DNA of 64,000 nt, from positions 52,405 to 116,404 of the forward strand of contig CAYQJX010000004.1 of assembly GCA_964417965.1 (NCBI GenBank), written 5' to 3'. The stretch is from an uncultured Elusimicrobiaceae bacterium. GTDB lineage: Bacteria; Elusimicrobiota; Elusimicrobia; Elusimicrobiales; UBA9959. The position numbers were made by a program, and so were the translations under genes. Shown in pieces: positions 1 to 64,000 of the stretch; within the stretch, counting starts at the first letter, position 1, and each line of letters begins with the position of its first letter. Below the pieces are notes generated by a model that made no database searches, was not told the DNA's origin, and saw only the letters and a list, made by a program, of their open reading frames with translations.

Positions 1-1
1 C

Positions 2-397
2 CTGGACGCCTTCCCCAAGGACCGCTACGAGGGCCGGGTGCTGGCCATCTCGCATGAATCCTCCCTGAAGGACGGCGTCATAGTTTACGAGGTCAAGCTC
101 CTGCCCGTCCGCCATATCCCCGTGCTGCGCTCCGGCATGACCGCCGATGTGCTGATCATCACCGGCAGCAAGCCCAACGTCATGACCATCCCCAGGAGAT
201 CGGTGAAATACCGCGACGGCGACGCCCTGGTCTCGGTGAAGGCTTCCGCCGAGGCCAAGCTGACCGAGAAGAAGATCACCGTCGGCGCGACCAACGAGAA
301 CGCCATCGAGGTGCTCTCGGGGCTCGCCGATACGGACACCGTCTATTATTCCACCGGCATCGCCAAGGAACGCTCCGGCTTCAACGTCTCCCACTAA
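2..397 (+). CDS. Membrane-fusion (HlyD/MacA-family) efflux adaptor, C-terminal fragment (5' end outside window)
   Basis: The reading frame is open from the window edge. The stretch ...YEGRVLAISHESS...LRSGMTADVLIITG...TIPRRSV resembles the C-terminal barrel of MacA/HlyD adaptors. Its stop overlaps the downstream macB-like start (TAATG). Confidence 0.6.
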   Translation: MDAFPKDRYEGRVLAISHESSLKDGVIVYEVKLLPVRHIPVLRSGMTADVLIITGSKPNVMTIPRRSVKYRDGDALVSVKASAEAKLTEKKITVGATNENAIEVLSGLADTDTVYYSTGIAKERSGFNVSH

Positions 398-2355
398 TGG
401 CGCCCCTCATAGATATCAGGAAGGTCTCCAAGACCTACACCACCGGGTCTTTCCGCGTGGAGGCCCTCAAAGAGGTCTCCCTGCAGATCAACGCCGGAGA
501 ACTGGTGTCGCTGGTGGGGCCGTCCGGCTCCGGAAAATCCACGCTGCTGCATATCATGGGCTTCCTCGACCGGGTCGACGGCGGCGAGTATTATTTCGCC
601 GGCCACCCCACGGCCAGCCTGGGCGAGGGCCGCCTGGCCGCCATCCGCAGCCGCATGATCGGCTTTATCTTCCAGTCCTTCCACCTTTTAAAGCGCACCA
701 CCGCCAGGGACAACGTGCTGCTGCCCATGGTCTATACGGGCCTGGGCACCAATTCAAAAAAAGCCCTCGACTGCCTGGCGCTGGTGGGCCTGTCGGACCG
801 GGTTAAACATAAGTCCAACGAACTTTCCGGCGGGCAATGCCAGCGGGTGGCCATAGCGCGCGCGCTGGTGAACGACCCGCTGGTGGTGATCGCGGATGAG
901 CCGACCGGCAACCTGGACGCCGTAAGCCGCCAGGAAGTGATGCAGGTCATAAAGGACCTCAACGCGCGCGGCCTCACCGTGGTGATCGTGACGCACGACG
1001 ACGAGATCTCCGCGATGACCGACCGGGTCATCCGCATGAAGGACGGGCAGATAGTTTCCGACGAGAGCCGCAGGCGCGCGGGGCCGGCGCCCGAAGCCGC
1101 CAGGACGGACCTCCCCCCGGCGCGCCTGAGCTTTTCCCCTTCCGAATTCTTCGAACAGCTGAAGGTGGCCTTCAAGGCCATCTGGAGCCATAAGATGCGC
1201 AGCGCGCTGACCATCCTGGGCATCTTCATCGGCGTGGGCGCGATCATCTCGCTGATGACGATAAGCGAGGGGTTCATGAAGAGCCTGCTCTCCGGGGCCA
1301 GCGAGGACGACGCCAAGAAGGTCTGGGTGATCCCTTACCGCCAGCACGGCAGGCCGCACCGGCGCTTTACCATGAACGACGTGGACGCCATCAAGGCCAA
1401 AGCCCCGCTGGCCGAGAAGATCACCCCTATCCTGGCGCGCGACCTGCAGATTTCCGCCGGCGACAGGCACGTGGACTCCAGCGTACAGAGCCGGGAGGGC
1501 TACACGCTCGAGGAGCAGGCGCCCCGCGACAAATTCTTCGAGAACCGCAAACTGACCGGGCGCTTTTTCACGAAAGCCGAGAACCGGGACAAAGCCCGCG
1601 TCGTGGTGATCAACCAGACCCTGTCCAAAAAACTCTTCGACTCCGAGGACGCCGTCAATAACGACATCAGGATCAACGGCATAAATTTCAACGTGGTGGG
1701 CGTGGCCGAGGACCACAAGGCCGAGCAGATCTTCGGCGGCAGGCCCACGGCCTATATCCCCCTCAATACCGCGGCCAAGCGCGTCTTCGGCTCCAGCCGC
1801 CTGGATTATATAGAGGTCACGGCGCCCGCGCCCGCGGACGCCCCCGAGACCCGGCGCCAGGTGATCCTGGCCCTGCGGTCGGAACGCGGGGCCCGGGAGG
1901 ACGCCGAGGACGATTTCGATGTGCGCACCTTCGAAGCCCAGATAGAGATGTTCAAGAGCACCATGGGCAAGCTGTCGCTGGTGGTCTACAGCATCGCGGG
2001 GATCTCGCTCCTGGTGGGCGGCATCGGCATCATGAACATCATGCTGGTCTCCGTGACGGAGCGTACGCGCGAGATCGGCCTGCGCAAGGCCCTCGGCGCG
2101 CGCAACTCGGATATTTTAAGCCAGTTCCTGATAGAGGCGGTGGTGCTCTGCCTGATAGGCGGGGCGCTGGGGGTGGGGCTGGGCTTCGGGCTGGGCTGGG
2201 CGGCCTATTTCTTCACCAAGGTGCCGCCGACGCTGGGGGCGGGGACGGTGACTTTCGCTTTTGGTTTTTCTACGCTGATAGGCGTGGGCTTCGGCTTCTG
2301 GCCGGCCCTGCGCGCCGCCATGCTGGACCCCATAGAAGCCCTCCGCTACGAGTAA
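397..2355 (+). CDS. macB: MacB-type ABC transporter, fused ATPase + FtsX-like permease
   Basis: Walker A GPSGSGKST, ABC signature LSGGQCQRVAIARAL and Walker B VVIADEPTGNLD are present. A large periplasmic region and FtsX-type TM helices follow. It sits next to an adaptor gene. Confidence 0.85.
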   Translation: MAPLIDIRKVSKTYTTGSFRVEALKEVSLQINAGELVSLVGPSGSGKSTLLHIMGFLDRVDGGEYYFAGHPTASLGEGRLAAIRSRMIGFIFQSFHLLKRTTARDNVLLPMVYTGLGTNSKKALDCLALVGLSDRVKHKSNELSGGQCQRVAIARALVNDPLVVIADEPTGNLDAVSRQEVMQVIKDLNARGLTVVIVTHDDEISAMTDRVIRMKDGQIVSDESRRRAGPAPEAARTDLPPARLSFSPSEFFEQLKVAFKAIWSHKMRSALTILGIFIGVGAIISLMTISEGFMKSLLSGASEDDAKKVWVIPYRQHGRPHRRFTMNDVDAIKAKAPLAEKITPILARDLQISAGDRHVDSSVQSREGYTLEEQAPRDKFFENRKLTGRFFTKAENRDKARVVVINQTLSKKLFDSEDAVNNDIRINGINFNVVGVAEDHKAEQIFGGRPTAYIPLNTAAKRVFGSSRLDYIEVTAPAPADAPETRRQVILALRSERGAREDAEDDFDVRTFEAQIEMFKSTMGKLSLVVYSIAGISLLVGGIGIMNIMLVSVTERTREIGLRKALGARNSDILSQFLIEAVVLCLIGGALGVGLGFGLGWAAYFFTKVPPTLGAGTVTFAFGFSTLIGVGFGFWPALRAAMLDPIEALRYE

Positions 2356-2517
2356 CACAAAGCTACGGCCGGCCTGTCACCGGGCCCGGAACGCAAAAAC
2401 GGCGTCGCGCACACCGTGCGCGCGCCTGCCGCTCTCGGCCTCGGCGCTTACGCAAGCCTCGGCCTCCGAGAGGCTTTTGCTAACCCGGGCCCGGCGCCAG
2501 ACCTGATTGCCTCAAAT

Positions 2518-3948
2518 CTAATACGCGTTGTAAAGCTCGAGCAGGAGTTCCTCGTGCATTTTGTCGGCGGCGGCGCCGGGCATGGAGTAGTTGTTGAGGA
2601 TGGAGGTGAAGACCAGGGTCTTGCCCTTTTTTGTTTTGAGATAGCCCGTGTAGGAGCGCACGCCGTTGAGCGAGCCCGACTTCAGCCGCAGCCCCTTCTC
2701 CAGCGGCGTCCCCTTGCCCAGCCCCCTGACGTGCCCGGTAGCCTCCGGGTCCCCGGGGTATACCAGCGAGTCGTAAAAAACCGGAAAATAGTTTTTCTTA
2801 GACACCGCGGCCAGCAGGTCCGTGAAGGTTTCCGCCTTCGTCATGTTGCGCCAGGACAGGCCGCAGGCGTCAACCAGCTTCAGCTCGGAAACATCCGCCC
2901 CGTTGACCGCCAGAAAATCCTTTACGGCCGCCAGGCCGGCCTCGGCCTTGCCGCCGCCCAGCTGCCGCAGCAGCAGCTCGGCGTACAGGTTGAAGCTGCG
3001 CTTATTGGTGACCCGCACCGCGTCCTTAAGCGGCCTGGAAACCGTTTCGGCTATGAGCTCGAGCTTCGCCCCCTGCGCCGGCGCCCCCCTGAAAGGCTTT
3101 TTATTGGAGTTAACCCCCGCCCGGGTAAGATAGGCGCCAAAACTCTGCGCCGCGAACAGGGCGGGGTCCGGCAGGGCGCCCTTGATGGCGAATTCCGCGG
3201 CGCCTTGGGGGATGCTGCCGCGCAGCACCGCGGTCGTCTGGCCGGGGAAGGCGTAGATGTAGCCGTTATCGCCCGAGCCGGCGGGACCGGTCTTCATATA
3301 GTTCTCGAACTTAAGCCCCTCCACGAACGGCTCGGTGCGCAGCACCGCCGCTTCGCCGCCCACCCCGGCGGCGGGCTTAAGATAGAGCTTGTAGAGCCCG
3401 TCGTTAGAGGTCAGGGCTGAAGGCTGGGCCGCGTAATAGTTGCCGATGTCCTCCCAGGCCCAGGAGCCAGGCTGCACGCTCTCGAAGGCAGAATCGTCTC
3501 CGACCACGGAACCGTTGACGACGTTTATCCCGGCGGCCTTCACGGCCGCGGCCCACTCTTTAAAAACTTCCTCCAGCGGGCGCGCGTCCTTTATCAGCTG
3601 CGAGCCCAGCGACGGGTCCCCGCTCCCTTTGAGATACAGGTTCCCGTTGAGGAAGCCGTTGACCACGGCGCCGTCGCGGTAGAGCCTGGTGGTGAAGGTT
3701 TTCTCTGGCCCGAGTTTTTCCAGCGCGGCGGCGGCGACGAAAACTTTCAGGATGCTGGCCGGGGTAAGGTTCAGCTCCGGGTTCAGCTGCGCCACGGTCC
3801 GGCCGGAGAGGTCTTTTACGCTCAGGCCCCAGGAGGCGTTCTTGACGCCGGGCGCGGCGGCCAGGGCCCGTATCTTCGCTTTAATATCGGCGGCGTCAGA
3901 CGCGGGAACGAGCGCCAGGAAAGCCAGAGAAAAGAGGATCGTCTTCAT
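2518..3948 (-). CDS. dacB: D-alanyl-D-alanine carboxypeptidase/endopeptidase (PBP4, peptidase S13)
   Basis: N-terminal signal peptide and SxxK motif (ASILK). The length (476 aa) and overall sequence are typical of PBP4. Confidence 0.8.
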   Translation of the reverse strand: MKTILFSLAFLALVPASDAADIKAKIRALAAAPGVKNASWGLSVKDLSGRTVAQLNPELNLTPASILKVFVAAAALEKLGPEKTFTTRLYRDGAVVNGFLNGNLYLKGSGDPSLGSQLIKDARPLEEVFKEWAAAVKAAGINVVNGSVVGDDSAFESVQPGSWAWEDIGNYYAAQPSALTSNDGLYKLYLKPAAGVGGEAAVLRTEPFVEGLKFENYMKTGPAGSGDNGYIYAFPGQTTAVLRGSIPQGAAEFAIKGALPDPALFAAQSFGAYLTRAGVNSNKKPFRGAPAQGAKLELIAETVSRPLKDAVRVTNKRSFNLYAELLLRQLGGGKAEAGLAAVKDFLAVNGADVSELKLVDACGLSWRNMTKAETFTDLLAAVSKKNYFPVFYDSLVYPGDPEATGHVRGLGKGTPLEKGLRLKSGSLNGVRSYTGYLKTKKGKTLVFTSILNNYSMPGAAADKMHEELLLELYNAY

Positions 3949-3991
3949 AGGTGAAAGTATATCAAATCAAAAAATGATAAATTATCCGTCT

Positions 3992-4912
3992 ATGAAACTG
4001 CTGCTCGCCTGTGCCCTCGCCCTGGCCCCCTCCCTGACGCGCGCGGAAGAACCCGCGGAAAAGCGCACCACCCTGGAGATAGAACTTGACCCGTATTACT
4101 CCGCCATAGGCGTCTACAACAGCCTGACCGGCAAGCCCATCCCCCACCTGGAGGTGGAGTCGGAGCTGGAGATCTACCGGGAGCTTATAACCAAATTCTA
4201 CCATCCCCGCACGCTTATCGTAGAAGCGAGCTTAAACCCTATGCCCTACGCCGGCACGCTGATAAAGAGGCACGAGCCCGGCTTTTACAAGGGCATGCAG
4301 TTCGGGGATAATTTCAACGCGGTACAGGCGGCCACGGCCGGCTTCGAAGAGCCGTGGGCGCTCTCCTTCTTCCTCGGCAACGTGGTCTCCTTCGATACCA
4401 TCAACAAGTCCCTGCAGGGCAAGCGCAACGGCTATTCCGGGCTGCTCATAGACCTGGGCACGCACCATATCAAGGACAACGTGCTGATAAGGGAGGGTTG
4501 GATGCAGATGGAGGGCAAGCTGAAAGGCGAGCAGATCCTGGCCGACCGCAGCCTGCGCTGGAGCTTCCGCGGCGGGGCCAAGTTCCACGAGAGCCGCTAC
4601 ATCGCGGATTCTTTCTTCGTGGGCTTCCGGCGCAGCCGCACCGATTTCAAGGAGAAAGGCAGCTTCTGGCTGCTCAACAGCGGTTTCGAATACACCTCGG
4701 ACTTCTCCCAGAAGAAGCTGGAGCCCATACGGCATTACCTGGTGGTGGATAAAAAATTCCCGATGAAGAAGTCCCGCATGGCCTTCACGCTGGGGCTGGG
4801 CTTCGTCTGGACGGCGGACAAAAAATATTCCGGCCCGCTGTCCAACAGCGCCGCCGGAACCAAAGCCCCCAACAGTTTTCAGTTCATCCTAAGGCCCAAC
4901 CTGGAATTCTAG
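3992..4912 (+). CDS. Hypothetical secreted / outer-membrane protein
   Basis: The start was moved to the internal ATG that gives signal peptide MKLLLACALALAPSLTRA. The upstream part of the track ORF is antisense to dacB. The C-terminus ...LRPNLEF ends in Phe, as in OM beta-barrel proteins. I recognise no family. Confidence 0.5.
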   Translation: MKLLLACALALAPSLTRAEEPAEKRTTLEIELDPYYSAIGVYNSLTGKPIPHLEVESELEIYRELITKFYHPRTLIVEASLNPMPYAGTLIKRHEPGFYKGMQFGDNFNAVQAATAGFEEPWALSFFLGNVVSFDTINKSLQGKRNGYSGLLIDLGTHHIKDNVLIREGWMQMEGKLKGEQILADRSLRWSFRGGAKFHESRYIADSFFVGFRRSRTDFKEKGSFWLLNSGFEYTSDFSQKKLEPIRHYLVVDKKFPMKKSRMAFTLGLGFVWTADKKYSGPLSNSAAGTKAPNSFQFILRPNLEF

Positions 4913-4960
4913 AAACCCATCGACGGCATCCCTGGCACACTGCGGGGATCCGGGCGGACC

Positions 4961-5875
4961 CTATTTCCTGCTGTAGCGGCCGCTCTTCATGGCGTCGAAA
5001 TAGGCGACTTCCCCCGGGGTGAGGAACCTCGGGGTGAGACCCGCGGCTTTTATACAGTCCAGTATGTAGAAAAGGGCGGTAAGCACTTCATTTACGGCTT
5101 GCCCGGCCCCCCCCCCCAGCGCCTCGGGGGAACAGTAGAGCGCCTGGTCCGGGGAAAGAACGTTGGCCAGCAGGTAGTCCCTGCCGTAACGGGCCAGCGA
5201 CGCCGCATTGTGGGGAGTTAAGCCCCGCGCCGGCGGCGCAGCAGGATAGGCCGGCAGGACTAGCCGGCGCTTTATGGTCTCATTGACCCTGTCGTTGAGC
5301 TCCAGGGCGCCCTCCACCCCGGAGTGGGAGACCACCAGGCCGTGGTTGGCGAGGAAAAAAACCTGCGGCCCGCGCGGCAAGGCCCTCTCGCCCACGGCGG
5401 TGCAGAGCTGCGGGCCCGGCGACCGGTAAGGGAGGAACTCGGCGTTCGGGAACAGCCGGCGGCCGAGGCTATGGCCTTCGGCGCTCATGTTGAGGATATT
5501 GGCGTAGACCGAGTGGGTGTGGACGACCACCGTGTTGAGCAGCGCGTGAAAACCGGTCTCGATAGAAGGTTTGGCGCCAGGCACCCCCTTCACCTCCAGG
5601 GCCTGCGCGCAGATATAGTCGGAGAACGCCCCTTCCTCCCCGGGCCCGGCGGCGATGCGGCGCTTGATGTTGCCGTAGTTCACCAGGGCGTAGCCGGAGG
5701 CGGACGTCACGTCCTTAAGCTGCACGCCCGAGGCCTTTACCAGCATCCGCTCCGGGCCGATCTTGACGGAAACGTTGCCGCCGCCGCCCTGGGTCAGGTC
5801 GGGGCGCGAGCCCGCAGCCCTGGCCGCCTTTGCCAGCAGTTCGGGGCCGTTGTCCAGAGACGGGTCGAAAGGCAT
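4961..5875 (-). CDS. Class II aldolase/adducin-domain protein
   Basis: The N-terminal region (GGGGNVSVK...MLVKASG...VVHTHS) is typical of the class II aldolase/adducin fold. Its start overlaps the xerC stop. Confidence 0.65.
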   Translation of the reverse strand: MPFDPSLDNGPELLAKAARAAGSRPDLTQGGGGNVSVKIGPERMLVKASGVQLKDVTSASGYALVNYGNIKRRIAAGPGEEGAFSDYICAQALEVKGVPGAKPSIETGFHALLNTVVVHTHSVYANILNMSAEGHSLGRRLFPNAEFLPYRSPGPQLCTAVGERALPRGPQVFFLANHGLVVSHSGVEGALELNDRVNETIKRRLVLPAYPAAPPARGLTPHNAASLARYGRDYLLANVLSPDQALYCSPEALGGGAGQAVNEVLTALFYILDCIKAAGLTPRFLTPGEVAYFDAMKSGRYSRK

Positions 5876-6780
5876 TATTTCTTGGCCCTCGGGTGCGCCT
5901 TGTCGTAGACCTCTTTCAGGCGCTCCAGGGAAACGTGCGTGTAGATCTCGGTGGTCTGCAGGTTCTTGTGGCCCAGCATCTCCTGCACGGACTTCAGGTC
6001 GCAGCCGTGGTCGAGCATATGGGTGGCGAAGGAATGGCGCACGGAATGCGGATTCATGGGCCTGGCGAAACGGGCGCGCTTCGCCATTTTTTTAAAGATA
6101 AGCGCGATCCCGGCCCCGCTCAGGCGGGTGTTCTTGTGATTGAGGAAAAGCGGGTTGCCGTGGGCCAGCGGCTTCGGGCGGGTCTCCAGGTACTCGCGTA
6201 TCGCGAGGACGGCCTTATCCCCGACGGGCACCAGGCGCTCGCGCGATCCCTTGCCCATCACCCGGGCGAAGCCCGAGTAAAGGTCCAGGTCCCCGATATT
6301 CAGGCCCGCGGCCTCCGAGCGCCGCAGGCCGCTGGAATAGACCAATTCGAAAAGCGCGTAGTCGCGCAGCGCGGAGTAATAGCCCTTCTCCCTCGCGTTC
6401 ACCTCTTCCGGGCGGTTGTAATCCTGCAGCTTGCCCACTTCCCCCTCGGTCAGGAAGCGCGGCAGGCGCTTTTCTTTTTTGGGGATGGTGATCAGGTCGA
6501 AAGGGTCCGTCTCCAGCTGCCCGGTCTCCAGCAGGTACTGCACGAAAGAGCGCACCGCCGAGATCTTGCGGAGCAGGGTGTTGCGGGAAACCTTCCTGTC
6601 GCTTATGGAGGCGATGTAGCCGCGCATCAGCAGGCGGTCCAGGCCCGCCGGGGAGGCGGCCTTGCCGGCGGCGTAGGCGAGGAACTCCCCCAGGTCGAAC
6701 TGGTAGGCTTTTATAGTGTTCCTGGCGAAATTGCGCTGCGCCCTCAGGTGCAGCAGGAACTGGTCCACGAGCAGCTTCAT
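5875..6780 (-). CDS. xerC: Tyrosine site-specific recombinase XerC/XerD
   Basis: N-terminal SAM-like domain (TIKAYQFDLGEFL) and catalytic residues in LRRSEAAGL, HSVRHSFATHML and TEIYTHV. The chromosomal dprA-topA-xerC context fits. Confidence 0.85.
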   Translation of the reverse strand: MKLLVDQFLLHLRAQRNFARNTIKAYQFDLGEFLAYAAGKAASPAGLDRLLMRGYIASISDRKVSRNTLLRKISAVRSFVQYLLETGQLETDPFDLITIPKKEKRLPRFLTEGEVGKLQDYNRPEEVNAREKGYYSALRDYALFELVYSSGLRRSEAAGLNIGDLDLYSGFARVMGKGSRERLVPVGDKAVLAIREYLETRPKPLAHGNPLFLNHKNTRLSGAGIALIFKKMAKRARFARPMNPHSVRHSFATHMLDHGCDLKSVQEMLGHKNLQTTEIYTHVSLERLKEVYDKAHPRAKK

Positions 6781-6796
6781 AAGTAAATTCTAGCAG

Positions 6797-6831
6797 AAAA
6801 AAAACAGGACGGCGGGCTTTACCCGCCGTCC
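6797..6831 (-). terminator. Rho-independent terminator downstream of topA
   Basis: Perfect 10-bp GC stem GGACGGCGGG / CCCGCCGTCC (6807-6816 / 6822-6831) with a 5-nt loop. On the minus strand it is followed by an 8-nt U run (A run 6797-6804 on plus). Confidence 0.75.
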
Positions 6832-6852
6832 TTATCGCAGCGCCGCCAGGCT

Positions 6853-9030
6853 TCAGGCGGGCTTGTTCTTCAGGTTCAGCAGCCGCTCCACCTCTTCGGG
6901 CGTGGGCTGCTCTATGTTGCGGCATTTGGGGAAGCCCGAGCAGGCCAGGAAGTAGCCCCGCGCGCTCTTGCGCAGCAGCATCGCGTTCTTGCTGCACTTC
7001 GCGCAGATCTTCTCGGTCTTGATCGGGGAGAAGTACTCCTGCTTGTTGCCTTCCTTGTCCAGCGGCACCTTGCCCTTGCACTTGGGAAAGCGCGAGCAGG
7101 ACAGGTACTTGCCGAAGCGGCTCTCGCGCTGCACCATGGGGCTGAGGCACAGCGGGCACTTCTCGTCGGTCTTGATAACGTTCGGGCGGGACTTGGTCAT
7201 GTCCTTTTCCGCCGTGGCGAGCTCTATGGCGAACGGGCCGTAGAACTCCTTCATGAACTTCACCCAGTCCATGGTGCCGTCGGCGATATCGTCCAGCTTG
7301 TCCTCGATGGAGGCCGTATAGGAGATCTCCATGATGTCCTTGAAGAAATCCTTGAGCTTCTCGGTCACCAGGGCGCCCAGTTCGGTGATCAGGAGCTTGC
7401 GGTCCTTTTCCTTGTTGATATAGCCGCGGTCCACCACGTTCTTGATGATCACGGCGTAAGTAGAAGGGCGGCCGATGCCGTGCTTCTCCAGCGTCTTGAT
7501 GATGCTGGCCTCGTTGTAATTGGGCGGGGAGCTGGTCTTGTGCGCCTTGGTGGAGACGTCCTTGAGGACGACGACGTCGCCCTCCTTGAGCGGCGGGAGC
7601 GCCATCGAGCCTTCCTCGTCCTCGCCGGCCACTTCCTCTTCCTTCTCCTCCATGTAGATCTTCAGGTAGCCTTCGAACTTGATGGTGCGCCCGCTCGTGC
7701 GCAGCACGGCGCGCCCCTTGTCGTCGGAGAACTCCACGGAGAGCGAGTCGAAGATCGCCTCTTCCATCTGGCTGGCCATGAAGCGGCGCCAGATCAGGTC
7801 ATAGAGCTTGGCCTGGTCGGGGTTCAGGAACTGGCCGACCTCCTCGGGCCGCTTGTAGGCCGAGGTGGGGTGGATGGCTTCATGCGCTTCCTGCGCGCCT
7901 TTGACCTTCTTAAGATACGTCGGCGGCTTGGCCGGGCAGAAATCCTTGCCGTAGATTTCGGCGATGAACTTGGCCGCTTCCTTCTGCATGTCGACCGACA
8001 CGTTGAAAGAGTCGGTACGCATGTAGGTGATGAGGCCGGAGCGCTCGCCGCCCATCTCCACGCCTTCGTAGAGGCTCTGGGCCACCTTCATCGTGCGGTC
8101 CGAAGAGAAGCCCAGCTTGTTGTAAGCGTCCTGCTGCAGCGTGCTGGTGATGAACGGCGGCTTGGGCTTCTGGCGCACGGCCTTGGCGTCCACCTTGGAC
8201 ACGGTAAGCTTGGAATTGCGCAGGTGGGTGCCGGCCTCCACGGTGTCCTCGAGCTTCTTGAAGACGGAGGTCTTGTAGCGGTAGTCCTCGGCGAAGAGCT
8301 TGAGCAGGATAGTCTGCTCCACGGCGGCGCCGCCCCAGCGCACCAGCTTGGAGTCGAAGTCCTTGTAGCCGCTCTTGTCGCCCTCGGGCATCACCTTGGC
8401 GAGCCTGGTGTAAAGCGTGTAATAGTCCTCTTCCTTGAAGGCGGCTATCTCCTTGGCGCGCTCGGCGATCAGGCGCACGGTCACGCTCTGCACGCGCCCG
8501 GCGGACAGGCCGCTCTTTATCTTGCTCCACAGGAGCGGGGAAAGCTTGTAGCCCACGATGCGGTCTATGATGCGCCGGCTCTGCTGGGCGTTGACCAGCG
8601 CCATGTCCAGGTCGCGCGGGCTCTTGAGGGATTCCTCGATGGCGCTCTTGGTGATCTCGTGGAAGCTGATGCGCTTGAACGGCACGTCCGCCTTGATCGC
8701 TTCCCGGAGGTGCCAGCTGATGGCCTCCCCTTCGCGGTCAGGGTCGGTGGCCAGGTAGATCACGTCGGCGTTCTTGGCGATCGTGTTGAGCTCGGCGATG
8801 ATCTTCTTGGCCCGCTCCACGAGCACGTATTTGGGAGTGAACTCGCCGGCGGTATCTACGCCCAGTTCGTCCTTGGGCAGGTCGCGCACGTGCCCGAAAG
8901 AGCTGCGCACGACATAATTGGCGTCCAGAAAGCGGCTTATCGTCTTTTCCTTGGTAGGAGACTCGACAATGACAAGGTGCCGCTTGGCGGATTTCGAAGG
9001 TTTGTTAGGTTTCTCAGTTTTTTCAGCCAT
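6853..9030 (-). CDS. topA: DNA topoisomerase I
   Basis: TOPRIM start (LVIVESPTKEKTI), active-site region GLITYMRTDS and C-terminal CxxC zinc ribbons. 725 aa. Confidence 0.95.
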   Translation of the reverse strand: MAEKTEKPNKPSKSAKRHLVIVESPTKEKTISRFLDANYVVRSSFGHVRDLPKDELGVDTAGEFTPKYVLVERAKKIIAELNTIAKNADVIYLATDPDREGEAISWHLREAIKADVPFKRISFHEITKSAIEESLKSPRDLDMALVNAQQSRRIIDRIVGYKLSPLLWSKIKSGLSAGRVQSVTVRLIAERAKEIAAFKEEDYYTLYTRLAKVMPEGDKSGYKDFDSKLVRWGGAAVEQTILLKLFAEDYRYKTSVFKKLEDTVEAGTHLRNSKLTVSKVDAKAVRQKPKPPFITSTLQQDAYNKLGFSSDRTMKVAQSLYEGVEMGGERSGLITYMRTDSFNVSVDMQKEAAKFIAEIYGKDFCPAKPPTYLKKVKGAQEAHEAIHPTSAYKRPEEVGQFLNPDQAKLYDLIWRRFMASQMEEAIFDSLSVEFSDDKGRAVLRTSGRTIKFEGYLKIYMEEKEEEVAGEDEEGSMALPPLKEGDVVVLKDVSTKAHKTSSPPNYNEASIIKTLEKHGIGRPSTYAVIIKNVVDRGYINKEKDRKLLITELGALVTEKLKDFFKDIMEISYTASIEDKLDDIADGTMDWVKFMKEFYGPFAIELATAEKDMTKSRPNVIKTDEKCPLCLSPMVQRESRFGKYLSCSRFPKCKGKVPLDKEGNKQEYFSPIKTEKICAKCSKNAMLLRKSARGYFLACSGFPKCRNIEQPTPEEVERLLNLKNKPA

Positions 9031-9120
9031 AAATTAGATATCTATAATATTATATTTTATCCTTATAAGGCAAAGTGTAAGGCTGATTTCCGCCGGATTT
9101 AGCTGTGGGATGGACTCGGA

Positions 9121-9249
9121 GGGGCGGCCGGGGGGATTACCCCGAGCACCCGTTGGGGAAGGGAGGCTCAACCGGTTCCTCCGGTTGAGGGGAACCGCGC
9201 AACGGTTCCCTGCAGTCCGGGTGAGCGGGGTAATCCCCCCGGCTGCCCC
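9121..9249. ncRNA. Candidate structured RNA or MITE-like inverted-repeat element (class unknown) in the dprA-topA spacer
   Basis: A 24-bp closing helix pairs 9121-9144 with 9226-9249 (18 perfect bp plus one G.U on the plus strand). Tandem A.G/G.A sits at 9145-46 / 9224-25. A 6-bp helix pairs 9147-52 with 9218-23. Two adjacent hairpins lie at 9167-9189 (9 bp, loop TTCCT) and 9190-9210 (8 bp, loop CGCAA). A 14-nt purine-rich joiner spans 9153-9166. Confidence 0.4.
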
Positions 9250-9289
9250 AGGAGACATGTTACCGCACCTGCATTGCGCGAAATCAGAA

Positions 9290-10414
9290 CTACACCGCGC
9301 GGCAGTAGCGGCCGTTGCGCGACACCAGCAGCGGCGAAGTCTCCAGCTCGAACAGCGCCGCCGCCGCCCGCTGCACCGGCCAGCCCAGCCGCCCCGTCAC
9401 CTCGTCCGCGCTCAGCCCTTCCTCCGAGGCCGCTATCGCGGTGTAGGCCTCCAGCCCGTCGGGCGAAAGCGCCCGCAGCGCTCCCTCCGAGGGCCCGCCC
9501 GCCGCCGGGCGGAGCCGCAGGCCGAACAACCGCTCCGGCGGGAAACAGGCTATCACGTCCTCGCCGGTCTCCGCCGGGTAAGCCCCGTTCTTGATGAAAT
9601 AATTAGGCCCCCGGCTCACCGGGGAATCCACCGGCCCCGGCACCGCCAGCACCTCGCGGCCCTGCTCCAGGGCGAAGCGCGCCGTTATAAGCGCGCCCGA
9701 CTCGAAGCCCCCCTCCACCACCACCGTGGCCAGCGACAGCCCGGAGATGACGCGGTTGCGCCGCGGGAAATTGGCCGGGAGCGGCCCTTTGTCCAGCGGG
9801 AATTCCGAGACCAGGGCGCCGCCGGAAGCCGCTATCTTATCGGCCAGCCGCCGGTTCTCCTCCGGGTAGATCCTGTTCAGGCCTGTCCCGAGCGCAGCCC
9901 AGGTCACCCCGCCGCTCTCTACCGCCGCCCGGTGGGCCGCCGTATCCACCCCGCGGGCCAGCCCGCTGACCACCGCCACCCCGGCGCCGGCCAATTCCGC
10001 CGCCAGGCGGGCCGCGGTGCGCAGGCCGTAAGGCGTAGCCCGGCGCGTGCCCACTATCGCGGCGGCGGGCAGCGGTTTAAATTCCCCCCGCAGGTACAGC
10101 ACAAGCGGCGGGTCATAGATCTCTTTTAAAAGTTCGGGATAGCCCTCGTCGAGGGCCGTAAGGACGCAAACGCCGCAGCGCTCGGCCGCGCGCAGCTCTT
10201 TCTCCGGGTCGGCCGCCGCCGTCTGGGCGGCCAGGCGATCGGCCGTCTCTCCCATCACGCCGCCTTCCGCCGCTATTTCAGCGGCCGGCCTTTTAAGCAG
10301 CTCTGCCGCGCCCCCGTACAGCCCCATAAGGCGCAGCAGCCAGTCGCTCTTGTGACAGGCGAAGAAGTTAAGGCGCACCCGCGCCAACCGCTCCTCCCCG
10401 GCGCAAACCCCCAT
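9290..10414 (-). CDS. dprA: DNA processing/protecting protein DprA (Smf)
   Basis: Rossmann-like DprA core with GLARGVDTAAHRAAV and VVVEGGFESGALITA. The conserved position upstream of topA fits. Confidence 0.9.
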   Translation of the reverse strand: MGVCAGEERLARVRLNFFACHKSDWLLRLMGLYGGAAELLKRPAAEIAAEGGVMGETADRLAAQTAAADPEKELRAAERCGVCVLTALDEGYPELLKEIYDPPLVLYLRGEFKPLPAAAIVGTRRATPYGLRTAARLAAELAGAGVAVVSGLARGVDTAAHRAAVESGGVTWAALGTGLNRIYPEENRRLADKIAASGGALVSEFPLDKGPLPANFPRRNRVISGLSLATVVVEGGFESGALITARFALEQGREVLAVPGPVDSPVSRGPNYFIKNGAYPAETGEDVIACFPPERLFGLRLRPAAGGPSEGALRALSPDGLEAYTAIAASEEGLSADEVTGRLGWPVQRAAAALFELETSPLLVSRNGRYCRAV

Positions 10415-10436
10415 CGCAGCCCCCCCAGGGCCAGGC

Positions 10437-11450
10437 TTACTTCTTCTTGACTATGTAGCCCTTGGAAATAGACGTGACCGCGTCGATTATGACCGCCTTC
10501 ACTTCCGAACCTTCGGCGCTGACCACCTCAGCCATGCCGGCGTACTGGATCTCAAGGCCGATCTTCTTGCCCGCCTTGTCGAGGGCGTCGGCGCCTTTCA
10601 TATACACGGCCAGGTAATCGCCGGCGGCGGCCAGGCCAGCTTTAGTCATGGAAATAGAGACCAGCTCCCCGCCCATGGTCAGGCTCTCTTCCATCGCGTC
10701 GCCTTTACCCTTCTCCTTGGCGGTTATTACGCCGTCCTCGCGCCAGGCGGAGGGAACGACGCTCACCCCGCCGGACCATTCTTTCTGGTGTTCGGGCATC
10801 TCTTCGGAAAGGTCCGAGAGAGCAAAACCTTTAAGGGTCTCGCCGACGGCCGGGGGCGGGACCTTGGCGCGCGCGCTCCTGGCCTGGGCCGGCGCGGGCG
10901 CGGGTTTTTCGGCTTCGACGGCCGCTTCTTCCGGCTGGGCCACGTCGGAGCTGGACAACTCGGCTTCCTTCGCCGTATCCACGCCGGTCACTTCCGCGGC
11001 CTTATGTTCGGGCCTGACCTCTTCCGTGATGTCGGGTATCACCAGCTCTTCCCTGGGATAGATCCTGTCAGGGTTCTCCACCGTGGACAGGTTGGCGTTG
11101 TAGATCTTGCCCCACTTGTAGGGGTCCTTGTAGTACCTGGTGGAAAGGTCCCACAGCGTGTCTCCGCCGTCCACCACGTGCTTTTTGCCTACGGAAAAAC
11201 CGGCGCCGGGCCCCGTGAGCTCTTTGACCGGTTCCAGGACGGCCGCTTCCTTCACCGGAGCGGTCCGCGCCGCCGGCTTTTTGGCCGGAGCCGTTTTAAC
11301 CGCGGACGAAGGCTTGGGCGGTTCTGGCGGCGCTTTTACCGCGGCTTTGGCCGCGGGCTCTTTAAGTTCCGTCTCCACCAGTTTCGCCTGCTGGGCGAAA
11401 AGCCCGGCCGGGAAGAGGCAAAGTACCGCTGTTAATATCGTTCTTTTCAT
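10437..11450 (-). CDS. LysM domain-containing secreted protein
   Basis: Signal peptide, a Pro/Ala/Lys-rich linker, and a LysM motif (HVVDGGDTLWDLSTRYYKDPYKWGKIYNAN...IYPREELVIP). Confidence 0.75.
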   Translation of the reverse strand: MKRTILTAVLCLFPAGLFAQQAKLVETELKEPAAKAAVKAPPEPPKPSSAVKTAPAKKPAARTAPVKEAAVLEPVKELTGPGAGFSVGKKHVVDGGDTLWDLSTRYYKDPYKWGKIYNANLSTVENPDRIYPREELVIPDITEEVRPEHKAAEVTGVDTAKEAELSSSDVAQPEEAAVEAEKPAPAPAQARSARAKVPPPAVGETLKGFALSDLSEEMPEHQKEWSGGVSVVPSAWREDGVITAKEKGKGDAMEESLTMGGELVSISMTKAGLAAAGDYLAVYMKGADALDKAGKKIGLEIQYAGMAEVVSAEGSEVKAVIIDAVTSISKGYIVKKK

Positions 11451-11472
11451 ATTCCTCCAATACCAGATCCGT

Positions 11473-13032
11473 TCAAGCTACACCCGCCGGCACCGCCGCC
11501 TTATCCAGCATACGGTACTGTACCGCTTCTATAATATGCTCCCTCTTTATAGCCGCGCTGCGGTCCAGGTCGGCTATGGTGCGGGAGATCCTGAGTATCT
11601 TGTCGAGCGAACGCGCGGAAAAGCCGAGCTTGTTCATGGCCGTCTCCAGCACGGAGGAGGCGCCTTCCGGCAGCGCGCAATGGCGCCGCAGCTCGGCCCC
11701 GGACATAAAAGCGTTGGCCTTGGCCCGGCCGCCCGCGAAACGCGCCCGCTGTATCTCCAGCGCCGCCGCCACCCTGGCGGCGATCAGCACCGAAGGCTCA
11801 CCCCTGGGCGCGGCCTCCCAATCCTGATAACGCACAGGGGACAGCTGCACCTGCAGGTCTATCCTGTCGAGGATGGGCCCGGAAACCTTGGACCGGTATT
11901 TAGCCACCTGCACCGGCGTGCAGGAGCAGTCCCGCACCGGGTGTCCGAGGTAGCCGCAAGGGCAGGGGTTCATGGCCGCCACCAGGAGGAACCGGGCCGG
12001 GTAGGCCACGCTCTCCTTCACGCGCGCCACCGTCACGCGGCAGGCCTCCAGGGGCTCGCGCAGGGCCTCTATCGCCGGGCGCGAGAATTCCGGAAATTCG
12101 TCGAGGAACAGTACGCCGTTATGCGCCAGGGAGACCTCTCCCGGGCGGGGGCTGGAGCCGCCGCCTATCAGCGCGGCGTCGGAAATGGTGTGGTGCGGCT
12201 CCCGGAAAGGGCGGTCGGAGATCAGCCGCCCGGCCTGGACCAGGCCGCTGACCGAATAAAGCTTGGTGGTTTCCAGCGACTCGTCGGAACTCATCGGCGG
12301 CAACAGGGCCCCGAAGCGGCGCGCCAGCATGCTCTTGCCGGTGCCGGGAGGCCCTACCAGGATTATGTTGTGAAAGCCGGCGGCGGCTATCTCCATGGCC
12401 CGCTTGGCGAAAGCCTGGCCTTTAACCTCCGAAAAATCCGTCCCTGGCGCCGCGGAGGCGACACGGCCGGCGGGAGCGGCACAGGGAGGAAGTTCCTCCC
12501 CGCCCGTAAGCCAGGCCGCCACCTCCTTCAGGCTGGAGGCTGAAAAACATTTAATACCGGACACCGCGGCTTCCGCGGCGTTGCCGGCCGGAACCACGGC
12601 TGTCTTGCCCCGGCCCTTAAGCGCCAGCAGCATGGGCAGCACCCCCGCTACCGGCCGGACCGAGCCGTCGAGAGCCAGTTCCCCTATAAAGAAAGTATCC
12701 TCCAGAGCGGCGGGCAGTTTCTTGCCCAGCCGGCCCGCGGCGGCCAGTACCCCCAGCGCTATGGGCAGGTCGAAATGCGTGCCGGCTTTTTTTATCTCGG
12801 CGGGGGCGAGGTTGACGGTAATGCGTTTGGAAGGAAAGTCGAAGCCGGAGTTGCGCACGGCGGCCACCACCCGGTCCTTGGCCTCCTTCACGGCGGCGTC
12901 GGGCAGGCCTACCACGGTATAGGCGGGCAGGCCCGAGGCGATGTAAACCTCGGCGTTCACCTCCCGTCCGTCTATGCCTTTAAGGCACAATGTGCGCAGC
13001 TTCGACAGCATAAATCCAGTATAGCAGGCCAT
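11473..13032 (-). CDS. comM: Mg-chelatase-like AAA+ protein YifB/ComM
   Basis: Lon-like N-domain, Walker A GPPGTGKS, Walker B LFLDEFPEF, and a C-terminal ChlI-type domain. Confidence 0.9.
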   Translation of the reverse strand: MACYTGFMLSKLRTLCLKGIDGREVNAEVYIASGLPAYTVVGLPDAAVKEAKDRVVAAVRNSGFDFPSKRITVNLAPAEIKKAGTHFDLPIALGVLAAAGRLGKKLPAALEDTFFIGELALDGSVRPVAGVLPMLLALKGRGKTAVVPAGNAAEAAVSGIKCFSASSLKEVAAWLTGGEELPPCAAPAGRVASAAPGTDFSEVKGQAFAKRAMEIAAAGFHNIILVGPPGTGKSMLARRFGALLPPMSSDESLETTKLYSVSGLVQAGRLISDRPFREPHHTISDAALIGGGSSPRPGEVSLAHNGVLFLDEFPEFSRPAIEALREPLEACRVTVARVKESVAYPARFLLVAAMNPCPCGYLGHPVRDCSCTPVQVAKYRSKVSGPILDRIDLQVQLSPVRYQDWEAAPRGEPSVLIAARVAAALEIQRARFAGGRAKANAFMSGAELRRHCALPEGASSVLETAMNKLGFSARSLDKILRISRTIADLDRSAAIKREHIIEAVQYRMLDKAAVPAGVA

Positions 13033-13068
13033 CCCGACAGCGTACTGTCGGGTTGCGGGCCGCGAATT

Positions 13069-14004
13069 TTATCTGACCAGGCGGCAGATGTCCCGGGCCC
13101 GGGCAGAGGCGCCCCCGGCCTTGGTGACGCGGGCCACGGCGCAGTCGCCGCCCTCGCCGCAATAGCGCTCTACTTCCACCCGGCCTATGTATTCTTCCCG
13201 GTGGCCGATGACCAGGTTGGAGCGGGGATCGCGGATCTCGGCGCCCTGGCGGTAGCAGTCCAGCTTCAGGCCCGGCTCCACGCCGGAATCCTGCCCGGCG
13301 TTCAGATAGAGTTCCTCGCCGGCCGCGTCGGCGACCATGCAGGACCAGGCTTTCTTGTTGAGCTGGCTGGAGATATTGGTGACGAACTGCACCAGCGCGG
13401 CGCGCAGGGCCTCCCCCTCGAGGGTTTCGTCGTAGCCGCCCTTGGTGCCCATGCCCAGGAACGAGGCCTTGGTGGACTTGGCCATGCCTTTGCCGGAGTC
13501 GGCCAGGATCACCTGGCCGCTAGCCACGTCGATAAGCCTCAGGTCCACGGTCACGTCGGCCACCTGGCGCTTGGACTGCGTCAGCAGGTAGTCGGACCCT
13601 TCTTTCTTGACCCCGAACTGCGAAACGGAGCCTACCACTATGGCCTCGAGGCCCAGCACCTGGCCGATCTTCACGGCGGTGGCCGAGTCTATCATGCCCT
13701 GGCCCTGGAACTTCTGCTCTTCCATGATCTTGCTCAGCCGGTCCCTTTCCACCACTATAAATTTGCCGGACTTCACCAGCTCGGTCACCAGGATGTCCGA
13801 GGCGGCGCCGCCGAGGCGGCCCTGCCCGTAGGCGGACTTGTTCTCGAACTCCACCACGCCCACCCGGCGCTTGGGGCCCGTCAGGTCGGATTTGACCTTC
13901 TCGGTCACGTCCACGCTTTGCGCCTGCTGGGTCTTTACCGTTTTGGAAGGCGCGCAGGCCGCTCCCAGGAAAAGAACCGCCACCAGAAAATTAGTTTTAC
14001 TCAT
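13069..14004 (-). CDS. CsgG-family outer-membrane lipoprotein (curli-type secretion channel homologue)
   Basis: Lipobox-like signal (LGAACAP). The CsgG core reads RRVGVVEFENKSAYGQ...ASDILVTELVKSGKFIVVERDRL..IMEEQ. A 4-nt overlap joins it to the upstream gene. Confidence 0.8.
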   Translation of the reverse strand: MSKTNFLVAVLFLGAACAPSKTVKTQQAQSVDVTEKVKSDLTGPKRRVGVVEFENKSAYGQGRLGGAASDILVTELVKSGKFIVVERDRLSKIMEEQKFQGQGMIDSATAVKIGQVLGLEAIVVGSVSQFGVKKEGSDYLLTQSKRQVADVTVDLRLIDVASGQVILADSGKGMAKSTKASFLGMGTKGGYDETLEGEALRAALVQFVTNISSQLNKKAWSCMVADAAGEELYLNAGQDSGVEPGLKLDCYRQGAEIRDPRSNLVIGHREEYIGRVEVERYCGEGGDCAVARVTKAGGASARARDICRLVR

Positions 14005-14642
14005 TTTGCCTCCTCGTTATTCAGCTGCCTGCGGGGCAGGCCGTCCAGGGCTTTCCAGGCCGCCGCCTCCGCTTCTTTCTTGAGCGGCGTCTTAAGCAGG
14101 TTCTGCACCAGTTTAAGCGCCAGCTGCTCCACGAAGGCCGCCTTGGCCTCGTCCTTGTCCGTGTAGAACTTCAGATCCTTGCCCGACCCGCTGGCCTCGT
14201 AGAGAACTTCTCCGCTGGCGGCCGAGAGCAGCCTCACGCTCAGGCCCACGTTCTTGCGCACCACGAAACCCAGGTTCTGGAAGGTGAAGTCTTCCACGTC
14301 CCCGTAGCACAGCAGGTCCGCTCCCAGCGCCTTGCCCAGTTCCTCCGGTTTTACGGAGGGCAGCTGCCCCCCCTCGGAGATGCCCAGGCCGGAAAGCTTG
14401 TTGTCCACCTCTTCGAAAGGCAGGGGCTGGTAGCCCCGCTTTGCGAACCCCTCCGCCGCCAGTTTACGCATGATGTCCGGAGCGCTCATGTCGGTACTCT
14501 GGTTGTCGAACGGCAGCACCGCCACCCGCGCGTCCGGCCAGGTCCGCAGCGCCGGCGCTACGGTCAGCACCGACTTGCCCGCGCAGCCGCAGGCCGAAGC
14601 CAGCAGGGCGGCGCAGACCAGGGTTCGCGCTTCAGGAGACAT
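14001..14642 (-). CDS. Lipoprotein resembling the DUF799/GNA1162 family (CsgG-associated)
   Basis: Cys-containing signal peptide (LLASACGCAG). The LPFDNQS...APDIMRKLAAEGFAKRGY pattern recalls DUF799 lipoproteins, which co-occur with CsgG-like genes. Both ends overlap neighbouring genes. Confidence 0.55.
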   Translation of the reverse strand: MSPEARTLVCAALLASACGCAGKSVLTVAPALRTWPDARVAVLPFDNQSTDMSAPDIMRKLAAEGFAKRGYQPLPFEEVDNKLSGLGISEGGQLPSVKPEELGKALGADLLCYGDVEDFTFQNLGFVVRKNVGLSVRLLSAASGEVLYEASGSGKDLKFYTDKDEAKAAFVEQLALKLVQNLLKTPLKKEAEAAAWKALDGLPRRQLNNEEAK

Positions 14643-15745
14643 CAGCGCGGCAGGGAGAAAATTATCTCCTGCGGGCCGGCGCCTTCCAGCTCCAGGCCGA
14701 AAGCGTCGCCGCGCAGCACGGCGCTGGCCAGCTCCTGCGCGTCCGAACTCTGGGGCACGGTGATGAAAACAGCCGTCCCGGCGGAATATTTTTCAAGGCT
14801 GATGCTTTTCAGGGCCACCCGCTGCAGCTGCGCCTTCAGCTTTTCCAGGGAGTCTAGGCCCTGGATGCCGAGGACCTTGAGCCGTATCACCGCATCGGGC
14901 TTAAGCATGCGGGCGGACCGGGCGGCGGCCTCCTGGCCCAGCAGCTCGCCGGCCGAGGCCAGGGCTTTGGAAAAAGAGACGGCCTCGGAAGAATCCACGG
15001 CGCTGGCCTGCATGGACAATTCCAGCAGGACCCGGCCGGTCGACACTTCGTAAACTGAAGCCGAAGCGTCGGCGCGGGACGGGTAAAAGCCCGTGTTCAT
15101 GCCGGAACCGGCCGCCGAGGCCGCGGCGGAGGCGTGGATCAGCAGGTCCGCCCCGGCGGCGGAGGCGGCGGCGAGCAGGGGTTCCACGGGGCCGGAGGCG
15201 AGCGCCCCGTCGGCGGCGAAAGGGAAATCCTTTATGACCGCGGCCGACCTGCGGGAGAAGGCGTCGCGGAAACCTTTGGCGAAGGGCTGCGACGGGGCGC
15301 CTTTCTGGGCGAAGGCCGCTATGGAACCGCCGGCCTGGCCGCCGGTCAGGTTAAGGACGCGCAGGGCCGAGGCCAGGCGGTCGTGATAGACCCAGACCTT
15401 GACGCCGGCGCGGTAAACCGCGCCGTCGGGGCCTTCCGACACCACCTTGTGCCTGGCCACGTACGCCTGCGGCGTTTTAAGGGGCCCGTTCTCCAGCGCG
15501 GCGTAATTCTCCGCCTTCGCGGCGTCGTCCATGTACAGCTCGGCGGCCCGCCTCACGGCGGAGCGCTGCGCGTCGAGCACCGCCCTGGAACGGGAGGCGC
15601 CCAGGTCGGACGGATTAAAATCGGCGGAGCCTTCGGCCAGGAGCACTTCCGGGTCGGCCTTGAAGGAACCGGGGGCCGGGGCCGTGGCGCAGGCGGCGGC
15701 CGCAGCCAGCAGGGCCGGCGCTAATAATTTCGCTAAAGTTCTCAT
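14642..15745 (-). CDS. Putative lipoprotein, N-terminal LPP20/FlgT-N-like region
   Basis: Signal peptide with Cys (LAAAAACAT). The N-terminal region LAEGSADFN...SRAVLDAQRSAVRRAAELY resembles LPP20-type domains (family recalled from memory, not searched). Its stop overlaps the next gene's start. Confidence 0.45.
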   Translation of the reverse strand: MRTLAKLLAPALLAAAAACATAPAPGSFKADPEVLLAEGSADFNPSDLGASRSRAVLDAQRSAVRRAAELYMDDAAKAENYAALENGPLKTPQAYVARHKVVSEGPDGAVYRAGVKVWVYHDRLASALRVLNLTGGQAGGSIAAFAQKGAPSQPFAKGFRDAFSRRSAAVIKDFPFAADGALASGPVEPLLAAASAAGADLLIHASAAASAAGSGMNTGFYPSRADASASVYEVSTGRVLLELSMQASAVDSSEAVSFSKALASAGELLGQEAAARSARMLKPDAVIRLKVLGIQGLDSLEKLKAQLQRVALKSISLEKYSAGTAVFITVPQSSDAQELASAVLRGDAFGLELEGAGPQEIIFSLPR

Positions 15746-15757
15746 GTAAGCCCCCTT

Positions 15758-17680
15758 CTATTTTTTCGCTACGGGCAGGGCGAAGCAGAACCTGGAGCCC
15801 TTGCCCACCTTGGACTCCACCCAGATCTTGCCGCCGTGTTTCTCCACCACGGACTTGGAGATCGCCAGCCCCAGGCCCGTGCCGGGCACCTGGTTGGCGC
15901 TGCTCCTGCCGCGGTAGAACTTCTCAAAAACCATCTTCTGTTCCTCCGGCGGGATGCCGGGGCCGTTGTCCTCCACGCAGATCACCACGGCCTCGCCTTT
16001 GTCCGTGCCGCTGACCGTGATGTTAGCGCCGGAGCCGGCGTACTTTATGGCGTTGATAATGAGGTTGTCTATCACCTGCGTCATCCACCTGGTGTCGGCC
16101 TGCACCTGGGGCAGGCCCTTGGCAGTGTTGGACAGGTTGACCTTGCTTTCCCTGGCCTTGAGCAGCATGGTGGAGACGGAACTGCGGATCAGCTCCGCGA
16201 GGTCCACTTTCTGGAACTCCAGCTCCACCTTGCCGTTGAGGCGCGACAGGTCCAGCAGGTTAGTGATCAGCTGGTTCAGGCGGTTGACCGACTGGTCGGT
16301 GACCGACAGGAAATTATGCTGCTGCTCGTTGAGGGGGCCGACCTCGCCGCTCAGGATCACGGAGACGAAGCCTTTGATCGTGGTGAGCGGGGTCTTTAGC
16401 TCGTGGCTGACGGTGGCGAGGAACTCGTCCTTGATCTTGTTGAGCTGGGCCAGTTCCTGCGCGGTCTTGGAAAGGTTGCCGTAGAGGGTCACCATCTCTA
16501 TGATGATGGCCAGTTCGTCGGCGATGATGGAGAGGAACTCCAGCTGGTCCGGGGTGAAAAAATCCTTGCGGCGGCTGCCCACGCGCATGACGCCGATGAT
16601 GCGGTCGTGCAGCGAGATCGGCACTATCATCAGGGAGTGGATCTCCCAGAGCTTGGCGTAGCGGGTCAGCACGTCCGGGTCGTTCTGGGCGTCGGGCGTG
16701 ATGAAAGGCTTGCGGGAAAGGAAGGTGCGCACGGAAGCGGAAGCGTGGTTGCTGAGCGGGATGCTGTAGAGCATGCGCTCTTCTTCGGGGATGCCGAAGG
16801 AGCCGGGGCTGACCACCAGCTCGCCTTTGGCCTCGTCGAACAGCAGGCAGGCCACCACGTCGGCCTCCACCATCTTGGCGACGATGTTCAGGATGGCGGC
16901 GCAGCCGCCCTGCGGGTCCTTTTCCGGGCCGGTCACCTTGGTGACCACCTCGTAGAGGGCCTTGCGCTCCTTGGCGCGCTGGATCAGCCGCGAGCCGGCC
17001 ACGTCCAGCTCCTTGACCACGGCGTTGACCTCTTCCTTGAGGTGGTCGGTCTCTTTCTTCAGCGCGAAGACCTTGTCGGAAACCTTGGAGATGGAGGTCA
17101 GCTGGGACGCCACGAAGCGCAGATACGGCTGGGCGGCGTCGAACATGGCGGGGGAGCCCGCGCCGAAGACTATCAGCCGCTCGGGGGCGCCGGCGGCGGG
17201 CCTGAAAGGGCACATCAGCACGGACCGGACCTCGAAGACGGAGAACAGCTCGGCCACGCCCTGGTAGTCCCCGGCCTTCACGTCGTCGAAGCGGAGCATT
17301 TCCCCCTCGGCGGAACTGCGGTCGAAAGCGCTCCACTTGTAGGAGGTCAGCAGCTTGGGCTCCACCTTGAAATGCTTCAGGTAGTTCACCAGGCGCCACT
17401 GGCCCTCGCCTTTTTCGAAGAGCAGCATGGAGCTGTCGGGGAAGGCTTTGTGGAACTTGATCAGGTAGTAATTGGTGATGTCGCCGTAATGCTCGGCCTG
17501 CTCCGGGGCGTAGGCGCGCTCCATGGTCTCGCGCGTGAAAGAGGTGAAATCCTGGAAAGCCTTGCGCGAGGAGCGCAGCGAACCTTCGGCCGGCAGCACG
17601 TGCCGGAATTTAAGGTACCAGTAGGCCCCGAAAGCGCCCGCGGCGCCTACGACGCCCGCTCCTATAAGTTCATTGAGCAT
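15758..17680 (-). CDS. Sensor histidine kinase with N-terminal TM helix and GAF domain
   Basis: H-box [17 protein letters not shown]. HATPase_c N/G boxes ([28 protein letters not shown]). A GAF-like region lies upstream. No adjacent response regulator. Confidence 0.85.
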
Positions 17681-17683
17681 CTT

Positions 17684-19507
17684 CTATACCAGGTCCATCA
17701 GCGTCTTGGCGTAGGCGGCCTTGGACTTCAGCCTGTCCTGCGGCAGCCACGCGCTCTTTATCAGGAAACTGTCGAGTATCTTGAAGGCGATGTGGCGGAA
17801 TTCCGCCTCCTGCGCGCCCAGCGCCGAGGTAGGCTGGGGGCCTATCACTATGGCCCCGTTCACGCCCTTCTCCGCCGCGTAGTTGCCGATCCGGAAAGGG
17901 ATGCCGTAAAGCTCGTCGGAGTTGTACTCCTCCGTGAAGACCTGGCACCACTCGGTGTTCATGCCGAGCTCCTTGACGCGCTCATGCAGCGAATAAAGGG
18001 CGAAATCCGCCTCGCGCTTCATGCCCTTGGGGTAGAACAGGCCCCACTTGAACCAGGAGTCCTTGGAGGAAGGCTGCCAGGAGGAGGCCTTGCCCAGGTC
18101 GTCCTCGCCGGGAGGGCCGCCGGCCGCGCTTTCGCCCACGCCCGTCAGCATGTCGATAAGCTGCGAGTGCGTGGAGTTGTTCATGGAGTTGACGATGAAC
18201 TTCTCCAGCTTCTTCATGGCTTCCAGCGTCTTGGTCACGTCGCCGAAAGGCACCAGGTTGGAGGCGAAGAAATTGTTCATCTCCTCGTCGGAAAGCTTTA
18301 CGTCTACGCCCTGCAGCAGCTGGGTGAGGATGGCCTTGTAGGCCTGGGCCGTGGGCGGCTTCAGGTCCACCATCCAGCCCTGGGTGAACTGGAAACCCAC
18401 CGCGTCCTCGAGCCCGGCCAGCGACTTCGGCGGGAAGACGGAAGTGACCACGACCTGCTTGTTCTGCGTGACGAAGTCGTTGAGCCACTTGGACAGGTAT
18501 TTCTTATTGGCCTCCGACACCATCAGCAGGTGCACGTCGTCGATGATGAGCACCTTCACCTTGCCCAGCAGCTCTTCCAGCTTGGCGATGGCGCCGTCCT
18601 TGACGGCCAGTTCTATCCCCTTGGAGAGCTTTATCCCGTCGGTGACGAAGATGTTGCTCTGCCCTATCGAGGCCGAGAGGCCGTAGGAGATGGAGTTCAC
18701 GAAATGCGTCTTGCCTGTGCCGGGGTTGCCGAACACCAGCAGCGGGTTATAGATGACTCCGGGGTTCTCCAGCACGGCCATCGCGGCCGCGTGGGCGAAC
18801 CGGTTGTGGGAACCGGCGATCAGGGTCTGGAAGCTGTAGGTCGGGATGAGCGGCAGCTCCATGGACCAGCGGGCCTTTATGCGCGAGGAGACGGACGGTC
18901 CGCCCGCCGGTGCGGCCGCGGCCGCCGCGGGCACAGGAGCGGGAGCCGGGGCCTGGGCGGGCTCTTCCCTCCTCATGCGGTTGGAGATGGACGGTACGCC
19001 CATGCCGGGCCTGCCGGCCTGGGGCTGCGCCGGCGCCGGCTGTTCGGCCGGTTTCGGGGCGGGAGCGGGAGCGGGCGCGGGGGCGGGCGCGGGGGCCGGC
19101 TTAGGCTGCTCTATGGGTTTGGGCGCAGGAGCAGGAGCGGGAGCGGGCTGTTGCACAGGGGCCGGTTTCGGCTGCTCCGCCGGTTTGGGGGCCGGTTCGG
19201 GCGCAAGCTTCAGCTTGGGCTTCGGCACGTCGAAAGGCGCCGGTTCCCCGAAAGCCTCCTCGGGCTCGGGGGCCGCGGTGCTGAGCTCGGAGGTGACGGC
19301 CTTCAGTTTCACCATCGTATCCATCTCCAGCTTGGAGAGGTAGATGATGAAGTCGAAATCGCCCGCGGTTTTTTCTGGACGCGAGCAGACGCTGCCCAGC
19401 TTCTTGACGATCAGGAAGATGTCTTTCATCTCCCCCTTGATCTGGAGCTTGTGGCGGCCGGGGTTCTTTTCGTTCGGGGCCGGGGCGACGTCCCACTTTT
19501 TTATCAT
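17684..19507 (-). CDS. DnaA/Hda-like AAA+ ATPase with Pro/Ala-rich linker and unknown N- and C-terminal domains (no DnaA domain IV)
   Basis: The region FQTLIAGSHNRFAHAAAMAVLENPGVIYNPLLVFGNPGTGKTHF...LIIDDVHLL...QVVVTSVFPP follows the DnaA domain III pattern. The start is taken at MIKKWDV (ATG 19505-19507). No HTH/domain IV is recognisable. Confidence 0.7.
   Translation of the reverse strand: MIKKWDVAPAPNEKNPGRHKLQIKGEMKDIFLIVKKLGSVCSRPEKTAGDFDFIIYLSKLEMDTMVKLKAVTSELSTAAPEPEEAFGEPAPFDVPKPKLKLAPEPAPKPAEQPKPAPVQQPAPAPAPAPKPIEQPKPAPAPAPAPAPAPAPKPAEQPAPAQPQAGRPGMGVPSISNRMRREEPAQAPAPAPVPAAAAAAPAGGPSVSSRIKARWSMELPLIPTYSFQTLIAGSHNRFAHAAAMAVLENPGVIYNPLLVFGNPGTGKTHFVNSISYGLSASIGQSNIFVTDGIKLSKGIELAVKDGAIAKLEELLGKVKVLIIDDVHLLMVSEANKKYLSKWLNDFVTQNKQVVVTSVFPPKSLAGLEDAVGFQFTQGWMVDLKPPTAQAYKAILTQLLQGVDVKLSDEEMNNFFASNLVPFGDVTKTLEAMKKLEKFIVNSMNNSTHSQLIDMLTGVGESAAGGPPGEDDLGKASSWQPSSKDSWFKWGLFYPKGMKREADFALYSLHERVKELGMNTEWCQVFTEEYNSDELYGIPFRIGNYAAEKGVNGAIVIGPQPTSALGAQEAEFRHIAFKILDSFLIKSAWLPQDRLKSKAAYAKTLMDLV
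19056..19148 (-). repeat. Imperfect hexanucleotide (GGNGCN)n tracts encoding (Pro-Ala)n
   Basis: The tracts ggggcgggagcgggagcgggcgcgggggcgggcgcgggggccgg and gggcgcaggagcaggagcgggagcgggc encode PAPAPAPAPAPAPAP and APAPAPAP inside the AAA+ gene. Confidence 0.6.
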
Positions 19508-19514
19508 AGTTGTA

Positions 19515-21536
19515 TTAGCGCAGTATAAGGTCCGACACCAGGTCCAGAGCGGCCGTGTGGTTGAAGCTGGACGAATCATAATGCCTGAAGAAGCCGCTGG
19601 CGCCGGAGAAAGTGTTCTCCATCTCGTAGACCTTCTCCTGCGGCACGGCGCCGACGCAGACCAGGCCGATGGCGCCGGTATCGGTCACCATCTGCAGCGC
19701 GACGTTGGCGTTCAGGTCGGCCTCGCATTCGCGCACCGAGGAGCGCTTTACGAACATCGGCTTGGAGGCGGACTTGAGGCAGATGGCGTCCAGTTCGGCC
19801 ATGACGGTGGCGCACAGGGCTTTATCCTCGGGAGCGTAAAGGAAGACCAGCCCCTTGACGCGCTCGGCGGGGATGCCCTCCGGGACGGGCCTTTCGGAAA
19901 GGCCGGCCAGGTCTCCCGCCTGCGAGCGGGAAGTTACGCCGGGGATCTGCCCGGCCTGGAAGATAACGGTTTTCTCTTCGTCCCCGGAAGACCCGGAGGG
20001 AGGAGCGATCACAAGCGTTTCGTCGCCGGACGGCTCCGGAACGGCGGCCGCCGGCTGGCCGGAGAACATGGCGCTGGCGGGTTCAAGCTCTATGCCCTGC
20101 GGCGCGGAAGGCCCGGCGGGCGCCTGGAACTGCTGCGTGCTGTCGCCCTGGCTGCCGACGGTAAGCTCCGCGCCCCCGTCCTGGAGGGCTGGCTCGGCCG
20201 GAGAGCCGAGGGAAATACCGGCGCCGGTCTCGATGGCCGGCTCGGCCGGAGCCTGCACCTGAAGGGTTTCCCCGGCCTGGTCAGGCTGGATACCGAGAGA
20301 AAGTTCCTCTATACCGGGAATGGAGGGCTCGACCGCAGGCTGCGCCTGCAGGGTCTCCACAGCCTGGTCGGGCTGGGCTCCGAGAGAGATTTCCTCTGCG
20401 CCGGCTATAGCCGGTTCCGGCTGCTGGGGTTCGGCCTGCAAGGCTTCCGGAGCCGGCTCCAGACGGAGCGTCTCGCCGGCGTCCTGGGCCGGGGCGGTCT
20501 CCCCGGTGGACGGTTCTATGGTAAAGGCTTCAAAGCCGGTGGGTTCAGGGGTCGCCGGCTCTATGATAAAAGCCTCGGGACCGGCCGCCGGCGCCTGCTG
20601 CGCCTCGGCCTGGAGAGGAATCTCTTCTTTCTTTTCTTCTTCCTGATCGTTGTTCTGCACGATATCCCCCTGCTGCGGCGCTGCCGCTTTAAGCTGTTTT
20701 TCAAATTCCGCGAGTTCGTCTCCGGTGGGCACCGGTTCGCCAGGGTCCGCCGCCGGAGCCAGCGAAGCCTGCGCCAGGGGCGCCTCCGCCTGTTCCGTCT
20801 CCGGGGCTGCCGAAGGCTGTCCTGATTCGGAAAGCTGCAGAAGGGCGTCTATATCCGGGATGCCGAAATCCCTGGTGGTGTCATACTGCCTGGAAGAAGG
20901 CTCTCCCTCCGGCAGGCCGAGCGGGGCCAATTTTATGGGGTCGGCCGATTCGGCCGGGAGGCCGGAAAAAAACGACTCGGGACCGGGCTTCTGCGTCTCG
21001 GCCTCCGGAACGAATTCCTGGCTTAGTTCCTCGGCGGGGGTAAACCCGGCCGGAGCCGGAGCTTCCTCCGGCTGCGGGACGGCGGGGCTTTCGGCAGGGG
21101 GCTGTTGGTTGTTTTGCTCGGCCCCGGCCCCGAACATGAAGTCCCCGAGGCTCTGCAGCTCCATTTTTTCCGCCGCGGGGGGAGCGGGCTGCTCTTCGGC
21201 TTTAGCCTCCGGGGAGGCGGCGCCTTCGGGAAGGCCGGAGAAGGACTGCAGCACTACGGTCTTTTCAGCGTCGAAATTTTGGGCGGCGGGTTCGGGAGCG
21301 GGTGAGCCTTCCTGCAGACCGGAAAAAGGCGGCAGGACTACGGTCTTATCCGCGTCAGCGGAAGGAGGCGGGAGCTTGACCTCGTCCCTGGCCGGCTCGG
21401 GCGCGCGTTCCGCCGGCTGCGGTTCGGGCATCTTTATGCCGTCAAGGATGGACGGCATCTTGTTGAGCAGGCCGTTGAGGTCCGAGAGGATGTCGTCTAT
21501 TGATTCTTTTTTCTTTTTTCCGTCTCTGCTGTCCAT
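19515..21536 (-). CDS. Acidic Pro/Glu/Ala-rich repeat protein (predicted largely disordered) with structured C-terminal domain
   Basis: 673 aa. N-terminal amphipathic segment ESIDDILSDLNGLLNKM, several internal peptide repeats, and a C-terminal region of about 115 aa with normal composition. It lies 7 nt upstream of the AAA+ gene. Confidence 0.6.
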   Translation of the reverse strand: MDSRDGKKKKESIDDILSDLNGLLNKMPSILDGIKMPEPQPAERAPEPARDEVKLPPPSADADKTVVLPPFSGLQEGSPAPEPAAQNFDAEKTVVLQSFSGLPEGAASPEAKAEEQPAPPAAEKMELQSLGDFMFGAGAEQNNQQPPAESPAVPQPEEAPAPAGFTPAEELSQEFVPEAETQKPGPESFFSGLPAESADPIKLAPLGLPEGEPSSRQYDTTRDFGIPDIDALLQLSESGQPSAAPETEQAEAPLAQASLAPAADPGEPVPTGDELAEFEKQLKAAAPQQGDIVQNNDQEEEKKEEIPLQAEAQQAPAAGPEAFIIEPATPEPTGFEAFTIEPSTGETAPAQDAGETLRLEPAPEALQAEPQQPEPAIAGAEEISLGAQPDQAVETLQAQPAVEPSIPGIEELSLGIQPDQAGETLQVQAPAEPAIETGAGISLGSPAEPALQDGGAELTVGSQGDSTQQFQAPAGPSAPQGIELEPASAMFSGQPAAAVPEPSGDETLVIAPPSGSSGDEEKTVIFQAGQIPGVTSRSQAGDLAGLSERPVPEGIPAERVKGLVFLYAPEDKALCATVMAELDAICLKSASKPMFVKRSSVRECEADLNANVALQMVTDTGAIGLVCVGAVPQEKVYEMENTFSGASGFFRHYDSSSFNHTAALDLVSDLILR
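20181..20399 (-). repeat. Tandem coding repeat, 87-bp (29-aa) period
   Basis: Two and a half copies: AEEISLGAQPDQAVETLQAQPAVEP / IEELSLGIQPDQAGETLQVQAPAEP / GAGISLGSPAEPALQDGG. DNA copies are visible at about 20279-20310 and 20366-20397. Confidence 0.7.
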
Positions 21537-21575
21537 ATAATGCCGCCCCCGTGCCTATAATTATATAAACGCGTG

Positions 21576-22514
21576 TTACTTTTTAATTATAGCAAGTTGT
21601 TTGCGCAACATTAACGTCCTTTTTGCGCCCTCCGCCAGTTCTCCTCCCCCCTTCCCGGCCAGGGCGGCCAGGTAGGCGGGCGTCTCGGCGGCGGAGGAAT
21701 AGGCCAGGCATTCGAAAGCCCTGGAGCGGAACTCCGGGTCAACCCCGGCTATCAACCCCGCCAGGTAGCTGTGGCCCTCCGGCCGGTTCAGGCGGGCGAG
21801 CGAGCAGGCGGCGTAAAATTTATCCTCGCGGGACGGATCGTACAGCAGGGTCTTCTCCATCGCCCCGCTGAAGTCCTCCAGGCCGCCCATGGAGGCCAGG
21901 AAATAACCGGCGTTGACCAGCCCCGCGTCGCCGGCGGCGATAAGGCCCGCGGAGACCTCGCGGATCTCCCCGGCGTACGGGGCTGTGTCGAGGCCGCGGC
22001 CAGCGGCGTAGCCGGCGGCCAGCGCCGACTGCCGGCGCGCGGCCGGCAGGGCGGAGCGGGCCCCTTTGAGCAGGGCTTCGAACCAGAGTCGCCGGTCCGC
22101 GGCCAGGGCGTCCTCCCGGGCCCATTCCCCGAGGGTCGCGGCGGCGGCCAGCGCCACGCGTTCCTCGCGGCTGAGCAGCAGCGGCGGGACGCGCAGCTTG
22201 TCTGCCCCGGGCAGAAAGCGCAGCCCCCGCATTTTCTCCAGGGAGTAGACCACCCCGTCGTAATTATTAAAGGAGTCCTCGCCGGCGGCGGCGTCCACCA
22301 CTTCGGCAGGCTCCCCGGAGCTGCGCGGAAAATTCTGGTAAAGGAAGAAGAAGAGCCCGCAGAACAGCACCAGCAGGCAGGCGCCCAGCATAAGGCCGGA
22401 GTCTTTTTCTTCAAGCGGAGGGAGCCGCACGGGGACCGCGGCGAGATCGCGCCCGCAGATGGCGCATTTAAGGGCGGCGGCGTTGCCGTAGCCGCAGGAA
22501 GGGCAGACCCTCAT
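21576..22514 (-). CDS. Zinc-ribbon / single-TM / HEAT-like repeat protein
   Basis: N-terminal CPSCGYG...CAICGRDL (CxxC...CxxC) and TM helix LMLGACLLVLFCGLFFFLY, followed by Ala-rich helical repeats. The start MRVCPSC gives an ATGA overlap with the mtaB stop. Confidence 0.55.
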   Translation of the reverse strand: MRVCPSCGYGNAAALKCAICGRDLAAVPVRLPPLEEKDSGLMLGACLLVLFCGLFFFLYQNFPRSSGEPAEVVDAAAGEDSFNNYDGVVYSLEKMRGLRFLPGADKLRVPPLLLSREERVALAAAATLGEWAREDALAADRRLWFEALLKGARSALPAARRQSALAAGYAAGRGLDTAPYAGEIREVSAGLIAAGDAGLVNAGYFLASMGGLEDFSGAMEKTLLYDPSREDKFYAACSLARLNRPEGHSYLAGLIAGVDPEFRSRAFECLAYSSAAETPAYLAALAGKGGGELAEGAKRTLMLRKQLAIIKK

Positions 22515-23749
22515 ACCGCCCCCGAACATTCCCCGCCGCGCGCGGCCGTGATCACGCAGTCCACCAGCGCGCCCGGCGCCAGCTGCCCGGGAAGTTCTAC
22601 GTTTACAAAATTGGGGGCCAGGGCCAGGGCGCGGCCTTCCTTGTTCTTAAGGACGAGGACGGTGAACCTCTTGCCCAGCATGGAGGCGGCGAAAGCCGCC
22701 CTCAGTTCCTTGTCCAGGGCGCGCAGCGCGGCGGAGCGGGCGGCGACGGCCGCAGGCGGCAGCGGCTTCAGGGCCGCGGCGCGGGTGCCCGGCCGCGCGG
22801 AGAAACTGAACACGTGCAGCCCGGAGAGCCCCAGCTCCCGGACATAGGCCAGCGCCGCCGCGAAATCCTCTTCGGTCTCGGTTGGGTAGCCGGCGATGAT
22901 ATCCGCGTAGATCCCGACGCCGGGGAAAACGGAGCGCAGATCCTCGACCCTGACCTTGTAGCCGGCGGTGTCGTACAGGCGGCCCATGGCCCTGAGCACA
23001 GGGTCGGCGCCGGCCTGCAGCGGCAAATGGAAATAGCGGCAAAACTTGTCGCCGCCGGCTTTGAGGACCTTCAAAAGTTCAGGGGTAAGCTCCTGCGATT
23101 CCACGGACGAGAAGCGCAGGCGGAAGTTGCCTTCCAGCGCGAACAGGCGCTCCATCAGCGCGGCGAGGTCGGCCCCGGTCTCAGGGCACCTGTAGATGCC
23201 GAGGCGGGTGCCGCAGAGCACGATCTCGGCGAAACCGGAGCGGACCAGTTTTTCCACCTCGGCTGCGGCGGCGGCGAGGGGCTTGGACTTCAATTCGCTG
23301 CGGGCCAGGTTGACCAGGCAGTAGGCGCACTTGAGGTTGCAGCCGTCCTGCACTTTTATGAAGGCCCGCGCCTTGCCGTGAAATTTAGAGACGGAGAAGA
23401 AGTCGTCCGAAGGAGGCGCGCCGCAGAGCAGGGCGGGGATAGACTCTTTGTCCTTGTTGGAGAACAGCGTGGCGCCGGGGGCGGCCGCCAGTATTTTTCC
23501 GGGCTCCAGCGTGGCCAGGCAGCCGGTCACCGCTATGGCGGCCCCCGGGTTGGCGGCGGCCGTCCGGCGCAGGAAGGCTACGCAGTCGCGGTCGGCCTTG
23601 GCGGTGACGGAGCAGGTGTTGACCACCACGAGGTCGGCGGTTTCGGGATCGGCGGAAACGGAATGACCGAGAGCCAGGAATTTTTCGCGCAGGCTCTCGG
23701 TCTCCACCTGGTTGACCCGGCACCCGACGGTCTTGAAATAGATCTTCAC
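22511..23749 (-). CDS. mtaB: Radical-SAM methylthiotransferase (MtaB/MiaB family)
   Basis: UPF0004 N-domain (KTVGCRVNQVETE), radical-SAM motif CNLKCAYC, and a C-terminal TRAM-like region. Confidence 0.85.
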   Translation of the reverse strand: MKIYFKTVGCRVNQVETESLREKFLALGHSVSADPETADLVVVNTCSVTAKADRDCVAFLRRTAAANPGAAIAVTGCLATLEPGKILAAAPGATLFSNKDKESIPALLCGAPPSDDFFSVSKFHGKARAFIKVQDGCNLKCAYCLVNLARSELKSKPLAAAAAEVEKLVRSGFAEIVLCGTRLGIYRCPETGADLAALMERLFALEGNFRLRFSSVESQELTPELLKVLKAGGDKFCRYFHLPLQAGADPVLRAMGRLYDTAGYKVRVEDLRSVFPGVGIYADIIAGYPTETEEDFAAALAYVRELGLSGLHVFSFSARPGTRAAALKPLPPAAVAARSAALRALDKELRAAFAASMLGKRFTVLVLKNKEGRALALAPNFVNVELPGQLAPGALVDCVITAARGGECSGAV

Positions 23750-23880
23750 TTGCCTATTTTACAATTTTAGGGACTGCTTCGTGTAACTCACCCGGCTCCC
23801 CGCGCCGGACAGCAGACCGCCCCGGCACAGGAGTGGCGGGGCGGGTTTAAGCCGGGGGCCCGGTCAGGGACGCGGGGCGG

Positions 23881-24189
23881 TTATTTTTTCGGGGACTGCT
23901 GTATCAGGACGCCGGTCTTTTTTATCTCTTTGCGGAAACTGACCCCGGTGGCGCCCCAGTCTATGGTCTCCACGCGGAAAGGTAGGCCGGCGGCCTTGAA
24001 TTCGGTCGCCAGCTTCTCCAGCCGCGCCGGCACCAGCGGCTTGTCGGACATCACCACGATGTCGAGATAGGAATAGGTTTTGGCGGTGCCGTCGGCGCGC
24101 GAGCCGTACACCAGCACGTCGTATTCCGGCACGTTGCCGGAAAGGATCTTCTTTACTTTTTTGAGGTATGCGGGTTTAAGGTCTATCAT
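23881..24189 (-). CDS. Nucleotidyltransferase-domain (Pol-beta/MNT-like) protein, no HEPN partner
   Basis: YGSRADGTAKTYSYLDIVV fits hG[GS]x(9-13)Dh..., but the second acidic residue is Val. The start is taken at MIDLKPA. No HEPN-like ORF is adjacent. Confidence 0.6.
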   Translation of the reverse strand: MIDLKPAYLKKVKKILSGNVPEYDVLVYGSRADGTAKTYSYLDIVVMSDKPLVPARLEKLATEFKAAGLPFRVETIDWGATGVSFRKEIKKTGVLIQQSPKK

Positions 24190-24293
24190 AGGGGTTCTCC
24201 TAGCGGGCGCCATACTATCTTCTACCATTTGCCGGCCCCCGCGGGCAAGCCCGCAGGTCCTCGCAACATTGATACCTCTTAACGGAAATCAAT

Positions 24294-24321
24294 TTGCAAC
24301 AGGGATAAATTATGATATATT
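24294..24321 (+). promoter_or_regulatory. Putative sigma70-type promoter of the response-regulator gene
   Basis: TTGCAA (24294-24299), 16-nt spacer, TATATT (24316-24321). An AGGGGA Shine-Dalgarno lies upstream of ATG 24352. Confidence 0.35.
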
Positions 24322-24351
24322 CGAGTTTTAGGGTTATTAGGGGATTAACAT

Positions 24352-24771
24352 ATGCACAAGATATTAGTGGTAGACGACGAAAAGTCGATCCTGGAGATGC
24401 TCAAGTATTGCCTTGAGCACGAAGGCTATATGGTGCTGACGGCCGAGACCGGCGAGATGGCACAGAACTGGATAAAAGAGGTCAAGCTGGACCTGGCCAT
24501 AGTGGACCTGGGCCTCCCGGACATCAGCGGGCTGCAGGTCTGCGAATTTCTCAAGGAAGACCCCAAGACCCGCGCCACGCCGATAATAATCCTCACCGGC
24601 AACACCACTAACGACGCCAGGATAAAAGGCAACTGCTGCGCCAACGCGGAGCTGTTCCTGAACAAGCCGATAGAGATAGAAGACCTGCGCAAGGCCGTGG
24701 CTTCGATCCTGGAAAAATCAGAGAAGAAGAAACTGCTGCTGAGGAATTCTTTCAAGGCGCGGCTGGATTGA
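24352..24771 (+). CDS. Stand-alone response-regulator receiver (CheY-like)
   Basis: ILVVDDE, phospho-acceptor context DLAIVDLGLPDISG, ILTG and NKP. There is no output domain. GC content is visibly lower than in the surroundings. Confidence 0.85.
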   Translation: MHKILVVDDEKSILEMLKYCLEHEGYMVLTAETGEMAQNWIKEVKLDLAIVDLGLPDISGLQVCEFLKEDPKTRATPIIILTGNTTNDARIKGNCCANAELFLNKPIEIEDLRKAVASILEKSEKKKLLLRNSFKARLD

Positions 24772-24774
24772 AGA

Positions 24775-25485
24775 CTAGCCGAGCCGCGTAAGCAGGGCGG
24801 ACGCGGCCGCCAGGCAGGCGGACTCCGCCCTTAAAGTATACAGGCCCAGGTTCATGAAGGCGGCGCCCCGGCCGCGCGCGAACTCCATTTCCCCTTTCGT
24901 AAAGCCCCCCTCCGGTCCTACAAAAAGCTTTATCCCGGAAACGCCGGCCAGCCCCTTGGCCGCCTCGTCCGCGGAGAGTCCTCCGGCCGCCGCGAACACG
25001 GCCGCCCCGCCCGCGGCAAGCAGGTCGTCGAGCTTTTCCGGCTTGCGCACTTCCGGCAGCACGCCGCGGCCGCACTGCTTGGCGGCGGAGAGCACCACCT
25101 GGTTCAGGCGGCCGGCCCTGCGCTCCCAGTCGCTGAACAGGTCGAACTGCACCCTGGAGGCCATTACGGGCTGGAATACGTCCACCCCCGCCTCGGTGCA
25201 GTGCTCCAGGATGGCCTCCAGCGCGGGCCTGGCCACCACCGCAAAGCACAGCGTCAGCCGGGTCTTGTAGGCCGGGCTGGGCAGCCGTTCCCCCAGCGTT
25301 CCGGACACCAGGTCCCCCGAGAGGGACTTGATCACGGCCTTGTAGCGCGCGCCTTTGCCGTCGAAGATCTCGATCTCGTCGCCGGCCCTGGCCCGCGCCG
25401 CCCTGGCTATATGGTTGGATTCGTCCGGCCCGGCGAAAAACTCGCCGTTGCGGATATTCTCGGACGGGATGAAATATTGAGGCAT
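24775..25485 (-). CDS. rsmE: 16S rRNA (uracil1498-N3)-methyltransferase RsmE
   Basis: The start is taken at [11 protein letters not shown]... (ATGA overlap with the dnaJ stop). PUA-like N-domain plus SPOUT C-domain (LFVGPEGGFTKGE). The upstream 103 codons of the track ORF are Arg/Pro-rich junk. Confidence 0.85.
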   Translation of the reverse strand: MPQYFIPSENIRNGEFFAGPDESNHIARAARARAGDEIEIFDGKGARYKAVIKSLSGDLVSGTLGERLPSPAYKTRLTLCFAVVARPALEAILEHCTEAGVDVFQPVMASRVQFDLFSDWERRAGRLNQVVLSAAKQCGRGVLPEVRKPEKLDDLLAAGGAAVFAAAGGLSADEAAKGLAGVSGIKLFVGPEGGFTKGEMEFARGRGAAFMNLGLYTLRAESACLAAASALLTRLG

Positions 25486-26609
25486 CAGCCCAGGATCTTC
25501 TTGAAGAAGCCGTCCTTTTCTTCGGCCGCCGGCGGCTCGTGGCCGGCCAGCAGGGAAAGTTCCCCGAACAGTTCGCGCTGCCGCGGGGTGAGCTCGTGCG
25601 GGACCTCTAGCTTGATCTTCACCAGCAGGTCGCCGCGGTTCTTCCCGGCGTTGATGGGCATGCCTTTCTCGTGCACGCGGAACACCTTGCCGTGCTGGGT
25701 GCCCTGCGGGATCTTGATCTTCATGCGCCCGCCCTCTATCACCGGCACCTCGGTCTCGCCGCCGAGCGCGGCCTGCCAGACCTGGACCGGGCACTCGTAC
25801 ACCAGGTCCCGGCCCTGCCGTTCGAAATGAGAGTGGTGCTTAAGGGCCACCTGGATATAGAGGTCCCCGGAGTCGCCGCCCTTGAGGCCGGCGTCGCCGC
25901 CGCCGGAAACGCGCAGCACCGCGCCCTCTTCCACGCCGGCGGGGATCTTGATATTGATGTTGGCGCTCTTCTTCTGGCGGCCGGCGCCGTTGCAGGCCTT
26001 GCACGGGCTGGAGATCACCTCGCCCTGGCCGCCGCAGTCGGGGCAGGCCTGGCTGAAGGCGAAAAAGCCCTGTGAGTACTGCACGCGCCCCGCGCCGTGG
26101 CAGGTGGGGCATTTTTTTATGCCGGTCTTGCCGCGCGCGCCGGTGCCGTCGCATTCCTGGCAGACCTCGGTGCGCTCGAAATTGATGGGGACCTTAACGC
26201 CGGTGAAAGCTTCCTCCAGGGTTATCGCGGCCTCGTACTTCAGGTCGGCGCCGCGGCGGGAGCGCGGCCGGCCGCGGCCCCCGCCCTGCCCCTGCGCGAA
26301 CAGGTTCTCGAACAGGTCCCCGAACATGTCGCCGAGGTCCGCGCCCTGGAAACCGCCGAAGCCGCCGCGGCCGCCGGCGCCGGCCTTGAGGCCTTCGGCG
26401 CCGTACTGGTCGTAGACCTGGCGCTTCTCCGGGGTGGAGAGCACTTCGTACGCCTCGTTTATCTCTTTAAAGACGGATTCCGACTCGGTGTTGCCCTGGT
26501 TGCGGTCCGGGTGGTGCTTCATGGCCAGCTTGCGGTACGCTGACTTTATCTCGTCGGGACCGGCGTTGCGGGCCACGCCCAGGGTGCGGTAATAATCGTT
26601 GGATGCCAT
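25485..26609 (-). CDS. dnaJ: Molecular chaperone DnaJ
   Basis: J-domain with HPDRN, a G/F region, and four CxxCxGxG zinc-finger repeats. Confidence 0.95.
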
Positions 26610-26660
26610 AGGGTATTAAGTAAATTCTACCAAAAGCGGGGGCACGGCCTATAAACCGAC

Positions 26661-26696
26661 GGCGGATAACGGAAGTTTTAGCTTCCGCTATCCGCC
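26661..26696 (-). other. Intercistronic hairpin between dnaK and dnaJ
   Basis: ggcggataacggaag / cttccgctatccgcc forms a 15-bp stem with one mismatch and a 6-nt loop. No clear U tract follows. Confidence 0.4.
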
Positions 26697-26713
26697 AGAC
26701 GGCCGCTGCCAGT

Positions 26714-28582
<1,869 letters not shown>

Positions 28583-28614
28583 ATTAGTTTCCTCCAAAAT
28601 AAGTTACTGAAAAT

Positions 28615-29229
28615 TCACTGTCCTTCTGCCGACGGCTTTTCTTCCTGCTCCGGGGCCGGTTCCGGCGCCGGCGCCGCCTTCTTCTTGGCTATCTTCACCC
28701 TGGCCGGCCTCAGGATCTTCTCGCCGTAGTAGAAGCCCTTCTGCAGCTCCTCCGTCACCAGGCCGTCGTTCTCGTCCGTGCCTTCCACTATCCCCAGGAT
28801 CTCCGACGCCATCGGGTCGTAGGGCTTGCCCACCGGCTCCATCGGGCGCAGCCCCTCGGCCTCGAACACCTTGGAAAATTCCTTAAAGATCATCTCCAGG
28901 CCCTTCAGCACGTCGTCGCTGCCGCCGCCTTCCCTGGCGCTGTTGATGTGGTTGTGCGCCGACAACAGCAGGTCGTAGAGGGGCAGCAGGCGGATGAGGA
29001 TGTCGGCCTTGCCGTATTTTATCAGCTCCGGTTTCTCCTTCTCCATGCGCTTGCGGTAGTTCTCGAAGTCGGCCTGCAGGCGCAGCAGCTGGCCGTAATA
29101 ATCTTCCGCCTGCTTCTTCTGCTTCTCCAGTTCCCCCGCCGCGGCTTCCGCCTGCGTCTCCGGGCCGGGAACGCACTCCGGCGCCCCGGCGGATTTCACT
29201 TTCTTCTCTTCGGACTTATGGTTTTTCAT
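28615..29229 (-). CDS. grpE: Nucleotide exchange factor GrpE
   Basis: Coiled-coil region (LRLQADFENYRKR) and a C-terminal beta domain. It sits between hrcA and dnaK. Confidence 0.9.
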   Translation of the reverse strand: MKNHKSEEKKVKSAGAPECVPGPETQAEAAAGELEKQKKQAEDYYGQLLRLQADFENYRKRMEKEKPELIKYGKADILIRLLPLYDLLLSAHNHINSAREGGGSDDVLKGLEMIFKEFSKVFEAEGLRPMEPVGKPYDPMASEILGIVEGTDENDGLVTEELQKGFYYGEKILRPARVKIAKKKAAPAPEPAPEQEEKPSAEGQ

Positions 29230-29234
29230 AGGCC

Positions 29235-30344
29235 TTACTCTTCAAAATCCACTTTTTCCCACTCGCCCAGCATGTTCTCCATCATCGAGCTGACGGTATC
29301 CACCAGCGAGATCATGCGGGGGTACTCCATGCGCTTGTAGCCCAGGATCCCCACCAGCCCCACCGCCTTGTCGTTCATGCAGTAGGAGCTCGACACCAGG
29401 CTGAAATTCTTGAATTCCTTTATGCTGTTCTCTGAACCGATGGTCACGTCCACGATGTGGCGCTTGCCCGGCTCGCCCAGGGCCTTGGTCTTGAGCGCGC
29501 AGTCGCGCAGGCGCTCGCGCAGCAGGCCGGAGAAGCGCTCCTTCTCTTCGAGCAGGCGGGCTATGCTGCGCATATCCTCCACGCTCCCCCCCTCCAGGTT
29601 TGAGAAGATGCGGCTGAGGCCCTCGAGATAAAGGGCGTCCTCGCTCTTCGAGAGGCCTTTAAAATACTCCACAAGTTTTTTAAGCAGCTCTTCCAGCCCC
29701 TTATCCTTCTCGCGGGCCAGGAACTCCTTGAAGATCACCTGCGGCAGGTCGGCGATGGGCAGGTCCTTCAGGCGCCTGTTGAGGCGCACCGAGAGGGATT
29801 TGACCGCGGCTTTGTCGGTGGCGTGCTCCAGCGAAAAAGCGGCGTGCTTGATCAGGCCGGAATGCGCGAACATCACGGAGAGCACGCTCTTGGGGCCCAT
29901 GGCGAGCAGGTCCAGGCGCTTGACGCTGTCGAGGTCCATGTCGGCGCTCATCACGAAGCCCGCCCATTTGGACATATCGGCGAGCATCCGGGAGGTGTGC
30001 TTCAGGAAGCCGTCGAGCTGCTCCACGCGGCGGTCGTATTCGTTCTCCAGGCGCTCTTTCTCAGAGGCCGCCATCAACTGCATCCGCTGTATATTGTTCA
30101 CGTAGGCCCGGTAGCCTTTGTCAGAGGGAATACGGCCGCCGGAGGTGTGGGGCTGGAAAAGGTAGCCCTCGGTCTCCAGCTCCTTTAGGATGTTCCTGAT
30201 GGTGGCGCTGGAAACGTTGAAGCGGCCTTCCTCGGCGATCAGCTCGGAGCTCACCGGGCGGCCGGTGCTGACATAGTTGTAGATAACCCAGTTAAGGATC
30301 TTCTCTTTCCTGTCCTGCGCCACTTCCGGTTTAAGAACCCTCAT
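29235..30344 (-). CDS. hrcA: Heat-inducible transcription repressor HrcA
   Basis: Winged-helix N-terminus (VSSELIAEEGRFNVSSATIRNILKELE..GYL.QPHTSGGRIP). First gene of hrcA-grpE-dnaK-dnaJ. Confidence 0.9.
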   Translation of the reverse strand: MRVLKPEVAQDRKEKILNWVIYNYVSTGRPVSSELIAEEGRFNVSSATIRNILKELETEGYLFQPHTSGGRIPSDKGYRAYVNNIQRMQLMAASEKERLENEYDRRVEQLDGFLKHTSRMLADMSKWAGFVMSADMDLDSVKRLDLLAMGPKSVLSVMFAHSGLIKHAAFSLEHATDKAAVKSLSVRLNRRLKDLPIADLPQVIFKEFLAREKDKGLEELLKKLVEYFKGLSKSEDALYLEGLSRIFSNLEGGSVEDMRSIARLLEEKERFSGLLRERLRDCALKTKALGEPGKRHIVDVTIGSENSIKEFKNFSLVSSSYCMNDKAVGLVGILGYKRMEYPRMISLVDTVSSMMENMLGEWEKVDFEE

Positions 30345-30362
30345 ATACCTTTCCCTTTTTAA

Positions 30363-30389
30363 TTAGCACTCGGATTGCCTGTCTGCCAA
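30363..30389 (-). promoter_or_regulatory. CIRCE-like operator (HrcA binding site), one half degenerate
   Basis: TTAGCACTC-N9-GTCTGCCAA. The first half is a perfect CIRCE half-site and the second matches 6/9 of GAGTGCTAA. It lies between the promoter and the hrcA start. Confidence 0.7.
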
Positions 30390-30393
30390 AAAT

Positions 30394-30422
30394 ATTATAC
30401 ACCTTGCCGGAATAATTGTCAA
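30394..30422 (-). promoter_or_regulatory. Consensus sigma70 promoter of the hrcA operon
   Basis: On the minus strand: TTGACA (30417-30422), exactly 17 nt, then TATAAT (30394-30399). It sits immediately upstream of CIRCE. Confidence 0.65.
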
Positions 30423-30541
30423 TACCACTCATAGACTGCTAAAAATGGCGCAACCCACACCATGACCATCGTCAAAGGAGGTAAGAGGGCTTCTTTGATA
30501 CACTATCCTCGGTCAGGGAATGTTTGGGAGGGAAAGCAATA

Positions 30542-31147
30542 ATGAAAATTTCAGTCTCAGCGTCAGCGTTAGCCGCACTTTTTTCCGCAGTCCCCGCCTT
30601 CTCGGGTAATTGGGCCCCCGAAGTAAACCTTGCGACTCTTTCCGCGATAGAGATCCCCGCGCCGGCCATGGCCGTAAAAGCCGGCCCCCGCGACGGCCAG
30701 AACTATTCCGGCGCCGAGGAACTGCTCATAAAAGAATTCGGCGTCGACGAGATCGGCATGGACGTCCCCGAAGCCGAAGTGATGCGCCAGACCACCTACT
30801 ACGCCAACAGTTTCTGTTTCGAGCACGCGCTGCGCCAGGCCCTGACGGCCCTGCTGGAAGATTATGGCAACCCCACCAGCCCGCTGGCCAAAGAACTCGC
30901 CAAGATCGGCGCGATGTCCGTGCCCTCCAAGTCCGAACTGAAGAAAGCCCGCCAGCGGCTGCTGGAAGCCCTGAACCGGCGCGAAGCCTTCATCTCTATC
31001 GTCAGCCCCTACAAGCAGTACCAGCCCCAGAACGGCGAAACGGTGGACAAGAACTGGATCTTCTTCCTGCGCCTGGACGGCGTCGCCTACTGGGCCATCG
31101 TGGACCGCTCCGGGGAAAAAGCCCCCTACGTCTACGGCATGAACTAA
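30542..31147 (+). CDS. Hypothetical secreted protein
   Basis: Signal peptide MKISVSASALAALFSAVPAFSG and a GGGAGGGAAAG Shine-Dalgarno region. I recognise no family. Confidence 0.5.
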   Translation: MKISVSASALAALFSAVPAFSGNWAPEVNLATLSAIEIPAPAMAVKAGPRDGQNYSGAEELLIKEFGVDEIGMDVPEAEVMRQTTYYANSFCFEHALRQALTALLEDYGNPTSPLAKELAKIGAMSVPSKSELKKARQRLLEALNRREAFISIVSPYKQYQPQNGETVDKNWIFFLRLDGVAYWAIVDRSGEKAPYVYGMN

Positions 31148-31163
31148 AGCGGGCAGGCCCCGC

Positions 31164-31192
31164 AAAAAACCCCGGCTCTCCGGGGTTTTTTT
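31164..31192. terminator. Bidirectional rho-independent terminator
   Basis: AAAAAA-CCCCGG-CTCT-CCGGGG-TTTTTTT between convergent genes. Confidence 0.75.
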
Positions 31193-31195
31193 ATT

Positions 31196-32014
31196 TTAAA
31201 CTTTCAAGGCGCGCCTTATGCCCCAGTCCAGAACGGCGTCCGGCAGCAGCCATTTCAGGAAAAGAATACCCCGGGCCGAGAAGGGCACGGGATAGCGCGC
31301 CGCCGGGCCGGACGAACGCAGGGCCTTAAGGATGACGGCGGCCACCGCCTCCGGGCCGGGCGCGCCCGCGCGGTAGCCGGCGCGGAATTTTTCCGTGATG
31401 TTCTTCACCAGCGGGGCGTAAACTCCGGAGCCGGAATACTTCTCCAGGTTCACCAGGGCCGTGTTATCCCATTCAGTCCTGATGGGGCCGGGCTCTATCA
31501 GCACCACCTTTATCCCGAACTGGGCGACCTCCAGGCGCAGCGCGTCGGAGTAGGCCTCCAGGGCGTGCTTGCTGGCGTGGTACCAGCCGCCGGTGGGCAT
31601 GGTTACCTTGCCGGCTATAGAGGAGATATTAATTATAGTCCCCCCGCCCGCGCCCCGCATCTGCGGCAGCGCCAGCTGGGTCAACCGCGCCAGGCTGAAA
31701 AGATTAACTTCGAACTGCCGCCGGGCCTCGTCCAGCGGCACGTCCTCCACCGCCCCGTGGGCGCCGTAGCCGGCGTTATTTATAAGGATGTCCAGGCGCC
31801 CGCCGTCCTTAAGCACCTCGGCCAGCGCGGCCTTCAGGGAAAGTTCGTCGGTCACGTCCAGGCGGAACGTGCGGGCCCCCAGGGCCTCCAGGCCGCGCAT
31901 CTTCTCCACGCGGCGGGCCCCGGCGAAGACCTTATAGCCGCTCTTCAGCAGCAGCTCGGCCGTCGCGTAACCTATGCCGGCGGAGGCGCCGGTGACCAGT
32001 ACGGTTTTATTCAT
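31196..32014 (-). CDS. Short-chain dehydrogenase/reductase (SDR)
   Basis: TGASAGIGYATA (TGxxxGxG), NNAG, and YHASKHAL (YxxxK). Confidence 0.85.
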   Translation of the reverse strand: MNKTVLVTGASAGIGYATAELLLKSGYKVFAGARRVEKMRGLEALGARTFRLDVTDELSLKAALAEVLKDGGRLDILINNAGYGAHGAVEDVPLDEARRQFEVNLFSLARLTQLALPQMRGAGGGTIINISSIAGKVTMPTGGWYHASKHALEAYSDALRLEVAQFGIKVVLIEPGPIRTEWDNTALVNLEKYSGSGVYAPLVKNITEKFRAGYRAGAPGPEAVAAVILKALRSSGPAARYPVPFSARGILFLKWLLPDAVLDWGIRRALKV

Positions 32015-32100
32015 GTTTTAATCTTACTAAAACGCAGGGAGGATAAAAAGCCCGGCCCGCGCGTATACGCGGGCCGCGCCGTTTTGCTAACATTTCACCC

Positions 32101-32517
32101 ATGGACCCTGAGAAGCGGGACTTTTACCTCCCCCCCGGCTCCCTCGAAGAGAAGTTCGTGAGGAGCGGCGGGCACGGAGGCCAGAACGTCAACAAGGTGG
32201 CCACCACCGTGCAGCTCCGGTTTTTCCCGGCGCTGGCCGGGCTGCCCTACGCCGTGCTGTCCCGGCTCAGGGCCCTGGCCGGCTCCAAGCTTACCGACGA
32301 AGGCGACGTCCTGATAGTCGCCAGCGAATACCGCACGCAGGAGCAGAACCGCCAGGCGGCCCGCGCCAGGCTGCAGGAACTCCTCGCCCGGGCCTTCCGC
32401 CCCCCCCGGCCGCGGCACGCCACCAGGCCCACCCGCGGCTCCAAACAACGCCGCCTGGAAAGCAAAAAGCGCCGGTCCGACGTAAAGAAGGACCGGCGCG
32501 GCACTGGCGACTTTTAA
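32101..32517 (+). CDS. arfB: Alternative ribosome-rescue factor ArfB (peptidyl-tRNA hydrolase, GGQ)
   Basis: 138 aa with GGHGGQNVNKVATTVQLRF and a basic C-terminal tail (KKRRSDVKKDRR). Confidence 0.85.
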   Translation: MDPEKRDFYLPPGSLEEKFVRSGGHGGQNVNKVATTVQLRFFPALAGLPYAVLSRLRALAGSKLTDEGDVLIVASEYRTQEQNRQAARARLQELLARAFRPPRPRHATRPTRGSKQRRLESKKRRSDVKKDRRGTGDF

Positions 32518-32518
32518 A

Positions 32519-33610
32519 CTACTGCAGGATGAACAGGTCTTTCGTGACCGTATACCGGCCCGAGAGCCAGTCCGTTATCTCGCGGGCGGCGGCCGCCGTG
32601 TCGTTCTCCCTGGCTTCCAGAAATTCCGAATAGTCGTTCTTCAGCGACTCCTTCTCCCCGTCCGTCAGGACGTCGAGCCCCTTGTCCATGAACGCCGGCA
32701 GGTCCCGCTCCAGCAGCTCCGCCATGTCGTGACAGGTCACCATACCGGCGGCCTTGCGGAAAGCTTTAACCGGATCGTAGGCGGCCCCCTTCTCGTACGA
32801 GGCCTTCAGGGTCAGCAGCACTATCTTGGACAGCGCGGCCTGGTTCATCGGGTTCACCGCGTGGGCGGCCAGCTGCCCGGCCATCTCGGCGGGGCGGCCG
32901 GTGAAGGGCCGCAGGTGAAGGAACTTGCACATGCGGGGCCCGTCGTTGACGGGGTAATTATCCCAGAGGAAAGGCTTGCGGCCCAGCTGCTGCGCGGCGG
33001 CGGCGAGGCTCTCCGGGGTGTAGGATTTGGAACAGACCTGTTCCCCCGTCCAGAACATGCTCACCCTGGGGGCCAGGGCCTTCCCCAGCTGGTCGAAATA
33101 GCCGGCCGGCATCTTGCCGAAGAGCTTCTCCAGGACCGGGTCCAGGGAATAATAGGTGGGGCAGAAGACCAGCTGGCGGGCCTTGGAGCGCTCGGCTATC
33201 CAGTTGACGATCTCTATCTGGCGCTCCGCCAGAGCAGGCAGGTCGCCCTTCATGTCGTCCATCAGGATGCCCAGTTTGTCCACGCCTATGCGGTTGAAGG
33301 CGTCTATCTTATGCTGCAGCAGCTTCTTGGCTTCGGCATCGAAAGGCGTGAGGTAGATCTCGTAAGGGCTGAAGCCGACGCCGAACTCTATGCCGGCGGA
33401 ATGGCACTGCCCGGCCAGTTTGGTCAGCTTCTCCTCGTGCACCTTCGGGAAAGGTTCGCGCCACTTCTTGCGCAGGTAGGGGTCGCCCTTGGGGGCGTAG
33501 ATATAGAACGAGAACCCGTGCTTGCGCAGGAAATTGGCGTAATCGGCGCGTTCGCCCCAGCTCCAGGGCTCTCCGTAAAAACCTTCTATTATTCCGGTAG
33601 TGGTGTTCAT
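32519..33610 (-). CDS. GH84-like beta-N-acetylglucosaminidase (O-GlcNAcase family catalytic domain)
   Basis: GIIEGFYGEPWSW...FYIYAPKGDPYLR... and a DD pair in LGILMDDMKG, typical of the GH84 TIM barrel. Confidence 0.7.
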   Translation of the reverse strand: MNTTTGIIEGFYGEPWSWGERADYANFLRKHGFSFYIYAPKGDPYLRKKWREPFPKVHEEKLTKLAGQCHSAGIEFGVGFSPYEIYLTPFDAEAKKLLQHKIDAFNRIGVDKLGILMDDMKGDLPALAERQIEIVNWIAERSKARQLVFCPTYYSLDPVLEKLFGKMPAGYFDQLGKALAPRVSMFWTGEQVCSKSYTPESLAAAAQQLGRKPFLWDNYPVNDGPRMCKFLHLRPFTGRPAEMAGQLAAHAVNPMNQAALSKIVLLTLKASYEKGAAYDPVKAFRKAAGMVTCHDMAELLERDLPAFMDKGLDVLTDGEKESLKNDYSEFLEARENDTAAAAREITDWLSGRYTVTKDLFILQ

Positions 33611-33612
33611 AA

Positions 33613-34986
33613 TTATTTAGCCAGCAGGCCGTCTATGCGCTTCTGGGCCTTCTTGGCCAGCGGGTCTTCGGAATACTTGCCGGCCACCGTAGAGTAATAC
33701 TCCCGGGCCTTTTCGTAATCCTTGGCCTTCTCAAAGGCCTCCCCGGCGGCGAAGAGCGCCCTGGGCGCCTGCGGGTCGGCCGGGTATTCGGCCACTATCC
33801 TGTCGTAGAGCGGGATCTCGGCGGCCAGGTCCTTGAGGTCCTTGCGCGCTATCTCGGCGGCGAGGAAAAGGCCCTCTATGGCCCGTTCGCCCTTATACTT
33901 GTCGGCCAGGCGGCCCAGCACGGCGATGGCCCCGGCCGGGTTCTTGAGTTCCTCGCGCAGCACGCGGGCCTCGGCCTTGAAGGAAGCGTAGGCCTCCTCG
34001 CGGTCCGGGTAAAGCGCGATTATTTTTTCATGGATCTCCACGGCCAGCGCGAACTTGTCCTGGCGCTCGGTCAGGGCCGGCAGCCGGGCGTAGGCGGTCC
34101 AGGCCTCCTCGGTACCAGGGAACGCGGCGGCAATGTCCTGGTAGGCGGCTATCGCCCCGTCGTACTCCTTCAGGTTGTCCGCCAGCGTGGCGGCCAGGGA
34201 AGTCTTGGTCCTGGCTATCAGCGGGCTCGCGGGATAAAGCTCTATCGTCTTCTCGTAGGCCAGCCGGGCGGCCAGGTATTCGCCGTTGGCGCGGTGCAGG
34301 TCGGCCAGGGCGAGGTTGATCATATCCCCGCCGGAGAAACCGGGGTAGCGCCGGAAGAAAGCGCGGTACTCCTTGAGCAGGGGCTCGTAGAGGAACTGCC
34401 CCGCCTGGGCGGATACCTTCTGCAGCATCATGGCCAGTCTGGCAGGCTTATCGCCGGTTTCGGAAACCGTTCCCAGCTCCAGCAGGACGGGCTTGAGCTT
34501 CTTGTCCGCTTTTTTCTCCACCGTCTCCTGGAAAAGTTTTTGGGCCAGTTCGGCGGAGGAGGCGCCGGGATATTCGTAGAAATGCCGGAGCAGGTCGGTC
34601 ATCGCCCCTTTAGGGTCGCCCAGCTTGGCGCGCAGGGCGGCTTTCAGGTACTGCCCTTCCGCGGCCCCGTCGTTTTCGGGATTGGTGGCCACCCAGTCTC
34701 CCAGCCCTTCCAGCAGCATCTCCAGCACGTCCTCGTCCACGGAGCTGGCCCGGGACGTCAGGAACTGCCATTCGGCTGAGATCACGGACGGAGGGTCGGC
34801 TTTGACCGCTTTGTGCTCCTTGGGAGCGGGAGCCATGCCCGGCAGGGCTGAAGCGTTTTCGGGGCTGACGGCCGAGGAGGCAGCGGTAAGCGTCTGCTCC
34901 GGGGCCGCGGGGGCTTCTTGCTGCGCGGCGGCGGGCGAGGCCAGCAACAGCCCGGATATGACAAACATCGATATGGACTTGTTCAT
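33613..34986 (-). CDS. Secreted tetratricopeptide-repeat protein
   Basis: Signal peptide followed by repeated TPR-like A..Y..A / YPxS..A helical pairs throughout. Confidence 0.7.
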   Translation of the reverse strand: MNKSISMFVISGLLLASPAAAQQEAPAAPEQTLTAASSAVSPENASALPGMAPAPKEHKAVKADPPSVISAEWQFLTSRASSVDEDVLEMLLEGLGDWVATNPENDGAAEGQYLKAALRAKLGDPKGAMTDLLRHFYEYPGASSAELAQKLFQETVEKKADKKLKPVLLELGTVSETGDKPARLAMMLQKVSAQAGQFLYEPLLKEYRAFFRRYPGFSGGDMINLALADLHRANGEYLAARLAYEKTIELYPASPLIARTKTSLAATLADNLKEYDGAIAAYQDIAAAFPGTEEAWTAYARLPALTERQDKFALAVEIHEKIIALYPDREEAYASFKAEARVLREELKNPAGAIAVLGRLADKYKGERAIEGLFLAAEIARKDLKDLAAEIPLYDRIVAEYPADPQAPRALFAAGEAFEKAKDYEKAREYYSTVAGKYSEDPLAKKAQKRIDGLLAK

Positions 34987-35031
34987 AGCTCTGATAGTTC
35001 TCCTGAAATAATGCTGCCGGGCCGTCCCGGT

Positions 35032-35277
35032 TCACTGCCTGACTATTTTTACACCGTTGTACTCGATCCAATCCAGCGAAAGCGGGCTTAAGATGGCGTT
35101 AGCCGGGACCGTTACTGTCCTGTCTCCCGGCCGGCACAGCCGGCGCAGCTCCCAATCGCTCAGGAAGACCTTTTTTACCGGCGCGCCGGCCTTTTTCCGC
35201 GCGGGCGCGGCGCCTGCCCCCTCGTTCCGGGAAAGGTGCTCAGCGATAAGGTCTTCTACCGCGCCCTTGGTAAACAT
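35032..35277 (-). CDS. Small BMC-associated protein (encapsulation-peptide-like N-terminus + short C-terminal domain)
   Basis: 81 aa. Amphipathic GAVEDLIAEHLSR, then an Ala/Pro/Lys linker, then FLSDWELRRL...VTVPANAILSPLSLDWIEYNGVKIV. The last part resembles the short N-terminal module seen on some BMC-locus enzymes (recollection). It fills an otherwise empty same-strand gap. Confidence 0.5.
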   Translation of the reverse strand: MFTKGAVEDLIAEHLSRNEGAGAAPARKKAGAPVKKVFLSDWELRRLCRPGDRTVTVPANAILSPLSLDWIEYNGVKIVRQ

Positions 35278-35307
35278 TCGCTGCCGTCCGGCCGGGGGCC
35301 GGGGCTA

Positions 35308-35604
35308 TTAAGAGACCTTTACCGAGATCCTGGCCAGGTACTTGTCCAGGTCGTCGGCGGGGCGCGGTATCACGTGCATCCCGCACAGCTCCCCGACCTT
35401 CTGGGCGGCGGCGGCGCCGGCTTCCACGGCGGCGCGCACGGCGCCGACTTCGCCCACGCACAGCGTGGTCACGTAGCCGGAGCCTATCTTCTCGTAGCCG
35501 AGCAGGCGCACCTTGGCGGCCTTGCTCATGGCGTCAGAGGCTTCGATCATACCGATGAAACCCTTAGTCTCTATCATTCCCAGCGCTTCTTTCGGTTCGG
35601 ACAT
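35308..35604 (-). CDS. BMC-H shell protein (PduA/EutM/CcmK family, Pfam00936)
   Basis: [57 protein letters not shown]...HVIPRP. Confidence 0.9.
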
Positions 35605-35627
35605 AGTAGCTCCTTGTTATCGCTAAA

Positions 35628-36608
35628 TTAGTACTGCCCTTTGGCGGCCTCGCCGCCGGAAACTATGGCTATGCTGGCGCTCGTGCCGAGGCGCGTGGCG
35701 CCGGCCTTGATCATGGCCGCGGCCACTTCGGCGTTCTTGATGCCGCCGGAGGCCTTCACGCCCATCTCGGGGCCCACGGTCTCGCGCATCAGGGCGATGT
35801 CCTCGGGAGTGGCGCCTCCGGAGCCGAAGCCGGTGGAGGTCTTCACGAAGTCGGCCTGCGCGGCTTTTGACATTTTGCAGGCGCGGATCTTCTCGTCCTT
35901 GGTAAGATAGGAAGTCTCCAGGATCACCTTGAGCGTTTTGCCGCGCGTGGCGTCGCGCACCGCTTTTATGTCGTCCTGCACCAGCTGGTCGTTGCCGCTC
36001 TTGAGCGCGCCGATATTGATGACCATGTCTATCTCGTCGGCGCCGTTGGCTATGGCGTCACGGGCCTCTATGGCCTTCACGGTCGGGGTCGTAGAGCCAA
36101 GCGGGAAACCGATGACGGTGCAGACCATCACATTGGAGCCGCGCAGCAGGCGGGACGACAGCGCCACGTAGCCGGGGTTAACGCAGACGGAGGCGAAGCG
36201 GTACTTGCGGGCCTCCTCGCAGAGCTTGCCGATCTCTTCCTGCGTGGCGTTGGCCTTGAGCAGGGTATGGTCGATCATGCCGGCGATGGAAGAGCTGGAT
36301 TCGTTGGGGTTGCAGAAAGTCACGCGGTCGGCGGTAGCCTTTATCTGCTGCGGGGTGTATTTATTGAGCGGGTTGCAGCTCTGGCAGGAGGAGGAGCAGG
36401 TGTTCTCTTCGAGCCGGCAATCGCCCTGGCCGGAGCAGGCCTTCTTCTCGGCGGCGCCGGGCTTGTTGACCAGCGGGTGCTGGAACACCTTGCCGGACGA
36501 GCCTATGCTCACATTGTCGCCGAGGGTCTGCCTCGGGGCGGGAGACCCGCCGGCCTTCATGATCCTGGCCACCTCGGCCGCGATTTTCTTTATATCTTCG
36601 TCGTTCAT
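35628..36608 (-). CDS. deoC: Deoxyribose-phosphate aldolase (DERA/DeoC) with ~105-aa N-terminal extension
   Basis: The DERA core begins at [15 protein letters not shown] and includes FASVCVNP and the Schiff-base region DFVKTSTGF. The N-terminal extension carries an EP-like helix and a Cys cluster. Confidence 0.85.
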
Positions 36609-36609
36609 A

Positions 36610-36888
36610 TTAGCCTCGCTTGTCGATGTGAACTTTATCCACTATGCCGGCTACCACGGTGCGCACCGGCGCCTTGGAGTTCTTTAAAATTTTCCGGGCG
36701 GAACCGCCCTCGTCCACTATCAGCACGGTGTCGCCCACGCCCGCGCCCTGGTTGTCTATCACCAGCTGGGCCTCGCCCGCGAACTCGCCGTCGGCGCCCA
36801 GCGGCCTGGCCAGCAGCATGGTGGCGTTCTTCAGCCCCGGGTGCCGGCGCGTTGCCCAGACGTTTCCAATGACTTTAGCTACGAACAT
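36610..36888 (-). CDS. BMC-P vertex protein (EutN/CcmL/PduN family, Pfam03319)
   Basis: [30 protein letters not shown]...[23 protein letters not shown]...[12 protein letters not shown]. Confidence 0.9.
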
Positions 36889-36892
36889 AAAA

Positions 36893-37189
36893 TTAGTTGA
36901 ACTTCTTCCCGTCTATTATTCCCACTATCGCAGCGTCCACCGGCGGCGGGGCCGCCTTCACGGCGGTTTCCCCTTCCCAGCCTTCGAAAGCCAGGATGGC
37001 CTCGCGCGAGGCGACGAAGAAAACCGTTTCCCCCGCCCCGGCGCCTACGGTGTCGCCGGCTACCAGCGGGTCGCCCGACGGCTTGTCGGTCTCCCAGTCG
37101 AGCGGCTGTATCAAAAGCAGGGTCTTCGACTCCATGCCGCAGCACTGGCGGGAGCAGAAAACCCTTCCTATGACCTTGGCCTGTTTCAT
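36893..37189 (-). CDS. BMC-P vertex protein paralogue (divergent, with insertion)
   Basis: MKQAKVIGRVFCSRQCCGMESKTLLLIQPLD...VAGDTVGAGAGETVFFVAS...VDAAIVGIIDG. It has an extra FEGWEGETAVKAAPPP segment. Confidence 0.85.
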   Translation of the reverse strand: MKQAKVIGRVFCSRQCCGMESKTLLLIQPLDWETDKPSGDPLVAGDTVGAGAGETVFFVASREAILAFEGWEGETAVKAAPPPVDAAIVGIIDGKKFN

Positions 37190-37190
37190 T

Positions 37191-37637
37191 TCAATAGCAC
37201 TTCTGTTCTATCGCGGTGATCTTGTCGAGGCGCTTCTGGTACTTGCCGCCTTCGAAAGGGGTATTGAGCCAGACCTTGATCATCTCCTCGAGGGCCAGCT
37301 CGCCGTGCGTCTTGCCGCCGAGGCAGAGCACGTTGCAGTCCTCGTGCGCCGCGGCGAAGCGGGCCGAGATGGTGTCATAGGCGGCCACGGCGCGGATGCC
37401 GTGCACCTTGTTGGCGGCCAGCGGCATGGCCCCGTTGAAGCCGTCCACCAGCACGGCCTTGTCGAATTCCTTGCGGCGCACGGCCTCGCTGACGAGCAGG
37501 GCGATGTCCGGGAAATCCACCGGCTCCACGGAGTAACAGCCAAAGTCGGTAACGTCGTGGCCGAGCTTCTGCAGGAACTTCTTAAGCCGCTCCTTAGCCT
37601 CGAAACCAGCGTGATCCGCGCCTATGACGATCCTCAT
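37191..37637 (-). CDS. rpiB: Ribose-5-phosphate isomerase B (RpiB/LacAB family)
   Basis: MRIVIGADHAGFEAKE...GCYS...VDFPD...NKVHGIRAA...HEDCNVLCLGG. Confidence 0.9.
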   Translation of the reverse strand: MRIVIGADHAGFEAKERLKKFLQKLGHDVTDFGCYSVEPVDFPDIALLVSEAVRRKEFDKAVLVDGFNGAMPLAANKVHGIRAVAAYDTISARFAAAHEDCNVLCLGGKTHGELALEEMIKVWLNTPFEGGKYQKRLDKITAIEQKCY

Positions 37638-37647
37638 AAATTCTCTC

Positions 37648-38196
37648 CTATATGGCCGCGCCGAGATGTTCGTGCGCGTTGGGTATCACTATGCGGCTCA
37701 CTACCGCGTCCTCGCCTATGGCCTTAACGCCGGCGGCCACCGCGGTGCGCACGGCGCCGGGCTCGCCCACGACGGTGAAGTAGCCTTTGCCGCCAATGCC
37801 CTTGCCGGTGTTCACTTCGGCCACGTGCACGAAGGCGGCCTTGGCGGCCGCGTCGGCCGCGAACAGCGCCGGCAGGGCCTCCTTGGTCTCCACTATGCCC
37901 ACGGCCTCTATGCTGGCGGGCTTAACTTTCTTGTTGAGCGCGGCCAGCGCGCCGGCGTGGACGTTGCGGATGATGTGGCGCGCTATGAGCGTGTTGCCCG
38001 CTATCTCGGCGCCTTTGGCCAGCGAGGATTCCACCTCGCCGACGGGGCCGGAGAGCACTATTATGTATTTCCCCTTGGAGATCGCCTGGTGCACCTCGGG
38101 CTTTACGCCCGCGGCCTTGCACATGGCGTCCAGCGTCTCTATGCCCTTGGCTATCGAGGAAAGTTCCATCAAACCTATGGCAATGTTGGCCTGCAT
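37648..38196 (-). CDS. BMC-T shell protein (tandem Pfam00936, PduT-like; Ser at the PduT Cys38 position)
   Basis: Two BMC domains, IAIGLMELSSIAKGIETLDAM... and IEAVGIVETKEALPALFAADAAAKAA.... The start is taken at MQANIAIG. The ISKGKY motif stands where PduT has ICPGKF. Confidence 0.85.
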   Translation of the reverse strand: MQANIAIGLMELSSIAKGIETLDAMCKAAGVKPEVHQAISKGKYIIVLSGPVGEVESSLAKGAEIAGNTLIARHIIRNVHAGALAALNKKVKPASIEAVGIVETKEALPALFAADAAAKAAFVHVAEVNTGKGIGGKGYFTVVGEPGAVRTAVAAGVKAIGEDAVVSRIVIPNAHEHLGAAI

Positions 38197-38207
38197 ATAA
38201 ATTCTCC

Positions 38208-39620
38208 TTAAGCTATCCTGAGGTCGCCGACTACGCTGCACTGCAGCGGGCGCACGAAATGGCTGGTCTTGGTGATGCCGTCTCCCGTCGGGGTGCCGAT
38301 GGACATGGAGGCGTAGCCCTCGCCGAGGCCGAGGCCGTGCAGCGTGCAGCCGTTCTTGACGAAGATGGAGCAGGCCATGCGGCGGCCCATCTTGGTCATG
38401 TTCCTGATATTGGTGGAATACATCCCGGCCGAGTGGTGGTTCTCCCCCTCGGCGAAACGCGCCAGTTCTATGGCCGCGTCCACGTCCCTGGCTACCGTGA
38501 CCGGCAGCACCGGCATCAGCTGCTCGCTGACCACGAAGGGGTGGTCGTTCGGGACTTCCGCCCAGAGCACCCGGATCTCGTCGGACAGGGTCAGGCCGAT
38601 GGCCTTGGCGATAACGGACGGGTTCTTGCCGATGAAAGAGCGGTTCACCTTGGGCTCGCGGCCGGGTTCCAGTATTGCCAGCTTGGTCAGCTGGTCCATC
38701 TGGGGGCCGGTCAGCTCATAGGCGCGGGCGTCGGAGCGCATGGCTTCCAGGAAGCGGGAGCGCGCGGCCTCGGTCACTATCACTTCCTTCTCGGCGATGC
38801 AGAGCACGTTGTTGTCGAAGCCGCAGCCGTAAATTATTTCCTTCGCGCAATCCGGGAAGACCGCGGTCTCGTCCACCACTATCGGCGGGTTGCCGGGCCC
38901 GGCGGCTATGGTCTTGCAGGGCTTGCCGGAGGTCATGGCCACTTTTACTATGGCCGGGCCGCCGGTGACTATGTTCATATGGGTGTTCGGATGGGACAGC
39001 AGCTGCTTGGTGGCTTCCTGGGTCGGGTTGGCTATGGTGGTGACCAGGTTGGCCGGGCCGCCGGCGGCGACGATGGCGGAATTGAGGACGCGCACGGCGT
39101 CGGCCACACAGCCCTTGGCGGCGGGATGAGGAGAGAAGACGACGGCGTTGCCGGCGGCGAGGATGCCGATGGCGTTAGAGATGATGGTGGCCACGGCGTT
39201 AGTAGACGGCGTAATGGCCGCCACCACGCCGAAAGGGGCGTATTCCACCAGGGTAAGGCCCTTGTCGCCGGTATAGGACACGGCGCGCAGGTCTTCCACG
39301 CCCGGGGTCCCGTCGATGCAGACCATGTTCTTGAGGACCTTGTCCTCCACCCGGCCCATGCCGGTCTCGGCCACGGCCAGCTCGGCCCAGCGGCGGGCGT
39401 TGGCGCGGGAGACTTCGCGCATGGCGGCTATGATCTTTTCGCGCGCCACCAGGCCCAGGTCCTGGAAGCCGGGCTGCGCGGCGTTGGCGGCGGCTACCGC
39501 CTGGTCGACGGTGTCGAACACGGGGCCGCCGGCGGCGGCCGGGGACGGGGCGTCCGCGGCGCCGAGGCTGCGCACCACCTCGGTCACTATCTTTTTAAGG
39601 TCTTCTTCGCTTATGGGCAT
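38208..39620 (-). CDS. CoA-acylating aldehyde dehydrogenase (PduP/EutE-like) with N-terminal encapsulation peptide
   Basis: ALDH fold with catalytic-Cys context FDNNVLCIAEKE. The N-terminus MPISEEDLKKIVTEVVRSL is followed by an Ala/Pro/Gly linker. Confidence 0.85.
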   Translation of the reverse strand: MPISEEDLKKIVTEVVRSLGAADAPSPAAAGGPVFDTVDQAVAAANAAQPGFQDLGLVAREKIIAAMREVSRANARRWAELAVAETGMGRVEDKVLKNMVCIDGTPGVEDLRAVSYTGDKGLTLVEYAPFGVVAAITPSTNAVATIISNAIGILAAGNAVVFSPHPAAKGCVADAVRVLNSAIVAAGGPANLVTTIANPTQEATKQLLSHPNTHMNIVTGGPAIVKVAMTSGKPCKTIAAGPGNPPIVVDETAVFPDCAKEIIYGCGFDNNVLCIAEKEVIVTEAARSRFLEAMRSDARAYELTGPQMDQLTKLAILEPGREPKVNRSFIGKNPSVIAKAIGLTLSDEIRVLWAEVPNDHPFVVSEQLMPVLPVTVARDVDAAIELARFAEGENHHSAGMYSTNIRNMTKMGRRMACSIFVKNGCTLHGLGLGEGYASMSIGTPTGDGITKTSHFVRPLQCSVVGDLRIA

Positions 39621-39628
39621 AAGAGAGA

Positions 39629-39937
39629 CTAATCCTGGAATTTGTCGGCCGACTTCTTGAACACCACCTTGCCGTCCTTCTCTATGGTGTCGACTATCGC
39701 GAAGACGGTGCAGTCCACCGGCGTATTCTCGGTCTTTGAAGTCTGGCGGGCGCTGGAGCCCTGCACCAGCAGCACCAGTTCCCCGGTGCCGGCGCCCACG
39801 GCGTCTATAGCGACGAGCGTATTGCCGCGCGGCTTATCATCCAGGCCCACCGGCTGCACCATCAGCAGCTTGGTGCCGACGAGCTTGTCGTCCTTGCGGG
39901 TACAGACCACGTTGCCCACTACTCGTGCGAATAGCAT
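39629..39937 (-). CDS. BMC-P vertex protein (third paralogue)
   Basis: MLFARVVGNVVCTRKDDKLVGTKLLMVQPV...VAIDAVGAGTGELVLLVQGSSAR...DCTVFAIVD. Confidence 0.9.
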   Translation of the reverse strand: MLFARVVGNVVCTRKDDKLVGTKLLMVQPVGLDDKPRGNTLVAIDAVGAGTGELVLLVQGSSARQTSKTENTPVDCTVFAIVDTIEKDGKVVFKKSADKFQD

Positions 39938-39957
39938 GAATCCTCCGTCAGGGAATG

Positions 39958-39985
39958 GGCGCGGGGGCTTGAAGCCCCCTGCGCC
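39958..39985 (-). other. GC-rich intercistronic hairpin between BMC-H and BMC-P genes
   Basis: On the minus strand ggcgcagggggc-ttcaa-gcccccgcgcc gives 5+6 bp with one bulged A. No U tract follows. It is followed by a GGAGG Shine-Dalgarno and the BMC-P ATG. Confidence 0.45.
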
Positions 39986-39998
39986 GCGTTAAGCCCTT

Positions 39999-40283
39999 TT
40001 ACTTCTTTTTGGCTTCGCTTATCGGCAGTTTGCCTTCCAGGTCGCCGTGAGGCTGCGGGATCACGTGCACGCTCACCAGCTCGCCCACTTTCTGGGCGGC
40101 GGCGGCGCCGGAGTCGCAGGCGGCGCGGCAGGCGGCCACTTCGCCGCGGAAAAGGATGGTCACGAGGCCGGAGCCGATCTTTTCGTAGCCGACTATCTTC
40201 ACGTTGGCGGCTTTCACCGCGGCGTCGGCCGCTTCCACACAGGCCACGAGGCCCTTGGTTTCTATCATTCCGAGTGCGTCCAT
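39999..40283 (-). CDS. BMC-H shell protein (PduA/EutM family)
   Basis: [59 protein letters not shown]...HVIPQP. Confidence 0.9.
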
Positions 40284-40319
40284 ATTCCCTCCAGTGTAAC
40301 TAGACTAAAATACCGAAAA

Positions 40320-40952
40320 TCAGACTATGTAGGCCGGGTCGCAGTTCTTCAGGCCGGCGGCGTTGGCCTCTTCCACGTCCAGGTGCAGCTCCAGCGAGTA
40401 GGCGTCGGAGACGCGGCACAGCACCCGCTCGTAAATGGTCTCCCGGTCGGTGCCCCGGCCGCAGAGCACGCGCACTTCCTGGCCGTCGCGCACCTTGTAA
40501 GCCGCGCCTTCCTTCACGTTGAAATGGATATGCCGCTTGGACAGGATCAAGCCCTGCGGAATCGTGACGGAGCCTTTAGGCCCGACCAGTTTTACGCCCG
40601 GGGAATTGGCCAGCTTGCCGGAGTCGCGGATAGGCGGTTCCACGCCGAGGCGGCGCGCGTCGCCCAGCGACACCTCCACCTGGCTGTACTTCCGGTACGG
40701 CCCTATCATCCGGACGTCCTTGAGGGCGCCTTTGGGGCCCTCCACCGTCACCCGCTCGTTGCAGGCGTACTGGCCCGGCTGCTTTACCGGCTTGAGCTGC
40801 GTGTCGTCGCAGTCGGTCCCGAAGAGGGTCTTAAAATCTTCCTTCGTCAGGTGCACGTGCCGGTTGGAGACGCCTACGGGGATGGGCAGGGCAGAACGCT
40901 CCTGCCTGAGCTGCAGGTCCTGGAGTATTTCGCCGAGTAGCTTTTCGTTCAT
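40320..40952 (-). CDS. pduL: Phosphate acyltransferase PduL (PTAC) with EP-like N-terminus
   Basis: IPVGVSNRHVHLTKEDF..., a second half KRHIHFNVKEG, and GPYRKYSQVEVSLGDARRLG. N-terminal helix MNEKLLGEILQDLQL. Confidence 0.85.
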   Translation of the reverse strand: MNEKLLGEILQDLQLRQERSALPIPVGVSNRHVHLTKEDFKTLFGTDCDDTQLKPVKQPGQYACNERVTVEGPKGALKDVRMIGPYRKYSQVEVSLGDARRLGVEPPIRDSGKLANSPGVKLVGPKGSVTIPQGLILSKRHIHFNVKEGAAYKVRDGQEVRVLCGRGTDRETIYERVLCRVSDAYSLELHLDVEEANAAGLKNCDPAYIV

Positions 40953-40961
40953 TTTAATTTT

Positions 40962-41741
40962 TTACCGGCTCAGCGCCTGCTGGAAATGTATCACGCGCAG
41001 GAACTTGTCGGCCTTGAGGCTCTCTCCGCCCACCAGCGCGCCGTCGATATCGCCCTGGGCCATCAGCTCGTCGATGTTGTCGGCCTTCACCGAGCCGCCG
41101 TAGAGGATGCGCACGGCTTCGGCGTAATCCTTGCCGTAGATGCGCTCCATCTGCTTACGCACAAAAACGTGGGCGTCCTGCGCCTGGTCGGGGGTGGCGG
41201 TCTTGCCGGTGCCTATGGCCCAGACGGGTTCGTAGGCTATTACCACCTTCGCGGCTTCTGCGGCCGTAATGCCGGCGAAGGCGCCGGTCAGCTGGGTCTC
41301 CAGCACGCGGTAGGTTTTCTGGCTCTCGCGCTCTTCCAGCGTCTCGCCGATGCAGAGCACGGGCACGATATTGGCCTTTATGGCGGCTTTCATCTTCTTG
41401 TTGACGACCTCGTCGGTCTCGAGGAAGATCTTGCGGCGCTCGGAATGCCCGATGAGGGCGTGGGTGCAGCCCGCGTCTATGATCTGCGACGGGGACACCG
41501 CGCCGGTGAAGGCGCCCTTTTCCTCCCAGGCTACGTCCTGGGAAGAGAGGAAGATCTTCGAGCCGGCGATGGCGGCTTTTACCGCGTGCAGGTTGGTGAA
41601 AGAGGGGGCGAGCAGCACCTCGTGCTTGAGGTCCGGGTCCAGGCCTTTCTTCATGGCGGCGGCCAGGTCGGCGGCCTCCTTGGAAGTCAGGTGCATCTTC
41701 CAGTTGCCGGCTATCATCGGGATTCTTTTGTGGGAAGCCAT
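40962..41741 (-). CDS. tpiA: Triosephosphate isomerase
   Basis: IAGNWKMH, GHSERR and AYEPVWAIGTG. Confidence 0.92.
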   Translation of the reverse strand: MASHKRIPMIAGNWKMHLTSKEAADLAAAMKKGLDPDLKHEVLLAPSFTNLHAVKAAIAGSKIFLSSQDVAWEEKGAFTGAVSPSQIIDAGCTHALIGHSERRKIFLETDEVVNKKMKAAIKANIVPVLCIGETLEERESQKTYRVLETQLTGAFAGITAAEAAKVVIAYEPVWAIGTGKTATPDQAQDAHVFVRKQMERIYGKDYAEAVRILYGGSVKADNIDELMAQGDIDGALVGGESLKADKFLRVIHFQQALSR

Positions 41742-41788
41742 TTTCGGGTCTCCTTATAATTAATCAAAAAGATTATACAAATAATGGG

Positions 41789-42337
41789 CTAAATTATTTC
41801 CCGCAGCAGCTCCTGCCTGGGCTGGGGAATGACCACCTTCTCCACCAGCAGGCCTTTTTTGCCGGCTACGGCGGCGCCGGCGGCCACGGCGGTTTCAACA
41901 GCGGCGACGCTGCCGGTCATAGTGACGAAAGCTTTGCCGCCCAGCGCCATGGCCAGGCGTATCTCCAGGAGTTTCACATTGCCGGCTTTTACCGCCGCGT
42001 CGGCGGCCTCTATCAGGGCCGCGACCGAAAAAGCTTCTATAATGCCCAGGGACTCAAGACCGTCCACCACGGTGGTGCCTTCTATGGCCGGGAAAACCTC
42101 CGGATGTATGTTGGGGATAACAAAGCTGTCCACCAGGGAATGCGCCGCCTTTGCGGAGCCGGCTTCAACGGCGGCGTTAACGGCGCCGACATCGCCCGCG
42201 ATAAGCGCGATGTATTTGCCCGCGCAGATGGACCGCGAAAGTATCAATTTGATATCCGCGGTTTTCAGCATGGCGTCGGCCGCCTCCATGCCCTTGGCCA
42301 CACTGGAAAGTTCAACACCGCCTATTGCGTTTAGCAT
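41789..42337 (-). CDS. pduT: BMC-T shell protein, PduT-like with conserved Cys38
   Basis: Tandem BMC domains. LILSRSICAGKYIALIAGDVGAV aligns with Salmonella PduT [20 protein letters not shown], whose Cys38 is the 4Fe-4S ligand. Confidence 0.85.
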   Translation of the reverse strand: MLNAIGGVELSSVAKGMEAADAMLKTADIKLILSRSICAGKYIALIAGDVGAVNAAVEAGSAKAAHSLVDSFVIPNIHPEVFPAIEGTTVVDGLESLGIIEAFSVAALIEAADAAVKAGNVKLLEIRLAMALGGKAFVTMTGSVAAVETAVAAGAAVAGKKGLLVEKVVIPQPRQELLREII

Positions 42338-42344
42338 AAAGACC

Positions 42345-43688
42345 TTAAGCGATTATCTCCACATAGCGTTCGTTTACCTTGCCGACGGTGCCGGAGATGC
42401 TGGCGTGCACCGGGCAGCCCAGTTTGTCGGCCGGGACGTCCCCCACCACGGCGCCCTTCTCCACCCGCTGCCCCTCTTTGACGGAGGGCACGCAGGGAAC
42501 GCCGATATGCTGGCTCATTAAAATTTTCACCTTGCCCGGCTTATAAACGGCGTCGCTCCACGGCGCGGCCTTGTTGTAATCGTCCAGGCCCAGGCGCCGC
42601 ACCAGTTTTGAAACAGGCACCTTGCGGAAATCCCTGACAGGGTGCACTTCCGGCTTAACCCCGGTGTTAAGCTGCGAATTCTTGAAGCCCATCTTCTGCT
42701 CCCGCAGGTCGCTCTTGGCCGCGACGCAGGCCTCGCGCGGGTGCAGGCCCTCGGGACAGGAGTAGAGCGAGCACAGGGAGCACTCGCAGCACAGCAGGCC
42801 GTACTGGCTGTGCAGTTTATGTTCCGGCCCGCCGGCAAAAAGCATGGTGCGCATCACGCGGTGCGGCTGCACGTTGTGGCCCAGCAGGTAGCGCGGGCAG
42901 AACTCGGTGCAGAAAGAGCACTGGTCGCAGGCGGAGCGGCCGACGCGGGTGAAAACGGGGCGGCTCTGCGCCTTTTTGACTATCAGCGGATGGCTTTTCG
43001 GCAGCACTATGATGCCGGAGGAGGCCTTCATCACCGGCAGGTCGAAATCGGTCTGCACCTTGCCCATCATCGGGCCGCCGTCTATATAAGCGGGGTCCTT
43101 AACGGTGAAGCCCCCGCAGAGTTCCACGGCCTCCCGCCAGGTTATCCCTACCGGCACGCGGAAGGTGGCGGGTTTCTTTACCCCGCCGTTGACGGTTATG
43201 AAAGTTTCGGTGACCGGGCGCGGCGCGAGGGCGGCGTTATAGAGCGTCTCCACGTTGACCACCACGCAGCCCACTTCCAGCGGGAGGCCGCCGGGCGGCA
43301 CTATCCGGCCGGTGGCCTCGTAGACCAGGCACTGCTCGTCGCCGGCGGGGTAGTAATCGCCCATTTCAAGGACGGAAATGTTTTTGCGGGACTTCGCTAT
43401 TTCTTTAAGGCGCGGGATGATCTTTTCGTGTTTCTTTTTGATACCGACCACGCCTTTGGACGCGCCCACGGCGCCCATCAGCAGCTCCAGCCCGTCGAAG
43501 ACCTGCTCCGGAAAATATTCCAGGATCTTCTGGTCCTTCTTGAGCAGCGGCTCGCATTCGGCGGCGTTGACCAGCGCGAACTCGGCCGTCCCCTGCGCTT
43601 TCACGTAGGAGGGAAAGCCCGCGCCGCCGGCTCCAACAACGCCGGCGGCACGAAGGTTTCTGCTGAATTCAGCTGAGGTTTGGGACAT
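42345..43688 (-). CDS. RnfC/PduS-like flavo-iron-sulfur oxidoreductase
   Basis: GVVGAGGAGFPSYVK (51K-type NAD/FMN site), an SLBB-like region, and two ferredoxin motifs CDQCSFCTEFCP and CCECSLCSLYSCP. The C-terminal segment is RnfC_N-like (HIGVPCVPSVKEGQRVEKG...VHASISGTV). Confidence 0.8.
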   Translation of the reverse strand: MSQTSAEFSRNLRAAGVVGAGGAGFPSYVKAQGTAEFALVNAAECEPLLKKDQKILEYFPEQVFDGLELLMGAVGASKGVVGIKKKHEKIIPRLKEIAKSRKNISVLEMGDYYPAGDEQCLVYEATGRIVPPGGLPLEVGCVVVNVETLYNAALAPRPVTETFITVNGGVKKPATFRVPVGITWREAVELCGGFTVKDPAYIDGGPMMGKVQTDFDLPVMKASSGIIVLPKSHPLIVKKAQSRPVFTRVGRSACDQCSFCTEFCPRYLLGHNVQPHRVMRTMLFAGGPEHKLHSQYGLLCCECSLCSLYSCPEGLHPREACVAAKSDLREQKMGFKNSQLNTGVKPEVHPVRDFRKVPVSKLVRRLGLDDYNKAAPWSDAVYKPGKVKILMSQHIGVPCVPSVKEGQRVEKGAVVGDVPADKLGCPVHASISGTVGKVNERYVEIIA

Positions 43689-43699
43689 TCAGTAGTTGT

Positions 43700-44929
43700 T
43701 TATTTTGAGGTCACCAGGCGCTTCTTGACCGCGGCGGCGAGACGCTTTATGCCCTCGTCTATCTTTTCCGGGCTGGCGAACGAGAAGTTCAGGCGCATGG
43801 TGTTCTTGCCGGAGCCGTCGGAGTGGAAAGCCGAGCCTATCACATAGGCCACGTTCTCCTTGAGCGCGTCCTGGAACATGTCGTCGGCGCTCATCTGCTC
43901 GGGCAGGCGCACCCACAGGAACAGGCCGCCCTCGGGGTTGGTCCAGGTAACGCCTTCCGGCATATACTTCTCCAGGGCTTCGATCATGGTATTCTTCTTG
44001 ATCCGGTAGTCTTTCTTGACCACCTCGATGTGTTTCTCGAAGAAGCCGGAGCGCAGGAACTCGGCGGCTATCAGCTGGTTGAGGCTGGAGGTGCAGAGGT
44101 CGAGCGACTGCTTGAGGATCTCCATCTTTTTAATGATCTGCTCGTGGCCCAGGATGATCCCGAGGCGCAGGCCCGGGGCGAAGGTTTTGGAGAAGGTAAA
44201 CAGCGAGATGATGTTGTCGGTCTTCTTGGTCTCTTTGTCCAGGCGGTAGAGCATCTTGGGCTCTTTGCCCTCGAAGCGGATCTGGCGGTAGGGAGAATCC
44301 TCGATCACGGCGACGTTATATTTATCGGACAGCTCGATGATCTTCCGGCGCTTCTCCTCGGACAGGGTGACGCCGCTGGGGTTCTGGAAATCCGGGACCA
44401 GGTAGAGGAACTTGTAATGCTCGTCCTGGGCGTGCAGCCACTCGAGCTTTTCCTGCAGCTCGTCGGTGCTGATGCCGTCGTCCTCCAGCTTGACGCCGAT
44501 GAACTCCGCGCCGTAGGAGCGGAACACCTGCAGCGCGCCCATGTAGCTGGGCTTCTCCACGATGACCGGGTCGGAGGCGTCGATGAACAGGCGGCCCACC
44601 ATGTCCAGCGCCTGCTGGCTGGCGGTGGTGATGATGAGGTTCTCGGGCTTGGCGTCTATGTTCTCGTACTTCTTGAGGAACTTTATAAACTCTTCTTTCA
44701 GCTCCGGCAGGCCGTCGGTCGGGCCGTACTGCAGCGCCACCCGGCCTTTCTTGGCCATGATCTCCTTGACGGTATCGGCCACGAAATCGTAAGGGAAATG
44801 TTCGGGGGCGGGCAGGCCGCCGGCGAAGGAGATGATGCCGGGCTGGTTGGTGGTCTTGAGGAGTTCCCGGATCACGGAAGCTTTGGTGCGCCGCGGGGTG
44901 GTGGCGATATTCTTAGCGATGTCGATCAT
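43700..44929 (-). CDS. PLP-dependent aminotransferase, class I/II
   Basis: FAGGLPAPE, a fold-type I pattern, and the PLP-Lys context FTFSKTFAPGLRLG. It lies 11 nt upstream of the RnfC-like gene on the same strand. Confidence 0.8.
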   Translation of the reverse strand: MIDIAKNIATTPRRTKASVIRELLKTTNQPGIISFAGGLPAPEHFPYDFVADTVKEIMAKKGRVALQYGPTDGLPELKEEFIKFLKKYENIDAKPENLIITTASQQALDMVGRLFIDASDPVIVEKPSYMGALQVFRSYGAEFIGVKLEDDGISTDELQEKLEWLHAQDEHYKFLYLVPDFQNPSGVTLSEEKRRKIIELSDKYNVAVIEDSPYRQIRFEGKEPKMLYRLDKETKKTDNIISLFTFSKTFAPGLRLGIILGHEQIIKKMEILKQSLDLCTSSLNQLIAAEFLRSGFFEKHIEVVKKDYRIKKNTMIEALEKYMPEGVTWTNPEGGLFLWVRLPEQMSADDMFQDALKENVAYVIGSAFHSDGSGKNTMRLNFSFASPEKIDEGIKRLAAAVKKRLVTSK

Positions 44930-44969
44930 AAGTTCCTCCGCTGGACTTGTAGTTGGTACGCCTGCATCT

Positions 44970-44998
44970 AATCTACTTAATTAAAGATACGGTTTCAA
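44970..44998 (-). promoter_or_regulatory. Putative promoter upstream of aminotransferase/BMC gene string
   Basis: On the minus strand: TTGAAA (44993-44998), 17 nt, TAGATT (44970-44975). It lies in an AT-rich 89-nt gap. A GGAGGA Shine-Dalgarno precedes the ATG. Confidence 0.3.
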
Positions 44999-45018
44999 GA
45001 AAAAAGATAAAGGGGGCG

Positions 45019-46287
45019 TCAATCCTGCGGCGAGCCGGCCCCGGCGGCGAAGAAATCCAGGTTCTCCTTGTAGTAGTCCTTCCTGGCCGGGTCCTTCTCT
45101 TCCGAATATTTCGCGGCGTAAAATGCCATGGCTTTAGGGTAGTTTTTTCCGCGCAGCGGCCCCAGGTCCTCCGGGAAAGGGCGGCCGGTGGCGGCGCAGG
45201 CCTTCTCCAGCGATTTAAGGTGCTGGGCCAGGATCTCCACGCTCATTTTTTTATGGGTGTCCCTGACAAAAGAAGCCGCCTCCAGTATGGCCAGCGCGCC
45301 CTTGGTCTTGAGGGAATTCAGGGTCTCCGGCGCCAGCCCGTAGCGGCCGGCGTTGGCGTCGGCCACGGCCAGGCAGTCCAGCGCCATGGGGTAATTCTTC
45401 TCCTCCAGGGCCGCGGTGCCGATGAACAGCAGGGCGTCGGAGCTGAAGGCCGGCCAGTGCGTCCCGTAAAAATTCTCCAGGAATTCGGCGTATTCCGCCT
45501 TCTCCCGCTGCAGCCTGGCCAGGGAGGTGTTATCCTTCACGTATTCCCCCACCTGGCCGGAGGCGTAGGCCAGGATCTTGGAGTCGGCCATCCCCGCCTG
45601 GCGCCGCTCGGCGGCATCTTCCATGCTGAGATAGCCAAGCTGCTCCTCGTAGTAGCGGCGGATCTTCTCCCTGTATTTTTCCGGGTCCAGGGACAGCGTG
45701 AAATAACTGCCGAACGTGGTGGCCGTATAGATATCGGTATAGCTGCCGCGGATGAAGTCGCGCAGCAGCGCCGGGTCGGCCTTCATGCGCTCGTGCACGT
45801 ACATATCCTCGGTGAGGTAGGCCTCGTACTCGAACTCCAGCGGGTTGCCGCCCGCGTCCTGCCGGTATTCGGGGTAAAGGTAGCACTGCGCGGCGTGCAC
45901 GAGCTCGTGCAGGTAGATCGGGTGCGCGTATTTAACCAGCTCGGCGCGCACCTTTTTGTTGCTCCAGAGCACCTCCACCACCTGCGCCCCGCTGAACCCT
46001 TTGGCGTCGAAGAACCGGAGGATGAACCGGGAATTAAAATAGACCGCGTTCGCCTCCGGCTCGAACCAGGCGAAGGCCTCCCCCTTGTCCCGCCGCACCA
46101 GCACCCGGAGCGACTTGAACCGTTCGGTCTTCTCCAGCCGCGCGTAGAGGTCGCGGCCTGCGGCCGTGGAACTGAGCTGGACCGCGAATTCCTTCTTAAG
46201 CCTGGCGCTCAACGCCCCGTCGTGCGGATAGGCCCCGGCCAGGGCCGGCAGCAGCAGCAGCAAAAGCGAAGTCAGCACCCGTTTCAT
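45019..46287 (-). CDS. Secreted protein with HExxH motif (putative zinc metallopeptidase-like)
   Basis: Signal peptide MKRVLTSLLLLLLPALAGA and an IYLHELVHAAQ motif. I recognise no family. Confidence 0.5.
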   Translation of the reverse strand: MKRVLTSLLLLLLPALAGAYPHDGALSARLKKEFAVQLSSTAAGRDLYARLEKTERFKSLRVLVRRDKGEAFAWFEPEANAVYFNSRFILRFFDAKGFSGAQVVEVLWSNKKVRAELVKYAHPIYLHELVHAAQCYLYPEYRQDAGGNPLEFEYEAYLTEDMYVHERMKADPALLRDFIRGSYTDIYTATTFGSYFTLSLDPEKYREKIRRYYEEQLGYLSMEDAAERRQAGMADSKILAYASGQVGEYVKDNTSLARLQREKAEYAEFLENFYGTHWPAFSSDALLFIGTAALEEKNYPMALDCLAVADANAGRYGLAPETLNSLKTKGALAILEAASFVRDTHKKMSVEILAQHLKSLEKACAATGRPFPEDLGPLRGKNYPKAMAFYAAKYSEEKDPARKDYYKENLDFFAAGAGSPQD

Positions 46288-46305
46288 ATGTGGCTATTAT
46301 ATTGT

Positions 46306-46334
46306 TTGACAAAGGCCGCGGCAATGTATAATAT
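46306..46334 (+). promoter_or_regulatory. Putative sigma70 promoter of the ytxH-like gene
   Basis: TTGACA (46306-46311), then TATAAT at 15 nt or TAATAT at 17 nt. A GGAGGA Shine-Dalgarno lies 5 nt before the ATG. Confidence 0.4.
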
Positions 46335-46369
46335 TAGGTAAGACTTACCGAATTTATCTGGAGGATACC

Positions 46370-46594
46370 ATGTCAGAAAACAGAGGCGGAGAAATAATCG
46401 GCGCGTTCGTTCTGGGCGGCCTCATAGGCGCGGCCCTCGGAGTCCTGTTCGCCCCCAAGGCCGGCAAGGAAACCCGCGAGCAGCTCAACACCTGGATGGA
46501 CGAGACCAAGGAAAAAGCCAAGGAAAAGCTCGAGAAGCTCGAAGAAGAAATAAAAAAGCGCAAAGAGCAGCTGCTCAAGCACGCCAACAACTAG
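46370..46594 (+). CDS. YtxH-domain small membrane-associated protein
   Basis: GAFVLGGLIGAALGVLFAPKAGKETRE followed by a charged coiled tail. Confidence 0.75.
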   Translation: MSENRGGEIIGAFVLGGLIGAALGVLFAPKAGKETREQLNTWMDETKEKAKEKLEKLEEEIKKRKEQLLKHANN

Positions 46595-46612
46595 TCGGCC
46601 CCCGCTTGAACG

Positions 46613-46647
46613 AAAACCCCGCGCCCAAACCGCGGGGTTTTTATTTT
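46613..46647. terminator. Bidirectional rho-independent terminator
   Basis: AAAA-CCCCGCG-(7 nt)-CGCGGGG-TTTTTATTTT. Confidence 0.75.
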
Positions 46648-46672
46648 GCGTCCATCAAGGTGTAATAAATCT

Positions 46673-46807
46673 GGCGGAGACCGTGCGGGCAGGATAAGCA
46701 AAACCGTCGTTGAGCCCGCCGCTTGCATAAGCGCGGCGGGCGAATACCGAGCGAGGGCACGGTGTGCCCGAGCGTGTTTTGCGTTCCTGCCTGCACGGTA
46801 TGCCGCC
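46673..46807. ncRNA. Candidate structured RNA element (class unknown) between the ytxH terminator and the symporter 3' end
   Basis: Nested helices: 5 bp (46673-77 / 46803-07); 13 bp (46681-93 / 46786-98, with G.U at 46687/46792 on the plus strand); and 7 bp (46698-704 / 46776-82). They enclose hairpins at 46714-41 (9 bp) and 46755-69 (6 bp). Confidence 0.35.
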
Positions 46808-46823
46808 CAAAGTGAGGGCGCCG

Positions 46824-48302
46824 CTATTTATTGAACCTGGCCTCCAGCGGGGCGAGGAGCCAGCCAAGGGTGAAGGTGGAGACGGTGCCGATCACGATGA
46901 CCCAGCTCCAGCCGATAGGGGCCAGGCCTTTCTCCGAAAGATAGAGCACCAGCCCCGCCAGCCCCGCGCTGAACAGCATAGCCACCACGTTGGAGCGGTT
47001 AGCCGCGCGCTTGGTCATCAGGCCCAGCAGGAACACGCCCAGCAGACTCCCCGCCGTAACCCCGTTGATCTTGAAAGCCAGCCACAACATGCGCCCCGAG
47101 CCCGCCGCGCACAGCCACGCTATCCCCGCCAGCAGCAGCCCGAAGCAGGCCACGCTGACGCGCGACACCAGCAGGTAATGCCGCTCGGCGGCGTCCTGCC
47201 GGATGAGCGGCCGGTAGATATCCGTGACGAAGGACGACGACAGCGAGGAGAGCGGCGAGTCTATGCTCGCCAGCACCACCGCCGCCAGCACCAGCCCCTT
47301 CAGGCCCGCGGGCAGCACGTGCACGGTGAAATGCGACAGGATCTTGTCGGCGTTCTCCGGCAGCGGCAGCCCCGGGTTCTGCCCGTAGAAGGCGAACAGC
47401 AGCGTCCCGAGGGCCAGGTACAGCCAGGTCACCGGGAAGCTGGTAAAGATGGTGAGGATCAGCGTCTTCTGGCTCTCGCGGCGCGTCTCCAGCGTCAGCA
47501 GGCGCTGCATCAGCTCCTGGTCCGTGCCGAAGGCCGCCATCGAGCCGAACACGCCGTTGAGCACCGCCGCCCACAGCAGGTTCGGGTCCTTCATCCCCCA
47601 GCCTATGTTGAACACCGACAGCTTGCCGGCTTCCGACGCCAGCTGCCAGGCGCCCGCCAGGCCGCCGTCGATATGCAGCACCAGGTAGCCCGCCACCGCG
47701 GCGCCGGCCACGTAGAAGATCACCGTCTCGAAAGCGCCGGTCCACATGACGGCCTTGATGCCGCCGAAGCCGATAAAGACGATACTGACCAGCGTAAAGA
47801 ACGCTATGGTATAGCCGAGCTGCCAGCCCATGATCACCGACACCGCCAGGGACGCCGCATACAGCCGCACGCCGGAGGCGAACAACCGCGTGACGAAGAA
47901 GAAGGCCGAGCCCGCGTACTGCGTCTGGGGCCCGAAGCGGTGCTTGAGGAACTCGTAGATGGTGGTGCAGTTGAACTTGTAGAAAGCCGGGATGAAGAAG
48001 AAGGCGATCAGCACGCGCGCCGACGCCGAGCCGATGAAGAACTGCAGGTACTGCCAGTTCTCGGTGTAGCCGATGGGCGGGATGCCCACTATGGTCATGG
48101 CGCTTATCTCGGTGGCCACAAAGGAGAGCGTTCCCACCCAGACCGGCGTCTTGCGGTTGCCCAGGAAATAGTCCTTCGTGTCCTTTTCCCCCCGCCCTTT
48201 CACGAAGGCGATGACGAACAGGGCTATGACGGCGGCCCCGAGTATGCCGTAATCCAGCGGGGCCAGCCCGGTTATCTGCTGCAAGGATGCGATCTCGTTC
48301 AT
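46824..48302 (-). CDS. Sodium:solute symporter (SSS) family transporter
   Basis: 492 aa with about 13 hydrophobic helices and SSS-like motifs (GRKTPVWVGTLSFVATEISAMT...). ATGA overlap with the upstream GH3 gene. Confidence 0.85.
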   Translation of the reverse strand: MNEIASLQQITGLAPLDYGILGAAVIALFVIAFVKGRGEKDTKDYFLGNRKTPVWVGTLSFVATEISAMTIVGIPPIGYTENWQYLQFFIGSASARVLIAFFFIPAFYKFNCTTIYEFLKHRFGPQTQYAGSAFFFVTRLFASGVRLYAASLAVSVIMGWQLGYTIAFFTLVSIVFIGFGGIKAVMWTGAFETVIFYVAGAAVAGYLVLHIDGGLAGAWQLASEAGKLSVFNIGWGMKDPNLLWAAVLNGVFGSMAAFGTDQELMQRLLTLETRRESQKTLILTIFTSFPVTWLYLALGTLLFAFYGQNPGLPLPENADKILSHFTVHVLPAGLKGLVLAAVVLASIDSPLSSLSSSFVTDIYRPLIRQDAAERHYLLVSRVSVACFGLLLAGIAWLCAAGSGRMLWLAFKINGVTAGSLLGVFLLGLMTKRAANRSNVVAMLFSAGLAGLVLYLSEKGLAPIGWSWVIVIGTVSTFTLGWLLAPLEARFNK

Positions 48303-49831
48303 TTTATCTCCGTAGCTGAAAGTTCCACAGGTACCCGCCCCTTAGCCTCACCGGTCCCGGCGAGGACCCGCGCCGCGGCCTCCTGGAATTCCTTGAGGGC
48401 GCAGAAAGCGCAGAGCCCGGCCGCGGGCGCGGGTGAAAGCCCGGCCAGGACGAAAGGGCTGCCGAAAGCCGCGATCACGGAACCGGCCGAACCGGCCACC
48501 GCCGCCTCCAGAGCGTACCTTTCTTCCGGCGAAAGATTTATGGCGCCGCTTCCCGCCCTCGGGCGCGAGAAGACCCCGGCGGCCAGGCGCATGCCGCAGC
48601 CGGGCCGGTAAGGTTCCACCCTGACGCCGAGGCGCAGCAGCTCGTCGGCGAAGGCGCGGCCCCGCCAGGCCTCCGGCCTGGTGAGCGGCTCGAAATAACC
48701 TACGGTGTCCCCGGCCTTTACCCTGAAATTTTTTTCACCCCAGGCCCAGGCCAGGCAGGCCGGCGCGGCTTCGGCGTTGAAGGCGCGGTGCTCGCGGCAG
48801 CCGGCCGTAGAGAAAGGCGGCGGCGCGGCGCGGAAGGGCGAAAGCTTGCGGACCAGCAGGTCCTGGCGGGCCAGCGCCAGCTCCACGGCGGCCCCGGCAA
48901 TCAGCCCGTCGTTGGCCGCCCCGGCCAGCGCCTCATGCAGGGCGAAAGGGTCCTCGGGATAGAGCAGCACGTCCGCCCCGGAGAGGAAGGCCTTCACCCC
49001 GGCCCGGCCCTCGTCCGAGATGGCCTTCATGTTCAGCGCGTCCGTCAGCACCAGCCCGGCGTAGCGCAGCCGCCCGCGCAGCAGGTTCCCTATGATCTCT
49101 TTCGAGAACGAGGCGGGCGCGGCGGCGTCCACGCCGGGGAAGGACAAGTGCCCGACCATTATGGAGTCGGCCTGCGCCGACAGGGCAGCGAACGGGCGCA
49201 GGTCTTTTTCTTCCAGGTCGTTCAGGCTGCCTTCCAGCACCGGCAATTCAAGGTGGGAATCGGCCGAGGTACTCCCGTGGCCCGGGAAATGTTTAAGGCA
49301 GGCCAGCGCGCCCTGGGAGCGCATACCGGAAAGGTAAGCCCCGGCCAGGCGCGAGACCAGCGCCGGGTCAGCTCCGAAAGCGCGCACGTTGACGATAGGG
49401 TTATCGGGGCGGGAAGCAAGGTCCACCACCGGGGCTAACACCCAGTCCACGCCAAGTGCTTTGGCCTCGAGGGCCGTTATCTCCCCTTTGCGGCGGGCCA
49501 GCGCCTCGGAACCCGAGGCGCCTATGGCCATATTGGACGGCAGTTCGGTGGCGCCGGCCACCCACTGGCCGGGCCCGTTCTCGTAATCGGAAGCGATGAG
49601 CAGGGGCGTTTCGGAGGCGGCCTTCAGCGCGCGCGAGGCCTCCAGCACCTCCCCGGCCTTCCCGCCGTAAAAACAGAAACCGCCTACGCCGAGCTCCACC
49701 AGCTTCAGGGCGTAGTCCGGGTCGGTGACGCCGAACCTGTATTCAGGATAGATCAGCCGGGCCAGCTTCCGCGGGTTCAAGCCTTCTTCCCCCGCGCCCG
49801 GGCCTTCTCCGCCTTCTTTATTTTTTTCCAC
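48299..49831 (-). CDS. nagZ: Glycoside hydrolase family 3 (NagZ-like beta-N-acetylhexosaminidase) with C-terminal extension
   Basis: The GH3 N-domain contains KHFPGHG and VGHL. The ATG at 49831 overlaps mazG by 55 nt, so the true start may be an internal TTG near 49777. Confidence 0.75.
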   Translation of the reverse strand: MEKNKEGGEGPGAGEEGLNPRKLARLIYPEYRFGVTDPDYALKLVELGVGGFCFYGGKAGEVLEASRALKAASETPLLIASDYENGPGQWVAGATELPSNMAIGASGSEALARRKGEITALEAKALGVDWVLAPVVDLASRPDNPIVNVRAFGADPALVSRLAGAYLSGMRSQGALACLKHFPGHGSTSADSHLELPVLEGSLNDLEEKDLRPFAALSAQADSIMVGHLSFPGVDAAAPASFSKEIIGNLLRGRLRYAGLVLTDALNMKAISDEGRAGVKAFLSGADVLLYPEDPFALHEALAGAANDGLIAGAAVELALARQDLLVRKLSPFRAAPPPFSTAGCREHRAFNAEAAPACLAWAWGEKNFRVKAGDTVGYFEPLTRPEAWRGRAFADELLRLGVRVEPYRPGCGMRLAAGVFSRPRAGSGAINLSPEERYALEAAVAGSAGSVIAAFGSPFVLAGLSPAPAAGLCAFCALKEFQEAAARVLAGTGEAKGRVPVELSATEIK

Positions 49832-50220
49832 TCGCGCAGCACCTGCGCCGGCGTCTTCAGCTTTCCCGCCAGCTTTTCACCTCCGAAAACGTGCGGGTGG
49901 CGGCGGACCAGCTTGGCGTTCACCGTCCGGATCACGTCGGCCAGCTTAAAGCGGCCGTCCCGCTGAGCCAGCGCGCTGTGGAACACCACCTGCAGCAGCA
50001 CGTCGCCAAGTTCCTCTTTCAGGTTGGCCCAGTCCTTCCTGCGGACGGCGCGGGAAACCTCCCCCGACTCTTCGCGCAGGTATTTGAGCAGCGTGGAGTG
50101 GGTCTGCCGGCGGTCCCAGGGGCAGCCGCCGGGCGAAAGCAGTATTTTCATGATCTCAGCGAGGGACGCCAGGCTGGAGCTGCGCGCCAGCCGAGCGCCC
50201 TTTCTTTTCATTTTTTTCAT
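49777..50220 (-). CDS. mazG: MazG-family nucleoside triphosphate pyrophosphohydrolase
   Basis: CPWDRRQTHSTLLKYLREESGEV...ELGDVLLQVVFH...VRRHPHVF. Confidence 0.85.
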   Translation of the reverse strand: MKKMKRKGARLARSSSLASLAEIMKILLSPGGCPWDRRQTHSTLLKYLREESGEVSRAVRRKDWANLKEELGDVLLQVVFHSALAQRDGRFKLADVIRTVNAKLVRRHPHVFGGEKLAGKLKTPAQVLREWKKIKKAEKARARGKKA

Positions 50221-50245
50221 AAGTCCCGGTTCGCCGCTTTTAATA

Positions 50246-50261
50246 ATACTTTTAAAAGTAT
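50246..50261. promoter_or_regulatory. Perfect 16-bp palindrome in the mazG/thyX divergent promoter region
   Basis: ATACTTTTAAAAGTAT. It abuts and overlaps a TATAAT hexamer (50261-50266) oriented toward thyX. Confidence 0.3.
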
Positions 50262-50301
50262 ATAATTTTGTACAGATATTCCAAAAATCCGCGGAGGGCG
50301 C

Positions 50302-51000
50302 ATGCCGGAAACATCAACTCAGCCTGGACAGGGCCTCAACAAGGTCCTGGATAACGGTTTCATAAAACTCATCGCTTTCATGGGCGGCGACCAGAACGCC
50401 GTGGACTCCGCCCGGGTCTCCTTCGGCTCGGTCTCCAAGGGCGAGGCCGCCGACCGGAAGCTCATTGAGTACCTGCTCGAGCACGGCCACTTCAGCCCGT
50501 TCGAGCACTCGGTGTTCCAGTTCCACGTGAAGTGCCCCATCTTCGTGGCGCGGCAGTGGATGCGCCACCGCATCGCCTCCTACAACGAGATCTCCGCGCG
50601 CTACACCGAGGTGCACGACGAGTTCTATTTCCCGGCCGAATTCCGGGCGCAGGACAGGAGCAACCGCCAGGGTTCGCTGCCCTCGGCGTCCCTGGACCAG
50701 CCCAAAATGAAGGCCATCTACGAAAAAGCCATAAAAGCCTCCTACGCCGCCTACAAGGAACTTATCGACGCCGGCGCGGCCAGGGAGATGGCGCGCCTGG
50801 TGCTGCCGGTAGCGCAGTACACGCAGTTCCACTGGACCATCAACGCCAGGAGCCTGCTGAACTTCATAGCCCTGCGCGCCGACGCGCACGCCCAGTACGA
50901 GATCCGCCAGTACGCCGACGCCATCCAGGGGATGTTCAGGGAAAAGATGCCCTGGACCTGGGAAGCCTACGCCAAACTCAATGAAAAAAAGACTTCTTAA
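50302..51000 (+). CDS. thyX: Flavin-dependent thymidylate synthase ThyX
   Basis: ThyX signature RHRIASYNEISARY (RHRxxSxxxxSxRY). Confidence 0.92.
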   Translation: MPETSTQPGQGLNKVLDNGFIKLIAFMGGDQNAVDSARVSFGSVSKGEAADRKLIEYLLEHGHFSPFEHSVFQFHVKCPIFVARQWMRHRIASYNEISARYTEVHDEFYFPAEFRAQDRSNRQGSLPSASLDQPKMKAIYEKAIKASYAAYKELIDAGAAREMARLVLPVAQYTQFHWTINARSLLNFIALRADAHAQYEIRQYADAIQGMFREKMPWTWEAYAKLNEKKTS

Positions 51001-51910
51001 CGCCGCCGCGGCCCTGCTGCTGGCCGCGCAGGCCGGGGCCGCCGGCCCGGCCGCGCCGGCAAAAGCCAAAACCGCCCCGCCGGCAGGCAAGCCCGCCGCG
51101 CAGGAGGCCCGCCCGCTGGCCGGCCCCGTGCAGCACAGCATAAAGATAGGCGACATCGCGGTGTATACCCCGGTCACCGGCATCTCCACGGCGCAGGACA
51201 CCTACGACGTGTTCGCCCCTTTCGACGGCCGGGTAGAGGCGCTGCAGGCCGAGCTGTTCGACTTTGTCACGGTCAAGAGCGTGCTGGCCCGCATGGTCTC
51301 CACCGAGATGGCCGCGCTGCTGGACTCCTCCACCCCGGAGTCGCGCAAGCAGACGGAGCGGCGCTGGCAGGACGTCTACAGCTACACCGACATCACCCCC
51401 GAGACGCAGGGCGTCATCACCAACATCTACATCCAGCCCAGGACCACGGTCACCAAGGGCGACAGGCTCTTCACCGTGGCCAGGAAGGTTTTCATCATCG
51501 GCCGGAACACCGAACCCCTGTACTCCGCCCTCACTACGGGGATGGCGGCGGAGGTAGGCCATGTGCGCAACCCGGACGACACCTTCCAGACAAAACTGAC
51601 CGGCTTCATCCGCCTCAAAGATTCCCCGCTGCTCAACCGCGTGTGGCTGGAAGTCCAGGACCTGAAGACCGGCATAAAGATAGGCGAGCAGTTCAACGGC
51701 GTGCTGACCATAGGCAAAAGCTCGGGCGCCATGCTGGTGCCCCGCACCCACATCATCAATTCAGGCGGCAAGCGGTTCCTGATCACGGAGATCACCACCG
51801 GCCTGGAGACGGCCGAAGAGACGGAGATCCTGGGGCACACCTCGGTCTACCTTGAGCCCGACTACCCCGCGGCGGAGGCCAAAGATGGAAAAAACAAAAA
51901 AGTCCGCTAA
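50981..51910 (+). CDS. Secreted protein with HlyD/membrane-fusion-like barrel-sandwich features
   Basis: Signal peptide, a lipoyl-like hairpin (GVITNIYIQPRTTVTKGDRLFTV) and beta-barrel-like segments. No transporter partner is adjacent. It overlaps both neighbouring genes. Confidence 0.45.
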   Translation: MKKRLLNAAAALLLAAQAGAAGPAAPAKAKTAPPAGKPAAQEARPLAGPVQHSIKIGDIAVYTPVTGISTAQDTYDVFAPFDGRVEALQAELFDFVTVKSVLARMVSTEMAALLDSSTPESRKQTERRWQDVYSYTDITPETQGVITNIYIQPRTTVTKGDRLFTVARKVFIIGRNTEPLYSALTTGMAAEVGHVRNPDDTFQTKLTGFIRLKDSPLLNRVWLEVQDLKTGIKIGEQFNGVLTIGKSSGAMLVPRTHIINSGGKRFLITEITTGLETAEETEILGHTSVYLEPDYPAAEAKDGKNKKVR

Positions 51911-52583
51911 CATTTATTCCAGCTTCATGTTCATGAAGCTGCAGCCGGAGTTCCGGCGGCTCATCTCCAACGAGAAGATCGCCGCCAAGCAGGAATTCGA
52001 GAACATGGTGGGCGCCGCGCAGGAGAAGCTGTTCCTGCGCACCTACCTGGTCTCCGGCCTGCGCTCCGACGCGGACATCCTGATCTGGCGCATGTCCGAC
52101 GACATCGCCTACCTGCAGGAGATAGGCGCGCGCACCTTCTCCGCCGGCGCGGGCCGCTACTTCACGCCGACCTACTGCTACCTCGGCGTGCACCCGGGCG
52201 CGGACCCGGCGCTGCAGAAGAAGGACCTGGAGTTCGGCTTCCTGCCCAAGGACACCTTCGGCAGGCACCGCTTCATGCTGCTGCACCCGGTGGTGAAGTC
52301 GCATAACTGGTACGAGCTGTCCGAGACCGAGCGGGCCAAGCTGACCGCCGAGCGGGCGCAGGTGGTAGCGCGCTACGGCGGCATCCAGGAGAACATCTTC
52401 ACCTCCTGCGGCCTGGACGAGCCGGACATGATAGTCTGCCGCGAGGCCAAGGCCCTGGAAGACCTGACGGCGGCCACGCACGAGCTGCGCCTGCAGCGCA
52501 TCAAGCATTACACTTTCGACGACAAGCCGGTGTTCCTGTGCCTCGGCCGGGACCTGCGCGAGATAATGGACGCGATAAGCTGA
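51885..52583 (+). CDS. Chlorite-dismutase-family protein (HemQ/ChdC-like)
   Basis: The start is taken at MEKTKKSANIYSSFMFMKL. The length (232 aa) and pattern (WYELSETERAKL...) are typical of the Cld/HemQ family. Confidence 0.7.
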   Translation: MEKTKKSANIYSSFMFMKLQPEFRRLISNEKIAAKQEFENMVGAAQEKLFLRTYLVSGLRSDADILIWRMSDDIAYLQEIGARTFSAGAGRYFTPTYCYLGVHPGADPALQKKDLEFGFLPKDTFGRHRFMLLHPVVKSHNWYELSETERAKLTAERAQVVARYGGIQENIFTSCGLDEPDMIVCREAKALEDLTAATHELRLQRIKHYTFDDKPVFLCLGRDLREIMDAIS

Positions 52584-52611
52584 ACTTAGCCGTAATTTAA
52601 AAGGGGTTAAC

Positions 52612-53820
52612 ATGAAAACTATAGGCATCATCATGGCCGGCGGCAAGGGCGAGCGGCTCTACCCGCTCACCAAGGAGCGGTCCAAGCCGGCCGTGCCGTT
52701 CGGGGGCAAATACCGCATCATAGACTTCGTGCTCTCCAACTTCATCAACTCGGGCATCTACTCCAACTACGTGCTGGTGCAGTACATGTCCCAGTCGCTC
52801 ATCGAGTACCTGCGCTCCACCTGGAACCTCGGCGGCATCACCAAGGAGCACTTCATCACCGTCGTGCCCCCGCAGATGCGCCTGGGCGAGATGTGGTACC
52901 GCGGCACCGCCGACGCCGTGAAACAGAACCTCAACCTGATCAACGACTACAAACCCGACCTGGTGGCCATCTTCGGCGCCGACCATATCTACCGCATGGA
53001 CATCAGGCAGATGATAGATTTCCACGTGGCCAGCAAGGCCGACGTGACCGTTTCCGCCCTGACCGTCCCCCTCAAGCAGGCCTCGCGCTTCGGCACCATA
53101 GTGGTGGACGGGAAGAACCGCATCACCGCCTTCGAGGAGAAGCCCAAGAACCCCAAGCCGATGCCGGGCAACCCCAACGCCGTGCTGGCCTCCATGGGCA
53201 ACTACATCTTCAGCTACGACGCCCTGGTAAAAGTGCTCCACGAGGAATCCGGGGACGCCGCCGCGCTGGACTTCGGCAAGACCATCCTGCCCAACATCCT
53301 CAAGCGCTACCGCGTGTTCGGCTACAACTACGCCGAGCAGGTGCTGCCGGGCAGCAAGCCCTTCGAGGAAAAGAACTACTGGCGCGACGTGGGCACGCTC
53401 GAGGCCTTCTGGCAGGCCAACATGGACCTGCTGGGCGCCAAGCCCAAGATGGACCTTAACAACAAGCTCTGGCCCATCCAGGATTCCAAGCACACCGCCG
53501 GGCCCTCCAAGGTGATAGAATCCAACCTGCAGGACTGCATGCTGTCCGACGGCTGCATGATAACGCAGTCGTCGCTGAAGCGCTGCATCCTCGCCCACGA
53601 CGTGATCGTGCACGAGAAATGCCAGCTCGAAGACTGCATTATCATGGACGCCTGCGAGATCAAGGCCGGCTGCCGCCTCAAGAAGGTCATCATGGACCGC
53701 TACAACACCATCGAGGCCAAGACCACCATCGGCTACAACTCCGACCAGGACGCGCAGCATTACTATATCGACCCGGACGGCCTGATAGTCATACCGCGCG
53801 GTATCTCCAAGTGGCAATAA
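52612..53820 (+). CDS. glgC: Glucose-1-phosphate adenylyltransferase
   Basis: AGGKGERLYPLTKERSKPAVPFGGKYRIIDFVLSN and a C-terminal left-handed beta-helix. Confidence 0.92.
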   Translation: MKTIGIIMAGGKGERLYPLTKERSKPAVPFGGKYRIIDFVLSNFINSGIYSNYVLVQYMSQSLIEYLRSTWNLGGITKEHFITVVPPQMRLGEMWYRGTADAVKQNLNLINDYKPDLVAIFGADHIYRMDIRQMIDFHVASKADVTVSALTVPLKQASRFGTIVVDGKNRITAFEEKPKNPKPMPGNPNAVLASMGNYIFSYDALVKVLHEESGDAAALDFGKTILPNILKRYRVFGYNYAEQVLPGSKPFEEKNYWRDVGTLEAFWQANMDLLGAKPKMDLNNKLWPIQDSKHTAGPSKVIESNLQDCMLSDGCMITQSSLKRCILAHDVIVHEKCQLEDCIIMDACEIKAGCRLKKVIMDRYNTIEAKTTIGYNSDQDAQHYYIDPDGLIVIPRGISKWQ

Positions 53821-54761
53821 ACGGCAAGAAATTCCGCCTGAAGAACCGCGAGGAGATCCTCCTGCTCCTCGGCGCGCAGGACGAGGACCTCAAGGAGCTC
53901 GAGAAGACCCTGAAGGTGCGGGTCTTCGTGCGCCACAACCCGGAGACGGAAAGCGCGGAACTGACGGTGACCGGCAAGCCGGTGGCCGTGGACAAGGCCC
54001 TGCTGCGCCTGCGGCAGACCCTGGAAGAATTCTACGACGCGCGCCTGGCCCCCGCCGAAGCCAAGCCGGAGGAGACCCCCGCCCTGCCCGACGGCGCGCT
54101 GTACAAGACCTCTTACGGCGAGCTCCTGCGCCCCCGGGGCGAGAACCAGAAAAAATACGTGGAGGCCATCCTTGCCGGCGACCTGACCGTGGGCATCGGC
54201 CCGGCCGGCACCGGCAAGACCTACCTGGCCGCGGTCTGCGCCCTGCGCGCCCTGCGCGCCGGGGAAGTAAAACGCATCATCCTCACCCGCCCCATAGTCG
54301 AGGCCGGAGAGAAACTGGGCTACCTGCCCGGCGACATCTCCGAGAAAGTACACCCGTACCTGCGCCCCCTTTACGACGCTTTCCACGCGCTGCTCGGCCC
54401 TGACAAGTTCAGAGCGCTGCGCGCCGACGAAGTGATAGAGACCGTGCCGCTGGCCTATATGCGCGGCCGGACGCTGGAGAACGCCTTTATCATCCTCGAC
54501 GAGGCGCAGAACACGCTGCCGGAACAGATGAAGATGTTCCTGACCCGCATGGGCATGTATTCCAAGGTAGTGGTCACCGGCGACGTGACCCAGATAGATA
54601 TCAAGGAAAAGGACCGCTCCGGCCTGGTGCTGATCAAGGATATCCTGAAAAAGACGAACGGCGTAAAGTTCGTCTCCTTCTCGGCCAGGGACGTGGTGCG
54701 CCACCCGCTGGTAAAGGACATTCTCGCCGCCTACGAGGCCTGGGAAAAGGAGAACGGCTGA
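53811..54761 (+). CDS. phoH: PhoH-like ATPase
   Basis: GPAGTGKTYLA and ILDEAQN. A GTG start at 53811 overlaps the glgC stop. The upstream part of the track ORF lies inside glgC. Confidence 0.88.
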   Translation: MAINGKKFRLKNREEILLLLGAQDEDLKELEKTLKVRVFVRHNPETESAELTVTGKPVAVDKALLRLRQTLEEFYDARLAPAEAKPEETPALPDGALYKTSYGELLRPRGENQKKYVEAILAGDLTVGIGPAGTGKTYLAAVCALRALRAGEVKRIILTRPIVEAGEKLGYLPGDISEKVHPYLRPLYDAFHALLGPDKFRALRADEVIETVPLAYMRGRTLENAFIILDEAQNTLPEQMKMFLTRMGMYSKVVVTGDVTQIDIKEKDRSGLVLIKDILKKTNGVKFVSFSARDVVRHPLVKDILAAYEAWEKENG

Positions 54762-55189
54762 TGGCCGTCTCCGTTTTCTTCGAACCCGCCGCCGGGAAAG
54801 AAGCCCCGGCCAACAGGCGCCTGCTGGCCAGGGCGGCGGCGCTGGGCCTGGGCCGCCACGCGGCAAAACCCGTCAACCTGGTCTACACCGGCGGGCCCGG
54901 CATAAAGGCGCTCAACCGCCGCTTCCTCGGGCGTGACCGCCTCACCGACGTGATAGCCTTCAACCTCCCCCCCGCGCCCGTGCCCGGCTCGCCCTGGGGC
55001 GAGATCTATATCTGCGCGCCGGTGGCCGCCAGGCAGGCCCGCCGCATGGGACACTCCCTGCTCACGGAACTGCTGGTGCTGACCGTCCACGGCGCGCTGC
55101 ACCTGGCCGGCATGGACGACGCCACCCCGGCCCTGCGGCGCCGCATGAACGAGCGCACGGCCCGCCTGCTCAGGCGGCTGATCGCCTGA
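54761..55189 (+). CDS. ybeY: rRNA maturation endoribonuclease YbeY
   Basis: HGALHLAGMDD zinc-binding motif. phoH-ybeY synteny and an ATGA-type overlap. Confidence 0.88.
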   Translation: MAVSVFFEPAAGKEAPANRRLLARAAALGLGRHAAKPVNLVYTGGPGIKALNRRFLGRDRLTDVIAFNLPPAPVPGSPWGEIYICAPVAARQARRMGHSLLTELLVLTVHGALHLAGMDDATPALRRRMNERTARLLRRLIA

Positions 55190-55216
55190 CGCGGGCCCCC
55201 GCCCTTATTTGATAAA

Positions 55217-55888
55217 ATGTATATAAATATGCGCCATTTACTGATGCTCGCCCTGCTCCTGGCCCCCTTCTCCGACGCTCGCGCGGAGGGGCAGGCCGAC
55301 CCCGCCATAGACGCCGAACAGCTCAGCCAGGACATGATAAAGAACATAGACAACTTGATCGGCCAGGTGAACAACAAGATCCAGTCCGACAAGCCGGTGA
55401 CCGACCAGGATTTCGATTCCTTCTTCGGGGAATCTTTCTTTGCCGGCTCGCAGGACCCGATCCAAGGGCTGGAGCTGGCCCAGAAGCGCATCAACGACAA
55501 GCTGGGCGCGCACCAGCAGGTCAACGACAAGTACGGCAAATGGATGGAAAAGAAGCTCTCCGCCGCCGACCTCAAGCCCGAGGTGGTGCCGGACGACGAG
55601 CATATCACCGTGAACCTCAAGACCCCGGAGAACGCGGAAGACTCGATGAAGATAAACATCGAAAAAAGCCGCATCAAGCTCAACTACGCCCAGGTGGAGA
55701 CCCGCCAGGAGCTGAAATCGGACGGCACGGTGGAGGCCTCTTCCTTTACCCGCCGGCGCTCCCGCGTGCTGGCCGTGCCCAAAGGCGCCAACCCGGCCAA
55801 GTACAAGGTCAGTTCCTACAAGGGCGGCGTCAGCATAATTTTCGACAGGCTGAAGAAGGGCAAGAAACGCACGGAGGCTTCCAAGTGA
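55217..55888 (+). CDS. Hypothetical secreted protein
   Basis: Signal peptide [20 protein letters not shown] recognise no family. Its stop overlaps the leuS GTG start. Confidence 0.5.
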
Positions 55889-58401
55889 ATACCGAGACCA
55901 TCGCCCGCACTTTCCAGGAGATAGACGTCCGCCAGCAGGCGCGCTGGAAGGAACTGAACGCTTTCAAGACGGCCCGGCTGCCCGGCAAGCCCAAGTTCTA
56001 CTGCCTCGACATGTTCCCCTACCCTTCAGGCGACGGCCTGCACGTCGGCCACCCCGAGGGCTATACCGCCACCGACATACTCTGCCGCTACAAGCGGATG
56101 AAAGGTTTTGAAGTGCTGCACCCGATGGGCTGGGACGCCTTCGGCCTGCCCGCCGAGAACTACGCTATCTCCACCGGCGTGCACCCGCGCGTCACCACGG
56201 AAAAGAACTGCTCCACTTTCAAGCGCCAGATAGACTCGCTGGGCTTCAGCTACGACTGGGAACGCGAGATAAACACCACCGACCCCGCTTATTACAAGTG
56301 GACGCAGTGGATCTTCCTGCAGCTGTTCAAGAAAGGCCTGGCCTACGAGACCACCAGCCCGATAAACTGGTGCCCCAAGTGCAAGACCGGCCTGGCCAAC
56401 GAGGAAGTGTTCCAGGGCAAGTGCGACCGCTGCGAGACTCCCATAGAGAAAAAGAACCTCAGGCAGTGGATGCTCAAGATCACCGCCTACGGCGACCGCC
56501 TGCTCTCGGACCTGGCCGGCACCGACTGGCCCCACTCCACCCGGCTGATGCAGGAGAACTGGATAGGCCGCTCCGAAGGCGCCGAAGTGGACTTTGCCCT
56601 GCCCGACGGGAGCAAGCTGACCGTTTTCACCACCCGCCCCGACACCCTTTACGGCGCCACCTACATGGTGCTGGCCCCCGAACACCCGCTTACGCTGAAA
56701 CTGGCCTCGCCTGAGCAGCGGGCGGCCGTGGAGGCCTACGTGGCCGCCGCCGGCAACAAGTCGGACCTCGAGCGCACGGAACTGGCCAAGGACAAGACCG
56801 GCGTGTTCACCGGCGCCTGGGCCGTGAACCCCGTCAACGGCGAGAAACTCCCCATCTGGACGGCCGACTACGTACTCACCACCTACGGCACCGGCGCCAT
56901 CATGGCCGTGCCCGCCCACGACGACCGCGACCACGAGTTCGCGGTAAAGTTCGGCCTGAAGATCATTGAAGTGCTGAAAGCCCCCGCGGACTGGAAAGGC
57001 GAGGGCGCCTTCTGCGGCGACGGCACCGCCATAAATTCCGGCATCATAGACGGCCTGCCCACCCCGGAGGCCAAGAAGAAGATAACCAGGTGGCTGGGCG
57101 AGAAGGGCATAGGCCGCGCCAAGGTGAATTTCAAGCTGCGCGACTGGATCTTCTCCCGCCAGCGCTACTGGGGCGAGCCGATACCGCTGGTACATTGCCC
57201 CAAGTGCGGCACCGTACCGGTGCCTGAAAGCGAGCTGCCGGTACTGCTGCCCGAAGTAGAGAAATACCAGCCCACCGGCACCGGGGAATCCCCCCTGGCC
57301 GCGATAGACTCCTGGGTGAACACCTCGTGCCCGTCCTGCGGCGGCCCCGGCAAACGCGAGACCAACACCATGCCCCAGTGGGGCGGTTCCTGCTGGTACT
57401 ACCTGCGCTACATAGACCCGAAGAACGCTTCGGTCTTCGTGGATAAAGAGCTGGAGAAGGCCTGGATGCCGGTGGACCTCTACATCGGCGGCACCGAGCA
57501 CGCCGTGCTGCACCTGCTCTACGCCCGGTTCTGGCACAAGGTACTGTTCGACCTGGGGCAGGTCTCCACTACCGAACCCTTCAAGAAACTCGTGCACCAG
57601 GGCATGATACTCTCCTACGCCTACCGCGACGGGAAAGGCGCCTACCGCCCCTATAACGAGCTCGACATCGCCGAAGACGGCGGAGCGGTCACCTCCGAAG
57701 GCGAGAAGCTCAAGCCGATGGTGGAGAAGATGTCCAAGTCAAAGAAGAACGTGATCAACCCCGACGAAGTGGTAGGGCGCTACGGGGCCGACGCGTTCCG
57801 CCTGTACGAGATGTTCATGGGCCCGCTCGAAGATTCCAAGCCCTGGAATATCCGCGGCATAGAGGGCGTGTACCGCTTCCTGAGGCGCGCCTACGCCTGG
57901 GGGCTGGAGCACGGAGGCTCCCTGACGGACGCCAAGGCCTCCGGGCCGGACCTGATCCTGCGCCACCAGACCATAGACAAGGTGGGCGCAGATATAGAGG
58001 CGCTCAAGTTCAACACCGCCATCTCCGCGCTGATGATCTACCTGAACAGCCTCACTGAAAAGAAAGAAGCCTCGCGGGAGGACTACGAGACCTTTATCAC
58101 CCTGCTGCACCCTTTCGCGCCGCACATAGCCGACGAGATGTGGGAGCTGGCCGGCGGCAAGGGCACGCTGATGTCCCGCGCCTGGCCCGAGGCGGACAAG
58201 GCCGTCATCGCCTCGCGCGACATAGAGATCCCGGTGCAGGTGAACGGCAAGGTGAAAGAGCGCCTGAGCGTGAAGGAAACCACGCCGCAGGACGAGATCA
58301 AGCGCCTGGCCCTGGAGGCCGCGGCGCCGCATACGGCCGGCAAGACCATCGTTAAAACGATAATCGTGCCCGGCCGCCTGGTAAGCATTGTGGTGAAATG
58401 A
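55885..58401 (+). CDS. leuS: Leucine--tRNA ligase
   Basis: HVGHPEGY (HIGH) and KMSKSK motifs. The GTG start gives [14 protein letters not shown].... The upstream part of the track ORF is out-of-context Arg/Gly-rich sequence. Confidence 0.95.
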
Positions 58402-58412
58402 CAGGGGGCAAT

Positions 58413-59006
58413 ATGAAGAAACTCTTACTCTTGGCCGCGGCGTTGGGGCTGGCGGCCTGCGGCGGGTCTTCGGACATCATCTACAAGCCGGCGGCCCAGA
58501 AGCTGCCGCAGCACATCAAGAAGATCGCCGTACGGCCTTTCTCCAACAAGACCCAGCAGTTCGGCCTTGAAGAGAAGCTGACGCTGAAAGTGATAGACGA
58601 GTTCCTTAAGAACGGGGAATACACGGTCTCGCCGGAAAGCGCCGCGCAGGGCGTGCTGGTGGGCGAGATCAACCACTATATCCTGACCCCCATACAGTAC
58701 GACGTGAACCTGGTCCCCACGGTCTACAAGCTCAACGTCATAGCCGCCGTGCGCCTGCTGGACAAGGAGCAGAACCGCTACCTCTGGGAGGAGCCGGCCC
58801 TGCAGGTCACCAAGATGTACTCCGCCGCCAACCTGCCCGGGGGCTTTACCGAAGAGCAGGCCAGGGAAAGCCTGTGGGAGATCCTGGCCAAGGACGTGGT
58901 GCTGCGCACCGTGGAGGGCTTCGGCTCGGTCTCTAGCACCTCGCAGAAAAGGCTGCCCGGCAACCAGGACAAGCAGCCCGAAGGCACGACGAACCCCAAC
59001 CCCTGA
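58413..59006 (+). CDS. lptE: LPS-assembly lipoprotein LptE-like
   Basis: Lipobox LGLAAC, about 195 aa, in the conserved leuS-lptE-holA order. A GGGGG Shine-Dalgarno precedes ATG 58413. Confidence 0.6.
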   Translation: MKKLLLLAAALGLAACGGSSDIIYKPAAQKLPQHIKKIAVRPFSNKTQQFGLEEKLTLKVIDEFLKNGEYTVSPESAAQGVLVGEINHYILTPIQYDVNLVPTVYKLNVIAAVRLLDKEQNRYLWEEPALQVTKMYSAANLPGGFTEEQARESLWEILAKDVVLRTVEGFGSVSSTSQKRLPGNQDKQPEGTTNPNP

Positions 59007-60007
59007 TGCAGACCCTGACCCCCAAAGCGCTGGCCGACGAATGGGCCAAAAATAAAACCCGCACGGTCTACTACCTGGCGGGCGAAGAGGTCGCGGCCAA
59101 GGAAGCCGCGCTGAAGCGGCTCGAGGGGATCTTCAAACCGGAATCTTTTAATTTTTCCGTGCGCGACGCCGAGACCGGCGACATGGACCAGGCGCTCGAC
59201 GAAGCGCGCACCGCGCCCATGCTGGCCGAGGTGCGCTTCGTGGCGCTCAAGCACGTGGAGAAGCTCAAGAAGGAGCCGCTGAAGGCCCTGCTGGCCTACC
59301 TGGCCGACCCCTGCCCCAGCGCCTGCCTGCTCCTGCTGGCGGACTGGCCCCGCGAGAAGCAGGACCCCCTGCCCGGCGCCTTGGGCGCCGACGCCGCCCT
59401 GGTGGACTTCGCCCCGATGTCGGACCGGCAGGCCATAGAGCACCTCAACACGGTGCTGCTGGGCAAAGGGGTAAAGACCGACGGCCAGGCCCTGGAGCTC
59501 CTGGTGGAACTGCTGGGCACCGACTCCGTGACGCTCGACGGCGAAGCGGAAAAGATCATCCTCTTCATGCACGGTTCCAGCCGGGTGTTCGGCCCCGACG
59601 ACGCGCTGGCGCTGGCCGGCTTCGCCAGGACCGGCAACCCCTTCGAACTCTCCAACGCCGTCTGCGCCAGGCAGCCGGCGCAGGCCGCGCAGGCCGCCGC
59701 GCGGATGCTGGCCTCCGGCGCGGAACCGCTGGCCCTGCTGTCGCAGGCCTCGAGGGCGGTAGAAAGATTATTAAAGGTAAAGCGCCTGTCGGCGGCCGGG
59801 GAAGGCCCCGGAGCCTGCTACCAGGCCGGGCTGTCCCCCGGCCAGTACCACGCCCTCCTGAAGGACGCCTCTTCCTATACCGAGGAGAAACTGCTCAGGA
59901 GCCTGCGGCGCTGCCTGGAGGCCGAGGAGCTGCTCAAATCCTCCTCCAAGCGCGACCCCGGCCTGGTAGTGCGGCAGCTGATCTACGAGATCACGGGAAC
60001 AAAATAG
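59006..60007 (+). CDS. holA: DNA polymerase III delta subunit
   Basis: Size and pattern (VYYLAGEE...LFMHGSS...) fit, as does synteny after lptE. Confidence 0.8.
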   Translation: MQTLTPKALADEWAKNKTRTVYYLAGEEVAAKEAALKRLEGIFKPESFNFSVRDAETGDMDQALDEARTAPMLAEVRFVALKHVEKLKKEPLKALLAYLADPCPSACLLLLADWPREKQDPLPGALGADAALVDFAPMSDRQAIEHLNTVLLGKGVKTDGQALELLVELLGTDSVTLDGEAEKIILFMHGSSRVFGPDDALALAGFARTGNPFELSNAVCARQPAQAAQAAARMLASGAEPLALLSQASRAVERLLKVKRLSAAGEGPGACYQAGLSPGQYHALLKDASSYTEEKLLRSLRRCLEAEELLKSSSKRDPGLVVRQLIYEITGTK

Positions 60008-60011
60008 CGAA

Positions 60012-60034
60012 ACCCCGGCTTACAGCTCCGGGGT
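60012..60034. terminator. Weak hairpin between convergent holA and rpsT
   Basis: ACCCCGG-(9 nt)-CCGGGGT forms a 7-bp stem. The U tracts are poor. Confidence 0.3.
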
Positions 60035-60057
60035 CCGCTCTTTCAATTAAATGAAAG

Positions 60058-60363
60058 TTATTTTACGGAAGGGTTCTGCGCGATCGACTTGATGCGCGCG
60101 GACAGGCGGGACTTCTTGCGAGCCGCGTTCTTCCAGTGAATAGTACCGGACTTAGCGGCTTTGTCGAGCAGCGCGTAAGCTTTCGGCAGCATCTTCTGAG
60201 CGTTTTCCATGTCCTTCTTGGCGACGAGCGCGCCGAATTCTTTGGAAGCGTCGTGAATACGGGTTTTTACGCCCCTGTTCTTAGAGGCCAGTTTTTCTGA
60301 TTTGCGCCAGGCTTTAATAGCGCTGGTATGCCTTCCGGTCTTGAGTTTTGCCATAATGGACAT
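60058..60363 (-). CDS. rpsT: 30S ribosomal protein S20
   Basis: MAKLKTGRHTSAIKAWRKSEK...AARKKSRL. The start is either ATG 60363 (MSIMAKL) or 60354 (MAKL). Confidence 0.9.
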   Translation of the reverse strand: MSIMAKLKTGRHTSAIKAWRKSEKLASKNRGVKTRIHDASKEFGALVAKKDMENAQKMLPKAYALLDKAAKSGTIHWKNAARKKSRLSARIKSIAQNPSVK

Positions 60364-60436
60364 AGTTTATCATTCTGCGGCAGAAAAAGCAAATTCCCCC
60401 TCGGCGGCGGGCGGCGGCAGGGCCTTTACCCGCGGC

Positions 60437-61948
60437 ATGGCGGGCATGGCCGGGGCCGGGTTGATAACCAAGGCGCTGGGCTACCTGCGGGACGCCATGC
60501 TGGTGGCTTTTTTCGGCGGCGGGGCCCTGGCCGACGCCTATTACGCGGCCTTCCGCCTGGTAAACGTTTTCAGGCGCACCGTAGGGGAAGGGGCGCTCAA
60601 CGCGGTCTTCATCCCGATGTTCGAGCGGGAGAAGGCCAAGCCGGAGCCGGCGGCGCGGCGTTTTTTTGCCTCGGCCTGGACCGTGATCTTCTGCCTTTCG
60701 GCGCTGGCGGCCGCGGCCGGTATACTCTTCAGGCGGGAGCTGGTGACGCTGGCCGCCTGGGGGTTCCGCTCCGACCCGGGCCAGCTGGAACTGACGGCCC
60801 TGCTTACGGCCGTGCTGATGCCCCACCTGCTCTTCGTGAACGTCTCGGCGTTCTTCACGGCCGCGCTCAATTCCGCCCGGCGCTTCTTCATGCCGGCCCT
60901 GGCCCCTGCGGCCTTCTCCCTGTCCGTCATCGCCCTGCTGCTGGCTTTCTATTACGGCGTCTTCACGGCGCTGGACCCACGGGGCAAGATAATACTGCTG
61001 GCGGCCGTGGCCTCGGCCTCCGGGCTGCTGCAGCTCCTTGCGCTGCTGCCGTTCCTTAAGAAGGAAGGCTACGCGCTCTCTTTCTCCAACCCGTTCAGGG
61101 ACCTCTCCGCCGCCCCGGCGCTGCTGGTCGCGGTCCCCGCCGCCCTTACCCTGGCGCAGGACCAGGTCTCGATGCTGATCAACACCCTTTTCGCCAGCTT
61201 CCTCCCCCCCGGCTCCATAACCGCCATCTACAACTCGGCCCGCCTGGTGCAGTTCCCCGTCTCTCTGTTCGCGGCGACGGCGGCCGCCGTTTCCCTGCCG
61301 GAGCTGGCGGCCAGGAGCGCGGCCGGCGACCGCGAAGGCTTCAGGGCGCAGCTCAAGCCGGCCCTGGCCTCCTCGTGGCTCATCATGCTGCCGGCCGCAG
61401 CCGGCATAGCCGTCATGGCGCTGCCGGTCTGCCGGGCCCTGTTCGAACACGGGCTGTTCTCGCCGGAGCAGAGCCGGCTCACCGCTTCTGCCCTGTTCTG
61501 GCTGGCTCTCGGCCTGCCGGCCTACGGCTTCAACAAGGTGGCGGCCTCCTCGCTTTACGCGTTAGGCCGCCAGGGCGAACCGCTGGCCATAATCACCGCC
61601 CAGCTGGCGCTCAACGCCGCCTTGTGCCTGCCGCTGATGGGCCGGCTGGGGGCCGGCGGCCTGATGCTCGCCACGTCCATCAGTTCCTGGGCCGCCGCGG
61701 CCGCTTTCGCGCTGGCCCTGCGCGCGCGCTCCGGCGCCAATCCGCTGGCCGGCCTCCCCGTGTTCCGCCCGGCGCTGGCCGCCCTGGCGGCCGCGCTGAC
61801 CGCCCTGCTGCTCCGGGAGACCCTGGCCGGGGCCGGGCCGACAGCGGTGACCGCGGCGGGCGTGCCGGCGGCCGTGATCGTTTATTTTATCGCGCTGAGG
61901 CTGCTGCGGGTGGAAGAGCGGGCCGTCATAACGGGAGGGAGGTTCTGA
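60437..61948 (+). CDS. murJ: Lipid II flippase MurJ (MviN)
   Basis: ITKALGYLRDAMLVAFFGGGALADAYYAAFRLVNVFRR..GEGALNAVFIPMF. The start is uncertain (60437/60446, or 60356, which would overlap rpsT). Confidence 0.85.
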   Translation: MAGMAGAGLITKALGYLRDAMLVAFFGGGALADAYYAAFRLVNVFRRTVGEGALNAVFIPMFEREKAKPEPAARRFFASAWTVIFCLSALAAAAGILFRRELVTLAAWGFRSDPGQLELTALLTAVLMPHLLFVNVSAFFTAALNSARRFFMPALAPAAFSLSVIALLLAFYYGVFTALDPRGKIILLAAVASASGLLQLLALLPFLKKEGYALSFSNPFRDLSAAPALLVAVPAALTLAQDQVSMLINTLFASFLPPGSITAIYNSARLVQFPVSLFAATAAAVSLPELAARSAAGDREGFRAQLKPALASSWLIMLPAAAGIAVMALPVCRALFEHGLFSPEQSRLTASALFWLALGLPAYGFNKVAASSLYALGRQGEPLAIITAQLALNAALCLPLMGRLGAGGLMLATSISSWAAAAAFALALRARSGANPLAGLPVFRPALAALAAALTALLLRETLAGAGPTAVTAAGVPAAVIVYFIALRLLRVEERAVITGGRF

Positions 61949-63252
61949 TGGACCTTTCGCATCTCCCCGACGGCCCCGGCGTCTACCTGATGCGCGACGC
62001 CGCGGGGGCGGTGCTCTACGTCGGCAAGGCCAAGAGCCTGCGCGCGCGGGTAGGCCAGTATTTCCAGAAGAACCCCGCCGACACACGCGGCAAGATCCCC
62101 AACCTGGTGGCGCTGATACGGCGCATAGATTACATCGCCTCGGCCAGCGAGCGGGAGGCCCTGCTGACCGAACGCCAGCTCATACAGAAACTGCAGCCCT
62201 TCTTCAACGCCATGTGGAAGGACTCCAAGTCCTACCCGTACCTGGAGATAACCCGGGAGGATTTCCCGCGCCTCCTCTTCACCCGGCGCAAGACGCGCGA
62301 CGGCGGGCTTTATTTCGGCCCCTACCCCAAGGTGGAACCTCTCAAGAAACTTATCGCCCACCTGTGGCGGATAAAATTCGTGAACCTGCGGCGCTGCCGC
62401 TGGGACTTTTCCCTGGAGAAACCGCTGGACGAAAAGAAGATAAAGGCCTGCCTCTACTTCCACACAGGGCAGTGCACCGCGCCCTGCGCCGGAAAGATCT
62501 CCCGCTCCGCCTACGGGGCGCTGGCCGCGCGCGTGGCCGATTTCCTTAAAGGCGATTTCAGTAAACTTCGCCGGTCCTTCGAAAAAAAGATGGGGGATGC
62601 GGCGGCCGGCCTGGCCTACGAGCAGGCCGGGATGTACCGGGATTTTCTCAACGCCTTCGACCACATGGCGGAACGGGTGCTGGTGGGCAAACTGGAGCCG
62701 GACTTCATGGAGCGGGCCGTGGGCCGCACCGGCGCGGTGACGGCGCTGAAGGAAGCGCTGGGCCTGGCGCGGCCGCCGGCGCATATAGAGTGTTTCGACA
62801 CCTCCAGCCTCTTCGGCCGGCAGGCGGTAGGCTCCTCGGTCTGCTTTGTTAACGGCGAAAAAAACACTCCGCATTACCGGCGCTACAGGATCAAGTTCGA
62901 GAACAAGCCCGGCGGCTCGGACGATTTCGCGATGATAGAGGAAATAGTGGGGCGGCGCCTGGCGCAGCTAAAGAAGGCCGGGGAAAGTTTCCCCGACCTG
63001 CTGGTGATAGACGGCGGACCAGGCCAGCTGGCGGCCGCGATGAAGGCCCTGGCGGCGGCTAAAGTAAAGCTGCCGCTGATAAGCCTGGCCAAGCGGCTCG
63101 AGGAGATCTACTCCCCGCTGCGCTCCCGGCCGCTGCTGCTGGACCGCGCGCACCCGGGCCTGCGCCTCCTCCAGGCCCTGCGCGACGAAGCCCACCGCTT
63201 CGGCATCACGTACCACCGGAAGCTGCGCGGCAAATCGGAACTAGAAGGCTGA
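61948..63252 (+). CDS. uvrC: Excinuclease ABC subunit C, short form lacking C-terminal (HhH)2
   Basis: GIY-YIG (GVYLMRDAAGAVLYVGKAKSLRARV), a UVR motif (LAYEQAGMYRDFLNAF) and an RNase-H-like endonuclease domain (LLVIDGGPGQL...RDEAHRF). It ends at 434 aa. TGATG overlap with murJ. Confidence 0.85.
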   Translation: MDLSHLPDGPGVYLMRDAAGAVLYVGKAKSLRARVGQYFQKNPADTRGKIPNLVALIRRIDYIASASEREALLTERQLIQKLQPFFNAMWKDSKSYPYLEITREDFPRLLFTRRKTRDGGLYFGPYPKVEPLKKLIAHLWRIKFVNLRRCRWDFSLEKPLDEKKIKACLYFHTGQCTAPCAGKISRSAYGALAARVADFLKGDFSKLRRSFEKKMGDAAAGLAYEQAGMYRDFLNAFDHMAERVLVGKLEPDFMERAVGRTGAVTALKEALGLARPPAHIECFDTSSLFGRQAVGSSVCFVNGEKNTPHYRRYRIKFENKPGGSDDFAMIEEIVGRRLAQLKKAGESFPDLLVIDGGPGQLAAAMKALAAAKVKLPLISLAKRLEEIYSPLRSRPLLLDRAHPGLRLLQALRDEAHRFGITYHRKLRGKSELEG

Positions 63253-63253
63253 T

Positions 63254-63550
63254 ATGACCAAACAAGAAGTCCTGGCCGGGATGAAGAAATATACGCCGTT
63301 TCAGCGGGCGGTGTGGCGGGCCTGCATGAGCATTCCGGAGGGGCAGACGCGCAGCTACAAGTGGATAGCCGGGCGGATAGGCAAGCCCGGCGCGGCGCGC
63401 GCCGTGGGCTCGGCTCTCGGCAAGAACCCTTTCGCGCCCGTGGTGCCCTGCCACAGGGTGATAAAGGCCGACGGCACCCTGGGCGGCTTCTCCGCCCCCG
63501 GCGGCCTCAAGGCCAAGCTGGCCCTGCTAAAAAAGGAAAAAGCCCTGTAA
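63254..63550 (+). CDS. ogt: Methylated-DNA--protein-cysteine methyltransferase, C-terminal domain only
   Basis: 98 aa with active site VPCHRVI and the SYKWIAGRIG helix. Confidence 0.85.
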   Translation: MTKQEVLAGMKKYTPFQRAVWRACMSIPEGQTRSYKWIAGRIGKPGAARAVGSALGKNPFAPVVPCHRVIKADGTLGGFSAPGGLKAKLALLKKEKAL

Positions 63551-63569
63551 GCCCCGCAGTCGCCAAAGG

Positions 63570-63604
63570 AAAAAGCCCGGGAAGTCCCGGGCTTTTTCTT
63601 TTTT
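63570..63604. terminator. Bidirectional rho-independent terminator
   Basis: AAAA-AGCCCGGG-AAGT-CCCGGGCT-TTTTCTTTTTT between convergent ogt and pilC. Confidence 0.75.
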
Positions 63605-63615
63605 AAAGAACGGTT

Positions 63616-64000
63616 TTAGCCGACCATTTCGCCCATGCTGAACATGGGCATGAACATGGCGATGACGATGGTGCCGATGACGACGCCCAGCACGATCATG
63701 ATGAGCGGCTCGATCATGGAGGTAAGGCCCTTCACGGCGGTGTCGACTTCCGTGTCGTAGAAGTCGGCGATCTTGTTCAACATGTTGTCGAGGCCGCCGG
63801 TCTCCTCGCCCACGCTGATCATCTGGATGACCATGGGCGGGAAGATGTTGGCTTTCTTGAGCGGATCCGAGATGCGGCCGCCTTCCTTGATGGAATCGCG
63901 GCTGCTGGCTATGGCCCTCTCTATGACCTTGTTGCCGGCGGTCTTGGCCACGGTCTCAAGCCCCTGCAGGATCGGCACGCCGGACTTTATCAGGGTGCCG
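63616..64000 (-). CDS. pilC: Type II secretion / type IV pilus platform protein (GspF/PilC), C-terminal part (5' end outside window)
   Basis: The GspF-domain tail FPPMVIQMISVGEETGGLDNML..IADFYD is followed by the last TM helix. Confidence 0.8.
   Translation of the reverse strand, partial: GTLIKSGVPILQGLETVAKTAGNKVIERAIASSRDSIKEGGRISDPLKKANIFPPMVIQMISVGEETGGLDNMLNKIADFYDTEVDTAVKGLTSMIEPLIMIVLGVVIGTIVIAMFMPMFSMGEMVG

What the first reader, a model, noticed from the sequence alone, without database searches (positions are those of the whole stretch)
36375..36437. Cysteine cluster (CX5CX6CX3CX2C) in the ~105-aa N-terminal extension of DERA
Seen: between the EP-like helix and the DERA barrel (which begins around [11 protein letters not shown], residue ~108) lies [24 protein letters not shown], with Cys at residues 58, 64, 71, 75 and 78. 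Canonical DERA (~220 aa) has no such segment and needs no metal. Inference: this could be a metal or Fe-S binding site, or a redox-sensitive disulfide module. It might regulate or tether the signature enzyme inside a compartment that also contains a PduT-type Fe-S pore and an Fe-S flavoprotein.
Basis: inference. Interest (0 to 1): 0.55.

Follow-up and report, generated by a model that had tools for sequence, protein, structure and literature searches.

The report
Conserved cysteine knuckle in microcompartment aldolase tether

Summary
A minus-strand ORF (35628-36608, 326 aa) encodes a true DeoC aldolase (DERA) with a ~107-aa N-terminal extension. Cys58/64/71/75/78 lie at 36375-36437.

The gene sits in a sugar-phosphate-utilising (SPU) microcompartment operon of an Elusimicrobiota genome. 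The extension itself is already known for SPU DERAs (Dwyer et al. 2024), but the SPU papers I read and searched never mention its cysteines.

Across about 200 distinct homologous N-termini and 54 species-level genomes:
- C75, C78 and C99 are nearly invariant.
- C71 is either Cys or replaced by a nearby His.
- C64 is common only in the window's own clade, and C58 is variable.

The knuckle-to-C99-to-barrel spacing is fixed (20-21 and 14 residues), while the linker upstream varies from 23 to 73 residues. Other clades move the ligands (CxC after the helix; CP...CxxCxxC without C99) but usually keep three or four.

Best reading: a small structural metal site, Zn-type favoured and Fe-S not excluded, that caps the tether next to the barrel. 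It follows an encapsulation helix and an invariant V-[ST]-x-G-[TS]-[AS]-G-K motif. Its presence does not track the neighbouring PduS/PduT genes.

No metal binding is shown. AlphaFold confidence is low, and no known family or fold matches. I rate it a new variant of a known kind, of moderate interest.

The parts
35628..36608 (-). DERA gene (326 aa plus stop) with an N-terminal extension of about 107 aa
   Evidence: ORF. Pfam DeoC matches residues 111-304. TIGR00126 deoC scores 295 bits against a cutoff of 117. The start ATG lies 1 nt after the upstream BMC-P stop codon, with a GAGG 7-10 nt upstream.
36552..36602 (-). Amphipathic encapsulation-peptide-like helix, residues 3-19 ([17 protein letters not shown])
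   Evidence: AlphaFold2 predicts a helix at 3-19 with pLDDT about 76-84. It is conserved in homologues. The AldDH N-terminus SEEDLKKIVTEVVRSL has the same pattern.
36483..36512 (-). Invariant short linear motif V33-SIGSSGKV-F42 (consensus V-[TS]-x-G-[TS]-[AS]-G-K-[VIL]-F)
   Evidence: G39, K40 and F42 are invariant and G36 is 77/78 in alignment A1. The motif occurs two to three times in tandem in distant homologues P0229, P0230, P0232, P0234 and P0235. It is the only such motif in the window and in the five related loci scanned.
36417..36437 (-). Variable part of the reported cluster: C58 to C64, inside an indel-rich linker
   Evidence: C58 and C64 are each 36/78 in A1. In 89 N-termini of the window's class, a Cys 4-9 residues before C71 occurs in 74 and a C58 equivalent in 50. 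Insertions of about 20 aa occur here in P0008 and P0013.
36366..36407 (-). Conserved knuckle E68-L81 (EENTC71sssC75qsC78NPL)
   Evidence: C75 and C78 are each 76/78 and C71 is 63/78 in A1. A CxxC is present in 54/54 species-level genomes and the full C-x3-C-x2-C in 43/54. Where C71 is absent, a His lies within 10 residues upstream in 52 of 61 sequences.
36306..36326 (-). Invariant segment R95-VTF-C99-N-P101. C99 is the proposed fourth ligand and lies outside the reported coordinates.
   Evidence: R95 and C99 are 78/78 and P101 is 76/78. C99 is present in 54/54 genomes. The distance from the last knuckle Cys to C99 is 20-21 residues in 138/150 sequences, and C99 to D113 is 14 residues in 192/196.
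35631..36287 (-). Canonical DERA TIM barrel, residues 108-326
   Evidence: PDB DERA structures align over about 105-326, with E down to 2e-81. The motif residues D194, K227 and K256 and the C-terminal Y326 are invariant in A1. All four barrel Cys are shared with the extension-less DERA 8qps.
39561..39620 (-). N-terminus of the aldehyde dehydrogenase, carrying a helix motif similar to that of DERA (context)
   Evidence: Translation (MPISEEDLKKIVTEVVRSLG). Pfam Aldedh match.
35308..43688 (-). SPU-type microcompartment operon: BMC-H, DERA, two BMC-P, RpiB-like, BMC-T, AldDH, BMC-P, BMC-H, PduL, TIM, PduT-like BMC-T, PduS-like flavoprotein
   Evidence: Pfam and NCBIfam matches. The same gene order is found in Elusimicrobiota loci L001-L060.

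Best explanation
The extension is a modular tether for packaging DERA into a sugar-phosphate-utilising (SPU) microcompartment. Its modules, in order, are:
1. an amphipathic encapsulation helix (residues 3-19), also found on the aldehyde dehydrogenase;
2. an invariant short linear motif, V-[TS]-x-G-[TS]-[AS]-G-K-[VIL]-F (33-42), probably a peptide-docking site;
3. a linker of variable length that holds the non-conserved C58 and the clade-specific C64;
4. a fixed-length unit of about 45 residues (68-112) directly in front of the barrel.

In that last unit, C71, C75, C78 and C99 most likely bind one metal ion. I favour a structural Zn-type Cys4 site (Cys3His in other clades). The metal would close the 71-99 loop into a compact cap.

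The inferred role is structural. It would stiffen and orient the junction between the flexible tether and the enzyme, and perhaps present a docking surface. It is not catalytic, because DERA is a metal-independent Schiff-base aldolase.

Shown: the anatomy, the conservation, the ligand exchange and the fixed spacing. Inferred: metal binding, the identity of the metal, and the role in packaging.
For: - **Conservation.** C75 and C78 are each 76/78, and C99 and R95 are 78/78, in alignment A1 of 78 full-length homologues. CxxC and C99 are present in 54/54 species-level Elusimicrobiota genomes.
- **Third ligand.** It is Cys at position -4 in 89 sequences. Otherwise a His lies within 10 residues upstream in 52 of the remaining 61. 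Cys/His exchange is typical of metal sites and cannot be explained by a disulfide.
- **Ligand relocation with the count roughly kept.** 90 N-termini have C-x3-C-x2-C plus C99. 42 have no knuckle but a CxC after the helix plus C99. 59 have CxxC plus C99 (24 of them also with CxC). About 5 have CP-x8-10-C-x2-C-x2-C (4 of them without C99). Only 4 of 202 have C99 alone.
- **Fixed geometry behind a variable linker.** Knuckle to C99 is 20-21 residues in 138/150. C99 to D113 is 14 residues in 192/196. The motif-to-knuckle distance ranges from 23 to 73 residues.
- **CPxC knuckles are common in the distant clades**.
- **The barrel contributes no extension-specific Cys.** All four barrel Cys are shared with the extension-less DERA 8qps.
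- **The knuckle is retained where PduS/PduT are absent from the locus**. This fits a structural role better than an electron-relay role.
- **The extension is translated.** It has a coupled start with a GAGG upstream and is conserved at the protein level down to about 26% identity over the extension.
- **Literature.** Dwyer et al. 2024 (PMC11585597) describe the extension as an encapsulation peptide, find it on all SPU DERAs and show that deleting it makes the protein soluble.
Against: - No metal is demonstrated.
- AlphaFold2 gives only pLDDT about 52-63 (full-length model) or 60-75 (extension alone) for residues 71-109. No coordinates were available to measure Cys-Cys distances.
- No Pfam family, PDB sequence or PDB fold matches.
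- The spacing C-x3-C-x2-C plus a distal Cys-x-Pro, and CP...CxxCxxC in one clade (which gives weak Fer4_21 hits, E = 0.017), fit a [4Fe-4S] site at least as well as Zn.
- C99 is kept even where the knuckle is lost (P0092, P0099, P0100, P0198 and the whole CxC clade). It may therefore have a role of its own.
- The clade patterns are phylogenetically non-independent, so the 'compensation' rests on only a few evolutionary events.
Confidence: 0.45

Rival explanations
1. The Cys unit binds a redox-active [4Fe-4S] (or [2Fe-2S]) cluster. The signature enzyme would then be part of, or sensitive to, the luminal electron path formed by the PduS-like NADH dehydrogenase and the PduT-like shell cluster.
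For: - Three closely spaced Cys (C-x3-C-x2-C) with a distal Cys followed by x-Pro.
- One divergent SPU clade has CP-x8-10-C-x2-C-x2-C instead, with sub-threshold Fer4_21 hits at E = 0.017 and 0.088.
- The operon encodes a PduS-like protein (Complex1_51K, Fer4_17) and a PduT-like BMC-T with Cys38.
- Some homologues carry an N-terminal PF02441 flavoprotein domain in front of the same motif and knuckle.
Against: - The first ligand is exchanged for His in about 50 sequences, and the knuckle is lost completely in 42 sequences that keep C99.
- The window protein has no Fer4 or other Pfam hit even at E <= 10.
- Loci of close relatives (L007, L010, L012, L016, L042) and of more distant ones (L045, L047, L049, L053, L059, L060) lack the PduS/PduT pair within the sequence held, yet keep the knuckle or C99.
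- DERA chemistry needs no electrons (established knowledge of class I aldolases).
Confidence: 0.2
2. The cysteines form reversible disulfides: a redox switch or a cross-link that stabilises the packed core, as proposed for the Cys pairs of CsoS2 in carboxysomes.
For: - CxxC and CPHC motifs are present.
- There is a precedent: the CsoS2 middle-region repeats combine (V/I)(T/S)G shell-binding triplets with conserved Cys pairs thought to stabilise the shell-scaffold complex (PMC11365436).
Against: - Cys-to-His replacement is incompatible with a disulfide.
- The conserved set is three or four ligands rather than pairs, and C99 persists alone in some sequences.
- C58 and C64 do not co-occur strictly.
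- The hosts are Elusimicrobiota groundwater and sediment MAGs with a fermentative-type, acetyl-CoA-producing microcompartment. My own background knowledge is that the cytoplasm of such organisms is reducing.
Confidence: 0.08
3. There is no cofactor. The conserved residues (C75, C78, R95, C99, P101) are contact residues of a protein-protein interface, with the barrel, the DERA dimer, the RpiB-like partner or the shell. The rest of the cluster is linker composition.
For: - Invariant residues lie in AlphaFold-uncertain segments, which is typical of partner-dependent folding.
- The neighbouring G-x-x-G-K-x-F motif behaves like a linear docking motif and is repeated in some homologues.
- C58 is variable and lies next to indels.
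Against: - Selective conservation of Cys, with replacement by His rather than by Ser or Ala, and relocation of Cys pairs between clades, are not expected of a plain interface.
- In SPU6, the DERA-RPI complex forms without the extension (PMC11585597).
Confidence: 0.17

Closest known systems
N-terminal extension (putative encapsulation peptide) of SPU-microcompartment DERA, described for SPU6 Chloroflexi DERA by Dwyer, Sutter & Kerfeld 2024 (PMC11585597)
   Same: - The enzyme, the kind of locus and the position of the extension are the same.
- Both have an amphipathic helix followed by a low-confidence segment.
- Automated annotation often truncates both. Here, NCBI models of 216 and 236 aa start inside or after the extension.
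   Different: - The published extension is about 70 residues, described as a helix plus two low-confidence beta strands. Cysteines, metal or a linear motif in the extension are not mentioned.
- Here it is about 107 residues with an invariant GxxGKxF motif and a Cys/His knuckle.
- Whether SPU6 proteins share the motif and the knuckle was not tested, because no SPU6 sequence was at hand.
Classical microcompartment encapsulation peptides (PduP, PduD, EutC type)
   Same: A short terminal amphipathic helix is joined to the enzyme by a poorly conserved linker. In this operon the helix motif is shared between two cargo enzymes, DERA and AldDH.
   Different: Classical encapsulation peptides are a helix plus a linker only. 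Here a conserved linear motif and a fixed-length Cys unit lie between the helix and the enzyme.
CsoS2 middle-region repeats of alpha-carboxysomes
   Same: Both are disordered scaffolding sequence that combines a short V/I-T/S-(x)-G motif, a conserved Lys, an aromatic residue and conserved cysteines. The motif is multivalent in some DERA homologues, with two to three copies about 16 residues apart.
   Different: - There is no detectable homology.
- The motif differs (VTxGTAGKxF against VTG triplets 8 residues apart).
- The window protein has a single copy.
- CsoS2 cysteines come in pairs and were dispensable for growth, whereas here the Cys set exchanges with His.
- Shell binding by the DERA motif is untested.
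Flavoprotein-DERA fusions of Hodarchaeales microcompartments (PMC12747264)
   Same: An extra N-terminal module sits on a microcompartment DERA. Metagenomic homologues of the window protein (P0175, P0235 and probably P0187, P0205, P0218, P0234) place such a domain directly before the same GxxGK motif and Cys knuckle. It is matched by PF02441 in P0175 and P0235.
   Different: The window protein has no flavoprotein domain. The preprint does not describe a Cys motif in DERA.

Membership tests
Deoxyribose-phosphate aldolase (DeoC, class I aldolase, TIGR00126) | Full-length match to the curated equivalog model above its cutoff | tested here: met
   TIGR00126 scores 294.9 bits against a cutoff of 117.3, over residues 108-316. 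PDB DERA structures match at E = 2e-81.
Deoxyribose-phosphate aldolase (DeoC, class I aldolase, TIGR00126) | Catalytic Asp, Schiff-base Lys and second Lys (E. coli D102/K167/K201), and the C-terminal Tyr | tested here: met
   The motifs ADEID194MV, LK227VILET and FVK256TSTG and the C-terminal Y326 are present and invariant in 78 homologues. The E. coli residues are as listed in PMC11585597. The correspondence is by motif, not by a formal alignment to E. coli DERA. The role of the C-terminal Tyr comes from my own background knowledge.
Deoxyribose-phosphate aldolase (DeoC, class I aldolase, TIGR00126) | Cleavage of 2-deoxyribose 5-phosphate | not testable with these tools
   An enzyme assay is needed. 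An SPU6 orthologue was active once its extension was deleted.
SPU (sugar-phosphate-utilising) microcompartment locus | Shell genes (BMC-H, BMC-T and a triplet of BMC-P) clustered with DERA and an aldehyde dehydrogenase, usually with an RpiB-type isomerase | tested here: met
   Pfam finds BMC four times (two of them tandem BMC-T), EutN_CcmL three times, and DeoC, Aldedh, LacAB_rpiB, PTAC, TIM and a PduS-like protein, all on one strand at 35308-43688. The RpiB-like protein has Asp where E. coli RpiB has the catalytic Cys (VDGFNG), as reported for all SPU RPIs. I placed this by reading the motif, not by a formal alignment.
Microcompartment encapsulation peptide | A terminal amphipathic helix of about 15-25 residues separated from the enzyme by a linker | tested here: met
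   AlphaFold2 predicts a helix at 3-19 (pLDDT about 76-84) followed by a stretch with pLDDT below 50. A similar helix sits on the AldDH N-terminus.
Microcompartment encapsulation peptide | Necessary and sufficient for targeting cargo into the shell | not testable with these tools
   This requires encapsulation assays.
Ferredoxin-type [4Fe-4S] binding domain (Pfam Fer4 families; CxxCxxCxxxCP) | The canonical Cys spacing and a match to a Fer4 model | tested here: not met
   The window spacing is C-x3-C-x2-C...x20...C-N-P, and there is no Pfam hit at E <= 10. Only two divergent homologues give sub-threshold Fer4_21 hits (15.7 and 13.4 bits against a cutoff of 35).
Radical SAM enzymes (CX3CX2C) | The CX3CX2C motif embedded in a radical SAM (PF04055) core | tested here: not met
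   The motif spacing is present (C71-x3-C75-x2-C78), but there is no PF04055 match and no room for the domain. The segment is about 45 residues, in front of a DeoC barrel.
Zinc ribbon / zinc knuckle domains | Two CxxC-type knuckles on beta hairpins, and a match to a zinc-ribbon model or fold | tested here: inconclusive
   - One CxxC (often CPxC) knuckle is universal in the knuckle-bearing clades. The second ligand pair is atypical: C71 or His, plus the distal C99.
- Only scattered single sub-threshold hits appear: Anti-TRAP twice, and Ogr_Delta, zf-NPL4 and Zn_ribbon_tTFIIB once each.
- Foldseek finds no PDB analogue.
- The model's confidence is too low to judge the fold.
CsoS2-type scaffold repeats | Tandem repeats with (V/I)(T/S)G triplets 8 residues apart, Cys pairs, and a conserved Lys and Tyr | tested here: not met
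   The window protein has a single [10 protein letters not shown] copy and a different motif architecture. The resemblance is functional analogy only.

The most novel reading that the evidence does not exclude
The DERA extension is a metabolosome counterpart of the carboxysome scaffold CsoS2. Its V-T-x-G-T-A-G-K motif, multivalent in some lineages, would bind the shell or core partners. The Cys unit would bind a redox-active Fe-S cluster, or act as a metal- or redox-dependent latch. Packaging or activity of the signature enzyme would then respond to iron or redox status inside the compartment.
Probability: 0.15. Interest if true: 0.7.

Novelty: new variant of a known kind. Interest (0 to 1): 0.42.

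Why it matters
SPU microcompartments are among the most widespread metabolosome types, yet how their signature enzyme is packed is known only as 'a helix plus a poorly predicted segment'.

If that segment holds a conserved metal knuckle and a docking motif, three things follow:
- Full-length DERA may have been insoluble in E. coli partly because of a missing or mis-loaded cofactor.
- There would be defined residues to mutate in encapsulation studies.
- Engineers would have a more specific targeting tag.

If the site is Fe-S, it would be the first cofactor-bearing tether on a non-redox microcompartment cargo.

The result also shows that gene models for these enzymes in public MAG annotations are often truncated, which hides the feature.

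Tried and rejected
- **Chance cluster: rejected.** Shuffle P is about 0.01, and three of the five Cys are conserved across 54 species.
- **Mis-called start or untranslated extension: rejected.** The start is coupled to the upstream stop, a GAGG lies upstream, and the extension is conserved at the protein level.
- **Radical SAM reading of CX3CX2C: rejected.** There is no such domain.
- **Barrel cysteines as extra ligands specific to this form: rejected.** All four are shared with an extension-less DERA.
- **Searches that found nothing useful:**
  - Pfam on the extension at E <= 10.
  - Pfam on 76 extension sequences, which gave only scattered weak Cys-rich hits.
  - A profile of the extension against PDB sequences, best E = 0.22.
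  - Foldseek of the extension model against the PDB, no match.
  - A word-indexed protein search with the extension of the divergent P0132 alone, with no scored hit and one search wasted.
- **AlphaFold2, twice** (full length; extension alone with 76 diverse sequences). Confidence was low to moderate in the Cys unit and no coordinates were returned, so the convergence of the thiols could not be checked.
- **Profile search of 1.84 billion representative proteins: only 22 hits,** all DERA N-termini or fragments. I found no evidence that the module is portable to other enzymes. The 50% clustering may hide some full-length proteins.
- **Obligate link to PduS/PduT: not supported** by locus comparison.
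Full report
**1. Observation**

The minus-strand ORF 35628..36608 encodes a 326-aa protein. Its residues 57-80 read [24 protein letters not shown]. Cys58, 64, 71, 75 and 78 are encoded at 36375-36437, exactly as reported, with spacing CX5CX6CX3CX2C. The protein has ten Cys in all. In 20,000 shuffles of its own residues, five or more fell within 21 residues in only 1% of cases. A sixth N-terminal Cys, C99 (36312-36314), lies just outside the reported interval.

**2. The gene and its surroundings**

- Residues 108-326 are a bona fide deoxyribose-phosphate aldolase (DERA). Pfam DeoC matches 111-304. TIGR00126 scores 295 bits against a cutoff of 117. Solved DERA structures align from about residue 105 to the end at E = 2e-81.
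- The motifs ADEID194, LK227VILET and VK256TSTG and the C-terminal Y326 are invariant in 78 homologues.
- The gene lies in a one-strand operon at 35308-43688. Its order is BMC-H, DERA, two BMC-P, RpiB-like, BMC-T, aldehyde dehydrogenase, BMC-P, BMC-H, PduL, TIM, PduT-like BMC-T (with Cys38) and a PduS-like flavoprotein.
- This is the sugar-phosphate-utilising (SPU) microcompartment of Axen 2014, Sutter 2021 and Dwyer 2024.
- The RpiB-like protein has Asp in place of the catalytic Cys, as that literature reports for SPU isomerases. I read this from the motif, not from a formal alignment.
- Named homologues and all phylum-labelled related genome loci are Elusimicrobia/Elusimicrobiota MAGs.

**3. 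The extension is real**

The ATG follows the stop codon of the upstream BMC-P gene by one base and has a GAGG 7-10 nt upstream. The extension is conserved at the protein level in more than 200 sequences. Several NCBI gene models begin inside it or after it (236 and 216 aa). This is the annotation problem Dwyer et al. describe.

**4. Which cysteines are conserved**

In 78 full-length homologues (alignment A1), the invariant extension residues are G39, K40, F42, R95 and C99. C75 and C78 are each 76/78, C71 is 63/78, and C58 and C64 are each 36/78.

In 54 species-representative Elusimicrobiota genomes:
- a CxxC and C99 are present in 54/54;
- the full C-x3-C-x2-C is present in 43/54;
- both upstream Cys are present in 32 of those 43.

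Within the window's own class (89 distinct N-termini), a Cys 4-9 residues before C71 (the C64 equivalent) occurs in 74 and a C58 equivalent in 50. C58 and C64 sit in a linker that takes insertions of about 20 residues.

So the reported five-Cys pattern is a composite. It consists of a conserved core (C71/C75/C78 plus C99), a clade-level C64 and a variable C58.

**5. The wider family**

A second homologue set, seeded with the divergent P0132, brought the total to 202 distinct N-termini. They fall into these classes:

| Class | Count | Pattern |
|---|---|---|
| A | 90 | C-x3-C-x2-C plus C99 (the window's class) |
| C | 35 | CxxC, usually H-[TS]-x4-5-C-P-x-C, plus C99 (often CHPTxxC) |
| D | 24 | as class C, with an added CxC just after the helix |
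| B | 42 | no knuckle, but the CxC, an acidic-His stretch (DDEDAHVD) and C99 |
| E | about 5 | CP-x8-10-C-x2-C-x2-C; four of the five lack C99 |
| none | 4 | neither knuckle nor CxC (C99 only) |

Where the knuckle and C99 are both present (150 sequences), a third upstream ligand candidate exists in 141. It is Cys at position -4 in 89 and His within 10 residues in 52.

The spacing is tightly constrained:
- From the last knuckle Cys to C99 is 20-21 residues in 138/150.
- From C99 to the barrel's D113 is 14 residues in 192/196.
- From the GxxGKxF motif to the knuckle varies from 23 to 73 residues.

Residues 68-112 therefore behave as a fixed-length unit behind a flexible tether. Cys/His exchange and ligand relocation with a roughly constant count are the signature of a metal or cluster site. 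One caveat applies: the classes are clades, so the number of independent events is small.

**6. Structure and family searches**

- AlphaFold2 on the full protein gives a confident helix at 3-19, pLDDT below 50 for 21-70, about 52-63 for 71-100 and above 90 for the barrel.
- The extension alone, modelled with 76 diverse sequences, gives about 60 for the knuckle and 73-75 for residues 80-109.
- No coordinates are returned, so the thiol geometry could not be measured.
- Foldseek finds no PDB analogue.
- Neither the window extension nor a profile of it matches Pfam or PDB sequences.
- Scanning 76 extension sequences against Pfam gives only scattered sub-threshold hits to unrelated Cys-rich families. 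These are Fer4_21 twice (class E only), Anti-TRAP twice, and several zinc ribbons and EGF domains once each.
- A profile search of 1.84 billion representative proteins found only 22 hits, all DERA N-termini or fragments.
- The motif-based genome scan found it only in Elusimicrobiota-labelled or unlabelled MAGs.

**7. Test of the link to PduS/PduT**

The PduS-like and PduT-like pair lies upstream of TIM in the window and in L001-L006, L008, L015, L018, L024, L026 and L040. L009 shows only the PduT-like gene within the sequence held.

The pair is absent from that position, and from the whole locus held, in two groups:
- close relatives with an intact Cys set: L007, L010, L012, L016 and L042;
- more distant loci: L045, L047, L049, L053, L059 and L060.

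Class E loci do have PduS. So the knuckle is retained with or without an adjacent electron-relay module. This argues against an obligate coupling. It cannot exclude PduS/PduT genes located elsewhere in those genomes.

**8. What is already known**

Dwyer, Sutter and Kerfeld 2024 report that all SPU DERAs have an N-terminal extension, described as a helix plus two low-confidence strands. They call it a putative encapsulation peptide, show that deleting it makes the SPU6 enzyme soluble, and show that the DERA-RPI complex forms without it. They do not mention cysteines, zinc or Fe-S in the extension.

Sutter 2021, Axen 2014 and the Hodarchaeales preprint do not mention them either. A full-text search for cysteine-rich encapsulation peptides found nothing relevant.

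**9. Mechanism**

My best reading (confidence about 0.45) is a modular tether: encapsulation helix, docking motif, variable linker and a metal-stapled cap formed by C71/C75/C78/C99. I favour a Zn-type site for four reasons: the His exchange, the CPxC knuckles, the independence from PduS/PduT, and the non-redox chemistry of DERA.

The rivals are:
- A redox-active Fe-S cluster (0.2). It is supported by the three closely spaced Cys plus a distal Cys-x-Pro, and by the ferredoxin-like class E pattern.
- A cofactor-free interface (0.17).
- A disulfide switch (0.08), which is contradicted by the His substitutions.

All functional statements are inference. Only the anatomy and the conservation are shown.

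**10. The docking motif**

V-[TS]-x-G-[TS]-[AS]-G-K-[VIL]-F is the most conserved element of the extension. It occurs two to three times, about 16 residues apart, in class E and in the flavoprotein-fused homologues. That is how a multivalent linear motif behaves.

It recalls the (V/I)(T/S)G shell-binding triplets of CsoS2, which are also accompanied by a conserved Lys, an aromatic residue and cysteines. This is an analogy, not homology, and binding is untested.

**11. Verdict**

- The feature is a new, undescribed variant of a known kind of element, the SPU DERA encapsulation extension. It is well conserved in one phylum and of moderate interest.
- It becomes more interesting if the site proves to be Fe-S, or if the motif proves to be a shell-docking signal.

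Noticed in passing
window 36483-36512 (-); homologues P0229, P0230, P0232, P0234, P0235: The invariant motif V-[TS]-x-G-[TS]-[AS]-G-K-[VIL]-F of the extension is present two to three times in tandem, about 16 residues apart, in divergent SPU DERAs. This suggests a multivalent linear docking motif, an analogy to the CsoS2 VTG repeats.
   Followed up: partly
P0175, P0187, P0205, P0218, P0234, P0235 (about 500 aa); locus L057 8001-9506: Some metagenomic homologues carry an extra N-terminal domain of about 170-200 aa in front of the same motif, Cys knuckle and DERA barrel, inside SPU-type loci. Pfam matches it to PF02441 Flavoprotein in P0175 and P0235 only. A Flav+DERA fusion has so far been highlighted for Hodarchaeales.
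   Followed up: partly
window 39561-39620 (-) and 36552-36602 (-): The aldehyde dehydrogenase and DERA start with near-identical helix motifs (SEEDLKKIVTEVVRSL and [16 protein letters not shown]). The two cargo enzymes appear to share one encapsulation signal.
   Followed up: no
homologues P0076, P0079, P0080, P0089, P0091, P0108, P0109, P0111, P0119: Public gene models of these Elusimicrobia DERAs (several named in NCBI) are 216 or 235-236 aa and start at internal Met codons. This cuts off the extension, or cuts it within the RVSFCNP segment.
   Followed up: yes
window 37191-37637 (-): The RpiB-like protein has Asp (VDGFNG) where E. coli RpiB has the catalytic Cys66. This matches the report that SPU isomerases lack this residue and show negligible ribose-5-phosphate isomerase activity. 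I placed the residue by reading the motif, not by a formal alignment.
   Followed up: partly
window 41789-43688 (-); loci L007, L010, L012, L016, L042, L045, L047, L049, L053, L059, L060: The PduS-like and PduT-like gene pair at the head of the operon is present in the window and many relatives. It is missing from the locus in several close and distant relatives, so it is a variable accessory module of this SPU lineage.
   Followed up: partly
window 37648-38241 (-): The listed GTG start of this BMC-T overlaps the aldehyde dehydrogenase gene by 34 nt. Homologous loci align only from residue 14-16 onward in most cases, so the real start is probably the ATG at Met16 (about 38196).
   Followed up: no
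L059 6790-9428; L055 4085-6479: Foreign genes are inserted inside otherwise syntenic SPU operons. L059 has two Peptidase_C14 (caspase-like) genes between RpiB and the BMC-P pair. L055 has an N6_N4 methyltransferase plus a HinfI-type restriction enzyme between BMC-T and RpiB.
   Followed up: no
L059 11009-11317; L060 10969-11259; L055 9413-9697; L057 9901-10212: A small ORF of 94-103 aa with no Pfam match sits next to DERA or BMC-H in distant SPU loci. No counterpart is visible between DERA and BMC-H in the window.
   Followed up: no
window 45019-46287 (-): A 422-aa protein upstream of the operon has an N-terminal hydrophobic, signal-like start and no Pfam or NCBIfam match. Its relation to the microcompartment is unknown.
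   Followed up: no

Follow-up and report, generated by a model that had tools for sequence, protein, structure and literature searches.

A metabolosome NADH dehydrogenase and its cysteine-bearing shell trimer as the probable cofactor-recycling module of an Elusimicrobia sugar-phosphate-utilising microcompartment

Two adjacent genes in the sugar-phosphate-utilising (SPU) microcompartment locus of an Elusimicrobia bacterium probably encode its cofactor-recycling module, composed of the metabolosome NADH dehydrogenase (MNdh) and the cysteine-bearing shell trimer BMC-T^SE. This assignment draws on the gene identities, the domain order, the conservation of the cofactor ligands, the adjacency of the genes, the conservation of the pore cysteine, and the absence of an alcohol dehydrogenase (AlcDH) from the related loci and from the window, the whole 64-kb stretch of DNA that was analysed. 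The pair is real but not new; the locus is an ordinary copy of a system already described in the MNdh/BMC-T^SE model of Sutter et al. (PNAS 2024, PMC11626177), which names SPU loci as well as an MNdh clade of Elusimicrobia. The model draws its support from the homologous pair of a Clostridium botulinum GRM1 locus, studied by EPR, voltammetry and NADH assays: the two proteins form a complex whose FMN and Fe-S content and redox potentials were determined, NADH is oxidised, and the shell cluster is reduced in an NADH-dependent manner (PMC11626177). NAD+ recycling by PduS in SPU loci that lack AlcDH had been raised in 2014 (PMC4207490) and was repeated for SPU later (PMC11585597). An earlier note on this DNA had seen no alcohol dehydrogenase at the locus, a reading that the Pfam scan extends to the whole window, and had proposed that electrons are exported through the RnfC-like protein and the Fe-S pore of the PduT-like trimer. 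The sequence evidence supports this proposal, which coincides with the published model. The genes of the locus are listed below.

43700..44929, minus strand, class I/II PLP aminotransferase (PF00155), 11 nt upstream of MNdh and co-oriented with it
42345..43688, minus strand, MNdh (PduS/RnfC homologue), 447 aa, identified by Pfam domains and RnfC alignment
41789..42337, minus strand, BMC-T^SE (PduT-like single-layer tandem BMC trimer), 182 aa, with pore Cys38, identified by Pfam and PduT alignment
40962..41741, minus strand, triosephosphate isomerase (TPI; PF00121, E = 7e-93)
40320..40952, minus strand, PduL-type phosphotransacylase (PTAC; PF06130; NF011652 238 bits, above cut-off) with a short N-terminal helix resembling an encapsulation peptide (EP)
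39999..40283, minus strand, BMC-H shell hexamer (PF00936)
39629..39937, minus strand, BMC-P shell pentamer 1 (PF03319)
38208..39620, minus strand, acylating aldehyde dehydrogenase (AldDH) of EutE/PduP type, the NADH source (PF00171; NF011927 565 bits, cut-off 403)
37648..38196, minus strand, second BMC-T^S, PduT fold, with Ser of QAISKGKY aligned to Cys38 and no cluster ligand
37191..37637, minus strand, RpiB-type isomerase with the catalytic Cys replaced by Asp, an SPU hallmark (PF02502)
36893..37189, minus strand, BMC-P shell pentamer 2 (PF03319)
36610..36888, minus strand, BMC-P shell pentamer 3 (PF03319)
35628..36608, minus strand, deoxyribose-phosphate aldolase (DERA; DeoC type, PF01791), the SPU signature enzyme (TIGR00126 295 bits)
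35308..35604, minus strand, BMC-H shell hexamer 2 (PF00936)
35032..35277, minus strand, conserved small protein of 81 aa at the 3′ end of the locus, syntenic in relatives (40-79% identity)

Judged by its gene content, the locus is that of an SPU microcompartment. It shares with the SPU loci described before (Axen 2014, PMC4207490; Sutter 2021, PMC8217296; PMC11585597, 2024) the N-terminal extension of DERA, the Cys-to-Asp replacement in RpiB, the AldDH, the BMC-P triplet, a BMC-T^s and a PduS homologue. The replacement in RpiB is apparent in the alignment to 3HE8, where VLVDGFNG of the query lies against IVICGTGL, placing Asp at the Cys position. The shell set consists of two BMC-H, two BMC-T and three BMC-P, and the presence of PTAC, TPI and the PduS homologue together with the absence of BMC-T^dp and AlcDH fits the described types SPU1, SPU4 and SPU7 (PMC11585597). 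The SPU microcompartment that has been studied experimentally differs from this one, as it is SPU6 from Chloroflexi, which has no PduS. The N-terminal sequence of the AldDH includes an EP-like helix, MPISEEDLKKIVTEVVRSL, and the 81-aa protein matches the C-terminus of TIGR02536 (eut_hyp) weakly and below the cut-off (E = 6e-4). The aminotransferase gene, which is syntenic in 43 related loci, is probably the first of the transcription unit; a promoter-like site is located at 44998-44970 on the minus strand.

The earlier note had described the 41789-42337 gene as a PduT-like BMC-T retaining the Fe-S cysteine, the 37648-38196 gene as a second BMC-T with Ser at that position (ISKGKY), and the neighbouring product as an RnfC/PduS-like 51K protein with two 4Fe-4S motifs. 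All three descriptions held, with all three genes on the minus strand; translated on the plus strand, the coordinates give no meaningful protein. The product of 41789-42337 has two PF00936 domains (Pfam) and carries the sequence LSRSIC38AGKYIALIAGDVGAV. It aligns with the PduT structures 3PAC, 3NWG and 3N79 over its full length and without gaps (E = 1e-50 to 1e-58), so Cys38 is positionally equivalent to the cluster ligand of PduT. In these alignments Cys38 falls on the Cys of Citrobacter freundii PduT (3PAC, SKTICPGKF) and of the Desulfitobacterium hafniense protein (3NWG, AKPVCPGKY), and on the engineered Ser of the C38S crystal mutant of Salmonella PduT (3N79, SKTISPGKF). The residue is kept in all 72 of the MNdh-adjacent BMC-T genes compared, which come from several phyla, and in 120 of 120 protein homologues. 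None of the 28 second BMC-T genes of the same related loci has Cys at position 38, where Ser (27) or Ala (1) is found. Taken from these sequence counts, the pattern is not due to chance.

The residue that follows the pore cysteine is the only point at which the locus deviates from the family features that can be tested on sequence. The motif "CP(G/S)K" was called universally conserved (PMC11626177), while the 41789-42337 product and its close relatives have C-A-G-K, retaining Cys, Gly and Lys and having Ala at +1. The +1 position is occupied by P in 36, S in 26 and A in 10 of the 72 MNdh-adjacent BMC-Ts, and by P in 99, A in 15 and S in 6 of the 120 homologues (the P count includes P0091, a homologue that a pattern search missed). 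As read from these alignments, P, S or A is tolerated at +1 in the BMC-T^SE family, whose real variation exceeds that of the printed motif. Ala after the pore cysteine, a possibility now added to Pro and Ser, is thus probably immaterial.

The MNdh gene encodes a four-domain protein in which Pfam places PF01512 (Complex1_51K) at residues 13-151, SLBB (PF10531) at 164-209, a 4Fe-4S dicluster domain at 253-316 and RnfC_N (PF13375) at 383-443. All four domains of the MNdh family score above the Pfam gathering thresholds, with the dicluster scored as PF13534 here and as pfam13634 in PMC11626177. The closest solved structure is that of RnfC (7ZC6_C, E = 3e-52), to which MNdh aligns in two pieces, residues 383-438 with RnfC 29-83 and residues 7-321 with RnfC 122-424. 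This split, with RnfC_N at the C-terminus of MNdh, indicates a circular permutation relative to RnfC and NuoF. The cysteine motifs of MNdh are C-DQ-C-SF-C-TEF-CP and C-CE-C-SL-C-SLYS-CP, the second having four residues ahead of its last Cys rather than three, and all 8 cysteines align with the cluster motifs of RnfC (CDQCSFCTEFCP and CCECSLCSLYSCP). The flavin/NADH motifs GGAGFP, AAECEP and YPAGDE likewise align with GGATFP, AAECEP and YPQGAE of RnfC. No EP was recognisable in the N-terminal sequence of MNdh. A comparison with NCBIfam found no model naming the protein as PduS or MNdh; the best matches, rnfC, PrdC and eut_PduT, were all below their cut-offs, so curated naming adds no support to the identification.

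The stop codon of the MNdh gene is separated from the start of the BMC-T^SE gene by a spacer of 7 nt on the minus strand, and a BMC-T gene lies directly downstream of MNdh in 72 of the 76 related loci that extend far enough in that direction. In the published survey, the MNdh gene adjoins a Cys-bearing BMC-T^S in 97% of the loci (PMC11626177).

The locus resembles the C. botulinum system in having a circularly permuted, four-domain, RnfC-like flavo-Fe-S protein, an adjoining Cys-bearing BMC-T of PduT type and an acylating AldDH (PMC11626177). The two differ in the microcompartment they belong to (GRM1 in C. botulinum, SPU here) and in the pore sequence (C-P/S-G-K and C-A-G-K, respectively). 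In the published survey, 361 loci combine the MNdh/BMC-T^SE pair with the lack of an alcohol dehydrogenase, and the locus belongs to this class (PMC11626177). Similarity to the PDU microcompartment of Salmonella and Citrobacter is also clear: MNdh is 42% identical over its full length to the Salmonella protein annotated as "cobalamin reductase PduS", and BMC-T^SE is about 50% identical to PduT, with no gaps and Cys38 conserved. An interaction between PduS and PduT has reportedly been observed for that microcompartment. The C. botulinum MNdh homologue and the MNdh of this locus stand at about equal distance from Salmonella PduS. Unlike the locus, PDU includes a B12-dependent diol dehydratase and the alcohol dehydrogenase PduQ; since the locus has neither, the historical role of cobalamin reductase would have no substrate there. 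With RnfC of the Rnf complex and NuoF of complex I, MNdh shares an FMN/NADH site and two 4Fe-4S clusters. In RnfC, however, the barrel-sandwich domain is N-terminal and docks on membrane subunits, whereas in MNdh it stands at the C-terminus and a shell protein is the partner.

DERA would cleave deoxyribose 5-phosphate inside the shell, giving glyceraldehyde 3-phosphate together with acetaldehyde, which the acylating AldDH would convert to acetyl-CoA with production of NADH; PduL would regenerate CoA with release of acetyl phosphate. Because no alcohol dehydrogenase is encoded, NAD+ would be regenerated by MNdh. Its FMN would be reduced by NADH and the electrons would then pass, one by one, through the two 4Fe-4S clusters of MNdh to the 4Fe-4S cluster of BMC-T^SE, which the three Cys38 residues are expected to hold in the middle of the trimer; an unspecified acceptor in the cytoplasm would then receive the electrons. 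As no reaction of the locus consumes reducing power, outward transfer would be the only direction that balances the stoichiometry. We infer that the pair at the locus behaves like its homologue, that MNdh is placed on the lumenal face of the shell, and that this is the main route to NAD+ in vivo. The window contains neither a ferredoxin nor a flavodoxin gene, and a six-frame search of the window for CxxCxxCxxxCP, combined with inspection of small ORFs for an external acceptor, matched only MNdh.

A role for MNdh as the main recycler depends on how NAD+ could otherwise be restored. The Pfam scan of gene-like ORFs of at least 180 aa in the 64-kb window detected no Fe- or Zn-type alcohol dehydrogenase (PF00465, PF00107, PF08240), and none is present in about 30 syntenic Elusimicrobia loci, including their variable inserts; the extra DNA within the operons of these relatives encodes toxin-antitoxin pairs, glycosyltransferases and an outer-membrane protein. 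The only protein related to alcohol dehydrogenases in the window is a short-chain dehydrogenase (SDR) at 31196-32014, 3.3 kb past the last shell gene. It was rejected as a substitute, as it is generic, has no EP, is absent from all related loci and is separated from the shell genes by two unrelated genes and a strong minus-strand terminator (32076-32053). NAD+ could still be recycled mainly by an encapsulated alcohol dehydrogenase from a satellite locus, or by exchange of NAD(H) through a pore such as that of the Cys-less second BMC-T, with MNdh/BMC-T^SE being accessory or condition-specific. We regard this as unlikely. The absence of the enzyme from the window covers 64 kb of the genome, the Cys-less second BMC-T is conserved at the locus, most surveyed MNdh loci (1,725) also carry AlcDH, and knockouts of pduS, pduT and pduQ in Salmonella each impaired growth only mildly, which implies redundancy (PMC11626177). 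Against this, besides the lack of an alcohol dehydrogenase in the syntenic loci and the position of the SDR behind its terminator, the MNdh/BMC-T pair is strictly kept in the clade down to 56-61% MNdh identity, and such retention argues for selection.

The shell cluster might serve another purpose than conducting electrons: it could gate the pore by sensing redox state or oxygen, or be a route for the delivery or repair of Fe-S clusters, and the PduS-like protein would then serve this shell cluster. Such sensing, gating and delivery roles are said to have been among the early proposals for PduT, by Crowley and co-workers in 2010 and by Pang and co-workers in 2011. They would agree with the free fourth ligand position of the cluster and with its sensitivity to oxygen in homologues (PMC11626177), but NADH reduces the shell cluster of the homologous complex, where the potentials run downhill from FMN to the Fe-S clusters (PMC11626177), and the fact that MNdh and BMC-T^SE strictly occur together, along with an AldDH, fits cofactor recycling. 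We consider these roles improbable at the locus. A flow of electrons in the opposite direction, in which the shell cluster takes electrons from a donor in the cytoplasm and MNdh produces NADH or low-potential electrons inside, would exploit the reversibility, in principle, of RnfC-type modules. The lumenal location of MNdh comes from docking and footprinting of the homologue, and in half of the AlphaFold docking solutions MNdh lay on the outside of the shell (PMC11626177). Nevertheless, the encoded pathway yields NADH and has no reductive step, and the measured potentials favour transfer from FMN to the cluster (PMC11626177), making inward flow very improbable. Equally improbable is that the protein acts as a classical PduS cobalamin reductase, regenerating cob(I)alamin for a B12-dependent enzyme, as the annotation of its Salmonella homologue at 42% identity would have it. 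The locus and the 64-kb window include no B12-dependent enzyme, adenosyltransferase or cobalamin gene (Pfam), and this reading is rejected on that account; DERA, AldDH, PduL, TPI and RpiB do not use B12, and a B12 role of PduS has been argued to be at best indirect (PMC11626177).

With outward electron export through MNdh and BMC-T^SE as the preferred reading, the locus contributes little beyond one more case of what has been published. What it does confirm is the strict retention of the pair in SPU loci without AlcDH in groundwater Elusimicrobia. Since the locus has no competing alcohol dehydrogenase, the clade would be a naturally clean setting in which to test the electron-export model, and if MNdh/BMC-T^SE were the sole NAD+-recycling route the organelle would be an obligate electron exporter.

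A more useful lead is found in DERA. Within its N-terminal extension of about 107 aa, an amphipathic EP helix spans residues 3-19 and a Cys-rich segment comes after it; TIGR00126 spans residues 108-316 and the DERAs in the PDB align only at 105-326. In the extension there is a conserved Cys3-(Cys/His) motif, composed of C71 (or His), C75, C78 and the invariant C99, of which no mention was found in the cited SPU literature. An AF2 model of DERA, built with a 73-sequence alignment, had pLDDT values of 36-64 over residues 50-110, too low to judge whether the cysteines cluster. It seems doubtful that MNdh/BMC-T^SE is the sole NAD+ recycler of the Elusimicrobia SPU clade and that the DERA motif is at the same time an undescribed metal or Fe-S centre, acting as a tether to the shell or to MNdh or linking DERA activity to the redox state of the compartment. 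If true, the motif would be a new feature of a cargo protein in a microcompartment type that is very widespread and barely studied. The Cys3-(Cys/His) motif itself is a probable metal-binding site.

The earlier note had proposed that a PduT-like shell trimer with a pore cysteine and an adjoining 51K-type protein with two 4Fe-4S motifs export electrons from a microcompartment that encodes no alcohol dehydrogenase (ADH). The peptide strings quoted there were matched by minus-strand open reading frames, whereas translating the plus strand gave nothing meaningful, and both genes of the pair lie on the minus strand:

43688-42345, minus, metabolosome NADH dehydrogenase (MNdh), a PduS/RnfC homologue, 447 aa
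42337-41789, minus, PduT-type shell trimer (BMC-T^SE), 182 aa, tandem BMC domains

The MNdh domains follow the order Complex1_51K FMN/NADH (13-151), SLBB (164-209), 4Fe-4S dicluster (253-316) and RnfC barrel-sandwich (383-443). The closest solved structures are RnfC subunits (7ZC6_C, E = 3e-52), to which MNdh aligns in two pieces (query 383-438 with RnfC 29-83, and query 7-321 with RnfC 122-424); therefore, its circular permutation is directly shown. The eight cysteines of the clusters all match RnfC positions, as do the GGAGFP, AAECEP and YPxGxE motifs. The 51K-type domain and both 4Fe-4S motifs thus stood as claimed, except that the second motif, CxxCxxCxxxxCP, does not have the canonical spacing. 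MNdh shares 42% identity with Salmonella PduS over its full length and is about as distant from it as the characterised C. botulinum MNdh (40%).

Seven nucleotides separate the MNdh stop codon from the BMC-T^SE gene, the product of which aligns over its full length and without gaps with the PduT-type trimer structures 3NWG, 3PAC and 3N79 (E = 1e-58 to 1e-50). As had been claimed, its Cys38 (...SRSICAGKY...) falls on the cysteine of 3PAC (...SKTICPGKF...) and on the engineered serine of 3N79, the Salmonella C38S crystal form. The second BMC-T (38196-37648, minus) has the same fold and, also as claimed, a serine at this position (...AISKGKY...). When one genome per species was scanned, relatives were identified at 428 loci, and the best 80 were retrieved. 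The closest of these 80 are from groundwater Elusimicrobia MAGs, with 95% identity to GWB2_63_22. Among the same 80, 76 loci extend far enough downstream to be judged, and in 72 of them a BMC-T gene directly follows the MNdh homologue; these 72 include loci from Ignavibacteriota, Acidobacteriota, Omnitrophota and Planctomycetota. All 72 of these BMC-Ts have the pore cysteine, whereas none of the 28 second BMC-Ts does (Ser in 27, Ala in one), and the cysteine is also present in all 120 of the closest metagenome homologues of BMC-T^SE (CPGK in 99, CAGK in 15, CSGK in 6). The association of the pore cysteine with MNdh adjacency is therefore absolute within the sample, far beyond chance. The residue after the cysteine is Pro in 36, Ser in 26 and Ala in 10 of the 72 and is followed by Gly-Lys. 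While the published string is CP(G/S)K (PMC11626177), the observed motif is C-[PSA]-G-K, in which the +1 position varies and Gly-Lys is invariant. The C-A-G-K of the window protein is shared by its nearest relatives, and the survey shows alanine to be one of three residues tolerated after the pore cysteine.

Four loci among the retrieved relatives depart from this arrangement. No BMC shell gene was found within the retrieved flanks (up to 10 kb per side) of the MNdh homologues of L064 (2682-3974), L072 (10001-11308) and L076 (10001-11299), which are from Omnitrophota, Ignavibacteria and Chromatiales MAGs and share 44-46% identity with MNdh; in L065 a Cys-bearing BMC-T (255-806) lies 9 kb upstream of the homologue. 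In these loci the permuted RnfC-like protein may have a satellite or non-BMC use.

The pair belongs to a minus-strand series of 15 genes, in this order:

1-5: class I/II aminotransferase (44929-43700), MNdh, BMC-T^SE, triosephosphate isomerase (TPI), PduL phosphotransacylase (PTAC)
6-10: BMC-H, BMC-P, acylating aldehyde dehydrogenase (AldDH), second BMC-T, RpiB
11-15: BMC-P, BMC-P, deoxyribose-phosphate aldolase (DERA), BMC-H, 81-aa protein

AldDH matches NF011927 at 565 bits and DERA, which has an N-terminal extension of about 107 residues, matches TIGR00126 at 295 bits. An amphipathic helix of the encapsulation peptide (EP) type opens each of AldDH, DERA and PduL; the inspected N-termini of MNdh, TPI and RpiB have none. 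In the RpiB alignment an Asp replaces the catalytic Cys of solved enzymes, a substitution reported for all isomerases of sugar-phosphate-utilising (SPU) microcompartments (PMC11585597). Taken together, the gene set, the EP-type helices and the RpiB Asp define an SPU microcompartment. Its composition (PTAC, TPI and PduS present; BMC-T^dp and ADH absent) matches the published descriptions of SPU1, SPU4 and SPU7. Among the best 80 of 428, about 30 Elusimicrobia loci keep the order from the aminotransferase to the 81-aa gene, with MNdh identities as low as about 60%.

The claimed absence of an ADH gene held for the whole 64-kb window: genes were called by their codon-position GC signature, and a Pfam scan of all gene-like ORFs of at least 180 aa found no PF00465, PF00107 or PF08240 protein. 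Only a generic SDR (32014-31196) comes near this class of dehydrogenase. It was rejected as the missing enzyme: genes for a TPR protein and a GH84 hydrolase separate it from the last shell gene, 3.3 kb away, the region's strongest minus-strand terminator (32076-32053) precedes it, and it accompanies the locus in no relative among the best 80 of 428. The extra intra-operon DNA of the retrieved relatives never includes an ADH; it encodes toxin-antitoxin pairs, glycosyltransferases or an outer-membrane protein. These inserts look mobile, with MazE/MazF-like and VapBC-like pairs between BMC-T^SE and TPI (L005 11957-12552, L025 11951-12549, L019 2824-3743) and three glycosyltransferase-like genes between PduL and BMC-H (L034/L035/L049, about 13480-16770). 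No ferredoxin or flavodoxin gene was found in the window, and CxxCxxCxxxCP had no match outside MNdh in its six frames, in agreement with the report that no specific acceptor co-occurs with MNdh (PMC11626177).

These sequence features lead us to identify the pair as an MNdh/BMC-T^SE module. Sutter et al. (PMC11626177) found MNdh in 2,172 BMC loci, adjoined by a Cys-bearing BMC-T in 97% and always accompanied by AldDH; 361 loci have the pair without an ADH, the listed BMC types include SPU, and the Elusimicrobia MNdh form a clade in their tree. Their purified complex contained FMN and Fe-S and oxidised NADH with a kcat of 20 per second, and NADH-dependent reduction of the shell cluster was seen by EPR, alongside voltammetry and X-ray footprinting. 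The mechanism that they propose is exactly that of the earlier note, whose interpretation is sound. Most likely, NADH made by AldDH would be re-oxidised by MNdh and the electrons exported through a predicted 4Fe-4S cluster that three Cys38 residues would hold. The outward direction is inferred because no step encoded at the locus consumes reductant, and from published potentials; a lumenal placement of the EP-less MNdh would be part of the model. The chief alternative is that the module is redundant, either with an ADH gene located elsewhere or with NAD(H) leakage through another pore. The PduS-like protein could also be read as a cobalamin reductase, but such an enzyme has no substrate at this locus. 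As for the module, both observation and interpretation have been published before for this locus type and phylum: in 2014 Axen et al. (PMC4207490) flagged PduS in ADH-less SPU loci and, for GRM1 loci, the conserved PduT cysteine as a conduit of electrons, and MNdh/BMC-T^SE was cited as the alternative NAD+ route for SPU loci (PMC11585597). The window protein departs from the published description only in the alanine after its pore cysteine.

The aminotransferase (43700-44929, minus) is a MocR-type PLP catalytic domain without HTH, and 11 nt separate its gene from the MNdh start. The gene stands directly upstream of MNdh in 43 related Elusimicrobia loci among the best 80 of 428; no role for such an enzyme in SPU metabolism has been described. 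A promoter-like site lies just upstream (44998-44970), so the gene may open the BMC operon. The 81-aa ORF (35032-35277, minus), the last gene of the locus, shows 40-79% identity in relatives and belongs to no Pfam family; a weak match below the cut-off (E = 6e-4) links its last 48 residues to the C-terminal end of TIGR02536, a hypothetical protein from operons for ethanolamine utilisation. The same-strand flanks encode a GH84 beta-N-acetylglucosaminidase (32519-33610), syntenic in most relatives, a sodium:solute symporter (46824-48302) and a GH3 (NagZ-like) hydrolase (48299-49831). The search for minus-strand terminator-like sites found none with a strong, GC-rich stem from 44929 to 32076. Together these features hint that amino-sugar or glycan scavenging is co-expressed with the SPU organelle. 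A class II aldolase (PF00596; 4961-5875, minus), an enzyme occurring in some SPU loci, lies about 30 kb from the BMC locus beside a XerC/D-like tyrosine recombinase.

The DERA extension has a conserved Cys-rich segment (residues ~58-101; 36306-36437, minus) after the EP-type helix. The SPU paper describes this extension as a helix and two low-confidence strands only, and its text does not mention the cysteines (PMC11585597), of which the literature search found no other description. In the AlphaFold2 model of DERA the helix (3-19) and the barrel are confident and residues 21-110 are not. The sequence, ...DC64RLEENTC71SSSC75QSC78NPL...FC99NP, follows the pattern C-x6-C-x3-C-x2-C-NPL...F-C-N-P. 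In an alignment of 73 sequences C99 is present in all, C75 and C78 in 70 each and C71 in 55. The most divergent branch has, in place of C71, a His two residues upstream (...DHT...CPxC...), and C-H in place of C99-N. The exchange of a Cys ligand for His at unchanged spacing is typical of a metal site, and the motif looks like a putative Cys3-(Cys/His) metal or Fe-S site.
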